Shown here piece by piece: positions 1-53,137 of a stretch of DNA of 53,137 nt. Under the pieces are notes generated by a model. The model did not search any database. It was not told the origin of the DNA and saw only the letters and a list, made by a program, of their open reading frames with translations. Every line of letters begins with the position of its first letter. Positions within the stretch are counted from its first letter, which is position 1. Origin of the DNA: a virus; IMG/VR virus record IMGVR_UViG_3300006226_000002. One strand, 5' to 3'. The position numbers and the translations under genes were made by a program.

Positions 1-127
1 GGGAGGATATGTTGCGACTTATCCTAATCTACAAAATGAAATTCCGATATTAATGCTTGTACTAGCGATTGAAGCTGCAAATGCGCCAAAAAGATCTAAA
101 AAAATGAGACACACCATTCATCGTAAA
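1..127. repeat. Terminal direct repeat, left copy, identical to 53011-53137 (circular-assembly overlap)
   Basis: Base-for-base identity read directly from the sequence. It lies inside a coding sequence that continues across the junction. Confidence 0.9.
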
Positions 128-145
128 TCCGGCGGTTGGGTATAG
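1..145 (+). CDS. 3' end of the LURP-one/YxjI-like gene that starts at 52457 (wraps over the contig junction)
   Basis: The reading frame of 52457-53137 continues through 128-145 (..HRKSGGWV) to TAG at 143-145. Confidence 0.7.
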   Translation, partial: GGYVATYPNLQNEIPILMLVLAIEAANAPKRSKKMRHTIHRKSGGWV

Positions 146-193
146 AATTACTTGTTAAGAGACGATAGTTTAAGGAAGGAGGGGCGGATATAA

Positions 194-796
194 ATGACAA
201 ATAATGATATTTTAAAAAATATTGAAAAAGCAGGAAAGATTGTAGGAACCGTCGCTGTAGCCGTTACACCTGTGGTAGCAGTTGCTGGCGCGGTCGCAGA
301 AAAAGTAAGTAAAACAGTTTCGGCAAAATCCGAAGATGAAAATAATTTGGTTTTAATTCCTAGTCTGTATTCTGAGGGTAAGCACTTAACTGTAGAAGAA
401 GTCAAACGCCGCCTTGAGGATCGCGAGTTAAAACCAGAATTAACTTTGGCGCTTAAAAATATAAAATATAAAGATTGTGTTGATCAGGAAGTTGTTGAAA
501 CTAATCCAAAAGAGAAGCAAAAAGTAAAAAAAGGGAGTTTTGTAGAAGTATTTTATGTTACATCAGAAGTAATCGAGGAGAGCAGGAGTTTATTTAAAGC
601 ATCTGAAAGACAGAAAGCTGAGATTGAACGGTCAAAACTAAATGAAAAATTAGAGAAACTAAAGATGAAAATCCAGCATGAATGTGAGCGCCATGAAAAA
701 GTTATGCAAAAACTTAATGAAGGGGCTTCACATATTAGAAAAGATATAGAGCGTTGGGACGAATTTATAGAGAATTCCCAAGAAGGAGCCTTGTAA
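194..796 (+). CDS. Membrane-anchored protein with a PASTA-like domain and a C-terminal coiled coil
   Basis: ATG follows AAGGAAGGAGG. There is a hydrophobic VAVAVTPVVAVAGAVA segment. LVLIPSLY...GSFVEVFYVT resembles the PASTA pattern. The C-terminal tail is rich in Lys, Glu and Leu. Confidence 0.5.
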   Translation: MTNNDILKNIEKAGKIVGTVAVAVTPVVAVAGAVAEKVSKTVSAKSEDENNLVLIPSLYSEGKHLTVEEVKRRLEDRELKPELTLALKNIKYKDCVDQEVVETNPKEKQKVKKGSFVEVFYVTSEVIEESRSLFKASERQKAEIERSKLNEKLEKLKMKIQHECERHEKVMQKLNEGASHIRKDIERWDEFIENSQEGAL

Positions 797-816
797 TTAG
801 GGCTCCTTTTTCTTTT
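783..816 (+). terminator. Rho-independent terminator with the stop codon in its loop
   Basis: 8-bp stem AAGGAGCC/GGCTCCTT with a 10-nt loop containing TAA 794-796, followed by a T-run. Confidence 0.6.
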
Positions 817-869
817 CGCACAAAAAACATGCCCTATAATGAAAATCTATAATTGAGAGGAGAATCACC
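815..869 (+). promoter_or_regulatory. Early promoter-like cassette, copy 1 (TTCGCA-N14-TATAAT-GAAAATCTA..-RBS)
   Basis: TTCGCA at 815-820, TATAAT at 835-840, then the RBS and ATG 870. One of six near-identical cassettes. Confidence 0.55.
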
Positions 870-1142
870 ATGGAAGAAATTAAAAACTTTGAGGCGATAT
901 TAAACGATTACCCACTCCCAGATGTTCCTGACACAAAAGAATTAGTCAGGAATTTAATAGGGATAATTAAAGGGTCATCGATGATTTCGCAAAAAGACAA
1001 AATCGAAATCGGCAAGGTGGCAAAGAAGTTATATGACTTAGAAGTAGAGGCAAAAGTATTAAGAGTCATTAGAATGCGCTATGAGCGGAAATTCGGAATA
1101 AGAATGTACGCTAATGGTAATTTTAAGGAGATCGAGGCTTAG
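870..1142 (+). CDS. Small early protein, unknown function
   Basis: ORF with a GAGAGGAGAATCACC RBS. The stop TAG sits in the terminator loop. Confidence 0.6.
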   Translation: MEEIKNFEAILNDYPLPDVPDTKELVRNLIGIIKGSSMISQKDKIEIGKVAKKLYDLEVEAKVLRVIRMRYERKFGIRMYANGNFKEIEA

Positions 1143-1157
1143 GCCTCTTTCTTTTTT
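1134..1157 (+). terminator. Short hairpin terminator GAGGC-TTAG-GCCTC plus T-run (family member)
   Basis: 5-bp stem. The loop TTAG contains stop TAG 1140-1142, followed by TTTCTTTTTT. Confidence 0.5.
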
Positions 1158-1170
1158 CAAGGAGAATTTT

Positions 1171-1530
1171 ATGCGGTATCACCATCAAAAACCTAAAATC
1201 TATATGTCAATATACGGAGAGATCTACATTTGTGATCACCCGGTTTATAGCCGATGTACGCTATTTTTAATTGATGATTTAGGACTAGCAGTGATACAGC
1301 AGCGTTTTGACATCGAGACGAAGAGTACATGGTGGAACGATATTGATCCCTGGCTTACTGATGAGCTATATTTACATCCACGTTTCAAAGAATTCTTTCA
1401 TGAACGTGCTGGAAAGTGTAAAGATGGCCTATATCCTACCGTTACAGTCAGACAGATCATGTGGGCTTTGAAGATGAAGCCGATTCCGAGAGAGCGTTGG
1501 GAGACTGTATTTGATAAGCGAGATATTTAA
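1171..1530 (+). CDS. Early protein, unknown function
   Basis: ATG 1171 follows AAGGAGA. The longer upstream ORF start at 1114 would overlap the terminator. Confidence 0.6.
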   Translation: MRYHHQKPKIYMSIYGEIYICDHPVYSRCTLFLIDDLGLAVIQQRFDIETKSTWWNDIDPWLTDELYLHPRFKEFFHERAGKCKDGLYPTVTVRQIMWALKMKPIPRERWETVFDKRDI

Positions 1531-1599
1531 CTCCAAAATACCAAGGTATCCGTACAATCTGCGGGTGCTATTTTTATGTCCGGAAGGAGGTTGACTTTT

Positions 1600-1824
1600 A
1601 TGGAATGGTATATATGGTTATTACTTGTAGTGATGCTCATTGGCGTTGTTGCGATATTTAAGAGAAGGGCTACGGACGGAGAGCTAATCATCGACACAAG
1701 CAATCCAGACAAAGATATTTACAGACTTGAACTTGGTAACGAACTTGAGAATTTGGGCCGCAAAAAGACTATTACATTTAAAATTGTGCATGGAGCTATT
1801 TCGCAAGAAAAACACACCCTATAA
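1600..1824 (+). CDS. Small single-pass membrane protein
   Basis: GGAAGGAGG lies 9 nt upstream of ATG 1600. Contains the hydrophobic segment WYIWLLLVVMLIGVVAIF. Confidence 0.55.
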   Translation: MEWYIWLLLVVMLIGVVAIFKRRATDGELIIDTSNPDKDIYRLELGNELENLGRKKTITFKIVHGAISQEKHTL

Positions 1825-1856
1825 TGAAAATCTATATTTTGAAAGGAGAAGGCGAA
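1800..1856 (+). promoter_or_regulatory. Early promoter-like cassette, copy 2
   Basis: TTCGCA at 1800-1805 and TATAAT at 1820-1825. The TATAAT contains the upstream stop TAA 1822-1824. Confidence 0.55.
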
Positions 1857-2186
1857 ATGAAATTATTCACCAAACGTAAGGACAAAAGGACAGAGTTAGA
1901 AAAAGAACGAGATGTTGCAATCGAGGACTTAAGAAATACGACCTGGGAAGCCGAAACGGAGGCTAATGAGAACGAGATCCATAAAAAGAATCTCTATAAC
2001 GAGAAATTGAAACGCATTGAGCGGCTTAACGACTTGATCGGAGAGAAGTCTAAAAAAGGGATCAGTCCTGATACGGCTTTGATTGTTGCGGCAAATTTAC
2101 TGGGAATCATGTTGATTATTTCCCACGAAAGAGTAAACGTCATAACTTCGAAAGCTTTGGGATTTGTAATGCGAGGGCGTGTGTAA
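1857..2186 (+). CDS. Early protein with a coiled coil and a C-terminal hydrophobic segment
   Basis: ATG 1857 follows GAAAGGAGAAGG. Confidence 0.6.
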   Translation: MKLFTKRKDKRTELEKERDVAIEDLRNTTWEAETEANENEIHKKNLYNEKLKRIERLNDLIGEKSKKGISPDTALIVAANLLGIMLIISHERVNVITSKALGFVMRGRV

Positions 2187-2200
2187 CAACACGCCTTTTC
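2175..2200 (+). terminator. Terminator hairpin GGCGTGT/ACACGCC with the stop codon in its loop
   Basis: 7-bp stem. The loop GTAACA holds TAA 2184-2186, followed by a T-rich tail. Confidence 0.55.
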
Positions 2201-2203
2201 TAT

Positions 2204-2258
2204 TTCGCAAGAAATACATGCTCTATAATGAAAATCTAAAATTGAAAGGGGCATCTTT
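2204..2258 (+). promoter_or_regulatory. Early promoter-like cassette, copy 3
   Basis: TTCGCA at 2204-2209 and TATAAT at 2224-2229. Confidence 0.55.
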
Positions 2259-2438
2259 ATGAAAACATTAGATACACTTATAGGCGGCGCATGTGTTGCG
2301 TTCTTAGCATTCTACGCAGGAGCGTTTGTTCAGGCACGAAGGCAACAGAAGGAAACAAATGAGACGTATATGAAAAGTATCAAACAGATTCAAGATGATA
2401 TTGAAACATTAGTAGAACTAAACAGGACGGAGGCTTAG
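2259..2438 (+). CDS. 59-aa membrane peptide (below the ORF-track cutoff)
   Basis: ATG 2259 follows GAAAGGGG. Contains LIGGACVAFLAFYAGAFV. The stop TAG lies in a terminator loop. Confidence 0.5.
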   Translation: MKTLDTLIGGACVAFLAFYAGAFVQARRQQKETNETYMKSIKQIQDDIETLVELNRTEA

Positions 2439-2453
2439 GCCTCTTTCTTTTTT
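2430..2453 (+). terminator. Hairpin terminator GAGGC-TTAG-GCCTC plus T-run (family member)
   Basis: Same module as 1134-1157. Stop TAG 2436-2438 lies in the loop. Confidence 0.5.
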
Positions 2454-2466
2454 GAAAGGAGATATT

Positions 2467-2817
2467 ATGGGGTCGTTAGCAGATAGCGGACATCGCAGAG
2501 AATTTGAAAGCGGAGCCGTACGCGATATGCAAGAAGGCAAAGGGCGTTGCGATTTACTCCCTGCATGTTCTTTATTACGTCTTGCCAAACATTACGAAGC
2601 TGGAGCCAAAAAGTATGAGGATCGTAACTGGGAAAAAGGCATTCCTATCAGCGTAATGATAGATAGCGGCTTGCGTCATATTTTTAAGTACTTAGATGGG
2701 CAGACGGACGAGGATCATCTAGCAGCCGCAGCTTGGAACATTCTCGGTGCTATGTGGATGGAAGAAAAACATCCAGACTTACAGGATATTCCCTCGCGTA
2801 GAAATCCTAGCCTATAA
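2467..2817 (+). CDS. dATP/dGTP diphosphohydrolase N-terminal-domain-like protein (DUF5664-like)
   Basis: The motifs SGAVRD..GKGRCDLLP..L..LAKHYEAGAKKYEDRNWEKG..RH..KYL.G..DEDHLAAAAWN match my recollection of that family. Confidence 0.5.
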   Translation: MGSLADSGHRREFESGAVRDMQEGKGRCDLLPACSLLRLAKHYEAGAKKYEDRNWEKGIPISVMIDSGLRHIFKYLDGQTDEDHLAAAAWNILGAMWMEEKHPDLQDIPSRRNPSL

Positions 2818-2846
2818 TGAAAATCTATATTTGAAAGGAGATAGTT
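2793..2846 (+). promoter_or_regulatory. Early promoter-like cassette, copy 4
   Basis: CTCGCG at 2793-2798 and TATAAT at 2813-2818. The TATAAT contains the stop TAA 2815-2817. Confidence 0.55.
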
Positions 2847-3023
2847 ATGAAGCTTGCAGATATGATTGTATCCGCGATAATCAAAAGAGGAATCTTTTAT
2901 GAAGCAAGGAATGTCGATACGATATTTGATATTCCTGTGCAAAACGAAGGCACAGAGCAGATTATCAAGATACAGTTCAAAGCAGAACATATGTCAATCA
3001 AAGTAGATAAGACGGAGACTTAG
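2847..3023 (+). CDS. 58-aa early protein (below the ORF-track cutoff)
   Basis: ATG 2847 follows GAAAGGAGA. The stop TAG lies in a terminator loop. Confidence 0.45.
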   Translation: MKLADMIVSAIIKRGIFYEARNVDTIFDIPVQNEGTEQIIKIQFKAEHMSIKVDKTET

Positions 3024-3060
3024 GTCTCTTTCTTTTTAGGAGTTTAGACTCCTTTTCTTT
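3015..3060 (+). terminator. Tandem hairpin terminators (GAGAC-TTAG-GTCTC and AGGAGT-TTAG-ACTCCT)
   Basis: Two consecutive stem-loops, each followed by a T-run. Confidence 0.55.
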
Positions 3061-3090
3061 ATGTTTTATCTTGAAAGGAGAAATCACCAT

Positions 3091-3882
3091 ATGGAAACAA
3101 AAGGAATTGTAAAAGTCGCAAAAAACCTCGGGGGAGTAATTTCCAAAAACAGTCCTACTATCTTGACTGTTTGCGCTGTTGGCGGGTTGGTTACGACTGC
3201 GATATTTGCGGTTAAGGCTACTCCGAAAGCTTTGCTCTTATTGGAAGAAGAGCAAAAAGAAAGGTGGGAAGAAAGATATGAGCATGAAGATGGATGGAGG
3301 CCAAACGACCTCACAGCTCTCGATGTTGTACGAATCACTTGGAAATACTATATCCCAGCTGGCGCAATCGGTCTCGCAAGTATCGCGTGTATTATCGGAG
3401 CTAATCACATCAGCCTTCGGCGTAACGCAGCGCTCGCAAGTGTGTATACCATCACAGAAGCCGCATTCAAGGAATATCAGGCCAAGGTCGCCGAAACGAT
3501 TGGACGTAACAAAGAGCTCAAAGTGCGCGATGAAATCTCCGGTGATCGTATCAAAAAGAATCCACCGGGTTCAAACGAGGTAATATTTACTGGAAAAGGA
3601 GAAGTCTTGTGTTACGATAGCTTGAGTGGGCGATATTTTAAGTCCAATATTGAACATATACGCCGGTCTGTCAACGAGTTAAACAAGCAATTCCTTACTG
3701 ATATGTGGATGAGCGTTAATGATTTATATTATGCGCTCGGATTAGCAGGAACAAAACTCGGTGACGAAATAGGTTGGGATCTTGATAAAGGGCTTCTCGA
3801 AATTCAATTCAACACACAACTTACAGTTGATGACGAGCCTTGTTTAGTTCTTAATTACGACATAATGCCGAAATTTATATAA
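3091..3882 (+). CDS. Membrane protein, paralogue A of 10692-11609
   Basis: ATG follows GAAAGGAGAAATCACC. It shares TM1, a [10 protein letters not shown] TM2 and a helical region with the 10692 ORF. Confidence 0.6.
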   Translation: [263 protein letters not shown]

Positions 3883-3901
3883 AGGAGGGTTGTAAACAGA
3901 T

Positions 3902-4090
3902 ATGGAGGATAGACTTATATGTAATAATTGTACTCATCAACATGTTTGTGTGCATAAAGACGAGTATTACCTCACACATGATGCATTTATGGAGAAACTG
4001 TCCGAAGCGCCGGTGCCATTCAAGCTCAATCTTCGCTGTAAGTATTTCAAAGAAGCGAAGCCAAAGTTATCACTGCGACTGCTGATTTAA
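3902..4090 (+). CDS. Small Cys-rich protein
   Basis: AAGGAGGG RBS. Contains CNNC..H..C.H. Confidence 0.45.
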   Translation: MEDRLICNNCTHQHVCVHKDEYYLTHDAFMEKLSEAPVPFKLNLRCKYFKEAKPKLSLRLLI

Positions 4091-4170
4091 TCTTCGGTAA
4101 ACCCTTGCACTATTCACCAAACTCCTGAAAAGGGGTTATTCTTTATGCTTGAAAGGAGAAGTTCTCACCA

Positions 4171-5076
4171 ATGTTTTGGAATCGGAAAAAGAAAACCAAA
4201 GAAAAACCCAAGCCCAAACCAAAACAATCCGCCCCTATACCAAAGAAACCGCACATAACTCCAAGTCCTACTCCCCCACCTAAGTTTGATAAACCTAAGG
4301 CTTCTGTTCCGCCTGTAGCCCAAAAAGTCTCCCGCGAACCACCAAGAGCGCCTCCCACAGCACACCTGGAACCAGAAAGAGAGTTTATGCGGATATTTAA
4401 GCGTCTTACATATCGGCATAGAGCATGGGATATTTGGAAGGACTTTGTTGTGATGTTTGCCTGCGCTTTGTCAAATCCTGTGGACAAGGCTCATTATAAT
4501 GAGCGTGAAGAGCTTTATATGAAAACCATCAAGAAGTATATAAAGCAGGAACAAAACATGTTTCCGGATCTTGTAGCTCAAACGGTCATGGCGTTGGAGT
4601 TGAATCCAGAACAAGACTTTTTAGGTAAAATCTACATGGATCTCAACCTCGGAAACGAGCGTGGAGGCCAATTCTTCACGCCGTATTGTGTTTGTGATAT
4701 GATGGTTAAAATTTCGTTGGGCGATGTAGTATCACACGTTGAGGAAGAAGGATATATAACCGTTAATGATCCATGTTGTGGTGCTGGTGCGACCTTGATT
4801 GCTGGAATTCATGAGGCCAAAAGGCAACTGGAAAAAGTAAAGCTTAATTTTCAAAACCATATACTTGTCGTTGGACAGGAAATTGACTTTACTACAGCGC
4901 TTATGTGCTACATTCAACTGTCTCTCCTCGGGGTGGCCGGATACATTAAGATTGGAAATACGCTAACCGACCCCATGACTTCATCTGATACATTGGAGAA
5001 CTATTGGTTTACTCCGATGTATTTTTTTGATGTTTGGAGTACAAGACGTCTTTTAAGAGGAAGAAACCTTTTGTGA
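4171..5076 (+). CDS. HsdM/N6-adenine methyltransferase-like protein lacking motif IV, with a Pro/Lys-rich N-terminus
   Basis: GQFFTP, NDPCCGAGATL (motif I) and VVGQEID (motif II) are present. No NPPF/Y motif occurs before the stop. Confidence 0.6.
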   Translation: MFWNRKKKTKEKPKPKPKQSAPIPKKPHITPSPTPPPKFDKPKASVPPVAQKVSREPPRAPPTAHLEPEREFMRIFKRLTYRHRAWDIWKDFVVMFACALSNPVDKAHYNEREELYMKTIKKYIKQEQNMFPDLVAQTVMALELNPEQDFLGKIYMDLNLGNERGGQFFTPYCVCDMMVKISLGDVVSHVEEEGYITVNDPCCGAGATLIAGIHEAKRQLEKVKLNFQNHILVVGQEIDFTTALMCYIQLSLLGVAGYIKIGNTLTDPMTSSDTLENYWFTPMYFFDVWSTRRLLRGRNLL

Positions 5077-5094
5077 AAGTGAGGCAAATTAGCG

Positions 5095-5409
5095 ATGACT
5101 AGAACAGTATTAAACAAGTGGCACGATGTAATTAACGAAGGTGACATGTACCCAACTTACACACGGGATAGCTGGGAGATACCCGTAGACGGTACCGAGA
5201 TATGGTGTACAGGTTGGAAAAGAGGCCAGACCATTAAGCCTTATGGAGACGGAATGCACGTTATCGTCGGAAGCGAAGTCTATCATAACGACCAGTTGAT
5301 GGGGATTCTTGATAGATGGGTTTCTGATGGCGAAACATGGGGGATTGAAGGCGTGAAAATGATACGAGAACAGCGGATAAATGGTATATGGGAGAAGGTG
5401 GATAAATGA
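5095..5409 (+). CDS. Hypothetical protein
   Basis: ORF packed tightly against its neighbours. Confidence 0.55.
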   Translation: MTRTVLNKWHDVINEGDMYPTYTRDSWEIPVDGTEIWCTGWKRGQTIKPYGDGMHVIVGSEVYHNDQLMGILDRWVSDGETWGIEGVKMIREQRINGIWEKVDK

Positions 5410-5645
5410 GCAATTTACACCGTGAAGTATGGGAGGGATGGACGCCGCAGAATTTTATCGATGCTCTTTCTGGCGAAATTGACATGATTATGTCTGGAGG
5501 ATCATGGAGAAAGCCTTTCGAAACAAAGAAGGAAATGATTGATTATATTATCGATCACCAACCGTACTACAAAAAATTAATCCCAGAAGTTAATAAGTAT
5601 TTTATAAACCGTTATAGCTTGAAAGGAGAAAACACCGATGCATAA
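5406..5645 (+). CDS. Hypothetical protein
   Basis: ATGA overlap with the upstream ORF. Confidence 0.55.
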   Translation: MSNLHREVWEGWTPQNFIDALSGEIDMIMSGGSWRKPFETKKEMIDYIIDHQPYYKKLIPEVNKYFINRYSLKGENTDA

Positions 5646-6387
5646 AACATTAATAAACGCCATCAATCTTTTGAAAAATGTGGTCACCCACGAAGGAACT
5701 CCAGAGGAAATCACTAAAGCAGCATCATATTTAACCGCTTGCGACGAATGTGCAAACATCCATGACCGATCATACGACGATAACAAAATTAGGATACTCG
5801 TCGAAAAATATTGTGACGAAGGCACTCCAAACCTCAATGCTTTAAATGGTGCAAAACGTTATAAAATCGGAGATGTTATCGACTTCACTCTTAATGATGG
5901 CGAGGAAGTTTCAGCCATGGCGGTTCGCCAGGATACGGACGGTATGGTCTTTATATTTGTCGATTGTCTTGCTAAGGAATATTCGATGAATGATAACAAT
6001 ATCAACGAAGGCGGCTATGAGAACTCCGATTTACGCTGGAGACTTAATAGTGAAATTCTTGATCGGCTCCCTTCTGAAATCAAGAACTCCCTAGTCAAGT
6101 TCGATAATGGCGACTATCTTAGGCTTCCAACAGAAAAAGAGATATTCGGTGAGAATCCATATGGTGAAAACGAGCCAAAAACCGTTGCTCAATTTGAACC
6201 GATGAAACTGCGCCGGAACAGAATCGCTTTCCAAGGAAAAGAGGGCGATTGGGAATGGTATTGGTTGCAAAATTCGGTAAAAGGTTCGGCTCCGCATTTC
6301 GCCCGTGTGAGTAGCCTTGGTTATGCGAATAGCACCGGTGCCTCGACCTCCCTTGGAGTCCGTCCTTGCTTAAAAATCAAATCCTAG
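5638..6387 (+). CDS. Second DGR variable protein (C-type-lectin-fold-like C-terminus, ..GVRPC..); contains VR2
   Basis: GAAAGGAGAAAACACC RBS. The 3' end matches the TR with adenine-only mismatches. Shares GGY.NS.LRWRLN and WYWL motifs with the tail target. Confidence 0.85.
   Translation: MHKTLINAINLLKNVVTHEGTPEEITKAASYLTACDECANIHDRSYDDNKIRILVEKYCDEGTPNLNALNGAKRYKIGDVIDFTLNDGEEVSAMAVRQDTDGMVFIFVDCLAKEYSMNDNNINEGGYENSDLRWRLNSEILDRLPSEIKNSLVKFDNGDYLRLPTEKEIFGENPYGENEPKTVAQFEPMKLRRNRIAFQGKEGDWEWYWLQNSVKGSAPHFARVSSLGYANSTGASTSLGVRPCLKIKS
6284..6372 (+). repeat. DGR variable repeat 2 (VR2)
   Basis: Gap-free alignment to TR 46719-46807. All 17 mismatches are at TR adenines. Confidence 0.85.
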
Positions 6388-6412
6388 CCCCCATAGTGGG
6401 GCGTTATCTTTT
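6387..6412 (+). terminator. GC hairpin GCCCC/GGGGC plus T-run, 15 nt downstream of VR2
   Basis: 5-bp GC stem at 6387-6402 followed by GTTATCTTTTT. Confidence 0.5.
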
Positions 6413-6429
6413 TAATAAGGAGATTGACT

Positions 6430-6648
6430 ATGGTTTGTAAACGATGCCAGGAATGTTCAGAAAAAGAAACCTGTGAATTTGTCAGGCAAACTCCGTTGAA
6501 AATCATACATCTTGAAGACACTGATCAGCCAAAATCCTATAAAGACCATACATATAAAATCGGGTATTTCGTAGGCGTTACGATCGGTCTATGTGTTACG
6601 GCCTGTTTAATCGCCGGAACAATTCGTTTTGTAATGTGGTTATTTTAG
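6430..6648 (+). CDS. Small protein with an N-terminal CxxC..C motif and a C-terminal TM helix
   Basis: ATG 6430 follows TAAGGAGA. Confidence 0.5.
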   Translation: MVCKRCQECSEKETCEFVRQTPLKIIHLEDTDQPKSYKDHTYKIGYFVGVTIGLCVTACLIAGTIRFVMWLF

Positions 6649-6663
6649 AAAAGGAGAAGCCAA

Positions 6664-6999
6664 ATGGATAAGATGAAGATCATCGCATGTGACTTCGATG
6701 GTACCCTAGCTACAAATGCATGGCCGGATATTGGAGAACCTATATTTGAGACCATTATAAGGCTTAAACAGGAGCAAGAAAACGGCGCAAGAATTATTCT
6801 ATGGACAAATCGCGTCGGTATACCGCTTCAGAATGCAATTGATTGGTGTACTAATCATAACATTCAATTCGATGCCATCAACGAAAATCTTCCTAATATC
6901 ATTGAATCTTTCGGAGGAGATCCAAGAAAAATATTTGCTAATGAATATTGGGACGATCGTATGGTGTTTCTTTCCCATTTGAAGCATCCGGATAAATGA
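6664..6999 (+). CDS. HAD-superfamily hydrolase/nucleotidase-like protein
   Basis: IIACDFDGTL matches HAD motif I (DxDxT). Small single-domain size. Confidence 0.55.
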   Translation: MDKMKIIACDFDGTLATNAWPDIGEPIFETIIRLKQEQENGARIILWTNRVGIPLQNAIDWCTNHNIQFDAINENLPNIIESFGGDPRKIFANEYWDDRMVFLSHLKHPDK

Positions 7000-7000
7000 A

Positions 7001-7054
7001 TTCGCGTGAATTACACGCCATATAATGAAACCTAAAATTGAAAGGAGAATTACG
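7001..7054 (+). promoter_or_regulatory. Early promoter-like cassette, copy 5
   Basis: TTCGCG at 7001-7006 and TATAAT at 7021-7026. Confidence 0.5.
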
Positions 7055-7231
7055 ATGAACATTATGGACATCATCAACGAAAACAGAGGAGTCATTATTA
7101 AAAGAGGTTTAATCGCATTAGGCGCGGTTGCAGGCTTAACAATAGTCAGTAAAGCCCTATTCGAGAGAAATCGTGATGACTACGAGCAAGAAGATGATAC
7201 AGATGGATTCGACGATTCGGAAGAAGAATAA
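7055..7231 (+). CDS. Small membrane protein with an acidic tail
   Basis: ATG 7055 follows GAAAGGAGAAT. Contains LIALGAVAGLTIV. Confidence 0.5.
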   Translation: MNIMDIINENRGVIIKRGLIALGAVAGLTIVSKALFERNRDDYEQEDDTDGFDDSEEE

Positions 7232-7364
7232 AATAGGCGACATAGAAGAGCGGTATTAAGGAAACTTAGTATCGCTTTTTTATTGTCTGAATTTAGAAAC
7301 TTTATGAAAGGAGAAATCACTATGTGACATAGATCACTTTGGTAATTAAGGAGGAAAGAGCACG

Positions 7365-8081
7365 ATGACGAAAATAGAACGACAGGAAATGAACAAGCGC
7401 ATTTACTACTTAGGCATATTACTGATTGCATTACTTTTTATCTCATTTTTATCGCTTGTTGTAAAAAGTATCAGTATTTATCAAACGTACAAACAAACCG
7501 AGCCGGCTATATTTACGCCGACCATAGCGGCCATCGAAGCTCCAATCACAACGGAAAAAATAGAGCTTACATCATACGCAGAAGCAAAACATCCATGTTA
7601 TTTGGGTTATCAAAAAGGGTTCGAGCATAGCTCTTTACATTGGGGTGAATGCACACGCTGCGGAGAATTTATTCCACGTTACGGTTTCACCGAAGAAGAG
7701 ATATATTTGCTGGCTCAACTGTTATGCGGTGATGAAAAAATTGATGGAGACGGCGAATATGATTTTGCTTGGTTTCCTGTTTACGGCATGGACATTCGCT
7801 ACGATCAGATTAGCCTTGTATTAAATGTTGTAATGAATCGTGTGCGTTCAGAGCATGGTGGCAACGCAACTGTTACGGACGTAGTATTAGCAAGCGGGCA
7901 ATTTCATGTTTTTCCACGCAACTTAAATACTACTCCCGCAGAGATCGCGATAGAAAAAGTTCGTGAATGGTGTGAAGCTTATGATAGATGGGATCCTGGA
8001 GTGCAGAGCATACCGGAGAACCATCTATATTTTTGCGCCGGGCCAGACCTTACGAACGTTTCAAGGGAACATTGGAGATAA
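7365..8081 (+). CDS. SleB-like cell-wall hydrolase with an N-terminal TM anchor
   Basis: LLAQLLCGDE...VVMNRVRS...VVLASGQFHVF resembles the Hydrolase_2/SleB pattern. TAAGGAGGAAAG RBS. Confidence 0.55.
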   Translation: MTKIERQEMNKRIYYLGILLIALLFISFLSLVVKSISIYQTYKQTEPAIFTPTIAAIEAPITTEKIELTSYAEAKHPCYLGYQKGFEHSSLHWGECTRCGEFIPRYGFTEEEIYLLAQLLCGDEKIDGDGEYDFAWFPVYGMDIRYDQISLVLNVVMNRVRSEHGGNATVTDVVLASGQFHVFPRNLNTTPAEIAIEKVREWCEAYDRWDPGVQSIPENHLYFCAGPDLTNVSREHWR

Positions 8082-8130
8082 ATACGATGATGAAAGGCGA
8101 AAAGTAGGCGCAGATATTCTGGTTGTTAGG

Positions 8131-8180
8131 TTCTTTTATAATTTTCCGTACGCAGGTTACGTAAATCTGCGATATTATTG
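8131..8180 (+). promoter_or_regulatory. TATAAT plus conserved hairpin/operator element, copy 1 (CGCAG-GTTACGTAAAT-CTGCG)
   Basis: About 46 of 50 nt match 52081-52130. TATAAT at 8137-8142 and the TTACGTAA palindrome at 8157-8164. Confidence 0.5.
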
Positions 8181-8192
8181 TGGAGGTTTAAT

Positions 8193-8435
8193 ATGCACAA
8201 GAAGACTTTTGAGCTCGTAGAGTTTGACGGAGAAATCGACGAGATGTTAGGCGATGATTACGTACAAGTCCCGTCAGAACATCAGGCCGAAGCAGCGGAA
8301 CGCATACAATCTGGTAATCCGAAAGTCGATATTCGCGGCAAAACCCCTCTATCCGAGTGGGCCAGAGGGGTTAAGGGCGCCAACCGCAAGGAAAGACGAG
8401 CTGAGGCTAAGCGGATCCGTAAGGCGTTTAAGTAA
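8193..8435 (+). CDS. Hypothetical basic-tailed protein
   Basis: ATG 8193 follows TGGAGG. Confidence 0.5.
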   Translation: MHKKTFELVEFDGEIDEMLGDDYVQVPSEHQAEAAERIQSGNPKVDIRGKTPLSEWARGVKGANRKERRAEAKRIRKAFK

Positions 8436-8447
8436 ATGCTCTTCTAT

Positions 8448-8503
8448 CTCGCTAGAATAACTTAGCCTATTATGAAACAGAAATTTGAAAGGAGTAACTC
8501 ACC
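8448..8503 (+). promoter_or_regulatory. Early promoter-like cassette, copy 6 (TATTAT variant)
   Basis: CTCGCT at 8448-8453 and TATTAT at 8468-8473. Confidence 0.45.
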
Positions 8504-8779
8504 ATGAAAAAACTAGAGCTGCTAAAGACAGGGGCGTCTTTGGTCGTTTCCGTTGGAGTAGGAGCCATTGTAGGTAATGTTGTGAAATGCACGACTCCGG
8601 ACGATGTAAAAAAAGTAACAAAGGTTTGCATCGGAGTTGGAAGTCTTGTGTTAACAAGTATTGCTGGAGATATGGCTGCTAAGTACACGGAGGAGAAAAT
8701 TGACGCGGCAGTTAATGCGGTGAAAGGTCTTATTGAAGAGGAGATATCTGACGAACAAGTATCTGTGGAGGAAGCTTAG
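8504..8779 (+). CDS. Small membrane protein
   Basis: GAAAGGAGTAACTCACC RBS. Two hydrophobic segments. Confidence 0.55.
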   Translation: MKKLELLKTGASLVVSVGVGAIVGNVVKCTTPDDVKKVTKVCIGVGSLVLTSIAGDMAAKYTEEKIDAAVNAVKGLIEEEISDEQVSVEEA

Positions 8780-8793
8780 GCTTCTTCTTTTTA
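8769..8793 (+). terminator. Hairpin terminator GAAGC-TTAG-GCTTC plus T-run (family member)
   Basis: Stop TAG 8777-8779 lies in the loop. Confidence 0.5.
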
Positions 8794-8813
8794 TATTGAA
8801 AGGAGAAATCACC

Positions 8814-9044
8814 ATGAGAAAAATTAGACTTGTTATTGGCGGCGTATTCCTCACTGGAATGGCTTTCATATCAGGAGCTCGATGGATGCATCGGCTTCAC
8901 GAATTAGCGACGGATCAGTGTATGGAAAAACGCATTGAGACACGTAAAAATCCAAACGGAAAGACAGTAATCGTTGAAGATTCACGTGTTCGTCATTACG
9001 CTGGATATATTCCCAAAGAAAGGATGGCACAAAACAATGTCTGA
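8814..9044 (+). CDS. Small membrane protein
   Basis: ATG 8814 follows GAAAGGAGAAATCACC. Contains LVIGGVFLTGMAFISGA. Confidence 0.5.
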   Translation: MRKIRLVIGGVFLTGMAFISGARWMHRLHELATDQCMEKRIETRKNPNGKTVIVEDSRVRHYAGYIPKERMAQNNV

Positions 9045-9705
9045 TAACGATACAAGAGAAACACTGGCCGGCAACTTCCCATCAAACAGCAAAACCTCCA
9101 GGCAGAAATCCGCAAATGCTCCCGAAGATAAGAAACTCCAAAAAGTTGTTACTGGGACCGTAAAAAAACAAAAGCGTGGTTTCGGTAAAAAAATAGCCGA
9201 AACGTTCCTAGAGGACGACACCAAAAGTGTAGGTGAATATATCCTCCATGACGTCTTGATCCCCGCTGCCAAAGCCATGATAAGCGATATGGTTGGAGGA
9301 GGCATTGAGATGCTCCTCTTCGGAGAAAAACGTAATAGAAGCAGCAGTATTCGGCGTGATGGAGGAAGAAGCTATACAAGCTATGGGTCATATTACAAAT
9401 CTACAGACCGTGACAGAGACAGGCGAGACGAACGACGAGACATGTCTAGGACGGCTAGGGCCAGGCATGATTTCGATGAAATCGTACTTGAAACGAGAGG
9501 AGAAGCCGAGGAGGTGCTGTCTCATCTCGTCGACCTCTGTATCGACTATGGAATGGCTTCTGTCGCGGATCTCTACGATTTGGTTGGAATCACTTCACAA
9601 TTTACGGACAACAACTACGGATGGACCGATCTTCGTAACGCGAGTGTGTCCAGAGTCAGAGGTGGATATTTGATTAATCTGCCACGGACGCAGCCGTTGA
9701 ATTAA
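9037..9705 (+). CDS. Hypothetical protein (basic, RD/RS-rich centre)
   Basis: ATG 9037 overlaps the upstream stop. Confidence 0.5.
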   Translation: MSDNDTRETLAGNFPSNSKTSRQKSANAPEDKKLQKVVTGTVKKQKRGFGKKIAETFLEDDTKSVGEYILHDVLIPAAKAMISDMVGGGIEMLLFGEKRNRSSSIRRDGGRSYTSYGSYYKSTDRDRDRRDERRDMSRTARARHDFDEIVLETRGEAEEVLSHLVDLCIDYGMASVADLYDLVGITSQFTDNNYGWTDLRNASVSRVRGGYLINLPRTQPLN

Positions 9706-9715
9706 GGAGAGCGTC

Positions 9716-9889
9716 ATGGAAAGAGAATTCAAGCTTGGAGATAGGATAGTATGTATTGAAAGCGGCGTACAAGGTATTGCTATCAAATTTTACTATCCTA
9801 CGTCCTGCGAAGAACAAACCATGGTAAAAACCGATGATGGGAGACAATACCACGCTCCCACAAGATTATGGAGGATTGAGAATGCGTGA
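9716..9889 (+). CDS. 57-aa protein (below the ORF-track cutoff)
   Basis: ATG follows AAGGAGAG. Overlaps the next start. Confidence 0.4.
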   Translation: MEREFKLGDRIVCIESGVQGIAIKFYYPTSCEEQTMVKTDDGRQYHAPTRLWRIENA

Positions 9890-10124
9890 ATTAAGAATTG
9901 AAATGACATTTGTACATGAGGGGGAAGTTAATACCGGCGATCTTATCAAAAAAGTCAGAGACTTATATTCTGATATTGATTTTGGAGATTTAAGTCATAG
10001 TCAAGATTGTAAATGCTCCTTTAATGTGACGGATGAGGTCTACGAAGACTCAAGCTCGTACAAGATTTTATGTCCTCTTTGTAAAGGTATAATCGGCGGG
10101 AGCATCTTTGTTAAGGAGGATTAA
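9882..10124 (+). CDS. Hypothetical protein with a C-terminal CxxC
   Basis: ATG 9882 is in frame within ORF 9834-10124. Confidence 0.45.
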   Translation: MRELRIEMTFVHEGEVNTGDLIKKVRDLYSDIDFGDLSHSQDCKCSFNVTDEVYEDSSSYKILCPLCKGIIGGSIFVKED

Positions 10125-10125
10125 A

Positions 10126-10350
10126 GTGACAAAAAGAAAAAAAGATGGTCTTCCTGAACTTCAAGATCGCGTAAAACATAAAACCTCAGCGTTTCCGGTG
10201 GTTGGCACGGTGATCGCGAAATATTCAAGTCATCACATGTTAAATGGAGCTCCTCTTCTTGACGTAAGAAGAGATGATGACTCAAAAATAGAATACGCTA
10301 CTCCGGCTAAGAATTGGGAGACATTAAGCACAGAGGAGGAACGGATATGA
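10126..10350 (+). CDS. Hypothetical protein
   Basis: GTG 10126 follows AAGGAGGA. Confidence 0.4.
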   Translation: MTKRKKDGLPELQDRVKHKTSAFPVVGTVIAKYSSHHMLNGAPLLDVRRDDDSKIEYATPAKNWETLSTEEERI

Positions 10351-10619
10351 GCTATACATATCATCAATATTATAAAACCTGTAACGATTGCTGTGCAAAT
10401 CTCGACCATGGAGAATCTTGCGACTGTAAGGTTGTTGGTATTGACCTTGCTTATGGAAAAGACATGACGGGTTGCAGTCCGCTTCTTAACAAGCACGGTG
10501 AATACGTGTTGAAATTTGCCAATAATCACGGGATGTCCATAGCTGAAGCTCATAAAGCTCTAATGGTTAAGGCCCATCTGGAATACTGCAACCAAGCCGG
10601 TCTCCTTATGGAAGCATAG
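10347..10619 (+). CDS. Cys-rich hypothetical protein
   Basis: ATGA overlap with the upstream ORF. Contains CNDCC..H..C.C. Confidence 0.5.
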   Translation: MSYTYHQYYKTCNDCCANLDHGESCDCKVVGIDLAYGKDMTGCSPLLNKHGEYVLKFANNHGMSIAEAHKALMVKAHLEYCNQAGLLMEA

Positions 10620-10691
10620 TCGCGAGAATGACACGGGATATAGTGAAAGAAGTTACATTTCTTTTTAAAATTTGAAAGGGGTAAAACTATA

Positions 10692-11609
10692 ATGAAATTC
10701 GAAAAAATTGGTAATGCTCTGTCTAAACTAACTGGTCGGACAGGTTTGACTTTGAAAAAACATAGTCCTGAAATCTTGCTTGTCGTGGGGATAACCGGCA
10801 CCGTGGCATCGGCCGTCTTAGCCTGCCGCGCAACGCTAAAATGTGAGGCAGTCCTTGACAATGCGAAAGAAAAATTCGAGAAAATTAAGGAATGCAAACA
10901 GCTTAATAGCGGAATCGTGGAAGACGACCGTGAAGTATATTCCGAGCTTGATTATCGCAAAGACATAACCGTAGCCTATGTGCAAACAACTGTGGATTTC
11001 ATCAAACTATATGGTCCGGCCGTAAGCCTTGGTGTGGCGTCAATTGCATGTATCATCGGTGGTCATGGAATCATGAAAAAGCGCAATGTCGCTCTTATGG
11101 CAGCTTATAAGGCTGTAGAAGAAGGATTTAACGCTTATCGTAAGCGCGTAATCGAGGAGTACGGCGAAGAGAAGGATTACATGTATAAAAACGGACTCAG
11201 AGCCGAAGAAATTATTGATCTTGAAGTTGACGAAAGTGGTAAAGCAAAGAAAGTCAAGAAACAGAAGCTCGTAGAAGATCCGAACGGGCTGAGTGTTTAT
11301 GCCAAATTCTTCGATGAAAGCTGTAGTCAGTGGTCTAAGACACCGGAATATAACATGCTTTTCCTCAAAGCCCAGCAGAATTATTTCAATGATATGCTAA
11401 AAGCCAGAGGGCATGTCTTCTTGAACGAGGTCTATGACGCAATCGGCATTCCCAGAACTCAGGCCGGAGCTGTCGTAGGTTGGGTCTTTGGTGAAGGCGA
11501 TAATTTCGTCGACTTCGGTTTCTCTAATAACGCCGACTTCGTAAACGGCTATGAAAGAAGCGTGCTGCTCGACTTCAACGTTGATGGCGTCATTTATGAC
11601 ATGATTTGA
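10692..11609 (+). CDS. Membrane protein, paralogue B of 3091-3882
   Basis: Shares GVASIACIIGGHGIMKKRNVALMAAY..A..EGF..YR.RV with 3091-3882. Confidence 0.6.
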   Translation: MKFEKIGNALSKLTGRTGLTLKKHSPEILLVVGITGTVASAVLACRATLKCEAVLDNAKEKFEKIKECKQLNSGIVEDDREVYSELDYRKDITVAYVQTTVDFIKLYGPAVSLGVASIACIIGGHGIMKKRNVALMAAYKAVEEGFNAYRKRVIEEYGEEKDYMYKNGLRAEEIIDLEVDESGKAKKVKKQKLVEDPNGLSVYAKFFDESCSQWSKTPEYNMLFLKAQQNYFNDMLKARGHVFLNEVYDAIGIPRTQAGAVVGWVFGEGDNFVDFGFSNNADFVNGYERSVLLDFNVDGVIYDMI

Positions 11610-11646
11610 AGAATGGACAAGTTGTCAAAGAGAGGTAGGTGATATT

Positions 11647-11919
11647 TTGGAGTTCACAGATACTATTAACTTATTCTATGATCCGCGTTGTAATCATTTT
11701 GAAAACGAAGACGGAGAAATTGTATTTGACATTTTTGAAATTGTGACTCCGAACGATACCTACCTCTTTCGAGGACAACACGCCAGGCTTAACGATTATA
11801 TGATTGTTCCGCATCGTTATGAGAAAGGTGTAGGAGTAGAACTGCATTATCCAACTGAAGGTGATTGCAGCTACTGTGATAATTACGAACTGTGTCACGG
11901 TGACGATGAGAGTTATTGA
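11647..11919 (+). CDS. Tandem paralogue family member 1 (..GE.I.DIFEIVTPND.YLF..)
   Basis: TTG start follows GAGGTAGGTG. Shared motif. Confidence 0.5.
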   Translation: MEFTDTINLFYDPRCNHFENEDGEIVFDIFEIVTPNDTYLFRGQHARLNDYMIVPHRYEKGVGVELHYPTEGDCSYCDNYELCHGDDESY

Positions 11920-11934
11920 GTAAAGGAGGTTATC

Positions 11935-12360
11935 ATGGAAATGTCAGGAGGATTCTTGGTTAGACAGCGATTCGAAGAAGCACTGGTTGTCCCTTGGAAC
12001 GTCAAGCCTGTGGATATCTCTCTGCAATACTGGCCGAACGACAATATTATTACGGACAGTAAGGGGGAAGTTATACTTAACATTTTCAGTATGATAACTC
12101 CTAATGACCTAGCGATGTTTAAAGATAGGCCATATTGGAATCTATATTTCTTACACATCGCCGAGAAGAACAAAGTGGTTGGTATCTCGTATATGGACCC
12201 GCACTACTACGAAGAGGGCGATTATAAGAGGTATCCTACCACGCGAACTCAGATGATGCTTCGTGAGAAGGAAGTCGCTAGGCATGACGACAAACACCTC
12301 ACTAAGTTGAGCAATAAAGAGTTCAGGCGAAAAATTTATCCGGACCTATATCAAAATTAA
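11935..12360 (+). CDS. Tandem paralogue family member 2
   Basis: AAAGGAGG RBS. Contains the motif KGEVILNIFSMITPNDLAMF. Confidence 0.55.
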   Translation: MEMSGGFLVRQRFEEALVVPWNVKPVDISLQYWPNDNIITDSKGEVILNIFSMITPNDLAMFKDRPYWNLYFLHIAEKNKVVGISYMDPHYYEEGDYKRYPTTRTQMMLREKEVARHDDKHLTKLSNKEFRRKIYPDLYQN

Positions 12361-12428
12361 AATTACAGACGCTCAATATAAAGGACTGTTAAATGTTTAA
12401 TCTAAAACTTTAACAGGAGCTGATTTTA

Positions 12429-12701
12429 ATGAGCGTACAAACAATTTGGACACAAGACAGAGATCGAGCACATCCATTTAACAAGGAGACGGACGTATTA
12501 GTAGTATCACCAGTCGTACACAACGATGTCATTTATATAGGATTTAATCTACATTTGGGGTCTTGGCTGTTAGGCACGTTTGATAGCGCTTCACTAGCGG
12601 CTAAAGAAGCAGAAAAAATCGTCAATTGTGTAGATGATATGTATTTCGTCTCCGGATACTCAGAATATGATATAGACGACGCTTTGAGCGAGATGGATTA
12701 A
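12429..12701 (+). CDS. Hypothetical protein
   Basis: ORF with an AACAGGAG RBS. Confidence 0.5.
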   Translation: MSVQTIWTQDRDRAHPFNKETDVLVVSPVVHNDVIYIGFNLHLGSWLLGTFDSASLAAKEAEKIVNCVDDMYFVSGYSEYDIDDALSEMD

Positions 12702-12763
12702 GAAAGGAGAAATCACCATGAGAAAACAAGTTAAAACAAGGCGTATAGAATGGATAAATTGAG

Positions 12764-13105
12764 ATGAAAGCATCATTAGATGTATATGCCTCAATACATT
12801 TAGAAAATCCTTTCTTCTTGCAGGTCTTTCACTGTATGGAGGAGAACTTCTTTCTTGATGAATGTGGACAACCAATTCATAACATATTTGAGTTGATAAC
12901 GCCGAATGATTTATTTTTATATAGGGAGGATCCTGGACACAACATCTTTCCTCTGCGCGATCATAAAGACGTGTGGGTCGAAATTCTAAATGATTATGAT
13001 GATCCTTATTGGTGGGAGCTTGAGGAAGTATTCTCTCATGATGACATTTTAGACCATCCGGACTTACACTATTATAAAATAATGCGAGGTGAGGATATTG
13101 ACTGA
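12764..13105 (+). CDS. Tandem paralogue family member 3
   Basis: Contains the motif CGQPIHNIFELITPNDLFLY. It is preceded by a 14-codon uORF (12718-12762) that carries the consensus RBS. Confidence 0.5.
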   Translation: MKASLDVYASIHLENPFFLQVFHCMEENFFLDECGQPIHNIFELITPNDLFLYREDPGHNIFPLRDHKDVWVEILNDYDDPYWWELEEVFSHDDILDHPDLHYYKIMRGEDID

Positions 13106-13472
13106 CCACGCTCCGCAAGTTATACAAGTCTTCTACGATGAAAACCAAAACACTTTTTCGGACGAGTTCGGTGAGCTGATACACAACATTTTCGGCTTAA
13201 TTTCTCCGAACGACTTGTATCTTTACAAAAATGAGCAGACCAGATATTCAAGCTTCATTTGTAGAGACGATCCTAATACTTTGTGTGAGATTATTGATTC
13301 TAGCGAAGACCCCGGCGATGGGTATTTTAATAATAGGAAGGGATATTATGATGAACAACAAATATATATTGATCCTCACTGCGTCATTTCTAGCGGGGGG
13401 ATGTGTAGGTTTTCTTCTGAGTCAGAAGATGTTAGAAGAGAAATATGCGCAGATTGCCGAGGAGGAGATTGA
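13089..13472 (+). CDS. Tandem paralogue family member 4 (start uncertain: GTG 13089 or TTG 13098)
   Basis: Contains the motif FGELIHNIFGLISPNDLYLY. Its 3' end overlaps the next ORF by 125 nt. Confidence 0.45.
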   Translation: MRILTDHAPQVIQVFYDENQNTFSDEFGELIHNIFGLISPNDLYLYKNEQTRYSSFICRDDPNTLCEIIDSSEDPGDGYFNNRKGYYDEQQIYIDPHCVISSGGMCRFSSESEDVRREICADCRGGD

Positions 13473-14055
13473 ATCGGTTAAGGAGAGGCTTAGCAGACGC
13501 CCTCCCGCTCATGTTACCATGAATCCTGATGAGTTTGAAGATGAGGAAGTGCGAGGCCAATTGCGCATGGTTGGTCATTCCTCTTTAAATGGCACTCGTA
13601 CTAATGAGTATAATCAGGTTAAACGAAACTATGGCCTTGTCGGTGTGGGAATGACGTTCGATGAAGACGAACTAGCTCCTACGGAAGAGGATGATAGCGT
13701 TGATCCGGACAAGCCTTACGTCATAACTGAAGAGAGCTTTTCTGAGGAGTTCCTTAATCATGATAAGGTTACCATAACATATTATGGAGCGGACGATACG
13801 CTTGCTGATGAGGATGGGAGTATTATTTCTGATATCGACGAAATTGTTGGCTACGATAGTCTTGATATGAAAAATACAGGGCTGACGCATCCTCATACCG
13901 TCTTCGTTCGAAACGAACGAATCGGCACAGACTACGAAATACTTATTAATCTTGGTTCCTATCAAGAACAGGTGCTTGGGATTATGTTAAGTCCTCGCGA
14001 ACAGCAAGAACGGAGAACACAAAGAAGGAGGAAGCCAGACGATGACGACGAATAG
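13348..14055 (+). CDS. N-terminally anchored acidic protein
   Basis: AGGAAGGGA RBS. TM segment YILILTASFLAGGCVGFLL. Confidence 0.5.
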   Translation: MMNNKYILILTASFLAGGCVGFLLSQKMLEEKYAQIAEEEIESVKERLSRRPPAHVTMNPDEFEDEEVRGQLRMVGHSSLNGTRTNEYNQVKRNYGLVGVGMTFDEDELAPTEEDDSVDPDKPYVITEESFSEEFLNHDKVTITYYGADDTLADEDGSIISDIDEIVGYDSLDMKNTGLTHPHTVFVRNERIGTDYEILINLGSYQEQVLGIMLSPREQQERRTQRRRKPDDDDE

Positions 14056-14566
14056 ATATTTTCAATTCCTGTCTAACATCGTCGGGAGGAACGGATACGA
14101 TTTACTCCTGAGACACTTACACAGGATTGAGTTCTATTCGTTGGTTCCGAACGATGATAACCGTGGTGAAGATGGAAAAAAGCTTCGTGATATTTTCTTT
14201 GAAGAGGTAGGCTACATGGCCTCCTCTTCTTTGCCTGAGGGGCCTTGTACAGTGCTTGAAATGCTTATTGGGTTATCTTATCGGGTCGAAAATGAGCTCG
14301 CAGGAAACCCAAGGGGTATATTAGCACGAGAAGCATTCTGGATATTCATTGATAATCTGGATTTAGCTTGGTGTGACGATGTCGGTTACCTTAATAGGTT
14401 AGCTGCGGAGATAATTGACGACGTTATTGGTGTTTTGTTGGACAGAAAGTACATGCGCAACGGGACCGGCGGGATATTCCCCTTGCTTAAGACTAGGAAA
14501 GATCAGAGAAAGGTGGAAATTTGGTATCAAATGTCGGAGTATTTGCTTGAAAACTATGATTTTTAA
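14042..14566 (+). CDS. Hypothetical protein
   Basis: ORF overlapping the upstream stop. Confidence 0.5.
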   Translation: MTTNRYFQFLSNIVGRNGYDLLLRHLHRIEFYSLVPNDDNRGEDGKKLRDIFFEEVGYMASSSLPEGPCTVLEMLIGLSYRVENELAGNPRGILAREAFWIFIDNLDLAWCDDVGYLNRLAAEIIDDVIGVLLDRKYMRNGTGGIFPLLKTRKDQRKVEIWYQMSEYLLENYDF

Positions 14567-14569
14567 GTG

Positions 14570-14913
14570 TTTTTGATGTGAATTAACTCAATGAAAGAGT
14601 GTAGCAAAACGTAGCAAATGCTACACTTTTAAAACGGTTTTTCGTTATTTTTATAATTGCGATACACTAAAAATCTGAGAAAACTGAAATTTGCTACACT
14701 TATATGTAGCATTGCTACGTTTTTGCGAAAAAAGTGTAGCAGCAATTTATCGCACCAGTAAGCCGATTTTTGCTCAAAAAAGGCCGTTTGCTACACTTAT
14801 ACACTTTTTTACTCTTAAAAGTTTATAAAAAAATATAAAAAATATAAAAGTTTATAAAATGAAGTGTAAAAGTGTAGCAAGTATGAAATATCACTCTTGA
14901 AAGGAGGTATCCC
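14570..14913. promoter_or_regulatory. Putative replication origin: iterons GTGTAGCA/TGCTACAC plus an AT-rich tract
   Basis: 8-mer copies at 14599, 14619, 14692, 14734, 14789 and 14872. GTAGCA..TGCTAC palindromes at 14611-14624 and 14706-14718. AT-rich repeats at about 14810-14860. It lies directly upstream of the replicase. Confidence 0.6.
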
Positions 14914-17900
14914 ATGGATTTCTATCAAATCATAGAAAATTGGTCTCAAAGTAAGATGGCAACAGAGATTTATCCGGATTTCATAGTAAAACGTTCAAAG
15001 GATTTGATGATTCGTGGGAGATCATTCTATGCAATATGGGACGCCGAGAATAAAATATGGTCGACCGACGAGTACGACGTTCAAAGATTGGTCGATTCAG
15101 AACTAGAAGATTATAAAAAACTCCAAGAAGAGAAGTACCCAGGACAAAAATATGTTATTAAGCGAATGAGTAACTTCTCATCAAAGATGTGGACAAATTT
15201 TAAAACCTATCTTACGCAGATGTCAGATAACTCCCATCAGCTCGATGAGAACCTAACCTTTGCAAACGATAAGATGAGAAAGATTGACTATATAAGCAGA
15301 TTTCTACCGTACCCATTAGAAAAAGGCGCGTTCGAAGCCTACGACGAAATAATGAGTACTTTATATGACCCTGGAGAGCGTGCGAAGCTTGAATGGGCTA
15401 TAGGCGCAATCGTCGCTGGAGAGGCTAAATATATTCAGAAATTTATTGTGCTATACGGAGAAGCAGGGAGTGGAAAGTCAACCTTTTTAAATATTGTGCA
15501 AAAACTCTTTCCCGGATATTACACGATGTTTGAAGCTAAGGCGTTGACTGGCAGTAATAATACGTTTTCGACGGAACAATTCAAGACTAATCCTTTGATC
15601 GCCATTCAACATGACGGAGACCTCTCGCGAATCGAGGACAACACTAAGTTAAACTCAATAGTTTCCCACGAGGAGATGGCGATGCGAGAGTTGTATAAAC
15701 CGTCATATACAGCTCGCTCGAATGCTTTCTTATTTATGGGTACGAACAAACCTGTAAAGATTACGGATGCGAAATCAGGAATAATACGCAGGCTTATAGA
15801 CGTAAAGCCTAGTGGAAACAAGGTACTTACTCAGCGCTATCATACCTTGATGTCTCAAATCGATTTTGAGCTTGGCGCAATAGCATATCATTGTCTCCAT
15901 GTGTATAGAAGCATGGGTAAAAATTATTATGCGTCTTATAGACCTTTGGAGATGATGTTTCAAACAGACGTGTTCTTTAATTTTGTTGAGGCAAGCTATC
16001 ATGTATTTAAGGAGCAAGATGGAGCTAACCTTAAGCAAGCTTATGATATGTATAAAGTGTATTGCGATGAAGCTCTTGTCGAGTTCAAACTTCCGCGTCA
16101 TAAATTTAGGGAAGAGTTGAAGTCGTATTTCAAAGTGTTTTCTGATTATACCCGCGTTGATGGGAAGCAAATACGCAGCTATTATAGTGGGTTTATTTCT
16201 GATAAGTTTACAGCAAGCGAGCCAGTTAAGGAAGAAAAACCAATCTCACTAGTTCTTGATAGCAATACCTCTATACTTGATGACCTGCTGGCGGATCGTC
16301 CGGCCCAGTACGCAACGGTTGTAAGTGAAATACCAGAGGGTAAATGGGTTGATGTTAAAACAAAACTATCGGATCTAAAAACTAAGGAGCTTCACTATGT
16401 AAAACCCCCTACCCAACATATTGTAATCGACTTCGATTTGAAAAATGGTTCTGGAGAAAAATCTTTAGAATTAAATCTCGAAGCCGCAAGTGCCTGGCCG
16501 TCCACTTATGCTGAGCTTAGCAAAGGGGGGGCCGGTATTCATTTGCATTACATATATGATGGAGATGTAAGTAAACTTAGCCGTGTGTATTCTGATGGAA
16601 TCGAAATCAAAGTATTCACGGGAAAAAGTTCGCTAAGGCGTAGGCTCACTAAATGTAACAACATCCCTGTCGCCACTATAAATAGCGGGCTCCCTTTGAA
16701 AGGAGAAAAACCAGTGATTAATTTTGATACTGTTCAAAGCGAGAAAAGTCTTCGCGATCTCATATCTCGAAATCTCAAGAAAGAGATTCATCCAGGAACA
16801 AAACCAAGTGTCGACTTCATTTGGAAAATTCTCGATGATGCATATAAATCTGGACTTCACTATGATGTTACCGATATGCGTCCGAAAATTCTTTCCTTTG
16901 CAAACAACTCAACAAACCAGTCAGATTACTGTATCAAGCTTGTTAATAAGATGCAGTTCGCCTCCGACGAGATAAGTAGTACTGTTTCGGAATATGATAG
17001 CGAGGAATTAATATTCTTCGATGTTGAAGTATTCCCGAATCTATTTGTTGTTGTCTGGAAGAAAGCCGGCGGGCAGAAAGTCAAGATGTTTAACCCGTCT
17101 CCACAAGATATGGAGGAACTCTTTAAGTTCAGACTCGTTGGATTCAATTGCCGGCGTTATGATAATCATATCTGCTATGCAAGATATATTGGATATGATA
17201 ACAGGAAGCTCTTTGAGCTCAGTCAGAGAATTATCAATAATAGCAGGAATGCGATGTTTGGTGAGGCCTATAATCTGTCTTACACAGATGTCTATGATTT
17301 TGCTTCAGCCGGAAATAAGATGAGTCTTAAAAAATGGGAAATTAAACTAGGGATTCATCATCAAGAGCTTGGTCTTCCCTGGGAAGAGGATGTTCCGGAA
17401 GAGCTATGGGATAAAGTTGCAGATTATTGCGGAAACGATGTTGATGCAACAGAAGCAACCTTCAACCATCTTTCTGGAGACTGGGCAGCTAGGCAAATTC
17501 TTGCGGCACTTAGTGGATTATCTGTTAATGATACCACCAATCAGCATACCATTAAGATTGTATTCGGTGATGAAAAGAAACCACAAAGCCAGTTTGTCTA
17601 CACTGATCTAAGTGAGATGTTCCCCGGATATAAGTTCGAGAATGGAGTTAGTACTTATCGTGGTGTTGTTGTCGGCGAGGGTGGCCGAGTCTATGCAGAA
17701 CCAGGAATGTACACCAACACTCCGGTTCTTGACGCAGTATCCATGCATCCAACAAGTATTGAGCAGCTAAATTTGTTTGGTCCTTATACCAAGAATTTCA
17801 GCGATCTTAAGCTTGGTCGAGTTTCAATCAAGCATAAGGATTATGAGACATTAAAAACCCTGCTCAATGGTAAACTTGTCCCCTTCATCGAAGATGCTCT

Positions 17901-18909
17901 CGGACAGAATCCGAAATTCACCCTCAAAGATGTCTCAAACGGACTCAAAACAGCAATTAATTCAGTATACGGACTTACCTCGGCAAGCTTTGAGAATCCA
18001 TTCAGAGACCCTAGGAACATTGACAACATCGTTGCTAAACGCGGAGCTCTATTTATGGTGGATCTTCAATTCGCAGTTCAGGAGAAGGGGTTTACAGTTG
18101 CTCACATCAAGACCGACTCCATCAAGATTCCCGATGCGACTCCAGAAATTATTGAGTTCGTTTATGAGTTCGGTAAGAAGTATGGGTATGAGTTTGAGCA
18201 TGAGGAAACATATGAGAAATTCTGTCTAGTAAACGATGCGGTCTATATTGCAAAAATTGGTTGGCATGCCGAAAAGGAATTTATTGGAACATGGACTGCT
18301 ACAGGAGCGCAATTTGCGCAGCCATATGTATTTAAAACTTTATTCTCTCATGAGCCCATAGTGTTTGGTGATATGTGCGAGACTAAAACCGTTACCTCGG
18401 CATTGTATCTCGACATGAACGAAGGTCTTGGAGAGGATGAACATAACTATCACTTCGTTGGTAAAGCCGGTTCATTCTGTCCGATTAAGCCAGGATGTGG
18501 CGGTGGACTTCTTCTTCGTGAGAAGGATGGAAAATACTATGCCGCTACAGGAAGTAAGGGTTATCGATGGCTTGAAGCAGAGATGGTTTCAAATCTTGGG
18601 AAGGAGGACGATATAGACCGCAATTACTACATTGGTCTAGTCGACTCTGCTGTCAAAGATATTTCTGTATTCGGAGACATTGAATGGTTCATCGGGGACA
18701 AAGAGATAGAGATCGATTATCCAATCGGCTTCAACGATACTCCTCCATGTGGTAATACCATAACTTGTTTGGAATGTTCGTTAAGTCCGGAATGTGCCTT
18801 GTATGAAAAGATGCTCTTAGACTGCTCGGATAAAGAGGAGCCTAAGCGAATGTATCCTTCTTGTGAAGAATGCCCTCATTTAGTTTCATGTCCAGGTCTA
18901 CCATTTTAA
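14914..18909 (+). CDS. Fusion replicase: SF3/P4-type helicase, AEP primase-like domain, and family-B DNA polymerase with 3'-5' exonuclease
   Basis: Walker A YGEAGSGKST (about 15457). AEP-like IVIDFD and GGAGIHLHY (about 16420-16550). Exo I FFDVEVFPN, Exo II RRYDNH, Exo III YCGNDVD. PolB motifs: A LDAVSMHPTS, B KTAINSVYG, C HIKTDSI. Cys-rich C-terminus. Confidence 0.8.
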   Translation: MDFYQIIENWSQSKMATEIYPDFIVKRSKDLMIRGRSFYAIWDAENKIWSTDEYDVQRLVDSELEDYKKLQEEKYPGQKYVIKRMSNFSSKMWTNFKTYLTQMSDNSHQLDENLTFANDKMRKIDYISRFLPYPLEKGAFEAYDEIMSTLYDPGERAKLEWAIGAIVAGEAKYIQKFIVLYGEAGSGKSTFLNIVQKLFPGYYTMFEAKALTGSNNTFSTEQFKTNPLIAIQHDGDLSRIEDNTKLNSIVSHEEMAMRELYKPSYTARSNAFLFMGTNKPVKITDAKSGIIRRLIDVKPSGNKVLTQRYHTLMSQIDFELGAIAYHCLHVYRSMGKNYYASYRPLEMMFQTDVFFNFVEASYHVFKEQDGANLKQAYDMYKVYCDEALVEFKLPRHKFREELKSYFKVFSDYTRVDGKQIRSYYSGFISDKFTASEPVKEEKPISLVLDSNTSILDDLLADRPAQYATVVSEIPEGKWVDVKTKLSDLKTKELHYVKPPTQHIVIDFDLKNGSGEKSLELNLEAASAWPSTYAELSKGGAGIHLHYIYDGDVSKLSRVYSDGIEIKVFTGKSSLRRRLTKCNNIPVATINSGLPLKGEKPVINFDTVQSEKSLRDLISRNLKKEIHPGTKPSVDFIWKILDDAYKSGLHYDVTDMRPKILSFANNSTNQSDYCIKLVNKMQFASDEISSTVSEYDSEELIFFDVEVFPNLFVVVWKKAGGQKVKMFNPSPQDMEELFKFRLVGFNCRRYDNHICYARYIGYDNRKLFELSQRIINNSRNAMFGEAYNLSYTDVYDFASAGNKMSLKKWEIKLGIHHQELGLPWEEDVPEELWDKVADYCGNDVDATEATFNHLSGDWAARQILAALSGLSVNDTTNQHTIKIVFGDEKKPQSQFVYTDLSEMFPGYKFENGVSTYRGVVVGEGGRVYAEPGMYTNTPVLDAVSMHPTSIEQLNLFGPYTKNFSDLKLGRVSIKHKDYETLKTLLNGKLVPFIEDALGQNPKFTLKDVSNGLKTAINSVYGLTSASFENPFRDPRNIDNIVAKRGALFMVDLQFAVQEKGFTVAHIKTDSIKIPDATPEIIEFVYEFGKKYGYEFEHEETYEKFCLVNDAVYIAKIGWHAEKEFIGTWTATGAQFAQPYVFKTLFSHEPIVFGDMCETKTVTSALYLDMNEGLGEDEHNYHFVGKAGSFCPIKPGCGGGLLLREKDGKYYAATGSKGYRWLEAEMVSNLGKEDDIDRNYYIGLVDSAVKDISVFGDIEWFIGDKEIEIDYPIGFNDTPPCGNTITCLECSLSPECALYEKMLLDCSDKEEPKRMYPSCEECPHLVSCPGLPF

Positions 18910-18930
18910 ATATTGAAAGGAGATACAATC

Positions 18931-19419
18931 ATGGTTAAAAACAATATCGTACTCGAGGGAGCTCGCATTGGTTTTCGCAACTTCAGTGGAAAAGAGGGGA
19001 AATTTAATCCCGCCGGAAGGCGTAACTTCTGCGTCTTCCTAGAAGAAGATCTTGCTAAAGCTCTTGAAGAAGATGGTTGGAATGTCCGTTGGCTTCAACC
19101 AAGAGATGAGCAAGAAGAGCCTCAGGGATATATTCAAGTAGCTGTCAGCTATGACAATATTCCTCCGAAAATAATTTTAATTACCTCTAGAGGAAAGACG
19201 ACGCTTGATGATGAGTCCATATCACTATTAGATTGGGCCGAAATCACAGACGTCGATCTTATCATTCGCCCGTATAATTGGGACGTCAACGGTAAGTCCG
19301 GAGTTAAGGCGTATGTAAAATCGATGTACATAACTCTCGCCGAAGATGAATTCGAGAAGAAGTACTACGATGTTCCCGACAGCGCCGAAAATCTTATCGG
19401 AGAACAAGATGGCGATTGA
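18931..19419 (+). CDS. Putative ssDNA-binding protein with an acidic C-terminal tail
   Basis: It sits between the polymerase and the helicase. Acidic tail EDEFEKKYYDVPDS..EQDGD. The fold is not verified. Confidence 0.4.
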   Translation: MVKNNIVLEGARIGFRNFSGKEGKFNPAGRRNFCVFLEEDLAKALEEDGWNVRWLQPRDEQEEPQGYIQVAVSYDNIPPKIILITSRGKTTLDDESISLLDWAEITDVDLIIRPYNWDVNGKSGVKAYVKSMYITLAEDEFEKKYYDVPDSAENLIGEQDGD

Positions 19420-20632
19420 GCTTTATGAGCATCAAAAAATCGCTATAGAGAAGCTGAAGACCGGCTCCATCCTATGTGGTGGGGTCGGCTCCGGCAAATC
19501 TCGCACCGCACTTGCTTATTATTTTATAAAGGAATGTGATGGTAAAATTAAAATAAATAACACGGGTGGATACTCCGCGATGAAGAAGCCTAAAGATCTT
19601 TATATTATTACTACGGCTAGAAAGCGTGATGAGCTCGATTGGGAACGAGAGTGTTGTCCCTTTCTCCTCTCAACAAATAAAGAGGTTAACATTGACGGAG
19701 TTGGCGTTGTAGTTGATTCTTGGAATAATATCAATAAATACAAAGATGTAAAACATGCCTTTTTTATTTTCGATGAGCAGCGAGTTGTCGGATCTGGCGC
19801 TTGGGTAAAATCATTTCTTAGAATTTGTCAAAGTAATAATTGGATTTTACTAACCGCCACACCAGGGGATACTTGGACTGACTATATACCGGTTTTCATA
19901 GCAAATAGATTCTATAAAAATAGAACCGAATTTATTCGCCGACATGTGGTGTATAGTAACTTCTCCAAGTTTCCAAAGATAGACCGTTATGTTGAAGTAA
20001 CAAGGCTTGTTCGCTTTCGTGACCAAATAATTGTTAATATGCGTTTTAAAAAGAACACCATAGCTCATGATAAAACTATTATTACTGAATTTGATAGAGA
20101 TCTTTTTAATGTGGCCATGGTAAAAAGATGGCATCCTTATGAAAATCGCCCAATCAAAGATATCAGTGAACTATGTTATGTATTACGGCGTATTGTTAAT
20201 ACCGATCCGTCAAGACTTGGAGCTATAAGGGCGCTCTCTGAAAAACATCCTCGTCTTATAATATTTTATAACTTTAATTATGAATTAGATCTTCTTCTCA
20301 AATTAGGAAAGGAGTTGAATATACCAACGACCCAATGGAACGGCCATAAGCATGAACAAATTCCAGTTACAGAATCTTGGTTGTATTTAGTTCAATATAT
20401 GGCTGGAGCAGAAGCATGGGAATGCATTGAAACAGATGCGATGATATTTTATTCGCAAAACTATTCTTATAAAATGATGATTCAAGCAGCAGGAAGAATT
20501 GATCGGATGAACACTCCATTCACCAATTTATATTATTACTATCTTCGATCTATGTCGGTCATAGATTTAGCAATTCAAAAAGCACTGAAAAATAAACGCA
20601 GTTTTAATGAGCATCGCTTTCTTAATGTTTAA
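19409..20632 (+). CDS. SF2 (DEAD/SNF2-like) helicase
   Basis: YEHQ..A, GGVGSGKS (Walker A), FIFDEQR (DExx), LLTATPG. Confidence 0.7.
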   Translation: MAIELYEHQKIAIEKLKTGSILCGGVGSGKSRTALAYYFIKECDGKIKINNTGGYSAMKKPKDLYIITTARKRDELDWERECCPFLLSTNKEVNIDGVGVVVDSWNNINKYKDVKHAFFIFDEQRVVGSGAWVKSFLRICQSNNWILLTATPGDTWTDYIPVFIANRFYKNRTEFIRRHVVYSNFSKFPKIDRYVEVTRLVRFRDQIIVNMRFKKNTIAHDKTIITEFDRDLFNVAMVKRWHPYENRPIKDISELCYVLRRIVNTDPSRLGAIRALSEKHPRLIIFYNFNYELDLLLKLGKELNIPTTQWNGHKHEQIPVTESWLYLVQYMAGAEAWECIETDAMIFYSQNYSYKMMIQAAGRIDRMNTPFTNLYYYYLRSMSVIDLAIQKALKNKRSFNEHRFLNV

Positions 20633-20718
20633 GGCTTCGCATCGAGAACATACGGTATAATAGAGGAGAATGGGTATGTATTCATACTCTTTTATTTTTT
20701 CGAGAGGAGGCCGCCCAA

Positions 20719-21036
20719 ATGTTAGAGAGCGTATTTCAATCTAAATTGATAGGCGAACTTGAAGCTCTTTTTCCTGGTTGTATTGTTTTAAAAAATGATG
20801 CGAACTATCTTCAGGGATTCCCAGACTTAACAATCCTCTATAAGAATAAATGGGCGGTCCTAGAATGTAAAAAGAGTAAAGATGCAGAACATCAGCCAAA
20901 TCAAGATCATTATGTTGATATGCTTGATGAGATGTCATTTTCGAGATTCATCTATCCTGCAAATAAAGAGGAGGTACTAGATGAACTTCAACAGACATTC
21001 ACGCCTCGAAGGTCTTCACGCATTTCTGAGCGCTAG
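20719..21036 (+). CDS. VRR-NUC/PD-(D/E)xK-type nuclease
   Basis: GFPDL...AVLECK matches the PD-(D/E)xK arrangement. Confidence 0.55.
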   Translation: MLESVFQSKLIGELEALFPGCIVLKNDANYLQGFPDLTILYKNKWAVLECKKSKDAEHQPNQDHYVDMLDEMSFSRFIYPANKEEVLDELQQTFTPRRSSRISER

Positions 21037-21535
21037 TAAATATCATTGGATAAATTACGATGAGGACAAGCTGGTTGCTACATATTCAAAGTATATGGCC
21101 GCTCAGAAAGGAACTGAACTTCATGAATTAGCCCATAGGCTGATCCAACTTGGGGTAAAGCTTCCGAGAAAGAATCAAACTTTGAATCTTTATGTGAATG
21201 ACGCTATAGGGTTCAAAATGCAGACCGAGCAAATTCTGTATTATTCGGATAATTGTTTTGGAACTGCAGATTCGATTTCCTTCCGAAAAAATATGCTACG
21301 AATCCACGACTATAAGTCAGGATCAACCCCTGCATCCCTAAAACAATTAGAGGTTTATGCGGCATTGTTCTGTTTAGAATATAATGTCAAGCCAATAGAC
21401 ATTGATTGTGAACTTCGTTTGTATCAGTTAGATGAAGTTCTTGTTCATCATCCGGAACCAGAAGTTATATTTAACATTATGGACAAAATCATTGCTTTTG
21501 ATAAAAGGATAGACCAAATAAGAGCAGGAGGGTAA
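20981..21535 (+). CDS. PD-(D/E)xK (Cas4/RecB-like) nuclease-like protein
   Basis: GTADSISF..LRIHDYKSG. Strong AGAGGAGG RBS. Confidence 0.5.
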   Translation: MNFNRHSRLEGLHAFLSASKYHWINYDEDKLVATYSKYMAAQKGTELHELAHRLIQLGVKLPRKNQTLNLYVNDAIGFKMQTEQILYYSDNCFGTADSISFRKNMLRIHDYKSGSTPASLKQLEVYAALFCLEYNVKPIDIDCELRLYQLDEVLVHHPEPEVIFNIMDKIIAFDKRIDQIRAGG

Positions 21536-21538
21536 GTC

Positions 21539-24181
21539 ATGAGGTCAGAACTAAAGCACTACGGAATGCCAAGACGCTCAGGCAGATACCCTTGGGGCTC
21601 TGGTAAAGACCCTTTTCAAAGCGCTATCGGATTCCTTGGAATTGTGGATGAATTACGGAAGCAAGGTCTTAGCGAAGTTGAAATTGCTAGAGGGCTTGGC
21701 ATAACAACGTCACAATTGCGTGCTCGTAAATCTTTAGCTAAAGAAGAAGTTAGGGCTGCGAATGTAGCCATGGCAATAAGGCTTCAAGAAAAAGGAATGT
21801 CGAACGTAGCCATTGGAGAGCGGATGGGTATCAATGAGTCTTCTGTTCGAAGTTTACTTGACCCAGCCAAAGCCGAAAGAGCAGCAATAACGCAAGCGAC
21901 ATCTAATATGCTAAAAGAGAGCGTTTCGAAATTTGGCTATATTGATGTTGGAACTGGCGTTGAAAACCATGTTGGTGTTAGTCGGACAAAGCTTAATACG
22001 GCCATAGAAGAGCTCCGTGAGCAAGGATACAAAATTCATTATGTTAAAGTTGAGCAGTTAGGTATTCCTGGCCAATTTACTTCCGTAAAAGTTTTAGCTG
22101 GACCAGATAGCACTTATTCCGAAGTTTTTAACAATAAGGATCTTATTCAACCAATAATGGGTCGCTCTGAAGATTTTGGAAGAACCTACTCCGATCTTGG
22201 TTTAAAACCCATTCAATCTGTTAAAAGCGATACCGTTATGGTCAGATACGGAGAAGAAGGAAAAGCAAAAGATGGCGTAATTGAGCTCCGCAGAGGAGTA
22301 GACGAATTAAATCTTGGAGATTCAAAATATGCTCAAGTTCGTATCGGGGTTGATGGTACACACTATCTAAAAGGCATGGCAATATATTCTGATGATATGC
22401 CTGATGGCGTAAATATCATTTTTAACACAAATAAGAATGATACTGGCATAAAGACCGATGCCATGAAAGTAATGAAGGATGATCCAGATAATCCTTTTGG
22501 TTCAACTATAAAAGTGGATGGCCAAAAAGGAGCCTTAAACATCGTTAATGAAGAAGGTGACTGGAACAACTGGTCTAAAACAATATCCTCCCAGGTTATG
22601 TCAAAGCAATCCCCCGCTTTAGCAAAACAGCAATTAGAATTAGCATATCAGCTTAAAAAGGAAGAATATCAAGAAATATCATCCTTGACTAATCCAGCGG
22701 TTAGAAAACAGCTTCTAATTTCTTTTGCCGATGATTGTGACGCTGCTGCCGTTCATTTAAAAGCAGCCGCACTTCCTCGTCAATCTACAAAAGTAATTCT
22801 TCCAGTTACGGATTTAAAAGAAGGAGAAATATATGCTCCAAGCTATAGAGATGGTGAAAACGTAGTATTAATTCGCCATCCGCATGGAGGAACTTTTGAA
22901 ATTCCGCAACTGACGGTAAATAACAAATCTCCATCAGCCCAAGCCATAATGAAAAATGCTCAAGATGCTGTAGGTATAAACCCTAAAGTTGCTCAAAAGC
23001 TTTCAGGTGCGGATTTCGATGGAGACACAGTAATTGTTATTCCAAACCCGACAGGTGCTATTCGAACCCAAGCATCCCTTAAAGGGCTACAGAATTTTGA
23101 TCCCATTGAATCCTATCCTGCTTATGAGGGAATGCCAAGAATTAAACCTCAAACAATGCAGACCAAGATGGGAGAGGTCTCTAACCTCATAACTGATATG
23201 ACAATTAAAGGGGCCAATGTTGATGAGATTGCACGCGCTGTTCGACATTCGATGGTGATTATAGATTCTGAAAAGCATCATCTAAACTATAAGCAGTCAT
23301 ACATCGACAATGGTATAGCCTCTCTTGCCGAGAAGTATCAAGGTAGCGCCAGAGGTGGGGCCTCCACAATCATCTCCAAGGCATCATCAGAGATTCGCGT
23401 TCCTGAAAGGAAGAGTAGAATCGATGTAGATCCTCAGACAGGACAGAAAATTCACACCGAAACGGGAGCTACTTATGTGGATTCCAATGGACAAACAGTA
23501 GCTAGAACCACCCGATCCACCAAGATGGCAGAGGCTACATGGAACCCAAGGACAGGGGCCTTAGAGGTAAATGGGAAACCTATGTCGTCAGGGACCCCCA
23601 TGGAAAGTGTATATGAGAACCATGCCCGTCAATTAAAGGCCTTGGCTAATACGGCTAGGAAAGAAGCAGTGTCGACGCAAACTATACCATACAGCCCCTC
23701 AGCACGGAACGCCTATGCCCAGGAGGTTAGCACCCTTAATGCAAAACTCAATGTTGCCCAGAAGAACCGGCCTCTGGAGAGGCAGGCTCAAATAATTGCT
23801 AACGCCGTGGTCACTAAGAAAGTACAGGCCAATCCTGGCATGGATAAGGATGATATCACCAAAGTTAAGAATCAGGCCCTAGCCGAAGCAAGAACCCGTA
23901 CCGGGGCTAACAGAAAAGAGAGTCGGGTAGACATAGCTCCTAAGGAATGGGAAGCTATACAGGCCGGTGCCGTTAGTAATAACATGCTGACCCAGATACT
24001 TAACAACACCAACCTTGACACTGTTAAACAGTACGCCACGCCTAGAAGAGAAAGCGCATCGCTCTCAAGCTCTAAGATTAAACGAGCTCAGGCAATGTTA
24101 AACTCTGGTTACACACAAGCCGAAGTTGCTCAAGCTCTTGGCGTTTCTGTGTCAGCTTTAGTGAATGAACTATACAAATGA
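21539..24181 (+). CDS. Single-chain two-barrel RNA polymerase-like protein (YonO/QDE-1-like) with HTH modules
   Basis: Beta-like segment GDSK..HYLKGMAIYSDDMPDGVNIIFN (22316-22426). Beta'-like segment VVLIRHPHGG..SGADFDGDTVIVIP, with DFDGD at 23012-23026. HTH-like segments near both termini. Confidence 0.65.
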   Translation: MRSELKHYGMPRRSGRYPWGSGKDPFQSAIGFLGIVDELRKQGLSEVEIARGLGITTSQLRARKSLAKEEVRAANVAMAIRLQEKGMSNVAIGERMGINESSVRSLLDPAKAERAAITQATSNMLKESVSKFGYIDVGTGVENHVGVSRTKLNTAIEELREQGYKIHYVKVEQLGIPGQFTSVKVLAGPDSTYSEVFNNKDLIQPIMGRSEDFGRTYSDLGLKPIQSVKSDTVMVRYGEEGKAKDGVIELRRGVDELNLGDSKYAQVRIGVDGTHYLKGMAIYSDDMPDGVNIIFNTNKNDTGIKTDAMKVMKDDPDNPFGSTIKVDGQKGALNIVNEEGDWNNWSKTISSQVMSKQSPALAKQQLELAYQLKKEEYQEISSLTNPAVRKQLLISFADDCDAAAVHLKAAALPRQSTKVILPVTDLKEGEIYAPSYRDGENVVLIRHPHGGTFEIPQLTVNNKSPSAQAIMKNAQDAVGINPKVAQKLSGADFDGDTVIVIPNPTGAIRTQASLKGLQNFDPIESYPAYEGMPRIKPQTMQTKMGEVSNLITDMTIKGANVDEIARAVRHSMVIIDSEKHHLNYKQSYIDNGIASLAEKYQGSARGGASTIISKASSEIRVPERKSRIDVDPQTGQKIHTETGATYVDSNGQTVARTTRSTKMAEATWNPRTGALEVNGKPMSSGTPMESVYENHARQLKALANTARKEAVSTQTIPYSPSARNAYAQEVSTLNAKLNVAQKNRPLERQAQIIANAVVTKKVQANPGMDKDDITKVKNQALAEARTRTGANRKESRVDIAPKEWEAIQAGAVSNNMLTQILNNTNLDTVKQYATPRRESASLSSSKIKRAQAMLNSGYTQAEVAQALGVSVSALVNELYK

Positions 24182-24194
24182 AAGGAGAAACGCA

Positions 24195-24323
24195 ATGCGT
24201 AACAAAAGTTTGTCCGTTCTTGAACACTTACACAACAAGTCGTTTAAATACTCCTTTCATGGTGGTAGTTCCGACACAGTGATGTTAGGTGTACAGGCGA
24301 CATGGGAAGGAGGAGAGGGTTAA
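24195..24323 (+). CDS. 42-aa ORF (below the ORF-track cutoff)
   Basis: AAAGGAGAAA RBS. TAATG overlap with the next ORF. Confidence 0.35.
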   Translation: MRNKSLSVLEHLHNKSFKYSFHGGSSDTVMLGVQATWEGGEG

Positions 24324-24565
24324 TGCGGGAGGCAATGCTAACCACGGCTGACAACCCTTTTGATCCTTTTACACAATTCGATTCTTGGTTTGCTTTTGAT
24401 TCATCAAAGAATTACAATTCGTGTTCTTACTTAGCAAGAATTGCAAAAACTTCTGATGAATTAAGCGATGCTGATAATGCTATCGCCATCGAGCAAGCCA
24501 TCGATGAGATTGTCCAATTGAATCTTCTTGGAAACTACGTTAAAGTCACAAGAAAAGTTGGTTGA
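24323..24565 (+). CDS. Hypothetical protein
   Basis: ATG 24323 follows GGAAGGAGGAGAGGG. Confidence 0.5.
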   Translation: MREAMLTTADNPFDPFTQFDSWFAFDSSKNYNSCSYLARIAKTSDELSDADNAIAIEQAIDEIVQLNLLGNYVKVTRKVG

Positions 24566-24857
24566 TTCAGTATAATAATCAATTAATCATCAATAAGTAA
24601 AGCTAAGTAGAGCCTTACCGAGAAAGACTGGAGATAGGGGGTGGTGCTCGCGCAGGCTACCCCCACCCGAAATCGCCGAACTCCTCATTTTTTCTCCGCG
24701 GGGATATTTTAGGCCTTCCCTTTTGGTTTGGGGGCGTCTAAGGGTCAGCGTCTGATTAGATATTCTCTACTCAGGGTTGGTGAGCCTGGGCTCCTTTCAA
24801 GGGTCTTGACGCTGGCTCTTAAATGCCCCCAAACTATATTTAAAGGAGGCCAAAGTC
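24566..24857. other. GC-rich, highly structured non-coding region (candidate cos/pac site or structured leader RNA)
   Basis: Longest intergenic gap in the late region. A roughly 30-bp imperfect long-range stem pairs 24724-24752 with 24808-24836. There is also a GGGTGG/CCACCC hairpin at 24639-24668. Confidence 0.45.
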
Positions 24858-25196
24858 ATGCGGAATCCTGGTAAACCAGATCCAAAGAAACCAATAAAGC
24901 GGCCTCCAGCAACAACGCCAGAGGCAAGAGAAAATCAGATGATTGCCTTAGCTGTCGATTTGGCCGAAAGGCAGCTCATGAATGGTACAGCAAGCTCTCA
25001 AGTGGTTACGCATTTTCTGAAATTAGCCTCAAGCAAAGAGCGCCTTGAGCGGGATCTCCTAAAACAAGAGGTCGAGCTCAAGAAAGCAAAGACCGAAGCC
25101 ATCCAGTCGTCTAAACGAGTCGAAGAACTCTACATCAATGCTCTTAATGCAATGCGCAGCTACACCGGTTCGAGAGGAGATGTGGAAGATGATTAA
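24858..25196 (+). CDS. Putative small terminase / packaging accessory protein
   Basis: Called from its position upstream of HNH and TerL. Small, basic N-terminus, helical. Confidence 0.35.
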   Translation: MRNPGKPDPKKPIKRPPATTPEARENQMIALAVDLAERQLMNGTASSQVVTHFLKLASSKERLERDLLKQEVELKKAKTEAIQSSKRVEELYINALNAMRSYTGSRGDVEDD

Positions 25197-25608
25197 ATCC
25201 TACAGGGAGCTTCGTCGTCTACCAACTTTCGAAGAGCGCTTCCTCTATTTGAAGATCGGAGGAGTAGTTGGACGATCCACATTCGGATTCGATCGCTATA
25301 TTAATCAAGCTCTATACCGATCTCGAGAATGGAGACAAGTTCGGGACAAAGTAATTGTTCGAGATGGTGGCTGTGATCTTGGGGTTCCAGACAGAGAGAT
25401 ATTTGTCCGCATCCTAATTCATCACATTAATCCTATCACACTTGAAGACATTGAAGAGGGACGAGATTGTGTGTTCAACCTTAACAATCTGATCTGCACA
25501 ACTCACGATACGCACAACGCGATCCATTACGCTAATGAATCTTTACTCGCAAGGCTTCCAAAAGAACGAAAGAGAGGAGATACATGCCCATGGCTGACAC
25601 AGATGTAA
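25189..25608 (+). CDS. HNH endonuclease (packaging-associated)
   Basis: RDGGCDLG...HHINP...N..THDTHNAIH. Adjacent to the terminase genes. Confidence 0.7.
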   Translation: MIKSYRELRRLPTFEERFLYLKIGGVVGRSTFGFDRYINQALYRSREWRQVRDKVIVRDGGCDLGVPDREIFVRILIHHINPITLEDIEEGRDCVFNLNNLICTTHDTHNAIHYANESLLARLPKERKRGDTCPWLTQM

Positions 25609-26021
25609 TCGTCGTCGATTCAGAGGATGAAGAAACCAAAGATCCTAAGAACAGCATTCTAACTTCTGTGAAAAAGCTTCTTGGGATTGAGGAAGAGTAT
25701 GAACACTTTGACATGGAGCTCATACTCAACATTAATTCTGTCTTTACAATCCTGAATCAGCTTGGTCTTGGTCCCATAGAAGGCTTCAGTATTGAAGACA
25801 AAGAAGACACATGGGATTCCTTTCTTGAAGATCGTAATGATCTAAACGCAGTCAAGACTTATGTTTATATGAAAGTTCGCCTCATGTTCGATCCTCCGCA
25901 GATGGGCTATTTGGTCGATTCGATCAAGAAACAATGCGATGAGTTCGAATGGCGTCTCAATGTTCAAGCTGAAACTATTCAGAGCTCAAAGGAGGCTAGT
26001 CAAAATGGAAGTGAATCCTAA
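25584..26021 (+). CDS. Head-tail connector (gp6-like) protein, putative
   Basis: The pattern ILTSVKKLLGIEEE..D..L resembles gp6-like adaptors. Confidence 0.4.
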   Translation: MPMADTDVIVVDSEDEETKDPKNSILTSVKKLLGIEEEYEHFDMELILNINSVFTILNQLGLGPIEGFSIEDKEDTWDSFLEDRNDLNAVKTYVYMKVRLMFDPPQMGYLVDSIKKQCDEFEWRLNVQAETIQSSKEASQNGSES

Positions 26022-26379
26022 TACTTTACAACACTACGGTATTCTTGGTATGAAGTGGGGCGTTCGCCGCGAGCGAGGACCAGATGGACGTGTTGGTACT
26101 AAAAAATCTCAAGGCTCTGGCGATTATCAAAAGTCTAGAGCTCAATTAAGACGAGGTTCAAAAAATCTTTCAACTGCCGAGCTCAAGTCACTTACTAATC
26201 GTCTTCAGCTGGAGAGGCAGTATAGCGATCTAAACCCAAGCGACTATAAACGAGGCATGGATGTTGTAAAAACTATTACGGCGGCAGGGTCAACTGCCGC
26301 TTCTTTTTATGCCCTTTCAAAAACTCCCCTTGGGCAAGATGTTATCAAAGCAATAAAGCCTATTATAAGTAGGAGGTAA
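26005..26379 (+). CDS. Hypothetical protein with an N-terminal HYGILGMKWGVRR motif
   Basis: ATG 26005 follows AAGGAGG. Confidence 0.5.
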   Translation: MEVNPNTLQHYGILGMKWGVRRERGPDGRVGTKKSQGSGDYQKSRAQLRRGSKNLSTAELKSLTNRLQLERQYSDLNPSDYKRGMDVVKTITAAGSTAASFYALSKTPLGQDVIKAIKPIISRR

Positions 26380-26405
26380 TTACAAGATAATCAAGGAGGG
26401 TCAGA

Positions 26406-28154
26406 ATGAGTTTATCAAATACGGCCACTCCGAGATACTACGCTAAATTCCGGGAGGAAGTTCTTAGCGGACACATTCCAGTATGCAAAGAGATCTCAAT
26501 GGAAATGAATCGTATAGATGATCTCATAGCTAATCGAGGAATCTATTACGATGAGGATGCAGTTGAAGGCTTTATCGAGTATTGCGAGTGCGAACTTACT
26601 CTTACGGATGGCGCCGATTTAATACTTCTTGATACTTTTAAACTTTGGGCAGAGCAGGTATTTGGCTGGTATTACTTTGTGGAGAGAAGTGTGTATGAAC
26701 CGGATCCGGATGGTCATGGTGGTCGCTATGTCCGTAAGATGGTCAAGAAACGTCTAATCAATAAACAATACCTGATTGTTGCTCGCGGTGCTGCTAAGTC
26801 AATGTACGGCTCATGTATTCAGAATTACTTTCTCAATGTCGACACATCGACCACGCATCAAATCACTACAGCGCCGACAATGAAGCAAGCAGATGAAGTG
26901 ATGTCGCCAATACGTACCGCTATCACCCGCTCCAGAGGGCCACTCTTTCAGTTCTTAACAGAGGGATCCTTACAGAACACAACCGGTTCCAGAGCCAATC
27001 GAGTAAAACTCGCCTCTACAAAGAAGGGTGTCGAGAACTTCCTCACAGGCTCACTCCTCGAGATCCGTCCAATGTCCATCGACAAGCTTCAAGGACTCAG
27101 GCCAAAGATTGCTTCAGTTGACGAATGGCTTTCTGGCGACATACGAGAAGATGTCGTCGGCGCCATCGAGCAAGGCGCATCAAAGCTTGATGACTACTTA
27201 ATCATCGCGATGAGCTCGGAGGGAACAGTTCGGAATAGTAGCGGCGATACCATCAAAATGGAACTAATGGACATTCTCAAAGGGGACTATATCAATCCTC
27301 ATGTTTCTATTTGGTATTACAGACTTGACGATGTTCAGGAAGTGAGCGATCCCTCTAAGTGGTTGAAAGCAAATCCCAACCTTGGAAAGACAGTTACCTA
27401 CGAAACTTATCATTTGGATGTCGAAAGAGCGGAAAAAGCTCCTGCGGCACGCAACGATATTCTTGCTAAGAGGTTTGGAATTCCCATGGAAGGGTACACC
27501 TACTTCTTTACATATGAAGAAACTCTTCCTCATCGAAGAAGAGATTTCTGGTCAATGCCTTGTGCTCTTGGCGCCGACCTTTCTCAGGGCGATGACTTTT
27601 GTGCTTTTACTTTTCTCTTCCCTTTACCACAAGACAAGTTTGGCGTTAAGACTAGATGCTATATTTCATCGCTTACTTTGATGAAATTGCCCGGCGCTAT
27701 GCGTATAAAGTACGATGAGTTTATTGCAGAGGGATCCTTAATGGTACTTGATTGTACTGTCCTTGACATGATGGATGTCTACGATGACCTTGACAAGTTT
27801 ATCAACGAGGAATGTCAGTATGATGTTCGCTGTTTTGGGTTTGATCCTTACAATGCAAAGGAGTTTGTAACGCGCTGGGAACAGGAAAATGGCTCCTATG
27901 GAATTGAAAAGGTTATTCAGGGCTCCAAAACCGAATCGGTCCCTTTGGGAGAGCTTAAAACACTTTCTGAGGAGCGAATGCTCATCTTTGACCAAGAACT
28001 TATGTCTTTTACTATGGGTAACGCTATTACTTTGGAGGATACAAATGGTAATCGCAAGTTATTAAAGAAGCGTTATGACCAAAAGATCGACAGTGTTGCG
28101 GCGATGATGGATGCTTATGTCGCCTATAAAGCAAACAAAGACGCATTTGAATAG
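26406..28154 (+). CDS. terL: Terminase large subunit
   Basis: 582 aa. ARGAAKS P-loop-like motif. Conserved position before the portal. Confidence 0.8.
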   Translation: MSLSNTATPRYYAKFREEVLSGHIPVCKEISMEMNRIDDLIANRGIYYDEDAVEGFIEYCECELTLTDGADLILLDTFKLWAEQVFGWYYFVERSVYEPDPDGHGGRYVRKMVKKRLINKQYLIVARGAAKSMYGSCIQNYFLNVDTSTTHQITTAPTMKQADEVMSPIRTAITRSRGPLFQFLTEGSLQNTTGSRANRVKLASTKKGVENFLTGSLLEIRPMSIDKLQGLRPKIASVDEWLSGDIREDVVGAIEQGASKLDDYLIIAMSSEGTVRNSSGDTIKMELMDILKGDYINPHVSIWYYRLDDVQEVSDPSKWLKANPNLGKTVTYETYHLDVERAEKAPAARNDILAKRFGIPMEGYTYFFTYEETLPHRRRDFWSMPCALGADLSQGDDFCAFTFLFPLPQDKFGVKTRCYISSLTLMKLPGAMRIKYDEFIAEGSLMVLDCTVLDMMDVYDDLDKFINEECQYDVRCFGFDPYNAKEFVTRWEQENGSYGIEKVIQGSKTESVPLGELKTLSEERMLIFDQELMSFTMGNAITLEDTNGNRKLLKKRYDQKIDSVAAMMDAYVAYKANKDAFE

Positions 28155-28262
28155 GGGTGAGATAAACTACAGAAGCTCTGCACCATACAAAAAAGTCTGA
28201 GTAATCCTCTGATAGGGGGAATTATTATGCAGGCATAATACTCAATTGAAGGAGGTAACCCT

Positions 28263-29603
28263 ATGCCAGAACAATCATTTGGCGCTAGGCTAAAACATGC
28301 CTGGGACGCCTTCAGAAATAGAGACCCTACCGGAGGTATCAATATTAGAGAAATTGGATCTGTTTCCTATACTAGGCCCGATCGTCCTCGAAGACGTGGA
28401 AGTAATGAGCAATCAATTGTTACTGCTGTTTATAATCGGGTGGCTATTGATGTTGCTGCCATATCTATTCGCCATGTGCGTGTTGATGAAAATGATGCAT
28501 ATGAGGAGGATGTTAAATCCGGTCTCAATTACTGTATGACAACGGAGGCAAATGTCGATCAGACAGGAAGGGCCTTCTTTCAAGATATAGTGATGTCGCT
28601 ATTCGATGAGGGCTGTGTTGCAGTAATCCCAGTTGATACTACTATTGATCCGAAAACCACAGGATCCTATGAAATCAATACTATGCGTACTGGGAAGATT
28701 CTTGAATGGTATCCACAGCACGTTCAAGTTAGTGTCTACAATGATAGAACGGGACTTCGTGAAAACCTAATTCTTCCAAAAAAGATGGTTGCCATTATTG
28801 AGAATCCTTTGTATGCGGTTATGAACGAGCCAAACGGCACTCTTCAAAGACTTATTCGAAAACTTAATATTCTAGATTCAATTGACGAACAAAGTGGATC
28901 TGGAAAGCTTGATGTGATTATCCAGCTTCCGTATGTAATCAAGACGGAAGCACGACGCGAACAAGCTGAAAAGCGTCGTAAAGACATCGAAACGCAACTA
29001 TCAGGCACCAAGTATGGTATTGCGTATACCGATGGAACAGAGCGCATAACACAGTTGAATCGTCCGGCTGAGAATAACCTAATGGGCCAAATTCAGTATC
29101 TAACGAGTATGCTATATAGCCAGTTGGGTATTACGGAAGCAGTGTTCGATGGTACAGCAGACGAAGCCACTATGTTAAATTACATGAGTCGAACAGTAGA
29201 GCCGATATTATCAGCTATTGTCGATGAGTTTAAGCGAAAATTTCTAACGAAGACGGCTAGAAGCCAACGACAAAGCGTCATGTATTTCAAGAATATCTTC
29301 AGACTTGTGCCTGCTAATGAGTTGGCTAATGTGGCCGACAAGTACACGCGCAACGAGATTATGTCCTCGAATGAAATGAGATCTATTCTTGGCTTGAGGC
29401 CATCTAAAGATCCAGAAGCCGATGAGCTTCGCAATAAGAACCTCAATCGAAGCGCTACCGATCCAAACGATATCACATTGGATCAAAAGATTCAAATATT
29501 CGAGACACTACTCAAGAATCCAGAGAAGATTGAGGAACTAGACCCACAATACAAAACATTGCTCGGTCAAGTTATAGAAACTATCGCTACGAAGGTTAAG
29601 TAG
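28263..29603 (+). CDS. Portal protein
   Basis: 446 aa, immediately after TerL and before the protease/capsid gene. Confidence 0.7.
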   Translation: MPEQSFGARLKHAWDAFRNRDPTGGINIREIGSVSYTRPDRPRRRGSNEQSIVTAVYNRVAIDVAAISIRHVRVDENDAYEEDVKSGLNYCMTTEANVDQTGRAFFQDIVMSLFDEGCVAVIPVDTTIDPKTTGSYEINTMRTGKILEWYPQHVQVSVYNDRTGLRENLILPKKMVAIIENPLYAVMNEPNGTLQRLIRKLNILDSIDEQSGSGKLDVIIQLPYVIKTEARREQAEKRRKDIETQLSGTKYGIAYTDGTERITQLNRPAENNLMGQIQYLTSMLYSQLGITEAVFDGTADEATMLNYMSRTVEPILSAIVDEFKRKFLTKTARSQRQSVMYFKNIFRLVPANELANVADKYTRNEIMSSNEMRSILGLRPSKDPEADELRNKNLNRSATDPNDITLDQKIQIFETLLKNPEKIEELDPQYKTLLGQVIETIATKVK

Positions 29604-29627
29604 CGATAATTGAAAGGAGTTAATCAA

Positions 29628-31544
29628 ATGCAACCTAAAACAAAATTTGATTTCAGTGGTTACGCAACCAAGATAGGGCTGAAATGCTCTGATGGTCGTA
29701 CAATTCTGAAAGATGCTTTTAAACACAATGACGGTCAGAAAGTCCCTCTTGTTTGGCAGCATCTACATAACGAACCGGCAAATGTCCTTGGTCACGCTAT
29801 TCTGGAGAACAGAGACGACGGTGTTTATGCCTATTGTAAGTTCAACGAAACTGACGCCGCCCAGAATGCAAAGCTCCTTGTCTCCCATGGCGATATTACA
29901 GCGCTTTCTATCTATGCCAATTCTCTTAAGCAGAAAGGACAAGCTGTTATTCATGGCATGATTCGTGAGGTCAGCTTAGTTCTTTCCGGCGCCAATCCTG
30001 GCGCGCTAATTGATAATTTAAGCTTTGCTCATGGAGATGGCATGGAACCGTCCATTGATGAGACAGAGGCAATTATCTACACCGGTCTTACGCTGACTGA
30101 TGGTTCCCTTGAACACATGTCCGATGCGGACGGTCAAAAGATTCTTAACGAAGAGCTTGCAGGCTTAACCGAGGATCAAAAGGCTAGATTGCGGGACAGA
30201 ACCAGATATATGGTTGACGATACTCAAATGGACGTGCTGTTCAATATTATTCGCGCTATGAACGATAGTCAAAAGCTGGCTATTTACAAATCTGTAGCCG
30301 ATAGTATCGTCCAGCATGGCGGTGACGTTGATGCCGCTCTCCAACATGCTAAATATGCAGAGGATGCTACTGTCAAAGACATCTTTAATACTCTGGATGA
30401 CACCCAAAAGATTGTGGTCTATGCCATGATTACTCAGGCTCTCAGTGAGGGCGAAAATCTCGAACATTCTGAAAATGAAGGAGAATTAGTTATGAAAAAC
30501 AACGTGTTTGATAAGTCTACCGAAAAAGAATTCGCCCTCACCCATGATCAAATCGGCGCCATCTTAGTTGATGCTAAGAGATGCGGATCTTTGAAAGATG
30601 CTGTTCTTGCTCATGCTGCAACTTACGGTATCGAAAACATCGATATCCTATTCCCTGATGCTCGTAAAATCAGAGAAACACCAGATCTGATTAAGCGAGA
30701 TGACACATGGGTTGGTCCGTTCTTGTCTGCGGTCTACAAAACCCCGTTCTCCCGCATTAAAAGTCTGGCTGCCGATCTTACCGAAGACGAAGCCCGTGCA
30801 AAAGGCTATATGACTGGTAATCGCAAGAAAGAAGAAGTCTTCCCAGTTATGAAGCGTACTACGACCCCAACCACCGTATACAAGAAACAGAAACTCGATC
30901 GTGATGATGTACTCGACATCACCGATTTCGATGTTGTTGTCTGGCTGCGCGGCGAAATGCGTGTCATGCTTGACGAGGAGCTTGCCCGGGCTGCTTTGAT
31001 CGGCGACGGTCGTGCCGTGGATTCAGAAGATAAGATTAATGAACAGAACATACGTCCTGTTTGGACAGATGATGTACTCTTTGCTCCGAAGGTAACGCTT
31101 CCTTCCGACATTACGACTCTTGATCTAATTGATGAGGTAGTAAAAGCCCGTAAGCTTTACAAGGGTTCTGGCAACCCGAACTTCTACACTACAGAAGACA
31201 CCGTCACCGACATGCTGCTCGTACGCGACTTCAATCAGCGCCGGATTTATCCGACTGTTACCGAGCTGGCTTCGGCTCTGCGCGTGAAAGAGATTATTGC
31301 CGTCGAAGTAATGGAAGAACAGAGTCGCACTCTTCCGAACAGTACCGATGTGGTTACTTTGCAGGGTATTCTGCTCAATCCACGCGATTACGCTATGGGT
31401 GCGGATAAGGGTGGACAAGTTTCGATGTTCGACGACTTTGACATTGACTACAACCAACATAAGTATCTCATTGAGACTCGTTGCTCCGGCGCCTTGACAA
31501 AGCCGAAGTCTGCTGTGGTACTAGAGAAGCGCGCAAACGGCTAA
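29628..31544 (+). CDS. Prohead protease / scaffold-like linker / HK97-fold major capsid fusion protein
   Basis: The N-terminus resembles a prohead serine protease (..VPLVWQH..EVSLVLSGANPGA). The C-terminal half is major-capsid-like. ATG 29628 follows GAAAGGAG. Confidence 0.65.
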   Translation: MQPKTKFDFSGYATKIGLKCSDGRTILKDAFKHNDGQKVPLVWQHLHNEPANVLGHAILENRDDGVYAYCKFNETDAAQNAKLLVSHGDITALSIYANSLKQKGQAVIHGMIREVSLVLSGANPGALIDNLSFAHGDGMEPSIDETEAIIYTGLTLTDGSLEHMSDADGQKILNEELAGLTEDQKARLRDRTRYMVDDTQMDVLFNIIRAMNDSQKLAIYKSVADSIVQHGGDVDAALQHAKYAEDATVKDIFNTLDDTQKIVVYAMITQALSEGENLEHSENEGELVMKNNVFDKSTEKEFALTHDQIGAILVDAKRCGSLKDAVLAHAATYGIENIDILFPDARKIRETPDLIKRDDTWVGPFLSAVYKTPFSRIKSLAADLTEDEARAKGYMTGNRKKEEVFPVMKRTTTPTTVYKKQKLDRDDVLDITDFDVVVWLRGEMRVMLDEELARAALIGDGRAVDSEDKINEQNIRPVWTDDVLFAPKVTLPSDITTLDLIDEVVKARKLYKGSGNPNFYTTEDTVTDMLLVRDFNQRRIYPTVTELASALRVKEIIAVEVMEEQSRTLPNSTDVVTLQGILLNPRDYAMGADKGGQVSMFDDFDIDYNQHKYLIETRCSGALTKPKSAVVLEKRANG

Positions 31545-31564
31545 GTCGAAAGGAGTCAGTCAAA

Positions 31565-31888
31565 ATGGGACGGTATTACGGTGCCATAGGCTACGCTGAA
31601 ACTGTGGAAACTAGCCCGGGGGTTTGGCAAGAGCAAATCACAGAGCGAAATTACTCCGGCGATGTTCTCCGAAACACCAGTAAATGGCGTGATGGTGAGA
31701 ATCTTAACTCAAATCTCAACATTGATAATCGGCTGAGCATCGTAGCAGATCCGTTTGCCTATGATAACTTCCATACAATGCGCTATATTCAATGGATGGG
31801 TTCCAAATGGCAGATTATGTCCGTTGAAGTTCAACGTCCTCGTCTTATCCTAACCATAGGAGGTGTATACAATGAGCAGACGTCTTGA
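31565..31888 (+). CDS. Head-tail joining protein, putative
   Basis: Position only. AAAGGAG RBS. Confidence 0.4.
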   Translation: MGRYYGAIGYAETVETSPGVWQEQITERNYSGDVLRNTSKWRDGENLNSNLNIDNRLSIVADPFAYDNFHTMRYIQWMGSKWQIMSVEVQRPRLILTIGGVYNEQTS

Positions 31889-32192
31889 GTTCCACCAGAT
31901 CCTGATTGGAATACTGGGAACAAAGGATGATGAAGAGTCTCGAGTATACTTTCAACCTCCGAGTACGGTGAAGATGAAGTATCCATGTATTGTCTATAGG
32001 CGCTCAAGAGTTGAAGCACAATATGCTGATAATCTAATGTATAGAAACACAACCTGCTATATGGTTATAGTAATTGACTCAAACCCAGATAGCGAGATAC
32101 CTAACAAAGTTCTTGACCTGCCTCTTTGTCGATTTGATCGGCATTATACGGTAGATAACCTAAATCATGACGTATTCAACGTCTACTATTAA
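31872..32192 (+). CDS. Head-tail joining / tail completion protein, putative
   Basis: Position only. TAGGAGG RBS. Confidence 0.4.
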   Translation: MSRRLEFHQILIGILGTKDDEESRVYFQPPSTVKMKYPCIVYRRSRVEAQYADNLMYRNTTCYMVIVIDSNPDSEIPNKVLDLPLCRFDRHYTVDNLNHDVFNVYY

Positions 32193-32206
32193 GGAGGAAA
32201 ACGATA

Positions 32207-32914
32207 ATGAGTAGAATTGTTTGGGATCAAACAGGAGAACGATTTTATGAGACTGGCGTACGCCAGGGCGTCCTGTTTCCTAGGGACAATACTGGCAAAT
32301 ATCCAAAAGGCGTCGCTTGGAACGGTTTGACTGGCGTTACAGAGAGCCCTTCTGGCGCTGAGCCGACTCCGCTTTACGCCGATGATATTAAATACTTGGT
32401 TCTGATGTCCGCCGAAGAGTTCGGCGCAACCATCGAAGCCTATACTTATCCGGATGAGTTCATCCCCTGCGATGGTTCTGGCGAGCTTGCTCCTGGAGTC
32501 TATGTCGGTCAGCAGTCCAGGCAAACTTTCGGATTGTCTTACAGAACGGTTCTGGGCAATGATATCGAGATGAATGATTTCGGTTATAAACTGCATCTCA
32601 TCTACGGCGCTGTGGCTTCCCCTTCCGAGAAGGCTTACCAGACCATTAATGACTCTCCGGAGGCAATTTCTTTCTCATGGGACGTCACGACAACCCCTGT
32701 GAATGTCCCGGGATTCAAACCTACGGCATCCATCACAATTGACTCAACAAAGGTTGACAAGACGAAGCTCGCAGCCTTTGAGGAAATTCTTTACGGAAAA
32801 GATGGTACTCCCGAGAGCTCTGCTGGTGCCGGCGATGAAGTTCCTGCCGTCGATGCAAGGCTTCCTCTTCCAGAAGAGGTTTATGCGCTTCTCGGCGTTC
32901 CCGCAGCCGGCTAA
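32207..32914 (+). CDS. Major tail protein
   Basis: The N-terminus IVWDQTGERFYETGV..GVL is typical of siphovirus major tail proteins. Position supports the call. Confidence 0.6.
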   Translation: MSRIVWDQTGERFYETGVRQGVLFPRDNTGKYPKGVAWNGLTGVTESPSGAEPTPLYADDIKYLVLMSAEEFGATIEAYTYPDEFIPCDGSGELAPGVYVGQQSRQTFGLSYRTVLGNDIEMNDFGYKLHLIYGAVASPSEKAYQTINDSPEAISFSWDVTTTPVNVPGFKPTASITIDSTKVDKTKLAAFEEILYGKDGTPESSAGAGDEVPAVDARLPLPEEVYALLGVPAAG

Positions 32915-32962
32915 TTAATACAACCGCGATGCATAGTCGCCAATTTGAAAGGAGAAATCACC

Positions 32963-33334
32963 ATGCTAAAGAAAACCATTACTTACACGAATTACAACGA
33001 TGAAGTAGTTACCGAAGACTTCTACTTCAATCTCTCAAAAGCCGAAATCATCGAGATGGAGGCAATGACTGACGGAGGACTCCGCGCAAAGCTAACAAGT
33101 ATAGTGGCGGCCAAGGATCAGAAGAAAATCATGGAGACTTTCAAAGAGATCCTATTCAAAGCCTACGGCGAAAAGTCTCCGGATGGCAAGCGGTTTGTGA
33201 AGTCTAAGGAAATTTCTGAAGGGTTTGAACAAACCGAAGCTTACAGCGAGCTCTTCATGGAGATTGTATTCGATGCTGAGAAAGCCGCCGCATTTATCAA
33301 TGCAATTGTCCCACAGGAAACTCGTCAGAATTAG
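32963..33334 (+). CDS. Tail assembly chaperone
   Basis: Position between the major tail protein and the tape measure. Small and acidic. Confidence 0.5.
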   Translation: MLKKTITYTNYNDEVVTEDFYFNLSKAEIIEMEAMTDGGLRAKLTSIVAAKDQKKIMETFKEILFKAYGEKSPDGKRFVKSKEISEGFEQTEAYSELFMEIVFDAEKAAAFINAIVPQETRQN

Positions 33335-33361
33335 GGATAATCTCAGGAGAGGAGCGAGAGA

Positions 33362-33904
33362 ATGTTAGACATATTTATTCCTGAACAGGAGTTTTGGAAT
33401 GAAGAGAAGCAAGAATTCTTTAAGATCAAAGCCCAAACTCTTCAACTAGAGCATTCTCTCGTATCTCTTTCTAAATGGGAATCAAAGTGGTGCAAGCCTT
33501 TTCTCGGTAAGGAAGACAAAAGCAATGCGGAAATAATCGATTATATTCGCTGTATGACAATTACTCAGAACGTCAAACCGGATGTCTACAGCAATATGCC
33601 ATCCGAGATATTTGAAACAATAAAAAATTACATCGATGCTCCAATGACTGCTACATGGTTTAAAGAAGATCCAATGGCTAAGAAATCAACAGAAGTCATA
33701 ACTGCGGAGATTATCTACTATTGGATGATTGTTCAAAATATACCGATGGAGTGTCAAAAGTGGCATCTAAACAGACTTCTTACTCTGATTCGTGTGTGTG
33801 GCATAAAGAATACCCCTCCTAAGAAGATGAATAGGAAGCAAATGCTCGACAATCGCAAAAATCTTAATGCGAGACGCCGAGCACAAATGAACACGAAAGG
33901 GTGA
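33362..33904 (+). CDS. Gp15-like tail assembly protein
   Basis: LEHSLVSLSKWESKWCKPFL..IDYIRCM recalls the Phage_Gp15 family. Confidence 0.45.
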   Translation: MLDIFIPEQEFWNEEKQEFFKIKAQTLQLEHSLVSLSKWESKWCKPFLGKEDKSNAEIIDYIRCMTITQNVKPDVYSNMPSEIFETIKNYIDAPMTATWFKEDPMAKKSTEVITAEIIYYWMIVQNIPMECQKWHLNRLLTLIRVCGIKNTPPKKMNRKQMLDNRKNLNARRRAQMNTKG

Positions 33905-33912
33905 TCAATATA

Positions 33913-34128
33913 ATGTTCAACAATTACGAAGCACTTAAATGCGATATTTGTAACAAAGCGTTTATGGGTCGTCGTCCTGCTGAGGGCGGCGATATTTTAT
34001 GTCCAGAATGCCTTTCAGCCGATGAGTTACCGGTTGTGATAGATGTGGATAATATTCCTGATTCCGTGCGCAATGAATTTGAAGGAGGTGCGGACGATGG
34101 TGGCGAAGACACGACGAAAAAACCCTGA
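33913..34128 (+). CDS. Small zinc-ribbon protein
   Basis: CDIC...CPEC. Confidence 0.4.
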   Translation: MFNNYEALKCDICNKAFMGRRPAEGGDILCPECLSADELPVVIDVDNIPDSVRNEFEGGADDGGEDTTKKP

Positions 34129-35035
34129 TGTTGAAATAGAGCGTCTGTCTCCTAATCGAACCAAACCGAGGATTAGCGTTATTTCTAGGAACACGCCTCA
34201 CTGTGTAGCTGGAAATCTCACTGTTGAAACAACTCTTGGACTTCAGAGGGTTATGACATTTGACCCTGTAAACGGTATGTCGATGGGTTATGCGATTGGT
34301 ACCGATGGCCGCGCAGGTCTTGGATGTGAAGAAACAAATCGGACATGGACCACTTCAAGTTTTATTAACGATCATCGTTCTATCACCTACGAGATTGCCA
34401 ATAATGGTCCTGCGCCTGATTGGCGTATGAGTGATGCTGCGATCAATAAATGGCTTGAGATGTCTGTGGAACAAGCGCTATTCTATGGCTTCAAGAAAGT
34501 TAACTGGCGGCCGAAACCAGAAAACATTGGTGTTAAAACAATCACTGCGGCTAATCGTGCTCAGAACGAAGCAGCTGTAGAAGCTTGGATCGCAACATGG
34601 GCGAAAGACGATGAGATGATCATTACGCTTCACTGTTGGTATGCCAACAAAGTGTGTCCTGGACCATACTTCATTCGTCAGCTTCCTTGGCTTGTCAGGG
34701 AGATGAACAAGCGTCTTCAGGATCCGAAACGGGTACCCGAGGCGTTCGTAGGAGAAGGCGCTACTCCCCCATCAACCATACCAAAGGAGCCTACTACATC
34801 AGTAACCCCTACGCCAACACCGACTTTTAAAGAATACCAGATTACAATCACGGCTAGCGCTCTTAATGTTCGCAGCAGTCCTGATAGTACCAAATCAAAC
34901 GTTGTGAGGACACTTATCAATGATAAGAATACCTATACAATCATTGAGGAAGCTGATGGACCGGGCGCGAAGAGGTGGGGCCGGCTTAAGTCTGGCATCG
35001 GTTGGATCAGCCTTGACTTTACAACGAAGAAGTAA
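34097..35035 (+). CDS. N-acetylmuramoyl-L-alanine amidase (PGRP/Amidase_2-like) with a C-terminal SH3b-like domain
   Basis: HC.AG, SYEIAN-type core and HCWYANKVCPGPYF. A Thr/Pro-rich linker precedes ALNVRSSPD..GWISLDF. Confidence 0.65.
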   Translation: MVAKTRRKNPDVEIERLSPNRTKPRISVISRNTPHCVAGNLTVETTLGLQRVMTFDPVNGMSMGYAIGTDGRAGLGCEETNRTWTTSSFINDHRSITYEIANNGPAPDWRMSDAAINKWLEMSVEQALFYGFKKVNWRPKPENIGVKTITAANRAQNEAAVEAWIATWAKDDEMIITLHCWYANKVCPGPYFIRQLPWLVREMNKRLQDPKRVPEAFVGEGATPPSTIPKEPTTSVTPTPTPTFKEYQITITASALNVRSSPDSTKSNVVRTLINDKNTYTIIEEADGPGAKRWGRLKSGIGWISLDFTTKK

Positions 35036-35049
35036 GGAGGCTAGTCAAA

Positions 35050-35436
35050 ATGGGAGTAGTTTCTTTCAAACATGGAGGAGATTTCAAAAATCTTGAGAAG
35101 TTTTTCAAAGGTTACAATACGCAAAAAATGATAAGTATTCTTGAACGATATGGTCAAGAAGGAATTCAGGCTCTTGCGTCAGCTACTCCTGTTGATTCTG
35201 GCCTAACAGCGAGCTCCTGGGGATACCGAACGAGTGTCTCCAGGGGTTCTTTTTTTATTATGTGGACTAATAACAACATGACCAGCAACGGGACCCCGCT
35301 TGTCATTCTTTTACAATATGGACATGGAACGAAAAATGGAGGGTTTGTTCAAGGAAAAGAGTTTATCAATTCGGCAATTCAACCAGTTATGGACAAGATT
35401 GCGAATGCTGTATGGCAGGAGGTTAGATCTCTATGA
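35050..35436 (+). CDS. HK97 gp10-like head-tail/tail-completion protein
   Basis: ATPVDSGLTASSW and LLQYGHGT motifs. Confidence 0.45.
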   Translation: MGVVSFKHGGDFKNLEKFFKGYNTQKMISILERYGQEGIQALASATPVDSGLTASSWGYRTSVSRGSFFIMWTNNNMTSNGTPLVILLQYGHGTKNGGFVQGKEFINSAIQPVMDKIANAVWQEVRSL

Positions 35437-38400
35437 GCAGGACAATCGATGAACGCATTGTTGATATGCAATTCAACAATAAACAGTTTGAAACGGGGAT
35501 ACAAGATAGTCTTAGATCCATAGACAATCTTAAAAAGGGCCTTGGCGACATGGATGGAGCCGGAAAAGCCCTTGATTCTGTTGGAGAATCTGCCAATAAA
35601 CTAGGGTTTAATTTTAGCGCCTTAGAAATAATGGTAGCAACAGTCCTCGCGAAACTTACAAGTGCGGTCATCGATTTCGGGCTTGCTGCTGCTCAATCTC
35701 TTTTTTTAGAGCCGATGATGAAAGGTTTCTCTCAATACGAAGAGAAAATTGGCTCTATGAAAGCCATTATGAATGCGACTCAGATGTCTGCTAAAGAAGT
35801 TGGCGAAGCTCTGGCTGGAGTCATCTTCTACGCGGACGAAACCAGTTTCAGCTTCGATCAAATGTCTACCGCGATTAGACTGTTTACTAGCTCTGGAATT
35901 GAGATAGAAGACGCAGTTAAACAAATACAGGGGTTAGGTTCAGCATCTGCTTTAGCGGGTGTTCCCATGGAGAAAATGGGTTCGGTATTTGATGCGGTTA
36001 GCAAAGCAATCGGTCAAGGTTCTATGAAGATCAGAGAGTGGGATACGCTGCAACTTGCTGGCTTAACCACTTCTATGGAATTTAAGCAGATACTTCTTGA
36101 TACTGCCGTTGAGATGGGTACTTTAACTAAGCAGGGTGAAGGTTATGTAGCGCATTACATCGAACCTATGTCTGGTAAAGTTAAAGAATTAGAAGTATCT
36201 ATTACTGATATGAGAACTGCTTTGAAATCGGGATGGCTAGATAAAGCAGTTTTACAAGAAGCGCTAAATCAATTTGGCGATTATGCCAATGACGTATATT
36301 TGTTGACTGAGAAATTTACTGAAAACTCAGAAGAATTGCTTGCTAAATACGGCAAAACAATGGAGGACGTATTCAAAGAAGTTGGTGCATCTGCTGAAGA
36401 ATCCACAGAGATAACCAGACTTATGACTGAAGAGAATTATTCTTTTGAGAAAGCACTTCTCGAAGTAAAACAAACGAGCCTCATCGCGGCACAAGCTATG
36501 AACATACTCAGTGATGGAACTGATCATTTTGGTGAGAGAGGCATGCGTGCTGCTCAAGAAGCTCGAACTTTAACAGAGACGCTCGAAGCTGTTGGAAACG
36601 CCATTGCTTCGAGATGGAGAGATACTTGGGAGTTACTGATAGGTGACGTTGACGAAGCTACTGAGTTATTTGGCGGCTTAGTCGAAGCATTGTGGGAACT
36701 ATTTGTTGCTTCTGGGGATACTCGAAACGCAATTTTGCAACTTTGGAGAGGTGTGGATGAGGGCGATTTAGATGGTCGAACCATCCTTCTCGAAGGCTTA
36801 ACTAATATAGGTAAAGCGTTTTTACAAGTTATAGAAGCTATCAGTGGTGCATGGGGCGATATATTTCCACCGATTACTGCTCAGCAGCTTTTAGATCTAA
36901 CTGAGAGATTTAGAGATTTCACAGAACGACTCATTATGAGTGATGAAACCGCAGACAAGGTAAAAAGAACGTTAACAGGCTTATTTGCTGCTCTAGATCT
37001 TGTTGGAATGGCTATCAAAGCCGTTTTCCAAGTCGCAGGTATGCTAATCGGAGCGTTACTACCTGTTGGTGACGGTGTTCTAGGCGTCACGGCTGGTCTT
37101 GGTGATTTTATTGTGGCTCTTCGTAATGCCGCGATAGATGGCGATATTTTCGGTAAAGGCGTCGAAATAATAGGCACTGTGCTCGATAAAGTAAGAAGTG
37201 TAATAAGTGTAGCTGCTGATGGCGTTAAAGCCGGGATCACCAGACTTAGAGACTACTTTGGACAATTCGGCGGTATTGATCTAGGTCCACTTAAAATATT
37301 TAGTAGTGATGTGGAGGTAGCCTTTACCCCTTTTACATTCATTGCTAACGTGTTTAAGAAGGCCTTTGAGGTAATAGTTGCAGTCTTTCAGTGGGCAGCG
37401 CCCATTGTAGGTCCAATAGCACAAAAGATTGGCCAGGCATTTACATCGTTTGGTAAAGCGATAGGAGATGCTATTAAGAGCGGAGACTTCAAAAGTCTAA
37501 TTGATTTGGTGAACACGGGATTACTTGGTGGGGTACTCCTTGGACTTAAAAAGTTCATAGATTCTTTATCCGATGTAACGTCCGGTGCTTCTGGGATACT
37601 ATCTGGAATAACAGGAATACTCGATGGTGTGCGGGGATCTCTGGAGGCTTATCAATCAAAACTTAAAGCACAAACTCTACTTACAATAGCAGCCGCAATC
37701 GGAATTCTTGCTGCGGCTTTACTTGTTCTATCGACGATTGACGCGGGTGATATGGCAGCAGCCCTAGCTGCAATTACAGTCCTGTTTGTTGAACTTGCCG
37801 CAACGATGCTCGTTCTAAGTAAATACATGGGAAGCATCAAAATGGGAGGAATTGCTCTTCAGATGGTCGCAATTTCAGCGGCCATATTAATTCTCTCATC
37901 CGCGATGAAGAATGTCGCAGATCTCTCCTGGGAAGAAGTTCTCAAAGGAGCAGCTGGTATCGCTGCTCTATCAGCAATTTTAGTCAAGTCAGCCAACGCC
38001 CTTTCAAAAAGCTCCGGTAAATTAATAAGTGGTGGACTTGGTCTAATAGCATTCGCGGCAGCCATATTAGTACTTACTTCTGCCGTAGAAAAGCTAGGGC
38101 AACTCGACATAGCTACTTTAACTAAAGGGTTAATTGCTGTTGGAATATTGATGGCTGAAATTGCAGTCTTCTCGCAAATCGTCAAGCCAGATAAACTGAT
38201 GAGCACAGGAATAGCCATGATTGCGGTTGGAGCCGCTCTTGCTATTATGGCTAATGCTATAAAAACTCTTGGCGAGCTAAGCATCGAAGAGCTTATTAAG
38301 GGTCTAACAGGTATTGGTGTGATACTGGCTTCATTTGCAGGGTTTACTCAAATTGTCAAGCCCGAGAAGCTAGTTAGTACAGGAATAGCCATGATTGCCA

Positions 38401-41400
38401 TAGGTACAGCTCTTAACATTATGGCCAATGCCGTTTCTACTTTTGGTGGCATGAGTCTCGAGGAGCTTGCTAAAGGCCTCATAGCAATGGGCGTAGCTCT
38501 TGCCTCCATAGCAGGGTTTACTCAAATCATTAGTACAGAAAAGATACTTACTACAAGCATTGCTATGATAGGTTTTGGAGCAGCTCTTCTCATTATAGCT
38601 CAGGCTGTAAAAAGCTTTGGAAGCATGTCCTGGGAAGAAATCGCTAAAGGTCTGGTTGCTCTTGCTGGTTCTCTTATCATTATGGCCGTGGCAATGAATG
38701 CTATGACCGGAGGATTGGCTGGTGCTGCGGCAATGCTTGTAATGTCCGCAGCCATTTTAGTCCTAGCGCCAGCGTTAATGATGCTCGGCTCTATGAATCT
38801 AGCAGAAATAGGATTAGCTTTATTGGCTCTGGTTGGTGTGTTTGCGGTTGTCGGAGTTGCAGGTTTGGTTCTAGCACCACTAACTCCTGTGATACTAGGA
38901 TTGGCCGCAGCGATAGCACTGCTTGGCGTTGGTGTCTTTGCAATAGGTGCCGGATTACTTGCATTCTCAGCAGGATTAACCGCCCTAGCAGTAGCCGGAA
39001 CAGCCGGAGCCGCAGCTTTAGTCATTGCCGTAACATCCATTATTAGTTTAATACCCATGGCTGTTGGCGCACTTGGTGAAGGATTATTGATGTTCATTCA
39101 AGTGATAGCCGATGGCACACCAATAATCATGCAAGCTTTGACTCAAATCATCATGGGTATGATTCAGGTTCTTGTCAGCTTAGCCCCTCAACTCGTCGAT
39201 GCGATATTTGTCTTTCTTAACAAGATGCTAGATACAGCTCTGTCCAACGTTCCTAAGATGGTAGATGCAGGATTAAAGTTGTTGACTGGTATATTGGATG
39301 GAATACGTAAAAACATTGGCGATATTGTTGCCACAACATTATTAATCATTGCTGAGTTCTTAAAAGGATTGGCAGCTGGTATCCCAAGTGTTGTTTCGGC
39401 CGGTGTCGATATAATCGTGGCTTTCATCGGAGCAATCTCTAAAGAGAGAGTTAGGCTTATTGATGAAGGATTCAAGATGATAATCGATTTCGTCAATGGT
39501 CTTGCGGATGCAATACGCAATAATACGCCAACGCTTGTAACGGCCTTTGCAAATCTCGCAAGCGCGATGATTGAAGGTCTTGTTGGTGGGTTATTTGCAG
39601 GCATCAAAGGGGCTGTTGACGCTGTAAAGAATCTTGGTGGCGCCATAATCGATGGCTTCAAAGGCGTCCTTGGCATCGCATCGCCATCGAAAGTGTTTGA
39701 GGAATTCGGTGAAAATACCCCAGAGGGTTATATTGTTGGAATAAACAATAAAACCCCTGCTATGGTAGCCGCAGTAACAACAATGGCTTTGATAGCCGTT
39801 AAAGCTACAGAGGAAGCTTTCGGGATAAACGGCAAGAAATCAACAGTGTTTGAGGAATTTGGCGTAACTAATGCTGAGAGCTTCATTAGCGGTCTAACCG
39901 GTATGGGTAACGCAATAAAGGAATCATTTAAGACGGCGTTCGCTGGTGAGGAAAATGAAGAAGTTTTAAAGAGCATGACCGGCCTTATCGATGAAGCGCT
40001 GAAAACGATTGAACAGAGGTTGGAGTCTTATACAGATCTTGCAACTGATCGGTTTAATAAGATATCTACAGAATCTGAAGTCAGCGTTAAAGAGATGATA
40101 GAAAATCTCAAGCACAATCAAAAGGCTATAGCTGAATGGGCAGAAAACATTGCCCTTCTTGCCAGTCGTGGGTTGAACGAAGGCCTTCTTGAAGAACTGC
40201 GTCAAGCTGGTCCTAAGTCTGCCGGAGAAGTAAAGGCTCTTGTGGCGGCTTCGGATAAGGAAATACAAGAGCTTAATACAGTTATGGCAAAAGGCGGCGA
40301 AGTTGCCACTCAAGCATTGGCTGTCTCCGTAGGCTCAGGAGCCCCCCTTCTGGTGGAAGAGGGTAAGAGCCTCGTTGACTCTATTGCTGAAGGGCTTACA
40401 AGCACCTCCAGTGTAAACGACGCAATGGCGATGATGATTGACCATGCTAAGCGCGTTGGATTGCAAGAATTCAATTCTCCAGTGTTCCAAGAAATGGGGA
40501 AAGAAGTACCAGAAAAGGTCGCAAAAGGGATATCCTCTGGCTCTGGTAGCGTCAAATCAGCAATTACTCAAGTGGGTAAGGATGCTGAACCAGCAGCTAA
40601 GGACGCCGGTACTGGTATTGCTAAAGAAATGGAGAGCGGTCTTCAATCTAATTCGGATGCATTCAAACAGACCGGAGATAAATATGGTACTGACTTTGCT
40701 AATGCGGTAAGTAACACTCAGACAGCAGCTAAAACAGCAGGTACTACGGTTACTAATGCAGCAGAACAAGGTCTTAAGTCCAACCAAGCAGTCTACGGTC
40801 AAACAGGCACCAAGTATGGTCAGGATTTCTCCAATGCGCTGTCTAATACCCAAACGATGGCAAGGACAGCCGGCACAACAGTCACTAACGCTGCTGAACA
40901 AGGTCTTAAGTCTAATCAAGCAGTCTACGGTCAAACAGGCACTAAGTATGGTCAAGATTTTGCTAATGCGCTTAGTAATACCCAGACTAAAGCCAAAGAG
41001 GCTGGTATTGCCGTTGCCAAAGCTGCTGAAGCTGGAATCAAGTCGCTGTTAGAGCCTGTTAATGAGTTCGAGAAGCTTGGTGTCGCTGTTGCCGAAGGAT
41101 TCATCAAAGGTATGGAGAGCATGCTTGCAGAGGTTATCAAAGCAGCCAAGAAGCTTGCTAGGTCGGCTAAGGATGCTATAGAGGATGAACTCGACATTAA
41201 TTCTCCTTCTAGAGTTCTCTACGCCGATGGCGTCTATGGTGGATTAGGTTTTGTAAATGGCTTGGCTAGCATGATTGACGATGCGGCCAACATTGGTCGG
41301 AAGATTGGATCCGTCGCTATTGATAGTATCAAAGATGCAATCTCTAAGATTGACGACGTGATCAACTCCGACATCGATCTCGTCCCGACAATCACCCCCG

Positions 41401-41681
41401 TGCTCGATCTAACCAACATTCAAAATGGGAGTGCATCAATCAGCCGCATGCTCTCTGGGGTGCAAGTCGCAACGCCAACCATTAACAACGTTCGTCAAAT
41501 CGCCAGCCAGATGGCTCGGAATGAAGTTACGAACACTCCTGGCGCCAAACAAACAACGGGAGAGACTAAGTTTGAATTCAACCAATACAATAACTCTCCT
41601 AAACCACTCAATCGTCTGGAGATTTACAGGCAGACAAAGAATCAATTTGCTCAATTGAAAGGACTGGTGGAAGGAGTATGA
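35433..41681 (+). CDS. Tape measure protein (2082 aa)
   Basis: Giant helical/hydrophobic ORF with internal repeats, located before Dit. Confidence 0.85.
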   Translation: MSRTIDERIVDMQFNNKQFETGIQDSLRSIDNLKKGLGDMDGAGKALDSVGESANKLGFNFSALEIMVATVLAKLTSAVIDFGLAAAQSLFLEPMMKGFSQYEEKIGSMKAIMNATQMSAKEVGEALAGVIFYADETSFSFDQMSTAIRLFTSSGIEIEDAVKQIQGLGSASALAGVPMEKMGSVFDAVSKAIGQGSMKIREWDTLQLAGLTTSMEFKQILLDTAVEMGTLTKQGEGYVAHYIEPMSGKVKELEVSITDMRTALKSGWLDKAVLQEALNQFGDYANDVYLLTEKFTENSEELLAKYGKTMEDVFKEVGASAEESTEITRLMTEENYSFEKALLEVKQTSLIAAQAMNILSDGTDHFGERGMRAAQEARTLTETLEAVGNAIASRWRDTWELLIGDVDEATELFGGLVEALWELFVASGDTRNAILQLWRGVDEGDLDGRTILLEGLTNIGKAFLQVIEAISGAWGDIFPPITAQQLLDLTERFRDFTERLIMSDETADKVKRTLTGLFAALDLVGMAIKAVFQVAGMLIGALLPVGDGVLGVTAGLGDFIVALRNAAIDGDIFGKGVEIIGTVLDKVRSVISVAADGVKAGITRLRDYFGQFGGIDLGPLKIFSSDVEVAFTPFTFIANVFKKAFEVIVAVFQWAAPIVGPIAQKIGQAFTSFGKAIGDAIKSGDFKSLIDLVNTGLLGGVLLGLKKFIDSLSDVTSGASGILSGITGILDGVRGSLEAYQSKLKAQTLLTIAAAIGILAAALLVLSTIDAGDMAAALAAITVLFVELAATMLVLSKYMGSIKMGGIALQMVAISAAILILSSAMKNVADLSWEEVLKGAAGIAALSAILVKSANALSKSSGKLISGGLGLIAFAAAILVLTSAVEKLGQLDIATLTKGLIAVGILMAEIAVFSQIVKPDKLMSTGIAMIAVGAALAIMANAIKTLGELSIEELIKGLTGIGVILASFAGFTQIVKPEKLVSTGIAMIAIGTALNIMANAVSTFGGMSLEELAKGLIAMGVALASIAGFTQIISTEKILTTSIAMIGFGAALLIIAQAVKSFGSMSWEEIAKGLVALAGSLIIMAVAMNAMTGGLAGAAAMLVMSAAILVLAPALMMLGSMNLAEIGLALLALVGVFAVVGVAGLVLAPLTPVILGLAAAIALLGVGVFAIGAGLLAFSAGLTALAVAGTAGAAALVIAVTSIISLIPMAVGALGEGLLMFIQVIADGTPIIMQALTQIIMGMIQVLVSLAPQLVDAIFVFLNKMLDTALSNVPKMVDAGLKLLTGILDGIRKNIGDIVATTLLIIAEFLKGLAAGIPSVVSAGVDIIVAFIGAISKERVRLIDEGFKMIIDFVNGLADAIRNNTPTLVTAFANLASAMIEGLVGGLFAGIKGAVDAVKNLGGAIIDGFKGVLGIASPSKVFEEFGENTPEGYIVGINNKTPAMVAAVTTMALIAVKATEEAFGINGKKSTVFEEFGVTNAESFISGLTGMGNAIKESFKTAFAGEENEEVLKSMTGLIDEALKTIEQRLESYTDLATDRFNKISTESEVSVKEMIENLKHNQKAIAEWAENIALLASRGLNEGLLEELRQAGPKSAGEVKALVAASDKEIQELNTVMAKGGEVATQALAVSVGSGAPLLVEEGKSLVDSIAEGLTSTSSVNDAMAMMIDHAKRVGLQEFNSPVFQEMGKEVPEKVAKGISSGSGSVKSAITQVGKDAEPAAKDAGTGIAKEMESGLQSNSDAFKQTGDKYGTDFANAVSNTQTAAKTAGTTVTNAAEQGLKSNQAVYGQTGTKYGQDFSNALSNTQTMARTAGTTVTNAAEQGLKSNQAVYGQTGTKYGQDFANALSNTQTKAKEAGIAVAKAAEAGIKSLLEPVNEFEKLGVAVAEGFIKGMESMLAEVIKAAKKLARSAKDAIEDELDINSPSRVLYADGVYGGLGFVNGLASMIDDAANIGRKIGSVAIDSIKDAISKIDDVINSDIDLVPTITPVLDLTNIQNGSASISRMLSGVQVATPTINNVRQIASQMARNEVTNTPGAKQTTGETKFEFNQYNNSPKPLNRLEIYRQTKNQFAQLKGLVEGV
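37923..38700 (+). repeat. In-frame hydrophobic repeats of about 174 nt (58 aa) within the tape measure
   Basis: Units start at 37923, 38103, 38277, 38451 and 38625 (L/M-S-x-E-E-[LIV]-x-K-G...). Confidence 0.7.
40638..41033 (+). repeat. Three tandem 132-nt (44-aa) repeats within the tape measure
   Basis: Units start at 40638, 40770 and 40902 (GLKSNQAVYGQTGTKYGQDF.NALSNTQT...AAEQ). Confidence 0.85.
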
Positions 41682-42598
41682 TTCATAATGTAAGAGTTAG
41701 AAACTATCTTGGCGAAGAGATGGTCATGGAGCTGAGGAATCCGGAGAAATCTGGGTTCCTCGTCTTCAATATGACCGGTATTGGTCCAGAAAAGGCTGAG
41801 CTAAGAATGACCGATATCGTCACGGCTGATGGTGGAATCTACAACTCCTCTCGCCTTCCATCAAGAAACATTGTTATGAGTGTAAGATTCTTCTCATGGG
41901 AAGATAAGACCGTTGAAGAAATTCGACATGAATCATATAAGTATTTCCCAATAAAGAAGCCATTAACACTCTTTATTGAAACAGATAATCGAATCGGTGA
42001 GATAGTAGGTTATGTTGAAGCAAACGAACCAGTAATCTTTTCGAGGGAAACTCACACTCAACTTTCCATCGTTTGTCCCTTTCCTTACTTCTACGACGGA
42101 AGCGCTGATGGTAATAATATTACTGCGTTCTCTGGAGTAGAGCCTTTATTCGAATTCCCCTTCTCGAACGAAAGCCTTACAGAGCCTCTTCTAATTATGG
42201 GCAGTATTCAGGTTCATGCAGAAGGAGTAGTCGTATACTCTGGTGATTCTGAAGTTGGAGTAGTGATAACCATAGAAGCTCTTGGGCCAGCCAGAAACAT
42301 TACACTGAATAAAGTTGATACAAGAGAGCGAATGTTTATCAATACTACAAAACTACAGCAAATGACTGGCTCAGGTATTGTAGCAGCCGATAGCATCATC
42401 ATAACGACAATCAAAGGTCGAAAATCAATATTTCTACTTCGACAAGGAAGACTTACAAATATTCTCAATACTCTCGATAAGGGCGCCGATTGGTTTCAAC
42501 TCGCTAAGGGTGATAATTTGTTTGCCTTCGAAGCAGAAGAGGGAATTGAGAATTTAGTATTTCGTATTGAGAATCGAACACTTTTCGAGGGGGTGTAG
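41678..42598 (+). CDS. Distal tail protein (Dit)
   Basis: ATGA overlap with the tape measure gene. Size and position fit. Confidence 0.6.
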   Translation: MIHNVRVRNYLGEEMVMELRNPEKSGFLVFNMTGIGPEKAELRMTDIVTADGGIYNSSRLPSRNIVMSVRFFSWEDKTVEEIRHESYKYFPIKKPLTLFIETDNRIGEIVGYVEANEPVIFSRETHTQLSIVCPFPYFYDGSADGNNITAFSGVEPLFEFPFSNESLTEPLLIMGSIQVHAEGVVVYSGDSEVGVVITIEALGPARNITLNKVDTRERMFINTTKLQQMTGSGIVAADSIIITTIKGRKSIFLLRQGRLTNILNTLDKGADWFQLAKGDNLFAFEAEEGIENLVFRIENRTLFEGV

Positions 42599-42643
42599 AT
42601 TATAGATATTTACATTCTAGATCAAAGCTTCAAAACAGTTGGA

Positions 42644-43660
42644 TTGATTGATTCGTTTGAATCTTTTATTTGGACAGACCGATATAACGCCTTTGGAGAC
42701 TTTGAAATCTACACTTTGGTTAACAGTGATATTTTAAGGGATGCTCAGCAAGACTATTATATTTGGACGACGCAATCTGATCGAACAATGATCATTGACG
42801 AACGCATAATTAATTCAGATATAGAAAGCGGTGGACATCTAACCATTCGTGGCAGGTCACTAGAGTCCGTTCTTGATCGACGTATCATTTGGGTTCAAAC
42901 TATTTTACGTGGAAATTTTCAAAACGCAATCCAACGACTTTTAAACGAAAACATTATCAATCCTACTATCTCATCCAGAAGAATAGCAAACTTCATTTTT
43001 CAGCCATCCACCGATCCACGCATTACAAGTCTAACTATTGAAACGCAGTTCACTGGTACAAACTTATATGAAGCAATAAAAGAATTATGCCAGGATAGAA
43101 ACCTAGGGTTCAAAATTGTTCTCAACGCAAATAATCAATTTGTTTTCAGTCTTTATATGGGAATAGATCGGTCATATTCTCAAGATGTAAACCCTTATGT
43201 GGTCTTTTCTCCTGGCTACGACAACATTATCAACAGCAACTACTTAGAAACCAACAGAATACTGAAAACAGCAGCTCTTATTGCCGGAGAAGGAGAAGGA
43301 GTTGATCGTAGAACAACCTCTATTGGGGGTGGTTCAGACTTGGCAAGGCGTGAATTATATGTGGATGCTCGCGATATTTCATCCAGAACCGAGGATGGAG
43401 AGCTTACGAACACGCAGTATATTGCCAACCTTGTGTCAAGAGGCGAACAGCGTATGGCCGAGTATGTATTTGTCAAGACGTTTGAGGGTAATGTTGAAAC
43501 GACTCAGATGTTTATTTACGGCACAGACTTCTTCATAGGAGATGTTGTACAAATCGTAAATGAATTTGGTCTAGAAGCAAGTACCAGGATTGTTGAGATT
43601 ATATTCTCAAATAATAATGCAGGCAATGATGTTATACCAACTTTCAGCATTATTACTTAA
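42644..43660 (+). CDS. Sipho_Gp37-like tail hub/Tal N-terminal-domain protein (true start probably about 42599-42602)
   Basis: SFESFIWTDRYNAFGDFEIYT motif. The family-typical IYILD N-terminus is encoded in frame upstream of the first canonical start. Confidence 0.55.
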   Translation: MIDSFESFIWTDRYNAFGDFEIYTLVNSDILRDAQQDYYIWTTQSDRTMIIDERIINSDIESGGHLTIRGRSLESVLDRRIIWVQTILRGNFQNAIQRLLNENIINPTISSRRIANFIFQPSTDPRITSLTIETQFTGTNLYEAIKELCQDRNLGFKIVLNANNQFVFSLYMGIDRSYSQDVNPYVVFSPGYDNIINSNYLETNRILKTAALIAGEGEGVDRRTTSIGGGSDLARRELYVDARDISSRTEDGELTNTQYIANLVSRGEQRMAEYVFVKTFEGNVETTQMFIYGTDFFIGDVVQIVNEFGLEASTRIVEIIFSNNNAGNDVIPTFSIIT

Positions 43661-43727
43661 AACGATATCCCCAAAATACCCCAGGGGAAAAATTCTGAAA
43701 AACAATTCAGAAAGGAGAGATGTCTAG

Positions 43728-44810
43728 ATGGCTCTTACATTCGGTTTCTACAACTCCATCAATGAAGACAGACGCTACGACGCTATTCAAATGTCAAGCA
43801 TATTTGATGGGATCATCAGAGATGGCATATTCATGCATGTCGGTACATCAATGATGGTTCGAGCTAGTAGCGGAATGATTGTAACTATAGGGCTTGGTCG
43901 GGCATGGTTTGATCACACATGGACTCTGAACGATGCATTATATCCCGTGACAATTGATCAATCAGAAGTAGTTCAAGATCGAATAGATACCATTGTATTA
44001 GAAGTTAATGCCACATTGCCAATCCGAGCCAATTCGTACAAGGTAATTAAAGGGACTCCATCAATTAGTCCAGTAAGACCGACATTGATTAAATCACCAT
44101 TGGTTAATCAATACCCTCTTTGCGACATTCGTGTCAACAGAGGAGTAACCGTCATCAACCAAGCCAACATCACGAATCGTGTTGGTACATCAGACTGTCC
44201 ATTTGTCACGGGACCTCTTGAGCTGATGAACATTGATGCTCTAGTGGCGCAATGGGGTGATGAATGGCGACACTTTTACGGTGCTCAAACGGCGTATATT
44301 ACAAACACGACTGCTGAGCTTTTAGCCGCATGGCATGCGTTTTATGCGGAACAAACATCTGAAATAACTGGCGCTAATGAACTGTGGAGAGCTCAATGGG
44401 AGTCCTGGTTCAACTCAGAGACCGGTACTGCTACGGCTGAGATGGCTTTCTGGCGAAATGATCGTGAAGCAACGTTCAATGCATGGTTCGCGGCTCTACA
44501 ATCCATGCTGGATGGCAATGTTGAAGCCAACATGGCTGCGGCGATCTTAGAGCTTCAAAATAGGACCAGTTTGCTTGAGGCATTTAAGGATACTTTGAGT
44601 AATGAATTTGCAGTAGTACATAATGTCGATGATGCTGCTGGTAATGCCATTGTTGATGAGTTAGGTAGGCCATTAGAAGGTAGGATTATCTTCTGCATCA
44701 AACCGTGCAGAGCAGAAACGCAAATGTTCCCTGTCAAAGACGATAGGAGTCGTAGAATTCTTGACAATTTCAGCAACCCAATACAAGGCAGAGTCTATCA
44801 AGCAATCTAA
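43728..44810 (+). CDS. Tail fibre / baseplate upper protein-like
   Basis: Position plus an N-terminus common to Firmicutes phage fibre proteins. Confidence 0.4.
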   Translation: MALTFGFYNSINEDRRYDAIQMSSIFDGIIRDGIFMHVGTSMMVRASSGMIVTIGLGRAWFDHTWTLNDALYPVTIDQSEVVQDRIDTIVLEVNATLPIRANSYKVIKGTPSISPVRPTLIKSPLVNQYPLCDIRVNRGVTVINQANITNRVGTSDCPFVTGPLELMNIDALVAQWGDEWRHFYGAQTAYITNTTAELLAAWHAFYAEQTSEITGANELWRAQWESWFNSETGTATAEMAFWRNDREATFNAWFAALQSMLDGNVEANMAAAILELQNRTSLLEAFKDTLSNEFAVVHNVDDAAGNAIVDELGRPLEGRIIFCIKPCRAETQMFPVKDDRSRRILDNFSNPIQGRVYQAI

Positions 44811-44838
44811 TTTACATGTAATAAAGGGAGGATAAATT

Positions 44839-45678
44839 ATGCGAATTCAAGATTATCCAAGAGTGCAAGTTCTTGATCCGAACAACATCTTTATTATTGA
44901 TGGTCCGGACGGAACAAAAAGCGTTACCTTCAACGACTTGCAAAGAGCATTGAATCCAGAGGTTGCGGCCGCGATAACGGTTGAAATGCATCGCAACACA
45001 TTTAGGGGTAAACATCTCGGGACTGTTGTGTCGACCCTTCAGCGAAATAACATTATTAATGGTACCTTCGAAGATCTATTTGTTGGCGATTATTGGGTTA
45101 TTGGTGGAATAACCTGGCGAATTGTAGACATCAACTACTGGAAAGGTTGCGGCGATACGGAATTCACAGACAACCATCTTGTAATTATGCCTGACGATCA
45201 GCTTTACGCGGCACAGATGAACGCCACAAACATCACAACCGGAGGGTATCCTGGCTCAGCTATGCGGACTGCTAATCTTGCTGCGGCAAGGACGACGATC
45301 CAATCGGCATTCGGTTCCATGCTTAAGACAAAGCGTGCGCTATTTGAGAACGCGGTTACGAACGGAAGACCTTCTGCCGGCGCCTGGGTTGATTCAGACA
45401 TCGATTTACCGAATGAAATCAATATGTATGGAAGCTTCATATTTAGACCCGCAAACGATGGAACAACAATTCCTTATAATTACACCATCGACAAGTCACA
45501 GTTTGCCTTAATGAAACTTGTACCAAGGTTTATCATTACAAGCCCGACAAGGCGTAGCTGGTGGTTAAGGGATGTCGTTTCGGCTGCGTATTTCGCCTAT
45601 GTGCATAGCCTTGGTCATGCGGCTTACGCCGGTGCCTCGACCTCCATTGGAGTCCGTCCTTGCTTTGCTATTGGTTAA
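44839..45678 (+). CDS. DGR variable tail-fibre/receptor-binding protein (C-type-lectin-fold-like); contains VR1
   Basis: The 3' end matches the TR with A-only mismatches. Ends ..WWLRD..GASTSIGVRPCFAIG. Confidence 0.85.
   Translation: MRIQDYPRVQVLDPNNIFIIDGPDGTKSVTFNDLQRALNPEVAAAITVEMHRNTFRGKHLGTVVSTLQRNNIINGTFEDLFVGDYWVIGGITWRIVDINYWKGCGDTEFTDNHLVIMPDDQLYAAQMNATNITTGGYPGSAMRTANLAAARTTIQSAFGSMLKTKRALFENAVTNGRPSAGAWVDSDIDLPNEINMYGSFIFRPANDGTTIPYNYTIDKSQFALMKLVPRFIITSPTRRSWWLRDVVSAAYFAYVHSLGHAAYAGASTSIGVRPCFAIG
45579..45669 (+). repeat. DGR variable repeat 1 (VR1)
   Basis: 91-nt gap-free alignment to TR 46720-46810. All 19 mismatches are at TR adenines. Confidence 0.9.
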
Positions 45679-45681
45679 TCT

Positions 45682-45698
45682 GCGGAGCTTGTCTCCGC
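45682..45698 (+). promoter_or_regulatory. GC hairpin GCGGAG-CTTGT-CTCCGC, 13 nt downstream of VR1
   Basis: 6-bp GC-rich stem with no following T-run. Its position is analogous to DGR target-recognition hairpins. Confidence 0.45.
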
Positions 45699-45759
45699 GA
45701 AAACAAGAAAATTCCCCGGGTGAGATTTTTGGGAAAACAATTTGAAAGGAGATTTCTCG

Positions 45760-46068
45760 ATGGAAAGAAATCATAGCATTACCTTGGCCAACGGAACTGT
45801 TATCGGCAATCTTGGACTTAACGGAAGCAACTATATTTCCGATACCGAAGTCAATCCGGCTATTTTTAGCAAAAAAAACTGCTCGCCGATAGTCTTCAAT
45901 GATGGCGCAACAAATGAGGAGCATCCTCACATGGAGCTTGTCCACATCTTGAAAAATGAGGATGAATGGTGGATCGCGCTTCGTGATATTCCGGCGCCTG
46001 AAATCGCCGAACAAAAACTTCGAGCTGACGTCGATTACATCGCAATGATGACCGATGTCGATCTGTAA
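45760..46068 (+). CDS. Hypothetical tail-associated protein
   Basis: ATG 45760 follows GAAAGGAGA. Confidence 0.5.
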   Translation: MERNHSITLANGTVIGNLGLNGSNYISDTEVNPAIFSKKNCSPIVFNDGATNEEHPHMELVHILKNEDEWWIALRDIPAPEIAEQKLRADVDYIAMMTDVDL

Positions 46069-46083
46069 AGAAGGAGGTAAATC

Positions 46084-46221
46084 ATGAGCGATAGGTATGA
46101 ACTCGTAAAAGGCTACTATGACGATGGTCTTTGGACCGAAGCACAGGTTCGCAACGCCGTCGTAAAAGGATGGATTACGGAAGAGGAGTTTAAAACGATA
46201 ACCGGAAATACATATAGATGA
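46084..46221 (+). CDS. XkdX-family small protein (45 aa, below the ORF-track cutoff)
   Basis: YELVKGYYDDGLWTEAQVRNAVVKGWITEEEFKTITG matches the XkdX pattern. AGGAGG RBS. Confidence 0.6.
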   Translation: MSDRYELVKGYYDDGLWTEAQVRNAVVKGWITEEEFKTITGNTYR

Positions 46222-46712
46222 GTGTTATCGCAAGTAAACGGAATCCTTCAAGATTCGAACCGATTAAACATGCGGTTGACTTGAGGGTTCTATTAACAGC
46301 TCTCCTTGTCCGTAATTTTGGAATCAAAGACCTCGAACATGTAGTCAGAATTAAGTATGCTTTTGGTAAGGATCGAAAAGAAGACTTGCCAAAGTACATA
46401 TTTATCATGGCTAGTTGTAAAAACAGGATTGACATGTTGGCAAGCCATATCGAAGCTAATGTAAGAGCGGCCAACACAATATATCCTGTTTCAATTGGCG
46501 AATGTGATCAGAGAAGAGAGTTTCAGAATGTCGCGATTGTAAATTGCGAACAACTGATATCTGAGCTGCAGTACATCGTTAACATGTTTTGGGTCGATAT
46601 AAACGACTATCGTCAATACGTTGAGGCGATAGACCAGCAAATTGCCCTCATCAAAAAGTGGAGACAATCTGATAATAGGATACGCAAGAAGTTACTTAAG
46701 GGCGGCATCTGA
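46218..46712 (+). CDS. avd: DGR accessory variability determinant (Avd-like helical basic protein)
   Basis: Sits immediately 5' of the TR. ATGA overlap with the XkdX gene. Basic C-terminus KKWRQSDNRIRKKL. Confidence 0.6.
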   Translation: MSVIASKRNPSRFEPIKHAVDLRVLLTALLVRNFGIKDLEHVVRIKYAFGKDRKEDLPKYIFIMASCKNRIDMLASHIEANVRAANTIYPVSIGECDQRREFQNVAIVNCEQLISELQYIVNMFWVDINDYRQYVEAIDQQIALIKKWRQSDNRIRKKLLKGGI

Positions 46713-46719
46713 GTGTGCG

Positions 46720-46810
46720 TTCGGCTACGAATTTCGCCAATGTGAATAACAATGGTAATGCGAATAACAACAGTGCCTCGAACTCCAATGGAGTCCGTAC
46801 TTGATTAGCT
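46720..46810 (+). repeat. DGR template repeat (TR)
   Basis: 28 adenines by my count. Read in the VR frame it encodes SATNFANVNNNGNANNNSASNSNGVRT, with 11 AAY codons. Confidence 0.9.
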
Positions 46811-46922
46811 CTATTACAAATAGGGATAAGGAGATGCCGTCCTTTCCTGCTTTTAGCAAGGATAAATAACAAAGCCGATGCGATTTACTACGGTAACTAT
46901 TGCTATTACGGTGAATAATTTT

Positions 46923-48146
46923 ATGAATTATAAAGCGATGATCTGTGACGCAAACCATTTGCACGATGCATATTTAAAGTCTATACAAAACAGCAAATGG
47001 AAGGAAACGACGCAGAAGTTTATTTTGAACCATCTGCGTCAAATATTTATGTTGCAACAGGAGCTTGAGGAAATGACTTACGAACCTGGGCAAGAAGGGG
47101 CTTTCACTCTTCGTGAGAGGGGCAAAATACGTCCAATCACAAGCCTTCAACCACGAGATAGAATAGTGAGGCATGTTTTATGCGATTATGTTCTTATGCC
47201 TGAAGTAAAGAAGAAGTTGATTTATGACAACGGGTCGTCTCTTCAAGGCAAAGGAATTTCTTTCGCAAATAAGCGTTTCAAGGCACATCTCAGAAAATAT
47301 TTTATGGCGAATGGTACGAATCAAGGCTATATTTTGTTTGGTGATTTCAGCAAGTTCTATGACAACATCCGACATGATATAGCCAAAAACCAAATGTTAG
47401 AACTGGTCGATTATGATCCCTACATCGGTTGGCTTCTTGATCTCATATTTGACAACTTTGAAATTGATGTGTCATACATGTCGGATGAAGAATTTGATGC
47501 CTGCCTTAATAGGAAGTTCGACAAACTTGAGTACCGTGAAATTGATAATGAGAAACTTACTAAAGAAAAATTCATGGAGAAGTCGGTTAATATCGGCGAT
47601 CAAATCTCACAGGCCATAGGCGTCTTATATCCAACTCGGATTGACAACTATGTTAAAACTGTTAGGAGTCAGAAATATTACGGACGTTACATGGATGACT
47701 GGTATCTAATGAGCGCTTCCAAAGAAGAACTCGAAGATATTTACGAGGGTATTAAACTCATTGCCGCTGATCTTGGCATTTTCATTAATGAAAAGAAGAC
47801 ACATATAGTCAAGATGAGCGATACATATAAATATTTACAAATCAAATACTCGTTGACTGAAACCGGAAAAATCATTGAGAGAATAAATCCAAAGCGCATT
47901 ACAATGCTAAGAAGAAAACTCAAAAAACTTAAACCTCAGATCGACGATGGAACAATAGATTACGAAAATGTTGAAGGTATGTTTCGTGGTTGGATGGGTA
48001 GTTATTACAAACTCATGTCTAACGATCAGAGACATGGTCTTCTAACTCTTTTCGAAGAGCTTTATTCAAAAACCATTAAGGTAGTCCAAGGTAAACTTGT
48101 TATCACCGATAAATCTCAAGTGGATTTATCATCAGAGAGACGATAA
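46923..48146 (+). CDS. DGR reverse transcriptase
   Basis: YMDD at 47688-47699 and IGDQISQ at 47592-47612 ([LIV]GxxxSQ signature). The ATG 46923 start is preferred over 46878. Confidence 0.85.
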   Translation: MNYKAMICDANHLHDAYLKSIQNSKWKETTQKFILNHLRQIFMLQQELEEMTYEPGQEGAFTLRERGKIRPITSLQPRDRIVRHVLCDYVLMPEVKKKLIYDNGSSLQGKGISFANKRFKAHLRKYFMANGTNQGYILFGDFSKFYDNIRHDIAKNQMLELVDYDPYIGWLLDLIFDNFEIDVSYMSDEEFDACLNRKFDKLEYREIDNEKLTKEKFMEKSVNIGDQISQAIGVLYPTRIDNYVKTVRSQKYYGRYMDDWYLMSASKEELEDIYEGIKLIAADLGIFINEKKTHIVKMSDTYKYLQIKYSLTETGKIIERINPKRITMLRRKLKKLKPQIDDGTIDYENVEGMFRGWMGSYYKLMSNDQRHGLLTLFEELYSKTIKVVQGKLVITDKSQVDLSSERR

Positions 48147-48218
48147 CGCTTGGAAGCCCGGTGCGTACAGTTGAAGTTAGCATAATTCTCCGTCATATTT
48201 ATAAGGAGGGCTTCGTAA

Positions 48219-48557
48219 ATGGTATCAATGGAAATTTGGCAGTATATTATAACAATTGTCACAGCCGTTATGGCTTCTAGCGGATTCTGGGCAATTATAC
48301 AAAAGCGCATGGACCGCAAAGATGACAAGACAAAGCTTCTTCTAGGTATATGCCATGATAGGATATTCTACCTTGGTATGTTGTACATCGAAAGAGGCTA
48401 CGTAACCCGTGACGAGCTTACAAATATTCAGAAGTATCTCTCTGGACCGTATTTCAAGCTTGGGGGAAATGGAGCGGTTAAGCGAGTAATGGAAGATGTC
48501 GAGAAGCTACCTATACGCCATATGAAAGATTTAGTTTACAAGGAGGTGAAACAATGA
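48219..48557 (+). CDS. Membrane protein with one N-terminal TM helix (holin-like or lysis accessory)
   Basis: AAGGAGGG RBS. Contains IITIVTAVMASSGFWAII. Confidence 0.35.
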   Translation: MVSMEIWQYIITIVTAVMASSGFWAIIQKRMDRKDDKTKLLLGICHDRIFYLGMLYIERGYVTRDELTNIQKYLSGPYFKLGGNGAVKRVMEDVEKLPIRHMKDLVYKEVKQ

Positions 48558-48841
48558 GTGAATTCTTTACATGGGTCACGTTAGCCACATTTGGAGGGGC
48601 AAGTATTGGTACGGCTATTATTACGCAGTTTATCAAGGAATGGTCATTTATTAACAGAATACCTACCCAGATTTTGTCATACTTTATCGCACTTATTATT
48701 TTGCTAGGAGCGAATTACGCAATTGGAGCTATTTCTGGATGGGCTGAATTTGGTATTATTCCTCTCAACGCTATTCTAGTTTCACTAGCTGCTAATGGTG
48801 AGTTTGCGGCAGTGAAGAGATTATTTCGACCGATAAAATGA
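48554..48841 (+). CDS. Holin, putative (multi-TM)
   Basis: Three hydrophobic segments and a basic C-terminus. ATGA overlap with the upstream ORF. Confidence 0.5.
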   Translation: MSEFFTWVTLATFGGASIGTAIITQFIKEWSFINRIPTQILSYFIALIILLGANYAIGAISGWAEFGIIPLNAILVSLAANGEFAAVKRLFRPIK

Positions 48842-48869
48842 TATATACTTTGCAAAGGAGATGTTATCA

Positions 48870-49121
48870 ATGTATAATATGGATGCGACGAATCTTATTT
48901 ATCAAAATGTTGCGGGCGAAGCTGATGCAATGGCAGGCTATGAGGAACTAAAGAAGGTTTTAGACGAAGATGACGTTAAGATAGTTGATGGTATTATTGC
49001 TGAGGAAACAAAACATTCTTTATTACTTCTTGCTATGGCCAAGAGGTATAATAATGTTACGGCTGACAATGATGGTTCAAAGGAAGCCCTTAATGAATTA
49101 TCAAACGGAGTGCAATCGTAA
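48870..49121 (+). CDS. Small helical protein (ferritin/rubrerythrin-like motif E..AI.GY..EE.KH)
   Basis: ATG 48870 lies 9 nt after AAAGGAG. Confidence 0.35.
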   Translation: MYNMDATNLIYQNVAGEADAMAGYEELKKVLDEDDVKIVDGIIAEETKHSLLLLAMAKRYNNVTADNDGSKEALNELSNGVQS

Positions 49122-49371
49122 GCAGTAAAACACGGCGAATAAAAGTGTAGAAATGTTATTTGCTTCTCGACTATTCCTACACATTAGAACTTAAACGTTG
49201 ATATTTCGAAGTTTTGTGTTTCTATTATAGAAACATCCTTGAATATCAATGACATCTAAATACTGTTAAATCAAGGTTTTTAGTGGCGGTTAGGAGTGGC
49301 TTAAAGTAGGAAAATGTATGTAAATCATATATTATTCCTACACCACTCCTATATCGCTATTCCTACACAGA
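49122..49371. promoter_or_regulatory. Putative attP / integrase arm-site region
   Basis: TCCTACAC-type sites at 49145 (reverse-complement variant), 49175, 49336 and 49361. A 17-bp palindrome GTTTCTAT-T-ATAGAAAC at 49218-49234. Confidence 0.45.
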
Positions 49372-50604
49372 CTATAATATTTTTTCGATTTCTTCTTTGA
49401 GCCATTGAAACTCTCTTTGCGTGTAAACTTTCTCCGTGATGTCCGAAATCTTATGACCAACGAGATATTTGATTGCGTATTCATCAATCTTATATTTCTT
49501 AGCCATTGTTACGAAATGCTTGCGCCCGTCGTGTGGTCTATGATCTGGATTCAGTTTAAGCTCATCTCGGATTCTGCTAAATCCTTTTTGATATCGTCCG
49601 TAAGTTAACATGATGTTTTTTCTTCTATTATCGGGGTCAACATAATTAAGCAGATAATCACTTTCAAGTCGCTTTGCCTCTTCATATTTTCGGATTACTA
49701 AGGATTGTATTCTTGAATGAATCGGAACTATCCGATCTTCTCCAGCATCGGTCTTCATTCCACCCCTAAACGTCATATTTTCAAGATCAACATTTTTGAG
49801 TTCAATCAATCCGAGTTCCTGAGGTCTCCATCCAGAATAGCACTGTATGAGTAAAACATCAACACATATTTTATCATTAACATGCTTCCATAGCAGTTGC
49901 ATCTCTTCTTCCGTAAATGGGATATGTTCTTTCTTCACAGTGATAATTTCTTTGATGACGTCTTCTGAGAGATTGAAACTCCTCGAGTAATTCCGATCCA
50001 CAAGCTCATATTCCAAGGCATAGTCAAGCATGAGGTTGAACAGGGATTTGATTTTATTTTTCGTGGAGGCGCTGGGATTCTGTGTCTTTCCTTTGATAAA
50101 AGCGACACCCTCTTCCATGCAGCCCTTCACATGGCGAGCTCGTATATCCATAACTCTCATGTCGTATACAGACGAGCAATAGATCCATGCTGACTTAACT
50201 CCTCTTCCCTCATCTGACAAAGTACTAAAGTATTCGTCCGTCCACTTCTCATAGAGCTCTTTTACCGTGATGGAGGGCTCCAGGTCATACGGGTTTTTGT
50301 TATATTCCACCAGAGCGGTGTAGGCATCATTATACGTGGGAAAATACGATTCAGGTTTAAGAGGCTTGCAAATAGGCCTACCAGTAGAAGTCTTACCGAC
50401 CGTAACCATTGCCCGAAAGGGGTTTCTAAGGTTACGGTTTTTAATTTCGCTTATTTGACCGAATCCATTTGGTAAACGTCTACGCTTGTTTGATTGTCGA
50501 AGCTTTCTTGGTTTCGCGTTTGGTTGAATCGGATATCCGCAGTGAGGACAAGATATTGCCTTATCACTTGCTTGTAGCTCACACTCCGGGCATTTTATTA
50601 ACAT
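49372..50604 (-). CDS. int: Tyrosine integrase with an N-terminal zinc ribbon
   Basis: CPEC..CPHC N-terminus. SGWRPQEL, HDGRKHF (HxxR) and LVGH...VYTQ catalytic pattern. Confidence 0.8.
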   Translation of the reverse strand: MLIKCPECELQASDKAISCPHCGYPIQPNAKPRKLRQSNKRRRLPNGFGQISEIKNRNLRNPFRAMVTVGKTSTGRPICKPLKPESYFPTYNDAYTALVEYNKNPYDLEPSITVKELYEKWTDEYFSTLSDEGRGVKSAWIYCSSVYDMRVMDIRARHVKGCMEEGVAFIKGKTQNPSASTKNKIKSLFNLMLDYALEYELVDRNYSRSFNLSEDVIKEIITVKKEHIPFTEEEMQLLWKHVNDKICVDVLLIQCYSGWRPQELGLIELKNVDLENMTFRGGMKTDAGEDRIVPIHSRIQSLVIRKYEEAKRLESDYLLNYVDPDNRRKNIMLTYGRYQKGFSRIRDELKLNPDHRPHDGRKHFVTMAKKYKIDEYAIKYLVGHKISDITEKVYTQREFQWLKEEIEKIL

Positions 50605-50730
50605 AGTACTTCCCTTCCTATTGATTTATCATTAATAATCATATATTATAGTGTAGGAATTGTCAACTCCTACACTTATTTTTGTCTGTTTTTAACCTAG
50701 ATTAAATAGACACCTATAGAGGGGCAGCAT
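50605..50730. promoter_or_regulatory. Divergent control region with inverted TCCTACAC sites
   Basis: GTGTAGGA at 50651-50658 and TCCTACAC at 50668-50675, between int (-) and the 50731 gene (+). Confidence 0.45.
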
Positions 50731-51051
50731 ATGGTTACTAATAATATATCAACTTGTCCAGAATGTGGAGGGCATTTAAAGCATTATGATAAGGTTCGAA
50801 GAATTATAAGAACGAAAGGGCGAAAAACTCAATGGGTTAAGATACGCAGATTGCAATGTTCAAATTGTGGTGTTTTACATAGGGAACTCCCCGATTACAT
50901 ATTTCCATACAAGCAATATGAGGTTGAGATTATTCGAGGCGTGTTAGAAGAACTTATAACCTCCGATACCTTAGGCTATGAAGACTATCCTTGTGAGATG
51001 ACCATGATTAGATGGAGGGCGCAGAAAATACAACTCTTTTTAAGAGGTTAA
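50731..51051 (+). CDS. Zinc-ribbon protein (DUF6431-like)
   Basis: CPECGG...RRLQCSNCGVLHRELPD.I.PYKQY. Confidence 0.45.
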   Translation: MVTNNISTCPECGGHLKHYDKVRRIIRTKGRKTQWVKIRRLQCSNCGVLHRELPDYIFPYKQYEVEIIRGVLEELITSDTLGYEDYPCEMTMIRWRAQKIQLFLRG

Positions 51052-51161
51052 AAATGGAGCTTTAGATAGGTTTTTCCTTTTTATGACATTTTTCCACTTA
51101 GGTTGTTTTCACAAATAGCAGTTATTAACCTAGAATTGCCTCTGAAAGGAGGCAGAAGTAA

Positions 51162-51443
51162 ATGGATGAGAATAACTTCGCCAAAGGTTCCGTACCAGTT
51201 TCAGTAGCAGCCAGAGTATATGGTAAAGACGCATCGTGGATCCGTGCCGGCATTATTGCCGGTTGGCTGCCGATCGGAAAGGCTACTAGAAACGGGCAGC
51301 TCGTAACAAGCGTCGAGGATATCAACTCGAAGTACGGACGTATCAATTTTTATATTTCACCAAAACTTCTATGGGAAGAAACTGGCTATTTGTGGAAGGG
51401 GGAAAATGCTGATGGGAACAGTAATACGTTCGGAGGTATCTGA
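51162..51443 (+). CDS. HTH DNA-binding protein (excisionase-like), putative
   Basis: PVSVAARVYGKDASWIRAGIIAGWLP resembles Xis/MerR-type HTH domains. Confidence 0.35.
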   Translation: MDENNFAKGSVPVSVAARVYGKDASWIRAGIIAGWLPIGKATRNGQLVTSVEDINSKYGRINFYISPKLLWEETGYLWKGENADGNSNTFGGI

Positions 51444-51831
51444 GAAGAACCAATACTGGATAGAGAAGCATCGATACTACGAGCTTAAACATTTCTGCTT
51501 GCAGTATCCAATATGGAAAAAGGCGTACGCTGCCTTGGATGGTCTAAGCAAGAGACCTGTCGGTTTAGCCGCATTTTCCAAAACAAATTCCGTTAGCGAC
51601 TCAACGGCTAAATGCGCCGAAGCAAAAATATTTTATTCTGAGCGCCTGGATATGATCGAACGAGCGGCAGCGGATACCGATCCGGACCTATCTGGTTATA
51701 TTTTAAAAGGCGTTACGGAGGGGGTTTCATATGATTATTTGAAAGCTAGATTAGAAATTCCATGTTGTAAGGACGTTTATTACAAACTGTACAGACGATT
51801 TTTCTGGCTGCTGAATAAGGCGAGGCAATGA
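51406..51831 (+). CDS. Putative transcriptional regulator (sigma region-4 / ArpU-RinA-like)
   Basis: Size, position and the YELKHFCLQYPIWKK-type N-terminus. Weak recollection only. Confidence 0.3.
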   Translation: MLMGTVIRSEVSEKNQYWIEKHRYYELKHFCLQYPIWKKAYAALDGLSKRPVGLAAFSKTNSVSDSTAKCAEAKIFYSERLDMIERAAADTDPDLSGYILKGVTEGVSYDYLKARLEIPCCKDVYYKLYRRFFWLLNKARQ

Positions 51832-51832
51832 T

Positions 51833-52042
51833 ATGAGGATAATAGATAAGGCTGTTCGTAAGGTATATCGATTTAATTGTCCGAATTGCGCCAGCAAACT
51901 TGAAGCGGAAAGCCAGGAGCTCGTAGACATCGGTAATAAGGTCAGTAAGTTTTATTGCCCGGTCTGTAGAAAAGAGCGATACATAAGCTGGTCATTTCTT
52001 CGCAAGAAAACAATCTATGAGGAAGACATCAAGTCCGAATAG
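51833..52042 (+). CDS. Zinc-ribbon protein
   Basis: CPNC...CPVC. Confidence 0.45.
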   Translation: MRIIDKAVRKVYRFNCPNCASKLEAESQELVDIGNKVSKFYCPVCRKERYISWSFLRKKTIYEEDIKSE

Positions 52043-52058
52043 AACCCGTAGACATATA

Positions 52059-52086
52059 AAGGAGTCTAACCTAGCTTAGGCTCTTT
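52059..52086 (+). terminator. Hairpin terminator
   Basis: GAGTCTAA/TTAGGCTC stem (one G-U pair), a 6-nt loop and a T-run. Confidence 0.45.
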
Positions 52087-52130
52087 TATAATTCTCCGTA
52101 CACAGGTTACGTAAATCTGTGATATTTTGA
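52081..52130 (+). promoter_or_regulatory. TATAAT plus conserved hairpin/operator element, copy 2 (CACAG-GTTACGTAAAT-CTGTG)
   Basis: TATAAT at 52087-52092. The stem carries a compensatory G>A / C>T pair relative to copy 1. Confidence 0.5.
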
Positions 52131-52223
52131 TATTGTGAGAATCCGGGAAAACTTTACAATTTCTTGACTTGGCGCAGGTAATCCTATAAAATATAGGATA
52201 GCTATGTTAAGGAGTGGACAATT

Positions 52224-52424
52224 ATGAGTGGCGACTATGTAATTTGCGATACATGCGGAGCAATGCTATACGAGAAGGATGATCCAGTAGCTTTAGCGAG
52301 TGGAGAAACTGCTTGCCAGCCTTGTTGGAATGCGATGGATCACAATGATATTCCAGAAGGTTGTAGAGCTTGTGGAGGTCCATTTCCTCAATGTACAACG
52401 TCGTGTAAAGTATTTAATGATTGA
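52224..52424 (+). CDS. Small Cys-rich protein
   Basis: AAGGAG RBS. CDTC..C.PC..C.AC..C..C. Confidence 0.45.
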   Translation: MSGDYVICDTCGAMLYEKDDPVALASGETACQPCWNAMDHNDIPEGCRACGGPFPQCTTSCKVFND

Positions 52425-52456
52425 ATAAACGAATAGCTATGAGGGAGGTTTTTACT

Positions 52457-53137
52457 GTGGGGCTTTTAGGGAAAGTTTTAGAATTTGTATTAGCGGATCA
52501 AATCTCAGACGCCGTAGATATTCCTATTAAGGCTTTAGATAAAGCTACCAAGGTGCTAGAGTCAAAAAGTGAAAAAGGGAAGCAAAAACTTTTCGATATT
52601 CCACCAGGCACTGGTATTTTAGCTTTTAATGAACATAGATATATGTGGAACGAAACATATGATGTCTATGATGAAAACAGAGAGGTCAAGTACACAATAA
52701 AAGGCGAAATGACTTCTATTAAACGACATATGCATGTGTACGATTCATATGGAAATAAACTTGGAATGGTAAAGGAAAAACTAATCGCTTGGCGTCTCCC
52801 CCTTACTTTAGGAGCTAATCCAATCGATTTTGAAATCGAAGTAAATGGAAGATCACTCGGTAAAGTTAAATCGAGATGGGCTCTCGGTAAGCAGAAATAT
52901 GAAGTTAATTATAACGGTTGGCACATAGAGGGCGATCTTTTAGGAGCAAAATATAAAATACTTAACGGTTCGGAAGAAATAGCGCAAGTGTCGTTGAAGT
53001 TTTTCAATTGGGGAGGATATGTTGCGACTTATCCTAATCTACAAAATGAAATTCCGATATTAATGCTTGTACTAGCGATTGAAGCTGCAAATGCGCCAAA
53101 AAGATCTAAAAAAATGAGACACACCATTCATCGTAAA
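52457..53137 (+). CDS. LURP-one-related / YxjI-like (tubby/scramblase-fold) protein; continues to base 145 across the junction
   Basis: GTG follows GAGGGAGG. No in-frame stop before the window end. A repeated beta-strand-like pattern is followed by a hydrophobic C-terminal helix IPILMLVLAIEAA. Confidence 0.55.
   Translation, partial: MGLLGKVLEFVLADQISDAVDIPIKALDKATKVLESKSEKGKQKLFDIPPGTGILAFNEHRYMWNETYDVYDENREVKYTIKGEMTSIKRHMHVYDSYGNKLGMVKEKLIAWRLPLTLGANPIDFEIEVNGRSLGKVKSRWALGKQKYEVNYNGWHIEGDLLGAKYKILNGSEEIAQVSLKFFNWGGYVATYPNLQNEIPILMLVLAIEAANAPKRSKKMRHTIHRK
53011..53137. repeat. Terminal direct repeat, right copy, identical to 1-127
   Basis: Base-for-base identity with 1-127. Confidence 0.9.

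Follow-up and report, generated by a model that had tools for sequence, protein, structure and literature searches.

Evidence for a second, remote DUF6273 target of a phage diversity-generating retroelement, in a family placed among early-module genes

The viral DNA analysed here, a stretch of 53,137 nucleotides from IMG/VR record IMGVR_UViG_3300006226_000002 (the whole stretch is called the window below), carries a single diversity-generating retroelement (DGR) and two variable repeats. One of these repeats closes a tail gene beside the DGR cassette. The other, VR2, closes an open reading frame at 5638-6387, remote from the cassette, and we consider this ORF to be a real remote target of the phage's only DGR, with a probability of about 0.9. 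Homologues of this second target, which are widespread in gut phages, are found in early, replication or accessory modules wherever the family was surveyed, and this placement is a trait of the whole family, not of one phage.

One template repeat and two variable repeats

An exact 127-nt repeat at both ends of the window, located with a repeat finder, makes the genome a circle of 53,010 bp. A blastn search of positions 3000-9000 against GenBank phages returned a single short, unrelated match, with no close sequenced relative there. The best matches of TerL are in actinophages, at ~80% identity. The DGR is complete, with Avd, a template repeat (TR) and a reverse transcriptase (RT), and it is listed here with its two variable repeats:

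46218..46712, plus strand: accessory protein Avd (match to phrog_3206, 'Avd protein of DGR', at E 1.2e-9)
46719..46807, plus strand: TR, 89 nt long with 28 A; its variable positions fall in AAY codons
46878..48146, plus strand: DGR reverse transcriptase, 422 aa (Pfam RVT_1, E 2.5e-16; motifs IGDQISQ and YMDD)
45579..45666, plus strand: VR1, with 19 substitutions at TR adenines
6284..6372, plus strand: VR2, with 17 substitutions relative to TR, 17/17 at TR adenines

The ORFs of Avd and RT are intact, and each matches the family expected of it. Searches of Pfam and NCBIfam with the Avd ORF (46218-46712) gave no match. The RT, which starts 70 nt downstream of the TR end, carries a motif (IGDQISQ) that fits the I/LGxxxSQ signature of DGR-type reverse transcriptases.

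The earlier note on this DNA, made from the letters alone, had claimed that every mismatch between VR2 and TR lies at a TR adenine. In an ungapped comparison of 6284-6372 with 46719-46807 this was confirmed, and a hypergeometric test gave P 2.8e-11 for the 17 A-only mismatches. When VR1 was compared with TR over 45578-45666, 19/20 mismatches were at A, the exception being a G/T difference at the boundary base 46719. The repeat finder independently recovered the same three-copy family (6285-6371, 45579-45665 and 46720-46806). The adenines that have been altered are not the same in the two repeats: 46740, 46746, 46767 and 46787 are changed in VR2 only, and 46745, 46763, 46764, 46766, 46769 and 46807 in VR1 only, exactly as the note had listed them; a further 13 are altered in both repeats and 5 in neither.

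By codon table, each repeat is read in frame and lies 3'-terminally in an ORF, VR2 in 5638-6387 and VR1 in 44839-45678, and at the AAY codons which TR holds at the variable positions no stop codons arise on mutagenesis of A. The stop codon of the VR2 target (6385-6387) comes 15 nt past the end of VR2. On the 53,010-bp circle, VR2 and TR are 40,435 nt apart in one direction and 12,575 nt apart in the opposite direction, which agrees with the 40.4 kb and 12.6 kb given in the note.

The two variable repeats also have in common their 3' ends and what follows them:

6355..6371, plus strand: 3' end of VR2, GGAGTCCGTCCTTGCTT, identical in VR1; TR has GGAGTCCGTACTTGATT, which differs at two A positions
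6387..6415, plus strand: GC hairpin GCCCC-CATAGT-GGGGC (6387-6402) with a T-rich run, 15 nt past VR2
45682..45698, plus strand: GC-rich hairpin GCGGAG-CTTGT-CTCCGC, 15 nt past VR1, the counterpart of the VR2 hairpin

A GC hairpin was also looked for 3' of TR, where there is none. All phages of the related group treated below show the same fixed difference between VR and TR at the 3' end (CCCGCTTTC vs CCCGATTTC). In the DGR of BPP-1, a hairpin and a 3' end that differs from that of TR direct the cDNA to VR and spare TR. By analogy, the 3' end GGAGTCCGTCCTTGCTT would be an IMH-like marker that sets the direction of homing, and the shared 3' ends and hairpins may together steer the cDNA to the VRs and protect TR. 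The VR2 hairpin with its T-rich run also scores as a terminator; it may act as one, serve in DGR target recognition, or do both.

We also considered whether substitutions in VR1 and VR2 are correlated, as they might be if both repeats were shaped by one ligand or copied from one cDNA. In five genomes, the same base was present in VR1 and VR2 at 27/46 co-mutated A sites, with a between-genome baseline of 0.37. Such a correlation was rejected as a general property by seven VR1/VR2 pairs of a single phage group (four with both repeats on one contig, and three on different contigs of one sample, for which the pairing is only probable), in which the same base occurred at 19/54 sites (0.35) vs 0.41 between genomes, P 0.84. 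Because likeness within genomes does not rise above that between genomes, the two repeats are effectively independent. Baykov et al. likewise saw no pattern common to both VRs. With distinct substitution sets and no raised likeness within genomes, the note's view of VR2 as a genuine second, remote DGR target that is diversified separately from VR1 is upheld, and VR2 is probably still active.

The VR2 target protein and its gene neighbourhood

The VR2 target gene is the final gene of a packed, co-directional cluster, which is followed by the putative terminator. The features of this cluster, of the protein itself and of the tail target with which it is compared are as follows:

4171..5076, plus strand: N6-adenine DNA methyltransferase (Pfam N6_Mtase, E 1.9e-12), which opens the tight cluster
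5095-5409 and 5406-5645, plus strand: two small ORFs (104 aa and 79 aa) that match no family
5638..6387, plus strand: VR2 target gene, encoding 249 aa (residues 114-249 match Pfam DUF6273; 33.5 bits, cut-off 23.5)
5638..5820, plus strand: N-terminal helical module, residues 1-60 (AF2 helices H3-18, H22-40 and H48-60)
5860..6384, plus strand: DUF6273 (C-type-lectin-like) domain, residues ~75-249, from Pfam, homologues, AF2 and Foldseek
44839..45678, plus strand: VR1 target, 279 aa (Pfam DUF6273), the final tail-module gene, after Dit, Tal (Sipho_Gp37) and a virion structural protein

The two small ORFs (5095-5409 and 5406-5645) meet in an ATGA overlap, and the start of the VR2 target, with a strong RBS (AAAGGAG) 9 nt upstream, overlaps the stop of the second of them by 8 nt. 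On the 3' side of the VR2 target come a small membrane ORF, a weak cell-wall-hydrolase match (7365-8081) and a second DUF6353 gene, and further downstream a primase-polymerase (14914-18909) and a helicase (19346-20632). The tail module occupies 35-45.7 kb and is followed by the DGR, by lysis-type small membrane ORFs and by a minus-strand integrase. A sigma-70 consensus scan for a promoter of the cluster did no better than on shuffled sequence, and none could be assigned. The earlier note had the gene lying 'among small early genes'. Its position outside the virion module is as described, whereas 'early' says more than gene order allows; on gene order and operon structure, the gene may be called putatively early.

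The VR2 target protein also matches phrog_21980 (E 3.2e-23), a family of unknown function. It has the DUF6273 domain in common with the VR1 target, with 31% identity over 174 residues in BLASTP (E 8e-15), and the N-terminal parts of the two proteins are unrelated, so that the common scaffold and dissimilar N-terminal half described from the letters alone hold up. An AF2 model built with 64 homologues has a mean pLDDT of 70 and consists of a three-helix module, a linker and a core at residues 75-190 (pLDDT 76-95); the VR itself is below 50. Matches of the model in BFVD, the viral library searched with Foldseek, are DUF6273 proteins, tail-collar fibre proteins included. Against the PDB, the same model, in which the VR is poorly modelled, had no significant Foldseek match to Mtd or TvpA, and a profile search of PDB sequences found nothing, so neither search gave a structural or sequence match to Mtd. 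The lectin fold of the VR2 target is predicted from Pfam membership and the literature.

No signal peptide or transmembrane helix had been seen in this protein, and a Kyte-Doolittle hydropathy heuristic gave the same answer: there is no TM- or signal-like segment, with a maximum 19-residue mean of 0.88 vs 1.9-2.8 for positive controls from the same window (the neighbouring hydrolase, a PASTA protein and holin-like ORFs). The same heuristic detected no hydrophobic N-terminal segment in the VR2 target or in 23 homologues (0/24). The note had gone on to argue from the missing signal peptide to a cytoplasmic protein. This argument fails, in that the VR1 tail target has a hydropathy equal to that of the VR2 target and is also without a signal peptide. 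Since virion proteins lack signal peptides as well, their absence does not tell whether a protein acts in the cytoplasm or belongs to the virion.

The N-terminal module matches no known family. When residues 1-73 were searched with phmmer against 1.8 billion representatives, there were only three significant relatives: P0149 and P0150, which are stand-alone proteins of 74-81 aa and 63-67% identical to the module, and P0003, which is another fusion. A fourth match, to an unrelated repetitive protein, was weak (E 7.8e-4). At one family locus (L120), a gene for a 200-aa DUF6273 protein is followed, two genes further downstream, by a stand-alone module gene. That the module is fused in the window and encoded by a separate neighbour gene at that locus points to a functional link between both proteins.

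Hypervariability and gene position across the DUF6273 family

A protein search with the VR2 target found 1,506 homologues, most of which are single-domain proteins of 186-206 aa, 60-67% identical over residues ~75-249. The scaffold of the family is near-invariant, with ~12 free positions within SAAxFAxVxxxGxAxxxxASxSxGVRP. In a 90%-identity cluster of 1,790 distinct sequences, the 14 members sampled differ almost only at 12 VR positions. The genome with our VR2 target is represented by a single sequence (cluster size 1).

Scanning IMG/VR with a TR-derived pattern brought up 39 copies in one phage group. The 12 copies in this group with TR-type flanks keep all of their adenines (23 or 24), with the anomalous L015/L106 copy as the exception, and each VR1 and each VR2 is unique. 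When 13 VR copies (12 VR2 and 1 VR1) were compared with TR, mismatches were present at 179/299 A sites and at 35/637 non-A sites. The hypervariable VRs of the family indicate that early-module DUF6273 targets are diversified at scale in nature.

Family loci in IMG/VR were reached via a homologue (P0069), the 249-aa protein alone having given one weak locus. We scored 80 such loci by marker tblastn, counting markers within 5 kb. A replication, recombination, methylase, nucleotide-metabolism or lysogeny marker was present at 74 of the 80; 43 had a methylase marker and 12 a Tad2-like marker within this distance. Cell-wall-hydrolase or 3D-domain genes are neighbours of the DUF6273 gene at 27/80 loci, and such genes are also present in Shimadzu (orf40) and in the window (7365-8081). 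The sole 'structural' marker within 5 kb was a GP3_package gene, with which the late region starts, at 12 loci. The DUF6273 gene was among tail genes at 0/80 loci and in 0/8 individually inspected contexts, the window included, so the observation that the VR2 target lies outside the virion module, made for this phage in the earlier note, holds family-wide. The neighbourhoods fall into at least six different synteny types, which are the better counting unit because the 80 loci are not independent. Each context inspected individually was an early or replication module, with these neighbours of the DUF6273 gene:

L001: a DNA methylase and a 3D-domain gene
L002: Hjc, a helicase, a Tad2-like gene and ERF
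L010: a helicase, then a methylase
L011/L012: a D5 primase
L013: a repressor/Cro pair, with the DUF6273 gene directly past it
Shimadzu: a methyltransferase and Erf, with orf43 between them
Fontainebleau: DNA polymerase I and a helicase, with the DUF6273 gene for WAK78934 between them

The note had proposed a survey of related phages for the same two-target architecture. The three-copy layout of TR, VR1 and VR2, with A-specific changes, was verified in Shimadzu, Fontainebleau and L010.

Precedents and possible roles of the second target

The architecture and the hypothesis put forward in the earlier note both have published precedents. A two-target phage DGR with a distal DUF6273 target has already been published, and the window adds one clean example. 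Cornuault et al. (bioRxiv 10.1101/575076; ISME J 2020) reported two VRs in Shimadzu, the second of them in orf43 'of unknown function'. Both Shimadzu VRs are mutagenised at read level, in 2% of reads in vitro, with VR2 reaching 47% in mouse viromes (bioRxiv 10.1101/575076). Orf43 resembles our VR2 target (37% identity over 71% of the query), and the layout is also alike, with VR1 in a tail gene beside Avd and RT, A-specific changes, and VR2 in the replication module. However, Shimadzu is a myovirus, whereas the window has siphovirus-type tail genes, and there is no DNA similarity between the two. Unlike the VR2 target, orf43 is without the N-terminal helical module, and its position is not discussed by the authors.

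The second target of Quimbyvirus was read by Benler et al. 2021 (PMC8008677) as non-structural, situated in a defence island and conflict-related. As published, Quimbyvirus is similar to the window in having one target on the tail side and a second, lectin-type target far off among methyltransferases, and the window shows this arrangement with its distal VR2 and an N6_Mtase gene upstream in the same cluster. It differs in its Bacteroides host, in its frameshifted RT and in the strand of the second target, which is the opposite one there and the same one here.

Several other phages have been described with paired targets. The Faecalibacterium phages Lelie and CP11 have a 'large' and a 'small' DUF6273 DGR target, and both VRs of CP11 vary among cognate genomes (PMC11792537). 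Both VRs also vary among cognate genomes in Lagaffe_CP, which has two Mtd-like targets, and Lelie showed no read-level VR variation in culture. In Toutatisvirus, a distal DUF6273 target of unknown function, which is a core gene 17.5 kb from TR, was assumed to be receptor-binding (bioRxiv 10.1101/2024.10.15.618418), and the 'tgt2' of nd4 and nd12 consists of a single DUF6273 domain (PMC10743442). Like the window, Lelie, CP11 and Toutatisvirus combine one TR with two DUF6273 targets, in each of which the VR forms the C-terminal end of the domain. Unlike in the window, the proximal target of these phages is Hoc-like or a tentaclin and not a tail-tip protein, and their authors favour receptor binding; by blastn of 3000-9000, no genome sequence relationship to the window was found.

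In the Mtd DGR of BPP-1, the cassette has the order Avd-TR-RT, adenines are mutagenised, and the VR closes the gene of a lectin-fold protein; its repeat end is distinct, and a hairpin lies downstream. The window resembles it in the cassette, adenine mutagenesis, a 3'-terminal VR, the distinct repeat end and the downstream hairpin. However, BPP-1 has a single, adjacent, structural target, and Mtd has N-terminal trimerisation domains. Outside phages, cyanobacterial DGR targets occur in STAND/conflict systems (PMC10907252) and are a precedent for DGR-diversified conflict proteins that are intracellular and not on a surface. By their description these are cellular, multidomain NTPase sensors, in contrast to the small early phage protein encoded here. 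By the hydropathy heuristic, the VR2 target also differs from secreted or lipoprotein targets of the TvpA/LdtA type in being without their signal peptide or lipobox.

The system that we propose would work as follows. The Avd-TR-RT cassette (46.2-48.1 kb) would make adenine-mutagenised cDNA from TR, and this cDNA would replace the last 29 codons of two genes, that of the VR1 tail-tip protein by the cassette and that of the VR2 target 12.6 kb off. Both genes, which carry the GGAGTCCGTCCTTGCTT 3' end and then a GC hairpin, would be rewritten separately. The VR2 product is predicted to be a soluble, lectin-like DUF6273 binding domain with ~12 randomised surface residues, fused to the helical module. 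It would be a diversified ligand binder produced inside infected cells alongside early or accessory gene products and not a component of the tail, and a role in conflict between phage and host or between phages is plausible.

We lean towards the VR2 target being a non-virion protein, and the gene position alone argues against a structural role. A receptor-binding tail protein would have a gene in the tail module and an N-terminal attachment domain; the gene of the VR2 target lies elsewhere, most family members have no N-terminal domain, and association through a partner protein could still occur. The protein might then be a virion-associated accessory receptor-binding protein or adhesin, encoded off-module and docking via another protein, which would widen the recognition of hosts or surfaces in the manner of Mtd. 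This is the role that the authors on Toutatisvirus and on nd4/nd12 assume, and it would fit with the domain and the TR that the protein has in common with the tail target, with the occurrence of DUF6273 in tail-collar fibres, tentaclins and Hoc-like decoration proteins, and with virion proteins having no signal peptides either. We nevertheless find it doubtful, given that no member was seen in a tail module at the 80 loci or in the eight contexts, that the six or more positions are all early or replication positions, that most family members are a bare domain without an N-terminal anchor, and that the VR2 target is translationally coupled to the methylase cluster. It is unlikely that the protein is instead a soluble lectin, released at lysis or non-classically, which masks receptors on debris or neighbour cells or binds mucus or host glycans. 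A lectin-like domain without an anchor would suit such a lectin, as would the 27/80 loci with cell-wall-hydrolase or 3D-domain neighbours, and a DGR-diversified DUF6273 tentaclin of Mushuvirus is reported in the bacterial secretome (bioRxiv 10.64898/2026.05.08.723808). However, none of the 24 members has a signal peptide by the hydropathy heuristic, and a receptor shared with the tail protein is at odds with VR1 and VR2 being no more alike within than between genomes.

That VR2 is a fossil, once targeted and no longer rewritten in this phage, seems very improbable. We have one sequence of this genome only, and the VRs of Lelie were invariant at read level in culture, both of which would be consistent with a fossil. 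Against it stand the intact ORF, the complete lack of non-A mismatches, the 3' end identical to that of VR1, the hairpin, and the intact Avd and RT ORFs; in addition, homologous VR2s are massively diversified, and VR2 of Shimadzu is experimentally active.

Returning to the reading of the VR2 target as a non-virion protein, it is tempting to speculate that early-module DUF6273 proteins are DGR-randomised binders that capture variable host defence or rival-phage proteins, and we offer this tentatively. The early-module position in at least six synteny types, the operon link to a methylase and the helical fusion are compatible with an intracellular binder. A counter-defence ligand is one such possible role, and it too is conjectural; it is suggested by the methyltransferases nearby in the window and by methylases or Tad2-like genes in relatives.

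Phage DGRs are usually explained as tail-fibre tropism switching. Many unrelated gut phages retain a second, constantly diversified target in their early or replication module, so the retroelement probably has a further purpose. A purpose of this kind has already been noted in the literature. The window is no new kind of system; it is the survey that shows the early-module position to be a property of the family. Homologues are present in two cultured phages, Shimadzu of Roseburia intestinalis and Fontainebleau of Acutalibacter muris, in which a virion location and an intracellular one can be told apart by experiment. If the reading as an intracellular binder of defence or rival-phage proteins is true, a single retroelement would let temperate gut phages diversify entry, at the tail tip, as well as counter-defence inside the cell.

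Transcription signals in the early region

A promoter-like element of about 50 nt occurs six times in the window, with the layout TTTCGC, 15 nt, TATAATGAAA, about 10 nt, GAAAGGAG. Every copy (6/6) has a small ORF starting immediately 3' of it. Because a TTGACA-type -35 is absent from all six copies, a phage-specific factor may recognise them. The interval 2839-6997, which contains the methylase-led gene cluster ending in the VR2 target, carries no copy of this element. A terminator cassette, GAGGCTTAGGCCTC followed by a T run, is present in three copies and cuts the first 3 kb of the window into very short transcription units. A separate 51-nt repeat, containing the hairpin CGCAGGTTACGTAAATCTGCG, occurs in two copies that are 92% identical; a common terminator or an operator is a possible role for it. 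On either side of the early accessory region lies a DUF6353 gene (E about 1e-81 for each), and the two are paralogues.

Repeated signals and bracketing genes in the window
811-861, 1796-1846, 2200-2250, 2789-2839, 6997-7047, 8444-8494: promoter-like element
1134-1177, 2430-2473, 3015-3058: terminator cassette
8126-8176: 51-nt repeat, after the hydrolase-like gene
52076-52126: 51-nt repeat, in the region past the integrase
3061-3882, 10692-11609: DUF6353 paralogues

Neighbours and homologues of the VR2 target

The small early-module DUF6273 gene is repeatedly adjoined by cell-wall-hydrolase or 3D-domain genes (27 of the 80 IMG/VR loci scored). Such neighbours lie at 7365-8081 in the window and, in two other loci, at 8342-8890 (L001) and 30548-31264 (L008); the hydrolase-like protein of the window has a membrane anchor at its N-terminus. 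A DNA methylase often accompanies this pairing, in the gene order HD, methylase, 3D, DUF6273. One homologue, P0002 (385 aa, from a 25.4-kb Logan contig), carries a tandem pair of DUF6273 domains, both closed by a VR-like segment and GVRP, and it might represent a double target inside a single protein.

An anomalous repeat copy lies in the related locus L015 (672-743), equivalent to 13444-13499 of L106 (IMGVR_UViG_3300045988_053335). Its flanks are of the TR type and include the TR-specific end CCCGATTTC, and it keeps 15 of 23 template adenines while 8 of 23 are substituted. Either mutagenised cDNA has overwritten a TR here, or TR and VR reads were joined into a chimera during assembly.

Phage affinities

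The tape-measure gene contains 132-nt tandem repeats, which also occur in locus L009; the tape-measure gene of Fontainebleau, a cultured Acutalibacter muris phage with a VR2-target homologue, has repeats of equal length.

Coordinates of the repeats, integrase and terminase
40680-40943: 132-nt tandem repeats, window
29064-29327, 29567-29830: 132-nt tandem repeats, L009
49372-50604, minus strand: tyrosine integrase with an N-terminal zinc-ribbon domain
26406-28154: large terminase

The window genome has 42% GC, and its accessory genes are similar to those of gut Firmicutes phages. At the protein level its large terminase shares about 80% identity with the terminases of phages of Rhodococcus and Streptomyces (ReqiPoco6, ClubPenguin), and Tal has a match in the ReqiPepy6 Gp37 family as well. 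Cross-phylum conservation of this kind is unusual.

Follow-up and report, generated by a model that had tools for sequence, protein, structure and literature searches.

The stretch of viral DNA analysed here (the window; IMG/VR virus record IMGVR_UViG_3300006226_000002, 53,137 nucleotides, GC 41.9%) belongs to a temperate phage of gut Firmicutes with a gut Clostridia-like host, and carries a DGR. An ATG at position 21539 is the start codon of an ORF that runs on the plus strand to position 24181 and specifies an 880-aa protein, as the ORF list bears out. Genes for DNA polymerase/primase, a single-strand annealing protein (SSAP)/ssDNA-binding protein, helicase, endonuclease and exonuclease lie 5' of this gene, while HNH, connector, DUF7211 protein, terminase large subunit and portal genes lie 3' of it, confirming its initial placement at the boundary between replication and late genes. 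The gene starts 4 nt past the exonuclease gene and closes the replication operon, and is therefore probably expressed together with the middle genes. The late operon (packaging, head, tail and lysis), encoded on the same strand, begins ~680 nt 3' of the gene. An Rfam scan of the whole window gave no matches. The locus comprises the following features:

21539..24181 (+), gene for a two-barrel polymerase homologue (PHROG 4291/phage 1706 ORF75 family), an ORF of 880 aa
21557..21604 (+), N-terminal motif HYGMPRRSGRYPWGSG, aa 7–22, invariant, disordered in the model and DUF7211-like
21632..21859 (+), two tandem N-terminal helix-turn-helix (HTH) modules, aa ~32–62 and ~72–107, from Pfam, phrog_664 and model helices
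21959..22099 (+), possible winged-helix-like module, aa ~141–187, from weak Pfam matches and the model pattern
22235..22552 (+), predicted first double-psi beta-barrel (DPBB; beta/Rpb2-like), aa ~233–338, with candidate residues D245, R268 and K278, from strands and invariance
22787..23044 (+), predicted second DPBB (beta'/Rpb1-like), aa 417–502, with R446-x-P448-H449 and D492-F-D494-G-D496, from invariance and hhalign
23147..23278 (+), predicted helical hairpin after barrel 2, aa 537–580, with MGEVSNLITDM, from invariance and the YonO alignment
24068..24175 (+), C-terminal HTH module, aa ~844–879, from Pfam HTH_3, HTH_38 and three helices
24636..24705 (no strand assigned), conserved non-coding block 1, probable cos site ~500 nt 3' of the gene, kept in five relatives
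24778..24802 (+), conserved block 2 (TGGTGAGCCTGGGCTCCTTTCAAGG, with a GAGC-N4-GCTC palindrome), single-copy and near-invariant in five relatives

By sequence, the protein is assigned as a full-length member of PHROG 4291, matching phrog_4291 over aa 3–878 of 880 (E=0, 1224 bits). The family is large, with 917 clusters at 50% identity. Phage records number 250, and in 249 of them the match covers at least 80% of the query. No phage record is more than 56% identical to the protein, and a megablast search of the gene against phage records gave no match; relatives are visible at the protein level only. ORF75 of Lactococcus phage 1706 is 44% identical (E=8e-169) over the N-terminus, core and C-terminus, and shares the HYG...WGSG motif, HTHs at both ends, DFDGD, synteny and a position next to the genome end, the differences being confined to sequence divergence and host, with the window phage temperate and DGR-bearing. 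The family is not new, having been recognised earlier by computation. It was listed as YonO-like in 2010 (Ruprich-Robert & Thuriaux), and it appears in Koert et al. (2021) as HTH-plus-RdRP-like, with a DxDGD motif (HHpred 95.7% to PF05183 with the family alignment) and as the signature 'HTH protein' of an actinophage–Firmicutes phage supercluster. The window gene is one more divergent member of this family already described in silico. No bench work, biochemical or genetic, on any PHROG 4291 member was found in the literature searched.

Structure prediction combined with Foldseek searches returned DPBB folds and matched two-barrel polymerases, in agreement with the initial annotation, which had read the protein as a single-chain enzyme of this kind. 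The best PDB match of the full-length AlphaFold model (pLDDT 75.7) is QDE-1 (E=1.5e-9, probability 1.00), followed by weak beta'/Rpb1 chains. A model of the core (aa 201–620, pLDDT 71.6) gave 21 PDB matches at E<=0.001, all of them single-chain two-barrel polymerases (QDE-1, P74-26 gp62, P32 gp64, P23-45 gp96 and RDR2), with designed or classical DPBB domains and msRNAP beta' ranking lower; structural matches in BFVD include proteins named 'RNA dependent RNA polymerase'. Global TM-scores to QDE-1 are low (0.28–0.38), and crAss gp66 is absent from the top 50 structural matches. The models indicate that the 880-aa protein has the two-barrel (double-psi beta-barrel) polymerase superfamily fold. 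In sequence searches, Pfam RdRP (PF05183) fell below its gathering threshold (17.8 versus 23.8 bits, E=1.4e-3, aa 483–583 only), and phmmer and hmmsearch runs of the protein and both family profiles against PDB sequences returned HTH proteins only, plus a weak match to P23-45 gp96. QDE-1 was not reached by the HMMER family profiles, and no residue-level QDE-1 alignment was obtained.

Neurospora QDE-1 and plant RDR2, which share the barrel order and provide the best structural matches (E down to 5.7e-10, probability 1.00), are 12–16% identical to the protein with core TM-scores of 0.36–0.38; QDE-1 further differs in being eukaryotic, in its role in RNA silencing and in having no HTH modules listed. 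Both are RNA-dependent enzymes, a point that, like the weak sequence links to characterised enzymes, was counted against the explanation favoured below. These structural matches, together with PF05183 as the only polymerase match in Pfam, would fit a true RNA-dependent RNA polymerase that copies transcripts of the phage or its host, with regulation or counter-defence as possible uses, and this is the name used by PHROG 4291 and several GenBank records. The name, however, reflects homology rather than an assay, PDB entry titles record crystals of QDE-1 with DNA templates, YonO was shown to be DNA-dependent, and the presence of three or four DNA-binding HTH modules speaks for DNA as the substrate or target; we consider an RNA-copying enzyme quite unlikely.

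Conservation was assessed in 60 diverse representatives, 44–66% identical to the query, with a mean column identity of 39%. D245-G246, Q266, R268, K278-G279, R446, P448, H449, G451 and D492/D494/G495/D496 are invariant in all 60, and R446, P448, D492, D494 and D496 are so in both family alignments made, the 60-representative set included; the motifs are thus more than a chance resemblance. The residues D245, R268, K278, R446, P448 and D492/D494/D496 appear to correspond to the eight active-site residues that Ruprich-Robert & Thuriaux (2010) defined as universal among two-barrel enzymes, with QDE-1 D709/R738/K743/R962/P964/D1007/D1009/D1011 as the mapped counterparts. In barrel 2, hhalign places R446/P448 on YonO R492/P494 and D492/D494/D496, the predicted metal (Mg)-binding loop of DFDGD, on YonO D535/D537/D539. 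Barrel 1 has local Foldseek matches to classical DPBB domains, and its mapping draws on invariance, pattern and an alignment of E=0.068, in which R268/K278 pair with YonO R266/K271 and the register of the Asp is ambiguous. In the helical hairpin, M544, G545, N549, L550 and D553 are invariant across the 60 representatives, and MGEVSNLITDM aligns with YonO IGE(I/Y)SNNITKI (YonO 593–602).

The motifs from which the barrels had initially been proposed lie where they were said to lie: GDSKYAQ...IIFN, located by script, is aa 260–296 (nt 22316–22426), NVVLIRHPHGG... begins at aa 441 (nt 22859), the last letter of AVGINPK...VIVIP falls at nt 23044, and DFDGD is aa 492–496 (nt 23012–23026). The E. coli segments quoted beside them, beta 1063–1099 and beta' 421–471, are exact. 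The proposed order, beta-like barrel and then beta'-like barrel, is supported by the structural matches and the conserved motifs. The parallel drawn to the beta barrel holds for the barrel itself, but its register is probably slightly off, as the invariant basic pair is R268/K278 and K263 of 'GDSK' is not invariant.

HTH-like peptides, as first proposed, were found at nt 21665–21733, 21791–21862 and 24107–24172, with Pfam HTH matches above threshold at both ends of the protein. At the N-terminus, HTH_23 (32.5 bits, cut-off 24.6) and Sigma70_r4_2 (30.6, cut-off 25.7) each match two stretches, the best at aa 72–107; phrog_664 matches at aa 36–108, and the model has helices at 32–41/46–53/57–84 and 89–96/100–107. 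At the C-terminus, HTH_3 reaches 29.7 bits (cut-off 23) at aa 851–874, HTH_38 matches at aa 842–878, and the model helices are 844–855/860–867/871–879. A further, possibly winged-helix-like module at aa ~141–187 is suggested by a helix-helix-strand-strand pattern in the model and by weak Pfam matches of HTH_11/HTH_36 at aa 143–167 (E 0.03–0.13). The fusion of HTHs to the polymerase is present as described initially but is not unusual: it is the family norm, kept in 60/60 representatives and published by Koert et al. (2021).

The N-terminal HTHs exceed the Sigma70_r4_2 cut-off, which likens them to region 4 of sigma-70 and ECF sigma factors, and the ECF sigma factor SigL aligns weakly with the polymerase family profile (E=0.16). 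They match generic HTH_23/homeodomain-like, transposase and resolvase families equally well, however, and Sigma70_r2 (sigma region 2) has no Pfam match in the polymerase at E<=1. On this sequence evidence the N-terminal HTHs are therefore placed in the general class of sigma region 4, and the protein is not a sigma factor.

HTH families account for all of the above-threshold Pfam matches, and the family goes by HTH DNA-binding or CsgD-family protein in the JGI names and in the majority of the 250 phage records, as would suit a DNA-binding regulator whose barrel region is a catalytically dead scaffold. Such annotations merely reflect Pfam detection, and the eight active-site positions are invariant in 60/60 representatives at a mean column identity of 39%, so that a dead site is not expected; we give this reading almost no credence. 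Since most records say only 'HTH DNA-binding protein', the annotation deserves correction.

YonO of the Bacillus prophage SPbeta is a DNA-dependent RNAP for the late genes of that phage, and its aspartate-triad mutant is inactive (Forrest et al.). It resembles the 880-aa protein in being a single chain with a beta-like and then a beta'-like barrel, in the location of its gene upstream of late/structural genes, and in its collinear R-x-P-H, DxDGD and G-x-x-S-N-x-I-T motifs and, going by a weak alignment, barrel-1 R...KG pair. These three motifs fall in register when the 60-representative profile is aligned with a YonO profile by hhalign (E=0.038, probability 1.4%). The shallow family profile gave a spurious match only against the single YonO sequence (hhalign), and HMMER detected no significant homology between the family and YonO. 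Membership in the YonO family was rejected, as the profile alignment lacks statistical support; the two are related at the superfamily level only. YonO differs from the 880-aa protein in having, in the alignment made, four zinc-ribbon-like cysteines that are invariant near its C-terminus, and in that the Pfam listings of its homologues contain no HTH; moreover, YonO activity has been demonstrated, whereas catalysis by the 880-aa protein is predicted.

The Thermus phage P23-45 gp64 family (P74-26 gp62, P32 gp64) and gp96 are also phage-encoded single-chain two-barrel RNAPs, with structural matches of E 2.5e-8 to 6e-6, and gp96 likewise has DFDGD. In contrast to these likenesses, sequence homology is limited to a weak match of the DFDGD segment (E=0.2), no HTH modules are mentioned for them, and they serve pre-early/early transcription, as opposed to the middle-to-late switch suggested here. 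Both gp64 (non-virion) and gp96 (tape-measure-fused virion RNAP) have promoter motifs of their own, with which they associate independently of any sigma factor. YonO might recognise promoters by itself or might need other factors (Forrest et al.).

We favour an explanation, to which we assign a probability of roughly 0.6, in which the protein is a single-chain two-barrel polymerase that is targeted by its HTHs and transcribes the late operon. The active site would form between two double-psi beta-barrels of a single polypeptide: D245, R268 and K278 would come from the beta-like barrel, and R446, P448 and the triad D492/D494/D496, which would bind Mg, from the beta'-like one. This core would be surrounded by DNA-binding modules (a pair of HTHs at the N-terminus, one HTH at the C-terminus and perhaps a winged helix) that would do the work of a sigma factor by directing the enzyme to DNA or to a promoter, allowing transcription of the packaging, head, tail and lysis genes. 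For the 880-aa protein we infer catalysis, the use of DNA as template, the targeting of late genes and what the HTHs do; it may carry out DNA-templated RNA synthesis, and its HTHs could provide built-in promoter recognition in the manner of sigma region 4. On the question of how single-chain two-barrel RNAPs find promoters, this family is of interest in having recognisable DNA-binding modules in the same chain. As an abundant family, the signature gene of a phage supercluster across two bacterial phyla, it offers a practical system for tests of minimal, sigma-free promoter-specific transcription, as many of the 250 sequenced phages can be grown on Arthrobacter, Gordonia, Streptomyces and Lactococcus.

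Gene order bears on a different role, that of an origin-bound polymerase making primer or activator RNA (transcriptional activation of the origin) or DNA, with the HTHs recognising the origin. The succession from replication genes to polymerase gene is kept in phage 1706 and in metagenomic relatives, where, as in the window, the gene closes a conserved block of replication genes; Koert et al. assign it to a 'replication module', and the two-barrel superfamily includes the DNA polymerase PolD. The 50 best structural matches do not, however, include PolD, primase-like and polymerase regions are already united in the neighbouring 1331-aa protein (phrog_4210, primase PHROGs), and those single-chain two-barrel enzymes of phages that have been characterised (YonO, gp64 and gp96) serve transcription; we regard a replication role as unlikely.

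Two conserved blocks lie 3' of the polymerase gene. Block 1 is the probable cos site, as its counterpart in phage 1706 (ATCGCC...CTC...TTTC) is where the physical ends of that phage fall. Block 2, which sits ~55 nt 5' of the first late ORF and has a single occurrence in the window against a chance expectation of 0, is a candidate for either a late promoter/operator or a cosB-like terminase site. It was rejected as a repeated phage promoter: there are no second copies, and what matches its short core is the ribosome-binding site in reverse complement. In favour of the explanation given above, the gap 24566–24857 yielded no sigma-70-like promoter on the plus strand, and the window ORFs tested yielded no sigma factor. 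Counted against it, no phage-specific promoter was identified, and block 2 may be no more than a site of terminase binding. A small terminase subunit, considered for the 880-aa protein from a weak phrog_7067 match and its position next to cos, was rejected in view of the polymerase fold and active site, and a separate 112-aa ORF at 24858–25196 already occupies the usual small-terminase position.

The N-terminal motif of the polymerase, with H7, G9, S14, G15, R16 and G20 invariant in the alignment of 60 representatives, lies in a region of the AlphaFold model with pLDDT <50 (aa 1–30). The first 54 aa gave no Pfam match to DUF7211 (PF23847; a 25-residue Pfam model) at E<=1, and a literature search found nothing on DUF7211 or its motif. 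Alignment with DUF7211 N-termini places L-x-H-Y-G...W-G at the extreme N-terminus of both, with a 4-residue insertion. The DUF7211 motif is carried by several head-region proteins, one of them annotated as structural in phage 1706, and the apparent resemblance of the polymerase motif to it is a new lead. A sigma-independent, self-contained enzyme that recognises promoters by its own HTHs and in addition docks through HYG...WGSG to a shared virion/packaging partner is a long shot; were such docking to occur, the polymerase might be delivered with the DNA, or late transcription might be coupled to the adjacent cos and packaging machinery.

The polymerase homologue is encoded by a single ORF of 880 codons:

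21539-24181, plus strand: polymerase homologue

The peptides on which the initial annotation had based its two-barrel polymerase interpretation were located by script at the positions it gave (GDSKYAQ...IIFN at nt 22316-22426, NVVLIRHPHGG from nt 22859 and DFDGD at nt 23012-23026), and the E. coli segments cited for comparison proved exact (beta 1063-1099 and beta' 421-471). The three helix-turn-helix (HTH)-like peptides were likewise placed, at nt 21665-21733, 21791-21862 and 24107-24172. In Pfam searches, both HTH_23 and Sigma70_r4_2 scored above cut-off at aa 72-107, each having a further stretch upstream, and HTH_3 did so at aa 851-874.

At the family level, the protein matches phrog_4291, "RNA-dependent RNA polymerase", over its full length (aa 3-878, E=0, 1224 bits; PHROGs), while Pfam RdRP (PF05183) matches aa 483-583 only and falls below threshold (17.8 vs 23.8 bits). 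The PDB was searched with a whole-protein AlphaFold2 model (43 homologues, pLDDT 75.7). QDE-1 ranked first (E=1.5e-9, probability 1.00), ahead of weak beta'/Rpb1 chain matches and of small, classical double-psi beta-barrel (DPBB) proteins. Since the global TM-score was low (0.28), the core (aa 201-620, pLDDT 71.6) was modelled by itself. All 21 PDB matches of the core model at E<=0.001 are single-chain two-barrel polymerases, namely QDE-1 of two fungi, Thermus phage P74-26 gp62, P32 gp64 and P23-45 gp96, and RDR2 of maize and Arabidopsis; lower in the list are a designed DPBB, then p97 N-domains and msRNAP beta' chains. Because the core model matches two-barrel polymerases, a DPBB and beta' chains, the predicted structure contains the DPBB folds whose absence from a confident model had been named beforehand as a refutation.

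Ruprich-Robert & Thuriaux (PMC2919709) described eight residues common to all two-barrel polymerases, which in QDE-1 are D709, R738 and K743 (barrel 1) and R962, P964, D1007, D1009 and D1011 (barrel 2). Sixty proteins, each representing a cluster at 50% identity, were aligned (identity to the query 44-66%, mean column identity 39%); the few invariant columns include D245-G246, R268, K278-G279, R446, P448 and D492/D494/D496. A profile-profile alignment with the YonO family, statistically not significant (E=0.038), places R446-x-P448-H in register with YonO R492-x-P494-H, DFDGD opposite DNDGD and MGEVSNLITDM opposite IGEYSNNITKI; a cropped barrel-1 comparison (E=0.068) sets R268/K278 opposite YonO R266/K271. 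The assignment of the five barrel-2 active-site residues is secure, and the three barrel-1 residues are putatively assigned from invariance and pattern, not superposition. Since K263 is not invariant, the initial annotation probably paired GDSK with GDK one turn out of register.

Full-length relatives with 40-56% identity occur in 250 phage records (tblastn), which comprise phages of Arthrobacter, Gordonia, Streptomyces, Lactococcus, Rhodococcus, Microbacterium and Faecalibacterium as well as human-associated siphoviruses; the gene lies at the right genome end in the phage records examined. Metagenome searches gave at least 8000 candidates, and 917 clusters of a representative library match the family at E<=1e-30. 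Most of the 250 records name the product "helix-turn-helix DNA-binding protein" and few "RNA-dependent RNA polymerase". The first name would suit an HTH regulator with a dead enzyme, which is unlikely because the active site is invariant; the second would suit a true RNA-dependent RNA polymerase, an alternative to DNA-dependent transcription.

The two-barrel interpretation is thus supported but is a rediscovery, as the family had already been described computationally. Lactococcus phage 1706 ORF75 (44% identity to the window protein, E=8e-169) represents one of five "YonO-like" families with the eight invariant residues in the 2010 paper (PMC2919709). Koert et al. (bioRxiv 10.1101/842583) described the same HTH-containing family as a signature of an actinophage-Firmicutes phage supercluster, reported HTH domains at both ends, an HHpred match of 95.7% to PF05183 and a DxDGD loop, and made the comparison with YonO and crAss phages. 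A literature search for experimental work on the family found none. The window protein is a new, divergent member of this computationally known family. The gene itself would not surprise a specialist; the family is under-annotated and offers a good system for studying how minimal two-barrel RNA polymerases may recognise promoters without a sigma factor.

In one family representative, P0337 (1789 aa), the polymerase region (query aa 109-833) occupies residues 1054-1786 and an extension of ~1050 residues replaces the N-terminal HTHs; representatives P0246 and P0249 carry extensions of ~170 residues. In the YonO family, four cysteines near the C-terminus are invariant, C799, C802, C816 and C819, in a CxxC...CxxC pattern (alignment A2, L001:21359-23875:- and homologues). 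This pattern points to a zinc ribbon in the place that an HTH takes in the window's family.

Precedents for function are YonO, a DNA-dependent RNAP that transcribes SPbeta late genes, is inactive when its aspartate triad is mutated, and whose mode of promoter recognition is not established, and P23-45 gp64 and gp96, two RNAPs of the single-chain two-barrel type, each associated with promoter motifs of its own. For the window protein, catalytic activity, choice of template, targets and the function of the HTHs are inferred. A role in replication is an alternative, and the gene follows a series of DNA-metabolism genes. Features around it are:

14914-18909: DNA polymerase/primase, upstream of the polymerase homologue
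24165-24323 and 24302-24565: two short overlapping ORFs 3' of the polymerase gene, with strong ribosome-binding sites
about 24636-24705: block 1, conserved non-coding, equivalent of the phage 1706 physical ends
24778-24802: block 2, conserved non-coding, a single-copy 25-mer with a GAGC-N4-GCTC palindrome

The DNA polymerase/primase is followed by a single-strand annealing protein (SSAP)/ssDNA-binding protein, helicase, endonuclease, exonuclease (end 21535) and the polymerase homologue; downstream, a small ORF precedes the non-coding gap of 292 nt (24566-24857), after which come a 112-aa ORF and the genes for an HNH endonuclease, a connector, a DUF7211 protein, the large terminase subunit and the portal. 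This order is identical in phage 1706 and five metagenomic relatives. Relatives have one 87-95-aa gene after the polymerase homologue (phrog_4303, function not known), so the true start or frame in the window is uncertain.

The gap is GC-rich, and its two blocks are more conserved than the coding flanks across five relatives. Block 1 is probably cos, since its equivalent in phage 1706 contains the physical genome ends, and block 2 could be a late promoter/operator or a cosB-like terminase site. No sigma-70-like promoter was found on the plus strand of the gap, nor a sigma factor among the early ORFs screened. The early region carries six copies of a conserved, promoter-like element of ~50 nt:

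811-861, 1796-1846, 2200-2250, 2789-2839, 6997-7047 and 8444-8494: early-region element

Each reads TTTCGC-N15-CTATAATGAAAATCTA, with a perfect TATAAT, followed by a ribosome-binding site. The elements are confined to the early region, with 0 copies in the late region, and are probably strong host-RNAP early promoters plus a conserved operator-like sequence.

The N-terminal 22 residues of the polymerase homologue (x-E-L-x-H-Y-G-x-P-R-R-S-G-R-Y-P-W-G-S-G) rank among its most conserved and are disordered in the predicted structure. Their alignment with the DUF7211 motif (L-x-H-Y-G-I-L-G-M-K-W-G) is interrupted by a 4-residue insertion, and the Pfam DUF7211 model does not match the polymerase N-terminus. 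Several proteins that otherwise share no relationship, encoded in the neighbourhood of terminase and portal, carry the motif (HYGxxGM[KR]WG) at their N-terminus or close to it:

25939-26379: window
4933-5334, 5355-5819, 8357-8806 and 8821-9223: relative L008 (four proteins)
2501-3889: L017

Phage 1706 ORF7, annotated as a structural protein, has two copies, and ORF75 carries no structural annotation. A literature search on the motif found nothing. A docking function common to the polymerase N-terminus and these proteins is possible but speculative.

The window is a circularly closed genome of unit length 53,010 bp, as nt 1-127 recur exactly at 53011-53137 (127 nt, direct repeat). Its GC content is 41.9%; a protein identical to the polymerase homologue lies on a 53,151-bp ENA contig, and relatives of ~50% identity are located in gut Clostridia MAGs. 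The phage is temperate:

49372-50604, minus strand: tyrosine integrase (phrog_1), the sole long minus-strand gene

The genome also carries a diversity-generating retroelement with a reverse transcriptase ORF (46878-48146, phrog_1423) and, directly upstream, an 87-nt template repeat (46720-46806). Variable repeats lie at the 3' ends of ORF 44839-45678 (VR1, 45579-45665) and, ~40 kb off, ORF 5638-6387 (VR2, 6285-6371), with mismatches on template adenines in 18/18 and 17/17 cases for the two. A small early ORF (2452-2817) matches the dATP/dGTP diphosphohydrolase N-terminal domain (PF18909, E=2e-21), and within ORF 35433-41681 (2082 aa), presumably for a tape measure or large tail protein, a stretch of 132 nt is duplicated in tandem (40680-40943, 75% identity).

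Follow-up and report, generated by a model that had tools for sequence, protein, structure and literature searches.

Introduction

In Bordetella phage BPP-1, a podovirus, the diversity-generating retroelement (DGR) comprises the target gene mtd with its variable repeat (VR) at the C-terminus, an avd gene ending just before the template repeat (TR), a spacer of 144 nt and the gene of the reverse transcriptase (RT; bRT in this phage), in that order. TR and VR differ there at adenines only, and a GC-rich inverted repeat is situated 3' of the VR, not of the TR (PMC5758913). Other DGRs have two targets. Large-plus-small DUF6273 target pairs have already been published for Faecalibacterium phages; in prophages Lelie and CP11, whose hosts are gut Clostridia, one DGR has two VRs, each at the C-terminus of a DUF6273 protein (PMC11792537). 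The gut phages nd4 and nd12, which are myoviruses, also contain two-target DGRs with DUF6273 proteins; this domain was modelled as C-type-lectin-like with the VR as a surface beta-hairpin, both targets are inside the cassette, and target 1 (“tentaclin”) has its VR near the N-terminus (PMC10743442). The role of the second target in two-target DGRs has been called unclear by the authors describing them (PMC10743442, PMC11792537). The closest cultured relative of the phage presented here is Acutalibacter phage Fontainebleau (ON453893), with a genome of 39 kb; its GenBank record has no DGR annotated and gives a hypothetical CDS that spans the TR.

Organization of the locus and comparison with described systems

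We analysed the whole stretch of 53,137 nt of IMG/VR virus record IMGVR_UViG_3300006226_000002, hereafter the window. It very probably carries a complete, apparently functional DGR; the phage, a temperate one of siphovirus type, has a circular genome of 53.0 kb and probably a Clostridia (Oscillospiraceae-like) gut host. A complete DGR was also the overall reading of the initial annotation, and the adenine-only TR/VR pattern, the Avd-family ORF and the DGR-type RT support it. The cassette runs from the tail target through orf102, XkdX, Avd, TR and a 112-nt spacer to the RT; the initial annotation had these elements in the right order, save for the 102-aa ORF between target and xkdX, which it lacked. 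One TR serves two recipients, VR1 in this cassette and VR2 in a separate gene. The features of the cassette, all on the + strand, are:

44839-45678, +: target gene 1 (279 aa), which closes the tail module; its N-terminal part is conserved, and VR1 lies in a C-terminal, DUF6273-like domain
45579-45669, +: VR1, with its diversified core at 45579-45657 (target 1 residues 247-273)
~45649-45669, +: 3' part of VR1, probable IMH
45682-45698, +: GC-rich hairpin GCGGAG-cttgt-CTCCGC, 24 nt 3' of the conserved GTCCGT of VR1
45760-46068, +: orf102, a conserved small gene (102 aa) between target 1 and xkdX
46084-46221, +: xkdX-family gene (45 aa)
46218-46712, +: avd, Avd-family gene (164 aa)
46720-46810, +: TR, intergenic, with its core at 46720-46798 (25 adenines; 13 variable codons, 11 of them AAY)
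~46790-46810, +: 3' end of the TR, probable IMH*, with an in-frame TGA
46811-46922, +: TR-RT spacer (112 nt)
46923-48146, +: DGR RT (407 aa if translated from the conserved start; the ORF at its longest opens at 46878)

The second recipient, also on the + strand, comprises:

5638-6387, +: target gene 2 (249 aa), a small DUF6273 protein with VR2 at its C-terminus, among early/accessory genes
6285-6371, +: VR2, with its diversified core at 6285-6363 (target 2 residues 216-242); homology to the TR ends at ~6372
6387-6402, +: GC-rich hairpin GCCCC-catagt-GGGGC, 23 nt 3' of the GTCCGT of VR2

The locus resembles the BPP-1 DGR in its order (a target whose VR is C-terminal, an avd that stops shortly before the TR, a spacer at the same place, and the RT), in the adenine-only TR/VR differences, in the GC-rich inverted repeat found 3' of the VR and not of the TR, in the assignment of Avd and RT to the same PHROGs, and in an RT that aligns end to end with bRT and has IGxxxSQ and YMDD in common with it. 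On the other hand, identity between the RT and bRT is only 23-26%, the RT has an insertion of ~30-35 aa, direct comparison detects no similarity between the two Avd proteins, and the target is a DUF6273 protein rather than Mtd, to which it has no sequence or Foldseek match. Furthermore, target and avd are separated by orf102 and xkdX, there is a second target that is not adjacent, and the phage is of siphovirus type with a probable Gram-positive-type Clostridia host. The Faecalibacterium prophages have the same combination of one DGR with a large and a small C-terminally diversified DUF6273 target; they are nonetheless other phages, without nucleotide similarity found in the phage collection, and their RTs are < ~30% identical to the present one. 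For nd4 and nd12 the RT identity is ~31%; our model of target 2 also puts the VR on beta-strands, while the VR of target 1 is C-terminal here and target 2 is outside the cassette.

The likeness to Fontainebleau is closer. Tail module, target, avd-like gene, TR, RT and lysis genes follow in the same order, the RTs are 43% identical, and besides the adjacent VR a remote one is carried by a small DUF6273 gene that is not part of the structural module; the ortholog of target 2 lies in this phage between DNA polymerase and helicase genes. Unlike the present phage, Fontainebleau has no xkdX or orf102 between target and avd, and its adjacent VR shows 2-3 non-A mismatches. Among further relatives, a TR adjoining the RT and an A-only VR occur in four loci (L004, L005, L007, L008), and a sister phage has both VRs and the two-target layout. 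Since the two-target design had already been described, the element is a good example rather than a discovery, and the current understanding of DGRs is unchanged by it. It adds a two-target phage DGR, clean and fully resolved, from a closed genome of 53 kb and gives explicit limits for TR, VR cores, IMH, hairpins, spacer and RT start, and it links an uncultured phage family to a cultured pair, Acutalibacter muris and phage Fontainebleau, which could serve to test the small non-adjacent DUF6273 target experimentally.

Template repeat and variable repeats

A repeat finder paired 45579-45669 with 46720-46810 as an ungapped 91-nt alignment of 79% identity, with the coordinates that the initial annotation had proposed. 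Base-by-base comparison then recovered the identical 19 mismatches, each at a TR adenine and none at C, G or T. With 28 A in the 91 nt of the TR, the hypergeometric probability of 19/19 mismatches on A is 3.8e-13; for the VR1 core (16/16 mismatches A-only) it is 9e-11. VR2, located 12.6 kb downstream on the circular 53.0-kb genome, follows the same pattern, with 17/17 mismatches at adenines over 89 nt, 0 at 61 non-A positions, and 15/15 A-only mismatches in the core (P = 6e-10). A chance origin of the repeats was rejected, as A-only mismatches in two independent copies have P < 1e-9 each. When the TR with N replacing each A (the VR-degenerate pattern) was searched for in the whole window, it matched three times, versus 0 in 100 shuffles. 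A restricted repeat finder, run with all four template bases, likewise singled out adenine: C, G and T gave nothing comparable, and the only other A-restricted match was a 5-mismatch tandem repeat inside the tape-measure gene. VR1 and VR2 are equal at 12/25 adenine columns and unlike at 13/25, and because of this limited agreement they appear to have been diversified independently.

Read in frame, the TR encodes SATNFANVNNNGNANNNSASNSNGVRT with 11 AAY codons, in agreement with the translation given earlier. Its 13 variable codons (11 AAY) allow up to ~1.4e14 protein variants, and stop codons are unreachable by adenine mutagenesis of this AAY-rich sequence. The last three “mismatches” with VR1 (46799, 46804 and 46807) are more likely to be fixed IMH/IMH* differences than products of mutagenesis; at columns 46799 and 46804 each of the four VRs of two phages has C for A, and the family has an invariant Pro codon there. 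The 3' end of the TR is ACTTGATTAGCT, that of the VRs CCTTGCTT..., with differences at positions that are fixed in 4/4 VRs of two phages. We infer the IMH boundary from the sequences themselves.

A GC-rich hairpin follows 9/9 VRs in six phages and 0 TRs. That of VR1, of which the sister phage has an identical copy at the same distance, is a probable DGR target-recognition inverted repeat; it was not scored as a terminator because no T-run comes after it. The VR2 hairpin is followed by a T-run and could thus also be a terminator. Apart from this terminator-like hairpin, scans for sigma-70 promoters and terminators gave nothing above shuffled expectation.

Reverse transcriptase, spacer and accessory genes

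The RT is intact, with all motifs present, including YMDD (47688-47699) and IGDQISQ (47592-47612), an instance of the [LIV]GxxxSQ motif; both are where the initial annotation had put them. The protein matches RVT_1 in Pfam (2.5e-16) and phrog_1423 (3.6e-54), the same PHROG that bRT matches at 4e-125, its best PDB match is BPP-1 bRT (8ub7), and BLASTP aligns the two end to end (E = 7e-15). By motifs, PHROG, PDB and bRT alignment, the predicted protein is a DGR RT. Translation probably starts at 46923 rather than 46878, because a conserved RBS-like ACGGTGAATAATT plus ATG is found there. The spacer upstream shows strong sequence conservation across relatives and probably belongs to the DGR RNA. 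Its consensus fold has 30 pairs, but we claim no structure, because only one pair shows a compensatory change despite the conserved sequence; an Rfam scan of 44000-49500 returned nothing real, and the spacer falls in no Rfam family.

An Avd-like ORF had been reported just before the TR, and it is indeed there, at a gap of 7 nt instead of 8. We assign its 164-aa product to the Avd family with moderate confidence, from one PHROG profile (phrog_3206, “Avd protein of DGR”, 1.2e-9), which BPP-1 Avd also matches (2.1e-28). Orthologs occupy the same position in all related loci. The product has no match in Pfam, NCBIfam or PDB sequences, and eight Avd orthologs compared with BPP-1 Avd by hhalign showed no similarity to it. 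The gene proposed as xkdX is confirmed by Pfam (Phage_XkdX, 3.2e-17) and belongs to phrog_134. Equivalents of orf102 occupy the corresponding position in the sister phage, L003, L005, L007 and L008; its product has no match in Pfam, PHROG, NCBIfam or PADLOC.

Proposed mechanism and alternative explanations

By analogy with BPP-1, an RNA that extends from the end of avd through TR and spacer would be reverse-transcribed by an RT-Avd complex, which would copy the template adenines unfaithfully; the cDNA would then take the place of a homologous VR. The GTCCGT/CCTTGCTT end (IMH) and the GC-rich hairpin ~24 nt downstream may mark a VR as recipient, and the TR, being without hairpin and having a different 3' end, would act as the invariant donor. 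The TRs of the window and of the sister phage differ at non-A columns 46 and 79, and in each phage both VRs match their own TR at these columns, which points to TR-to-VR transfer after the lineages split.

There is next to no chance that the RT belongs instead to a retron, a group II intron or a defence system (DRT, Abi) and that the 91-nt repeat is a duplicated fragment of a DUF6273 C-terminus. Weak partial matches to group II, retron and DRT models do occur in NCBIfam and PADLOC, but the BPP-1 bRT control shows the same matches more strongly, and PADLOC gives only a generic RT model besides weak partial DRT matches. The scores are far below the curated cut-offs for group II TIGR04416 (52.7 bits vs 300), retron St85 (27.7 vs 235) and Drt2 (33 vs 390), with Drt2, Drt3a, Drt4 and Drt5 together at 18-33 bits vs cut-offs of 200-550, and on these grounds group II, retron and DRT identities were rejected. 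A retron or group II assignment had been named by the initial annotation as evidence against its reading; the search gave values below cut-offs for both and the DGR PHROG of bRT instead. Neither group II nor retron RNA was detected by Rfam in 44000-49500, the RT has the [LIV]GxxxSQ motif, and the improbability of A-only mismatches arising by chance in two independent copies weighs against a mere duplication. It is also highly improbable that the adjacent VR1 is the only true recipient and that VR2 is a paralogous C-terminal segment, TR-like by common ancestry. VR2 is away from the cassette and outside the structural module; however, non-adjacent targets are common for DGRs within prophages (PMC5758913), and the remote VR of Fontainebleau is cleaner than its adjacent one. 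VR2 moreover has its own hairpin at equal distance, all of its 17 mismatches to the TR are at adenines and none at the 61 non-A positions, and it has the lineage-specific bases of its TR at columns 46 and 79, as the sister VR2 has those of its own. A paralogous origin of the repeats was rejected in view of the A-only mismatches in both VRs and of these TR lineage-specific bases.

The element might also be a DGR by descent that is now silent, with the VR/TR differences as fossils of past mutagenesis and neither target still diversified, which we consider rather unlikely. Searches with the RT, both targets and the VR pattern returned no near-identical copies from phage, IMG/VR, JGI metagenome and protein-cluster collections (the VR-degenerate pattern had 0 matches in both IMG/VR and JGI metagenomes), a megablast search of GenBank phages with the cassette gave no match, and exact-protein look-up of the RT retrieved the source contig only; the collections searched thus contain no near-identical genomes that would display population heterogeneity. 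The two-VR Faecalibacterium phages Lelie, Lagaffe_CP and CP11 are without read-level variation in culture (PMC11792537), and in the relative L008 the RT is split but the A-only VR is still clean, so that VRs can stay clean for a while after the RT is lost. Against a silent element, no part of the system is damaged (RT, Avd, TR, spacer and hairpins are intact, and all are conserved), there are 0 non-A mismatches in either VR, compared with 2-3 in the adjacent VR of Fontainebleau, and the VRs bear the lineage-specific bases of their own TR. We favor an apparently functional DGR with two recipients.

Target proteins

The VR is C-terminal in both targets (residues 247-273 of 279 and 216-242 of 249). 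Upstream of target 1 are the tape-measure gene, a Sipho_tail gene, Sipho_Gp37 and phrog_1220. Target 1, whose C-terminal sequence is as first reported, belongs to phrog_21980 and to a family of 3368 homologs; it matches DUF6273 at its C-terminus only, with E = 0.0022, which is below threshold, and it aligns with the target 2 family over ~140 residues (hhalign, 96.6%). Target 2 is a DUF6273 protein with a Pfam match above threshold (E 4.7e-8).

The AlphaFold2 prediction of target 1 (36 homologs) has a mean pLDDT of 66.7, falling to < 50 in the VR region, and the best Foldseek match in PDB (E = 2.3) is meaningless with so poor a model of the VR-bearing half. The AF2 model of target 2 is confident for residues 75-249 and places the VR2 residues in beta-strands 220-224, 230-234 and 238-240 (pLDDT 84-92). 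Its sole significant Foldseek match in PDB is 9qa6 (T. ramosa IgA peptidase, N-terminal DUF6273 domain); matches to C-type-lectin domains have E values of only 1-2, and DUF1566 is matched at E = 0.026 in BFVD. Neither Mtd, TvpA nor any other DGR variable protein of solved structure was matched by Foldseek, and the target 2 family profile had no match among PDB sequences. A C-type-lectin fold of the targets, an assignment taken from PMC10743442, is supported only indirectly. The diversified residues may lie on a surface beta-hairpin in a lectin-like binding domain, in which case the likely benefit would be altered ligand or receptor specificity; for target 1, diversification would alter host range or adhesion.

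We regard it as a speculative and on the whole improbable idea that target 2 is an early-expressed, cytoplasmic DGR-diversified binder and not a virion receptor-binding protein; its ligand could be, for example, a variable host factor or a defence protein. If true, one TR would be the source of diversity for two proteins of unrelated function. The small target is outside the structural module in at least three phages. By eye, the target 2 sequence shows no signal peptide or membrane segment. Its gene starts with an 8-nt overlap with the upstream ORF, an early gene, and its neighbours encode N6_Mtase, DUF6353 and Hydrolase_2 proteins.

Template and Variable Repeats

The element at 44839-48146 is a complete diversity-generating retroelement (DGR), as the initial annotation had proposed from the sequence: the defining features open to testing in its repeats, RT, Avd and hairpins were all found, and it does not qualify as a retron, a group II element or a DRT. 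An ungapped 91-nt pair with 79% identity, between 45579-45669 (variable repeat VR1, in target 1, the last tail-module gene) and 46720-46810 (the template repeat, TR), was recovered by a repeat finder just as it had been aligned before, and base-by-base comparison placed all of its mismatches (19/19) on an A of the 46720 copy, at coordinates identical to those already listed; with 28 A among the 91 nt of the TR, the chance of all 19 falling on this base is P = 3.8e-13. The DGR search that had been suggested as a check was carried out as a finder for repeat pairs with mismatches limited to one template base, using all four bases and both strands of the window, and the pairs of TR/VR size that it gave were adenine-restricted only. 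Its sole further output was a 5-mismatch tandem repeat arising from a tandem 132-nt duplication (75% identity, 40680-40943) inside the 2082-aa tape-measure gene. The TR translation in frame, with its 11 AAY codons, and the C-terminal sequence of the target had also been given correctly.

All 19 mismatches had been counted alike, and a different reading is more likely for the last three. Positions 46799, 46804 and 46807 would most simply be fixed differences between IMH and IMH* (the 3' ends of VR and TR) downstream of the mutagenesis boundary, because the first two are C in four of four VRs of two phages (this one and its sister phage) and the TR has ACT TGA (Thr-stop) against CCT TGC (Pro-Cys) in the VRs, the Pro being invariant family-wide. 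With these positions set aside, the diversified core would therefore be 46720-46798, comprising 25 adenines and 13 variable codons, with up to 1.4e14 protein variants and no stop codon reachable.

Furthermore, a degenerate query, the TR with N at every adenine, was matched across the window and revealed a third matching place, a second recipient absent from the initial annotation:

6285-6363, VR2, at the 3' end of a 249-aa ORF (5638-6387, target 2)

VR2 shows 17 differences from the TR over 89 nt, 17/17 at TR adenines, and is identical to VR1 at just 12 of 25 adenine columns. On the circular genome, the TR and VR2 are 12.6 kb apart going downstream from the TR, a path that crosses the lysis and integrase region, and 40.4 kb apart going upstream.

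Reverse Transcriptase, Avd and Cassette Layout

The reverse transcriptase (RT) matches RVT_1 (2.5e-16) and phrog_1423 (3.6e-54), the same PHROG as the RT of the reference DGR of Bordetella phage BPP-1 (bRT, 4e-125). Its top solved-structure match, 8ub7, was confirmed as BPP-1 bRT, and the two proteins can be aligned over their full length (E = 7e-15, 23% identity) with IGxxxSQ and YMDD in common, the motif positions of YMDD and IGDQISQ being those previously reported. A retron or group II assignment had been named beforehand as grounds for rejecting the DGR, and the RT scores far under the curated cut-offs for group II introns, retrons and DRTs alike; PADLOC returned generic RT and weak DRT matches only, and did likewise for the bRT control. 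Relative to bRT, a family insertion of ~30-35 residues (…DYDPYIGWLLDLIFDNFEIDVSYMSDEEF…; window ~47385-47490, residues ~155-190) lies upstream of IGxxxSQ and is kept in all aligned relatives.

The RT more likely starts at 46923 (407 aa) than at 46878, the first ATG of the ORF, because ACGGTGAATAATT followed by ATG is conserved upstream of the RT in the alignment of relatives. The TR-RT spacer would thus measure 112 nt; its sequence is strongly conserved in the same alignment, and no covariation supported a structure for it. The Avd-like ORF proposed ahead of the TR was retained, with its stop 7 nt, rather than 8 nt, before the repeat: this 164-aa ORF matches phrog_3206, "Avd protein of DGR" (1.2e-9), to which BPP-1 Avd also belongs (2e-28). 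This is its sole family link; no match was found in Pfam, NCBIfam, PDB sequences or direct hhalign with BPP-1 Avd. XkdX was likewise upheld (Pfam 3e-17). The order target, xkdX, avd, TR, RT is correct but had omitted a conserved gene:

45760-46068, orf102, a conserved 102-aa ORF between target 1 and xkdX

The succession of target, avd, TR, spacer and RT is the same as in BPP-1.

Related Elements

RT relatives with 47-62% identity are found in IMG/VR contigs and in Oscillospiraceae, Eubacteriales and Lachnospiraceae MAGs; near-identical genomes were found in none of the phage, IMG/VR, JGI or protein-cluster collections. In 4/7 relative loci, a TR directly precedes the RT, and a strictly A-only VR is present 0.8-1.2 kb upstream; a VR with this offset also occurs in the remaining three, where it fails the strict A-only rule alone. 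The sister phage (a 69-kb contig) shares the gene order of the window and likewise has two VRs, whose 17 and 14 mismatches are all A-only; the second is part of a small DUF6273 gene located 18.7 kb downstream in the early region. Where the two TRs differ at non-adenine columns, 46 and 79, both VRs match the TR base of their own phage; TR-to-VR transfer has therefore taken place in both lineages since their divergence.

The closest cultured relative, Acutalibacter muris phage Fontainebleau (ON453893.1), has an RT 43% identical to that of the window and likewise two VRs. Its TR is at 35105-35192 and its VRs at 34390-34477, adjacent, with 2-3 non-A mismatches, and at 9800-9887, remote and clean, within a small DUF6273 gene that has the DNA polymerase gene on one side and the helicase gene on the other. 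The GenBank record annotates the RT and not the DGR, and a "hypothetical protein" CDS spans the TR. The regions concerned are:

35085-35339
9330-9899
33554-34489

In the Lachnospiraceae MAG JAETOL010000003.1 (locus L008, 6001-7165), the RT ortholog is broken into two ORFs (278 aa and 102 aa), yet all 15 mismatches between TR and VR are strictly A-only. Either a recent inactivation of the DGR or a misassembly may account for this.

Target Proteins

Target 2, a small protein encoded in the early region, contains DUF6273 above threshold (4.7e-8), and target 1 matches it weakly, at the C-terminus only; the C-terminal ~140 residues of both are homologous by profile-profile comparison (96.6%). Both families are large (3368 homologs for target 1, 1506 for target 2). 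For target 1, AlphaFold2 yielded a model of poor quality in the VR-bearing half, for which Foldseek returned no match. In that of target 2 (132 homologs), the DUF6273 domain is confident and the VR residues form beta-strands (pLDDT 84-92). Its one significant PDB match was the N-terminal DUF6273 domain of the T. ramosa IgA peptidase, and C-type-lectin domains were numerous among the matches below significance (E 1-2). In a viral structure library, 25 significant matches were to phage DUF6273 proteins, some annotated as tail-fibre or receptor-binding, besides weak DUF1566 matches. From its position and fold, target 1 would be a distal tail protein with a varied binding surface, permitting host-range or adhesion switching.

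DGRs in temperate gut phages have already been published, and non-adjacent targets inside the same prophage are known (PMC5758913). The large and small DUF6273 pair found here resembles those of Faecalibacterium phages (PMC11792537), and two targets with C-lec-like DUF6273 domains also occur in other gut phages (PMC10743442).

Hairpins and Mechanism

A GC-rich hairpin follows both VRs of the window, starting 23-24 nt past a conserved GTCCGT:

45682-45698, GC-rich hairpin after VR1
6387-6402, GC-rich hairpin after VR2

Across six phages, such a hairpin is present 3' of 9/9 VRs, with unrelated stem sequences, and was found after none of the TRs. This mark distinguishing recipient (VR) from donor (TR) is the one described for BPP-1 and about a third of DGRs (PMC5758913). 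The analysis establishes the components of the element, adenine-restricted differences in both recipients, TR-to-VR transfer specific to each lineage, and the hairpins. By analogy with BPP-1, an avd-TR-spacer RNA would be transcribed, an RT-Avd complex would make adenine-mutagenic cDNA from it, and the VR would be replaced in an IMH- and hairpin-dependent manner.

Genome and Other Genes

The window is a complete circular genome of ~53,010 bp, rotated relative to the record, since its exact 127-nt terminal direct repeat (1-127 and 53011-53137) plus the 14 nt by which the source contig (ena:ERZ27257348:k141_4382122, 53151 bp) exceeds it equal the k = 141 overlap of a circular MEGAHIT assembly. 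Also, a 35-nt direct repeat with 74% identity (43673-43707 and 45708-45742; AAAATnCCCCnGGG...AAAACAATT) has its two copies in the intergenic gaps immediately before the gene at 43728 and before orf102, and a similar string follows the VR1 hairpin of the sister phage; a regulatory or RBS-context element repeated within the late operon is a possible explanation.

Downstream of the RT (48219-49121), small holin-like genes are followed by no recognisable endolysin. Elsewhere in the window there are only two cell-wall hydrolase signatures, both under the Pfam cut-off, and Hydrolase_2 adjoins the small target in the sister phage as well. Two DUF6353 paralogs lie in the early region (E = 1e-81 and 1e-82), one of them near target 2; the sister phage has DUF6353 directly upstream of its small target. 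The integrase, followed by DUF6431 in the sister phage too, marks the phage as temperate. These genes are:

7365-8081, Hydrolase_2 (SleB-like) gene near target 2
34043-35035, Amidase_2 match in a 330-aa gene that directly precedes the tape-measure region
3061-3882, DUF6353 gene
10692-11609, DUF6353 gene
49372-50604 (-), tyrosine recombinase/integrase with an N-terminal CxxC...CxxC zinc-ribbon-like segment
50731-51051, DUF6431 gene adjoining the integrase

The 644-aa ORF at 29610-31544, with Caudovirus prohead protease (Peptidase_S78) and Phage_capsid domains, is a protease-major capsid fusion. A PASTA domain, usual in penicillin-binding proteins and Ser/Thr kinases, is matched (7e-6) in a 200-aa phage ORF at 194-796.
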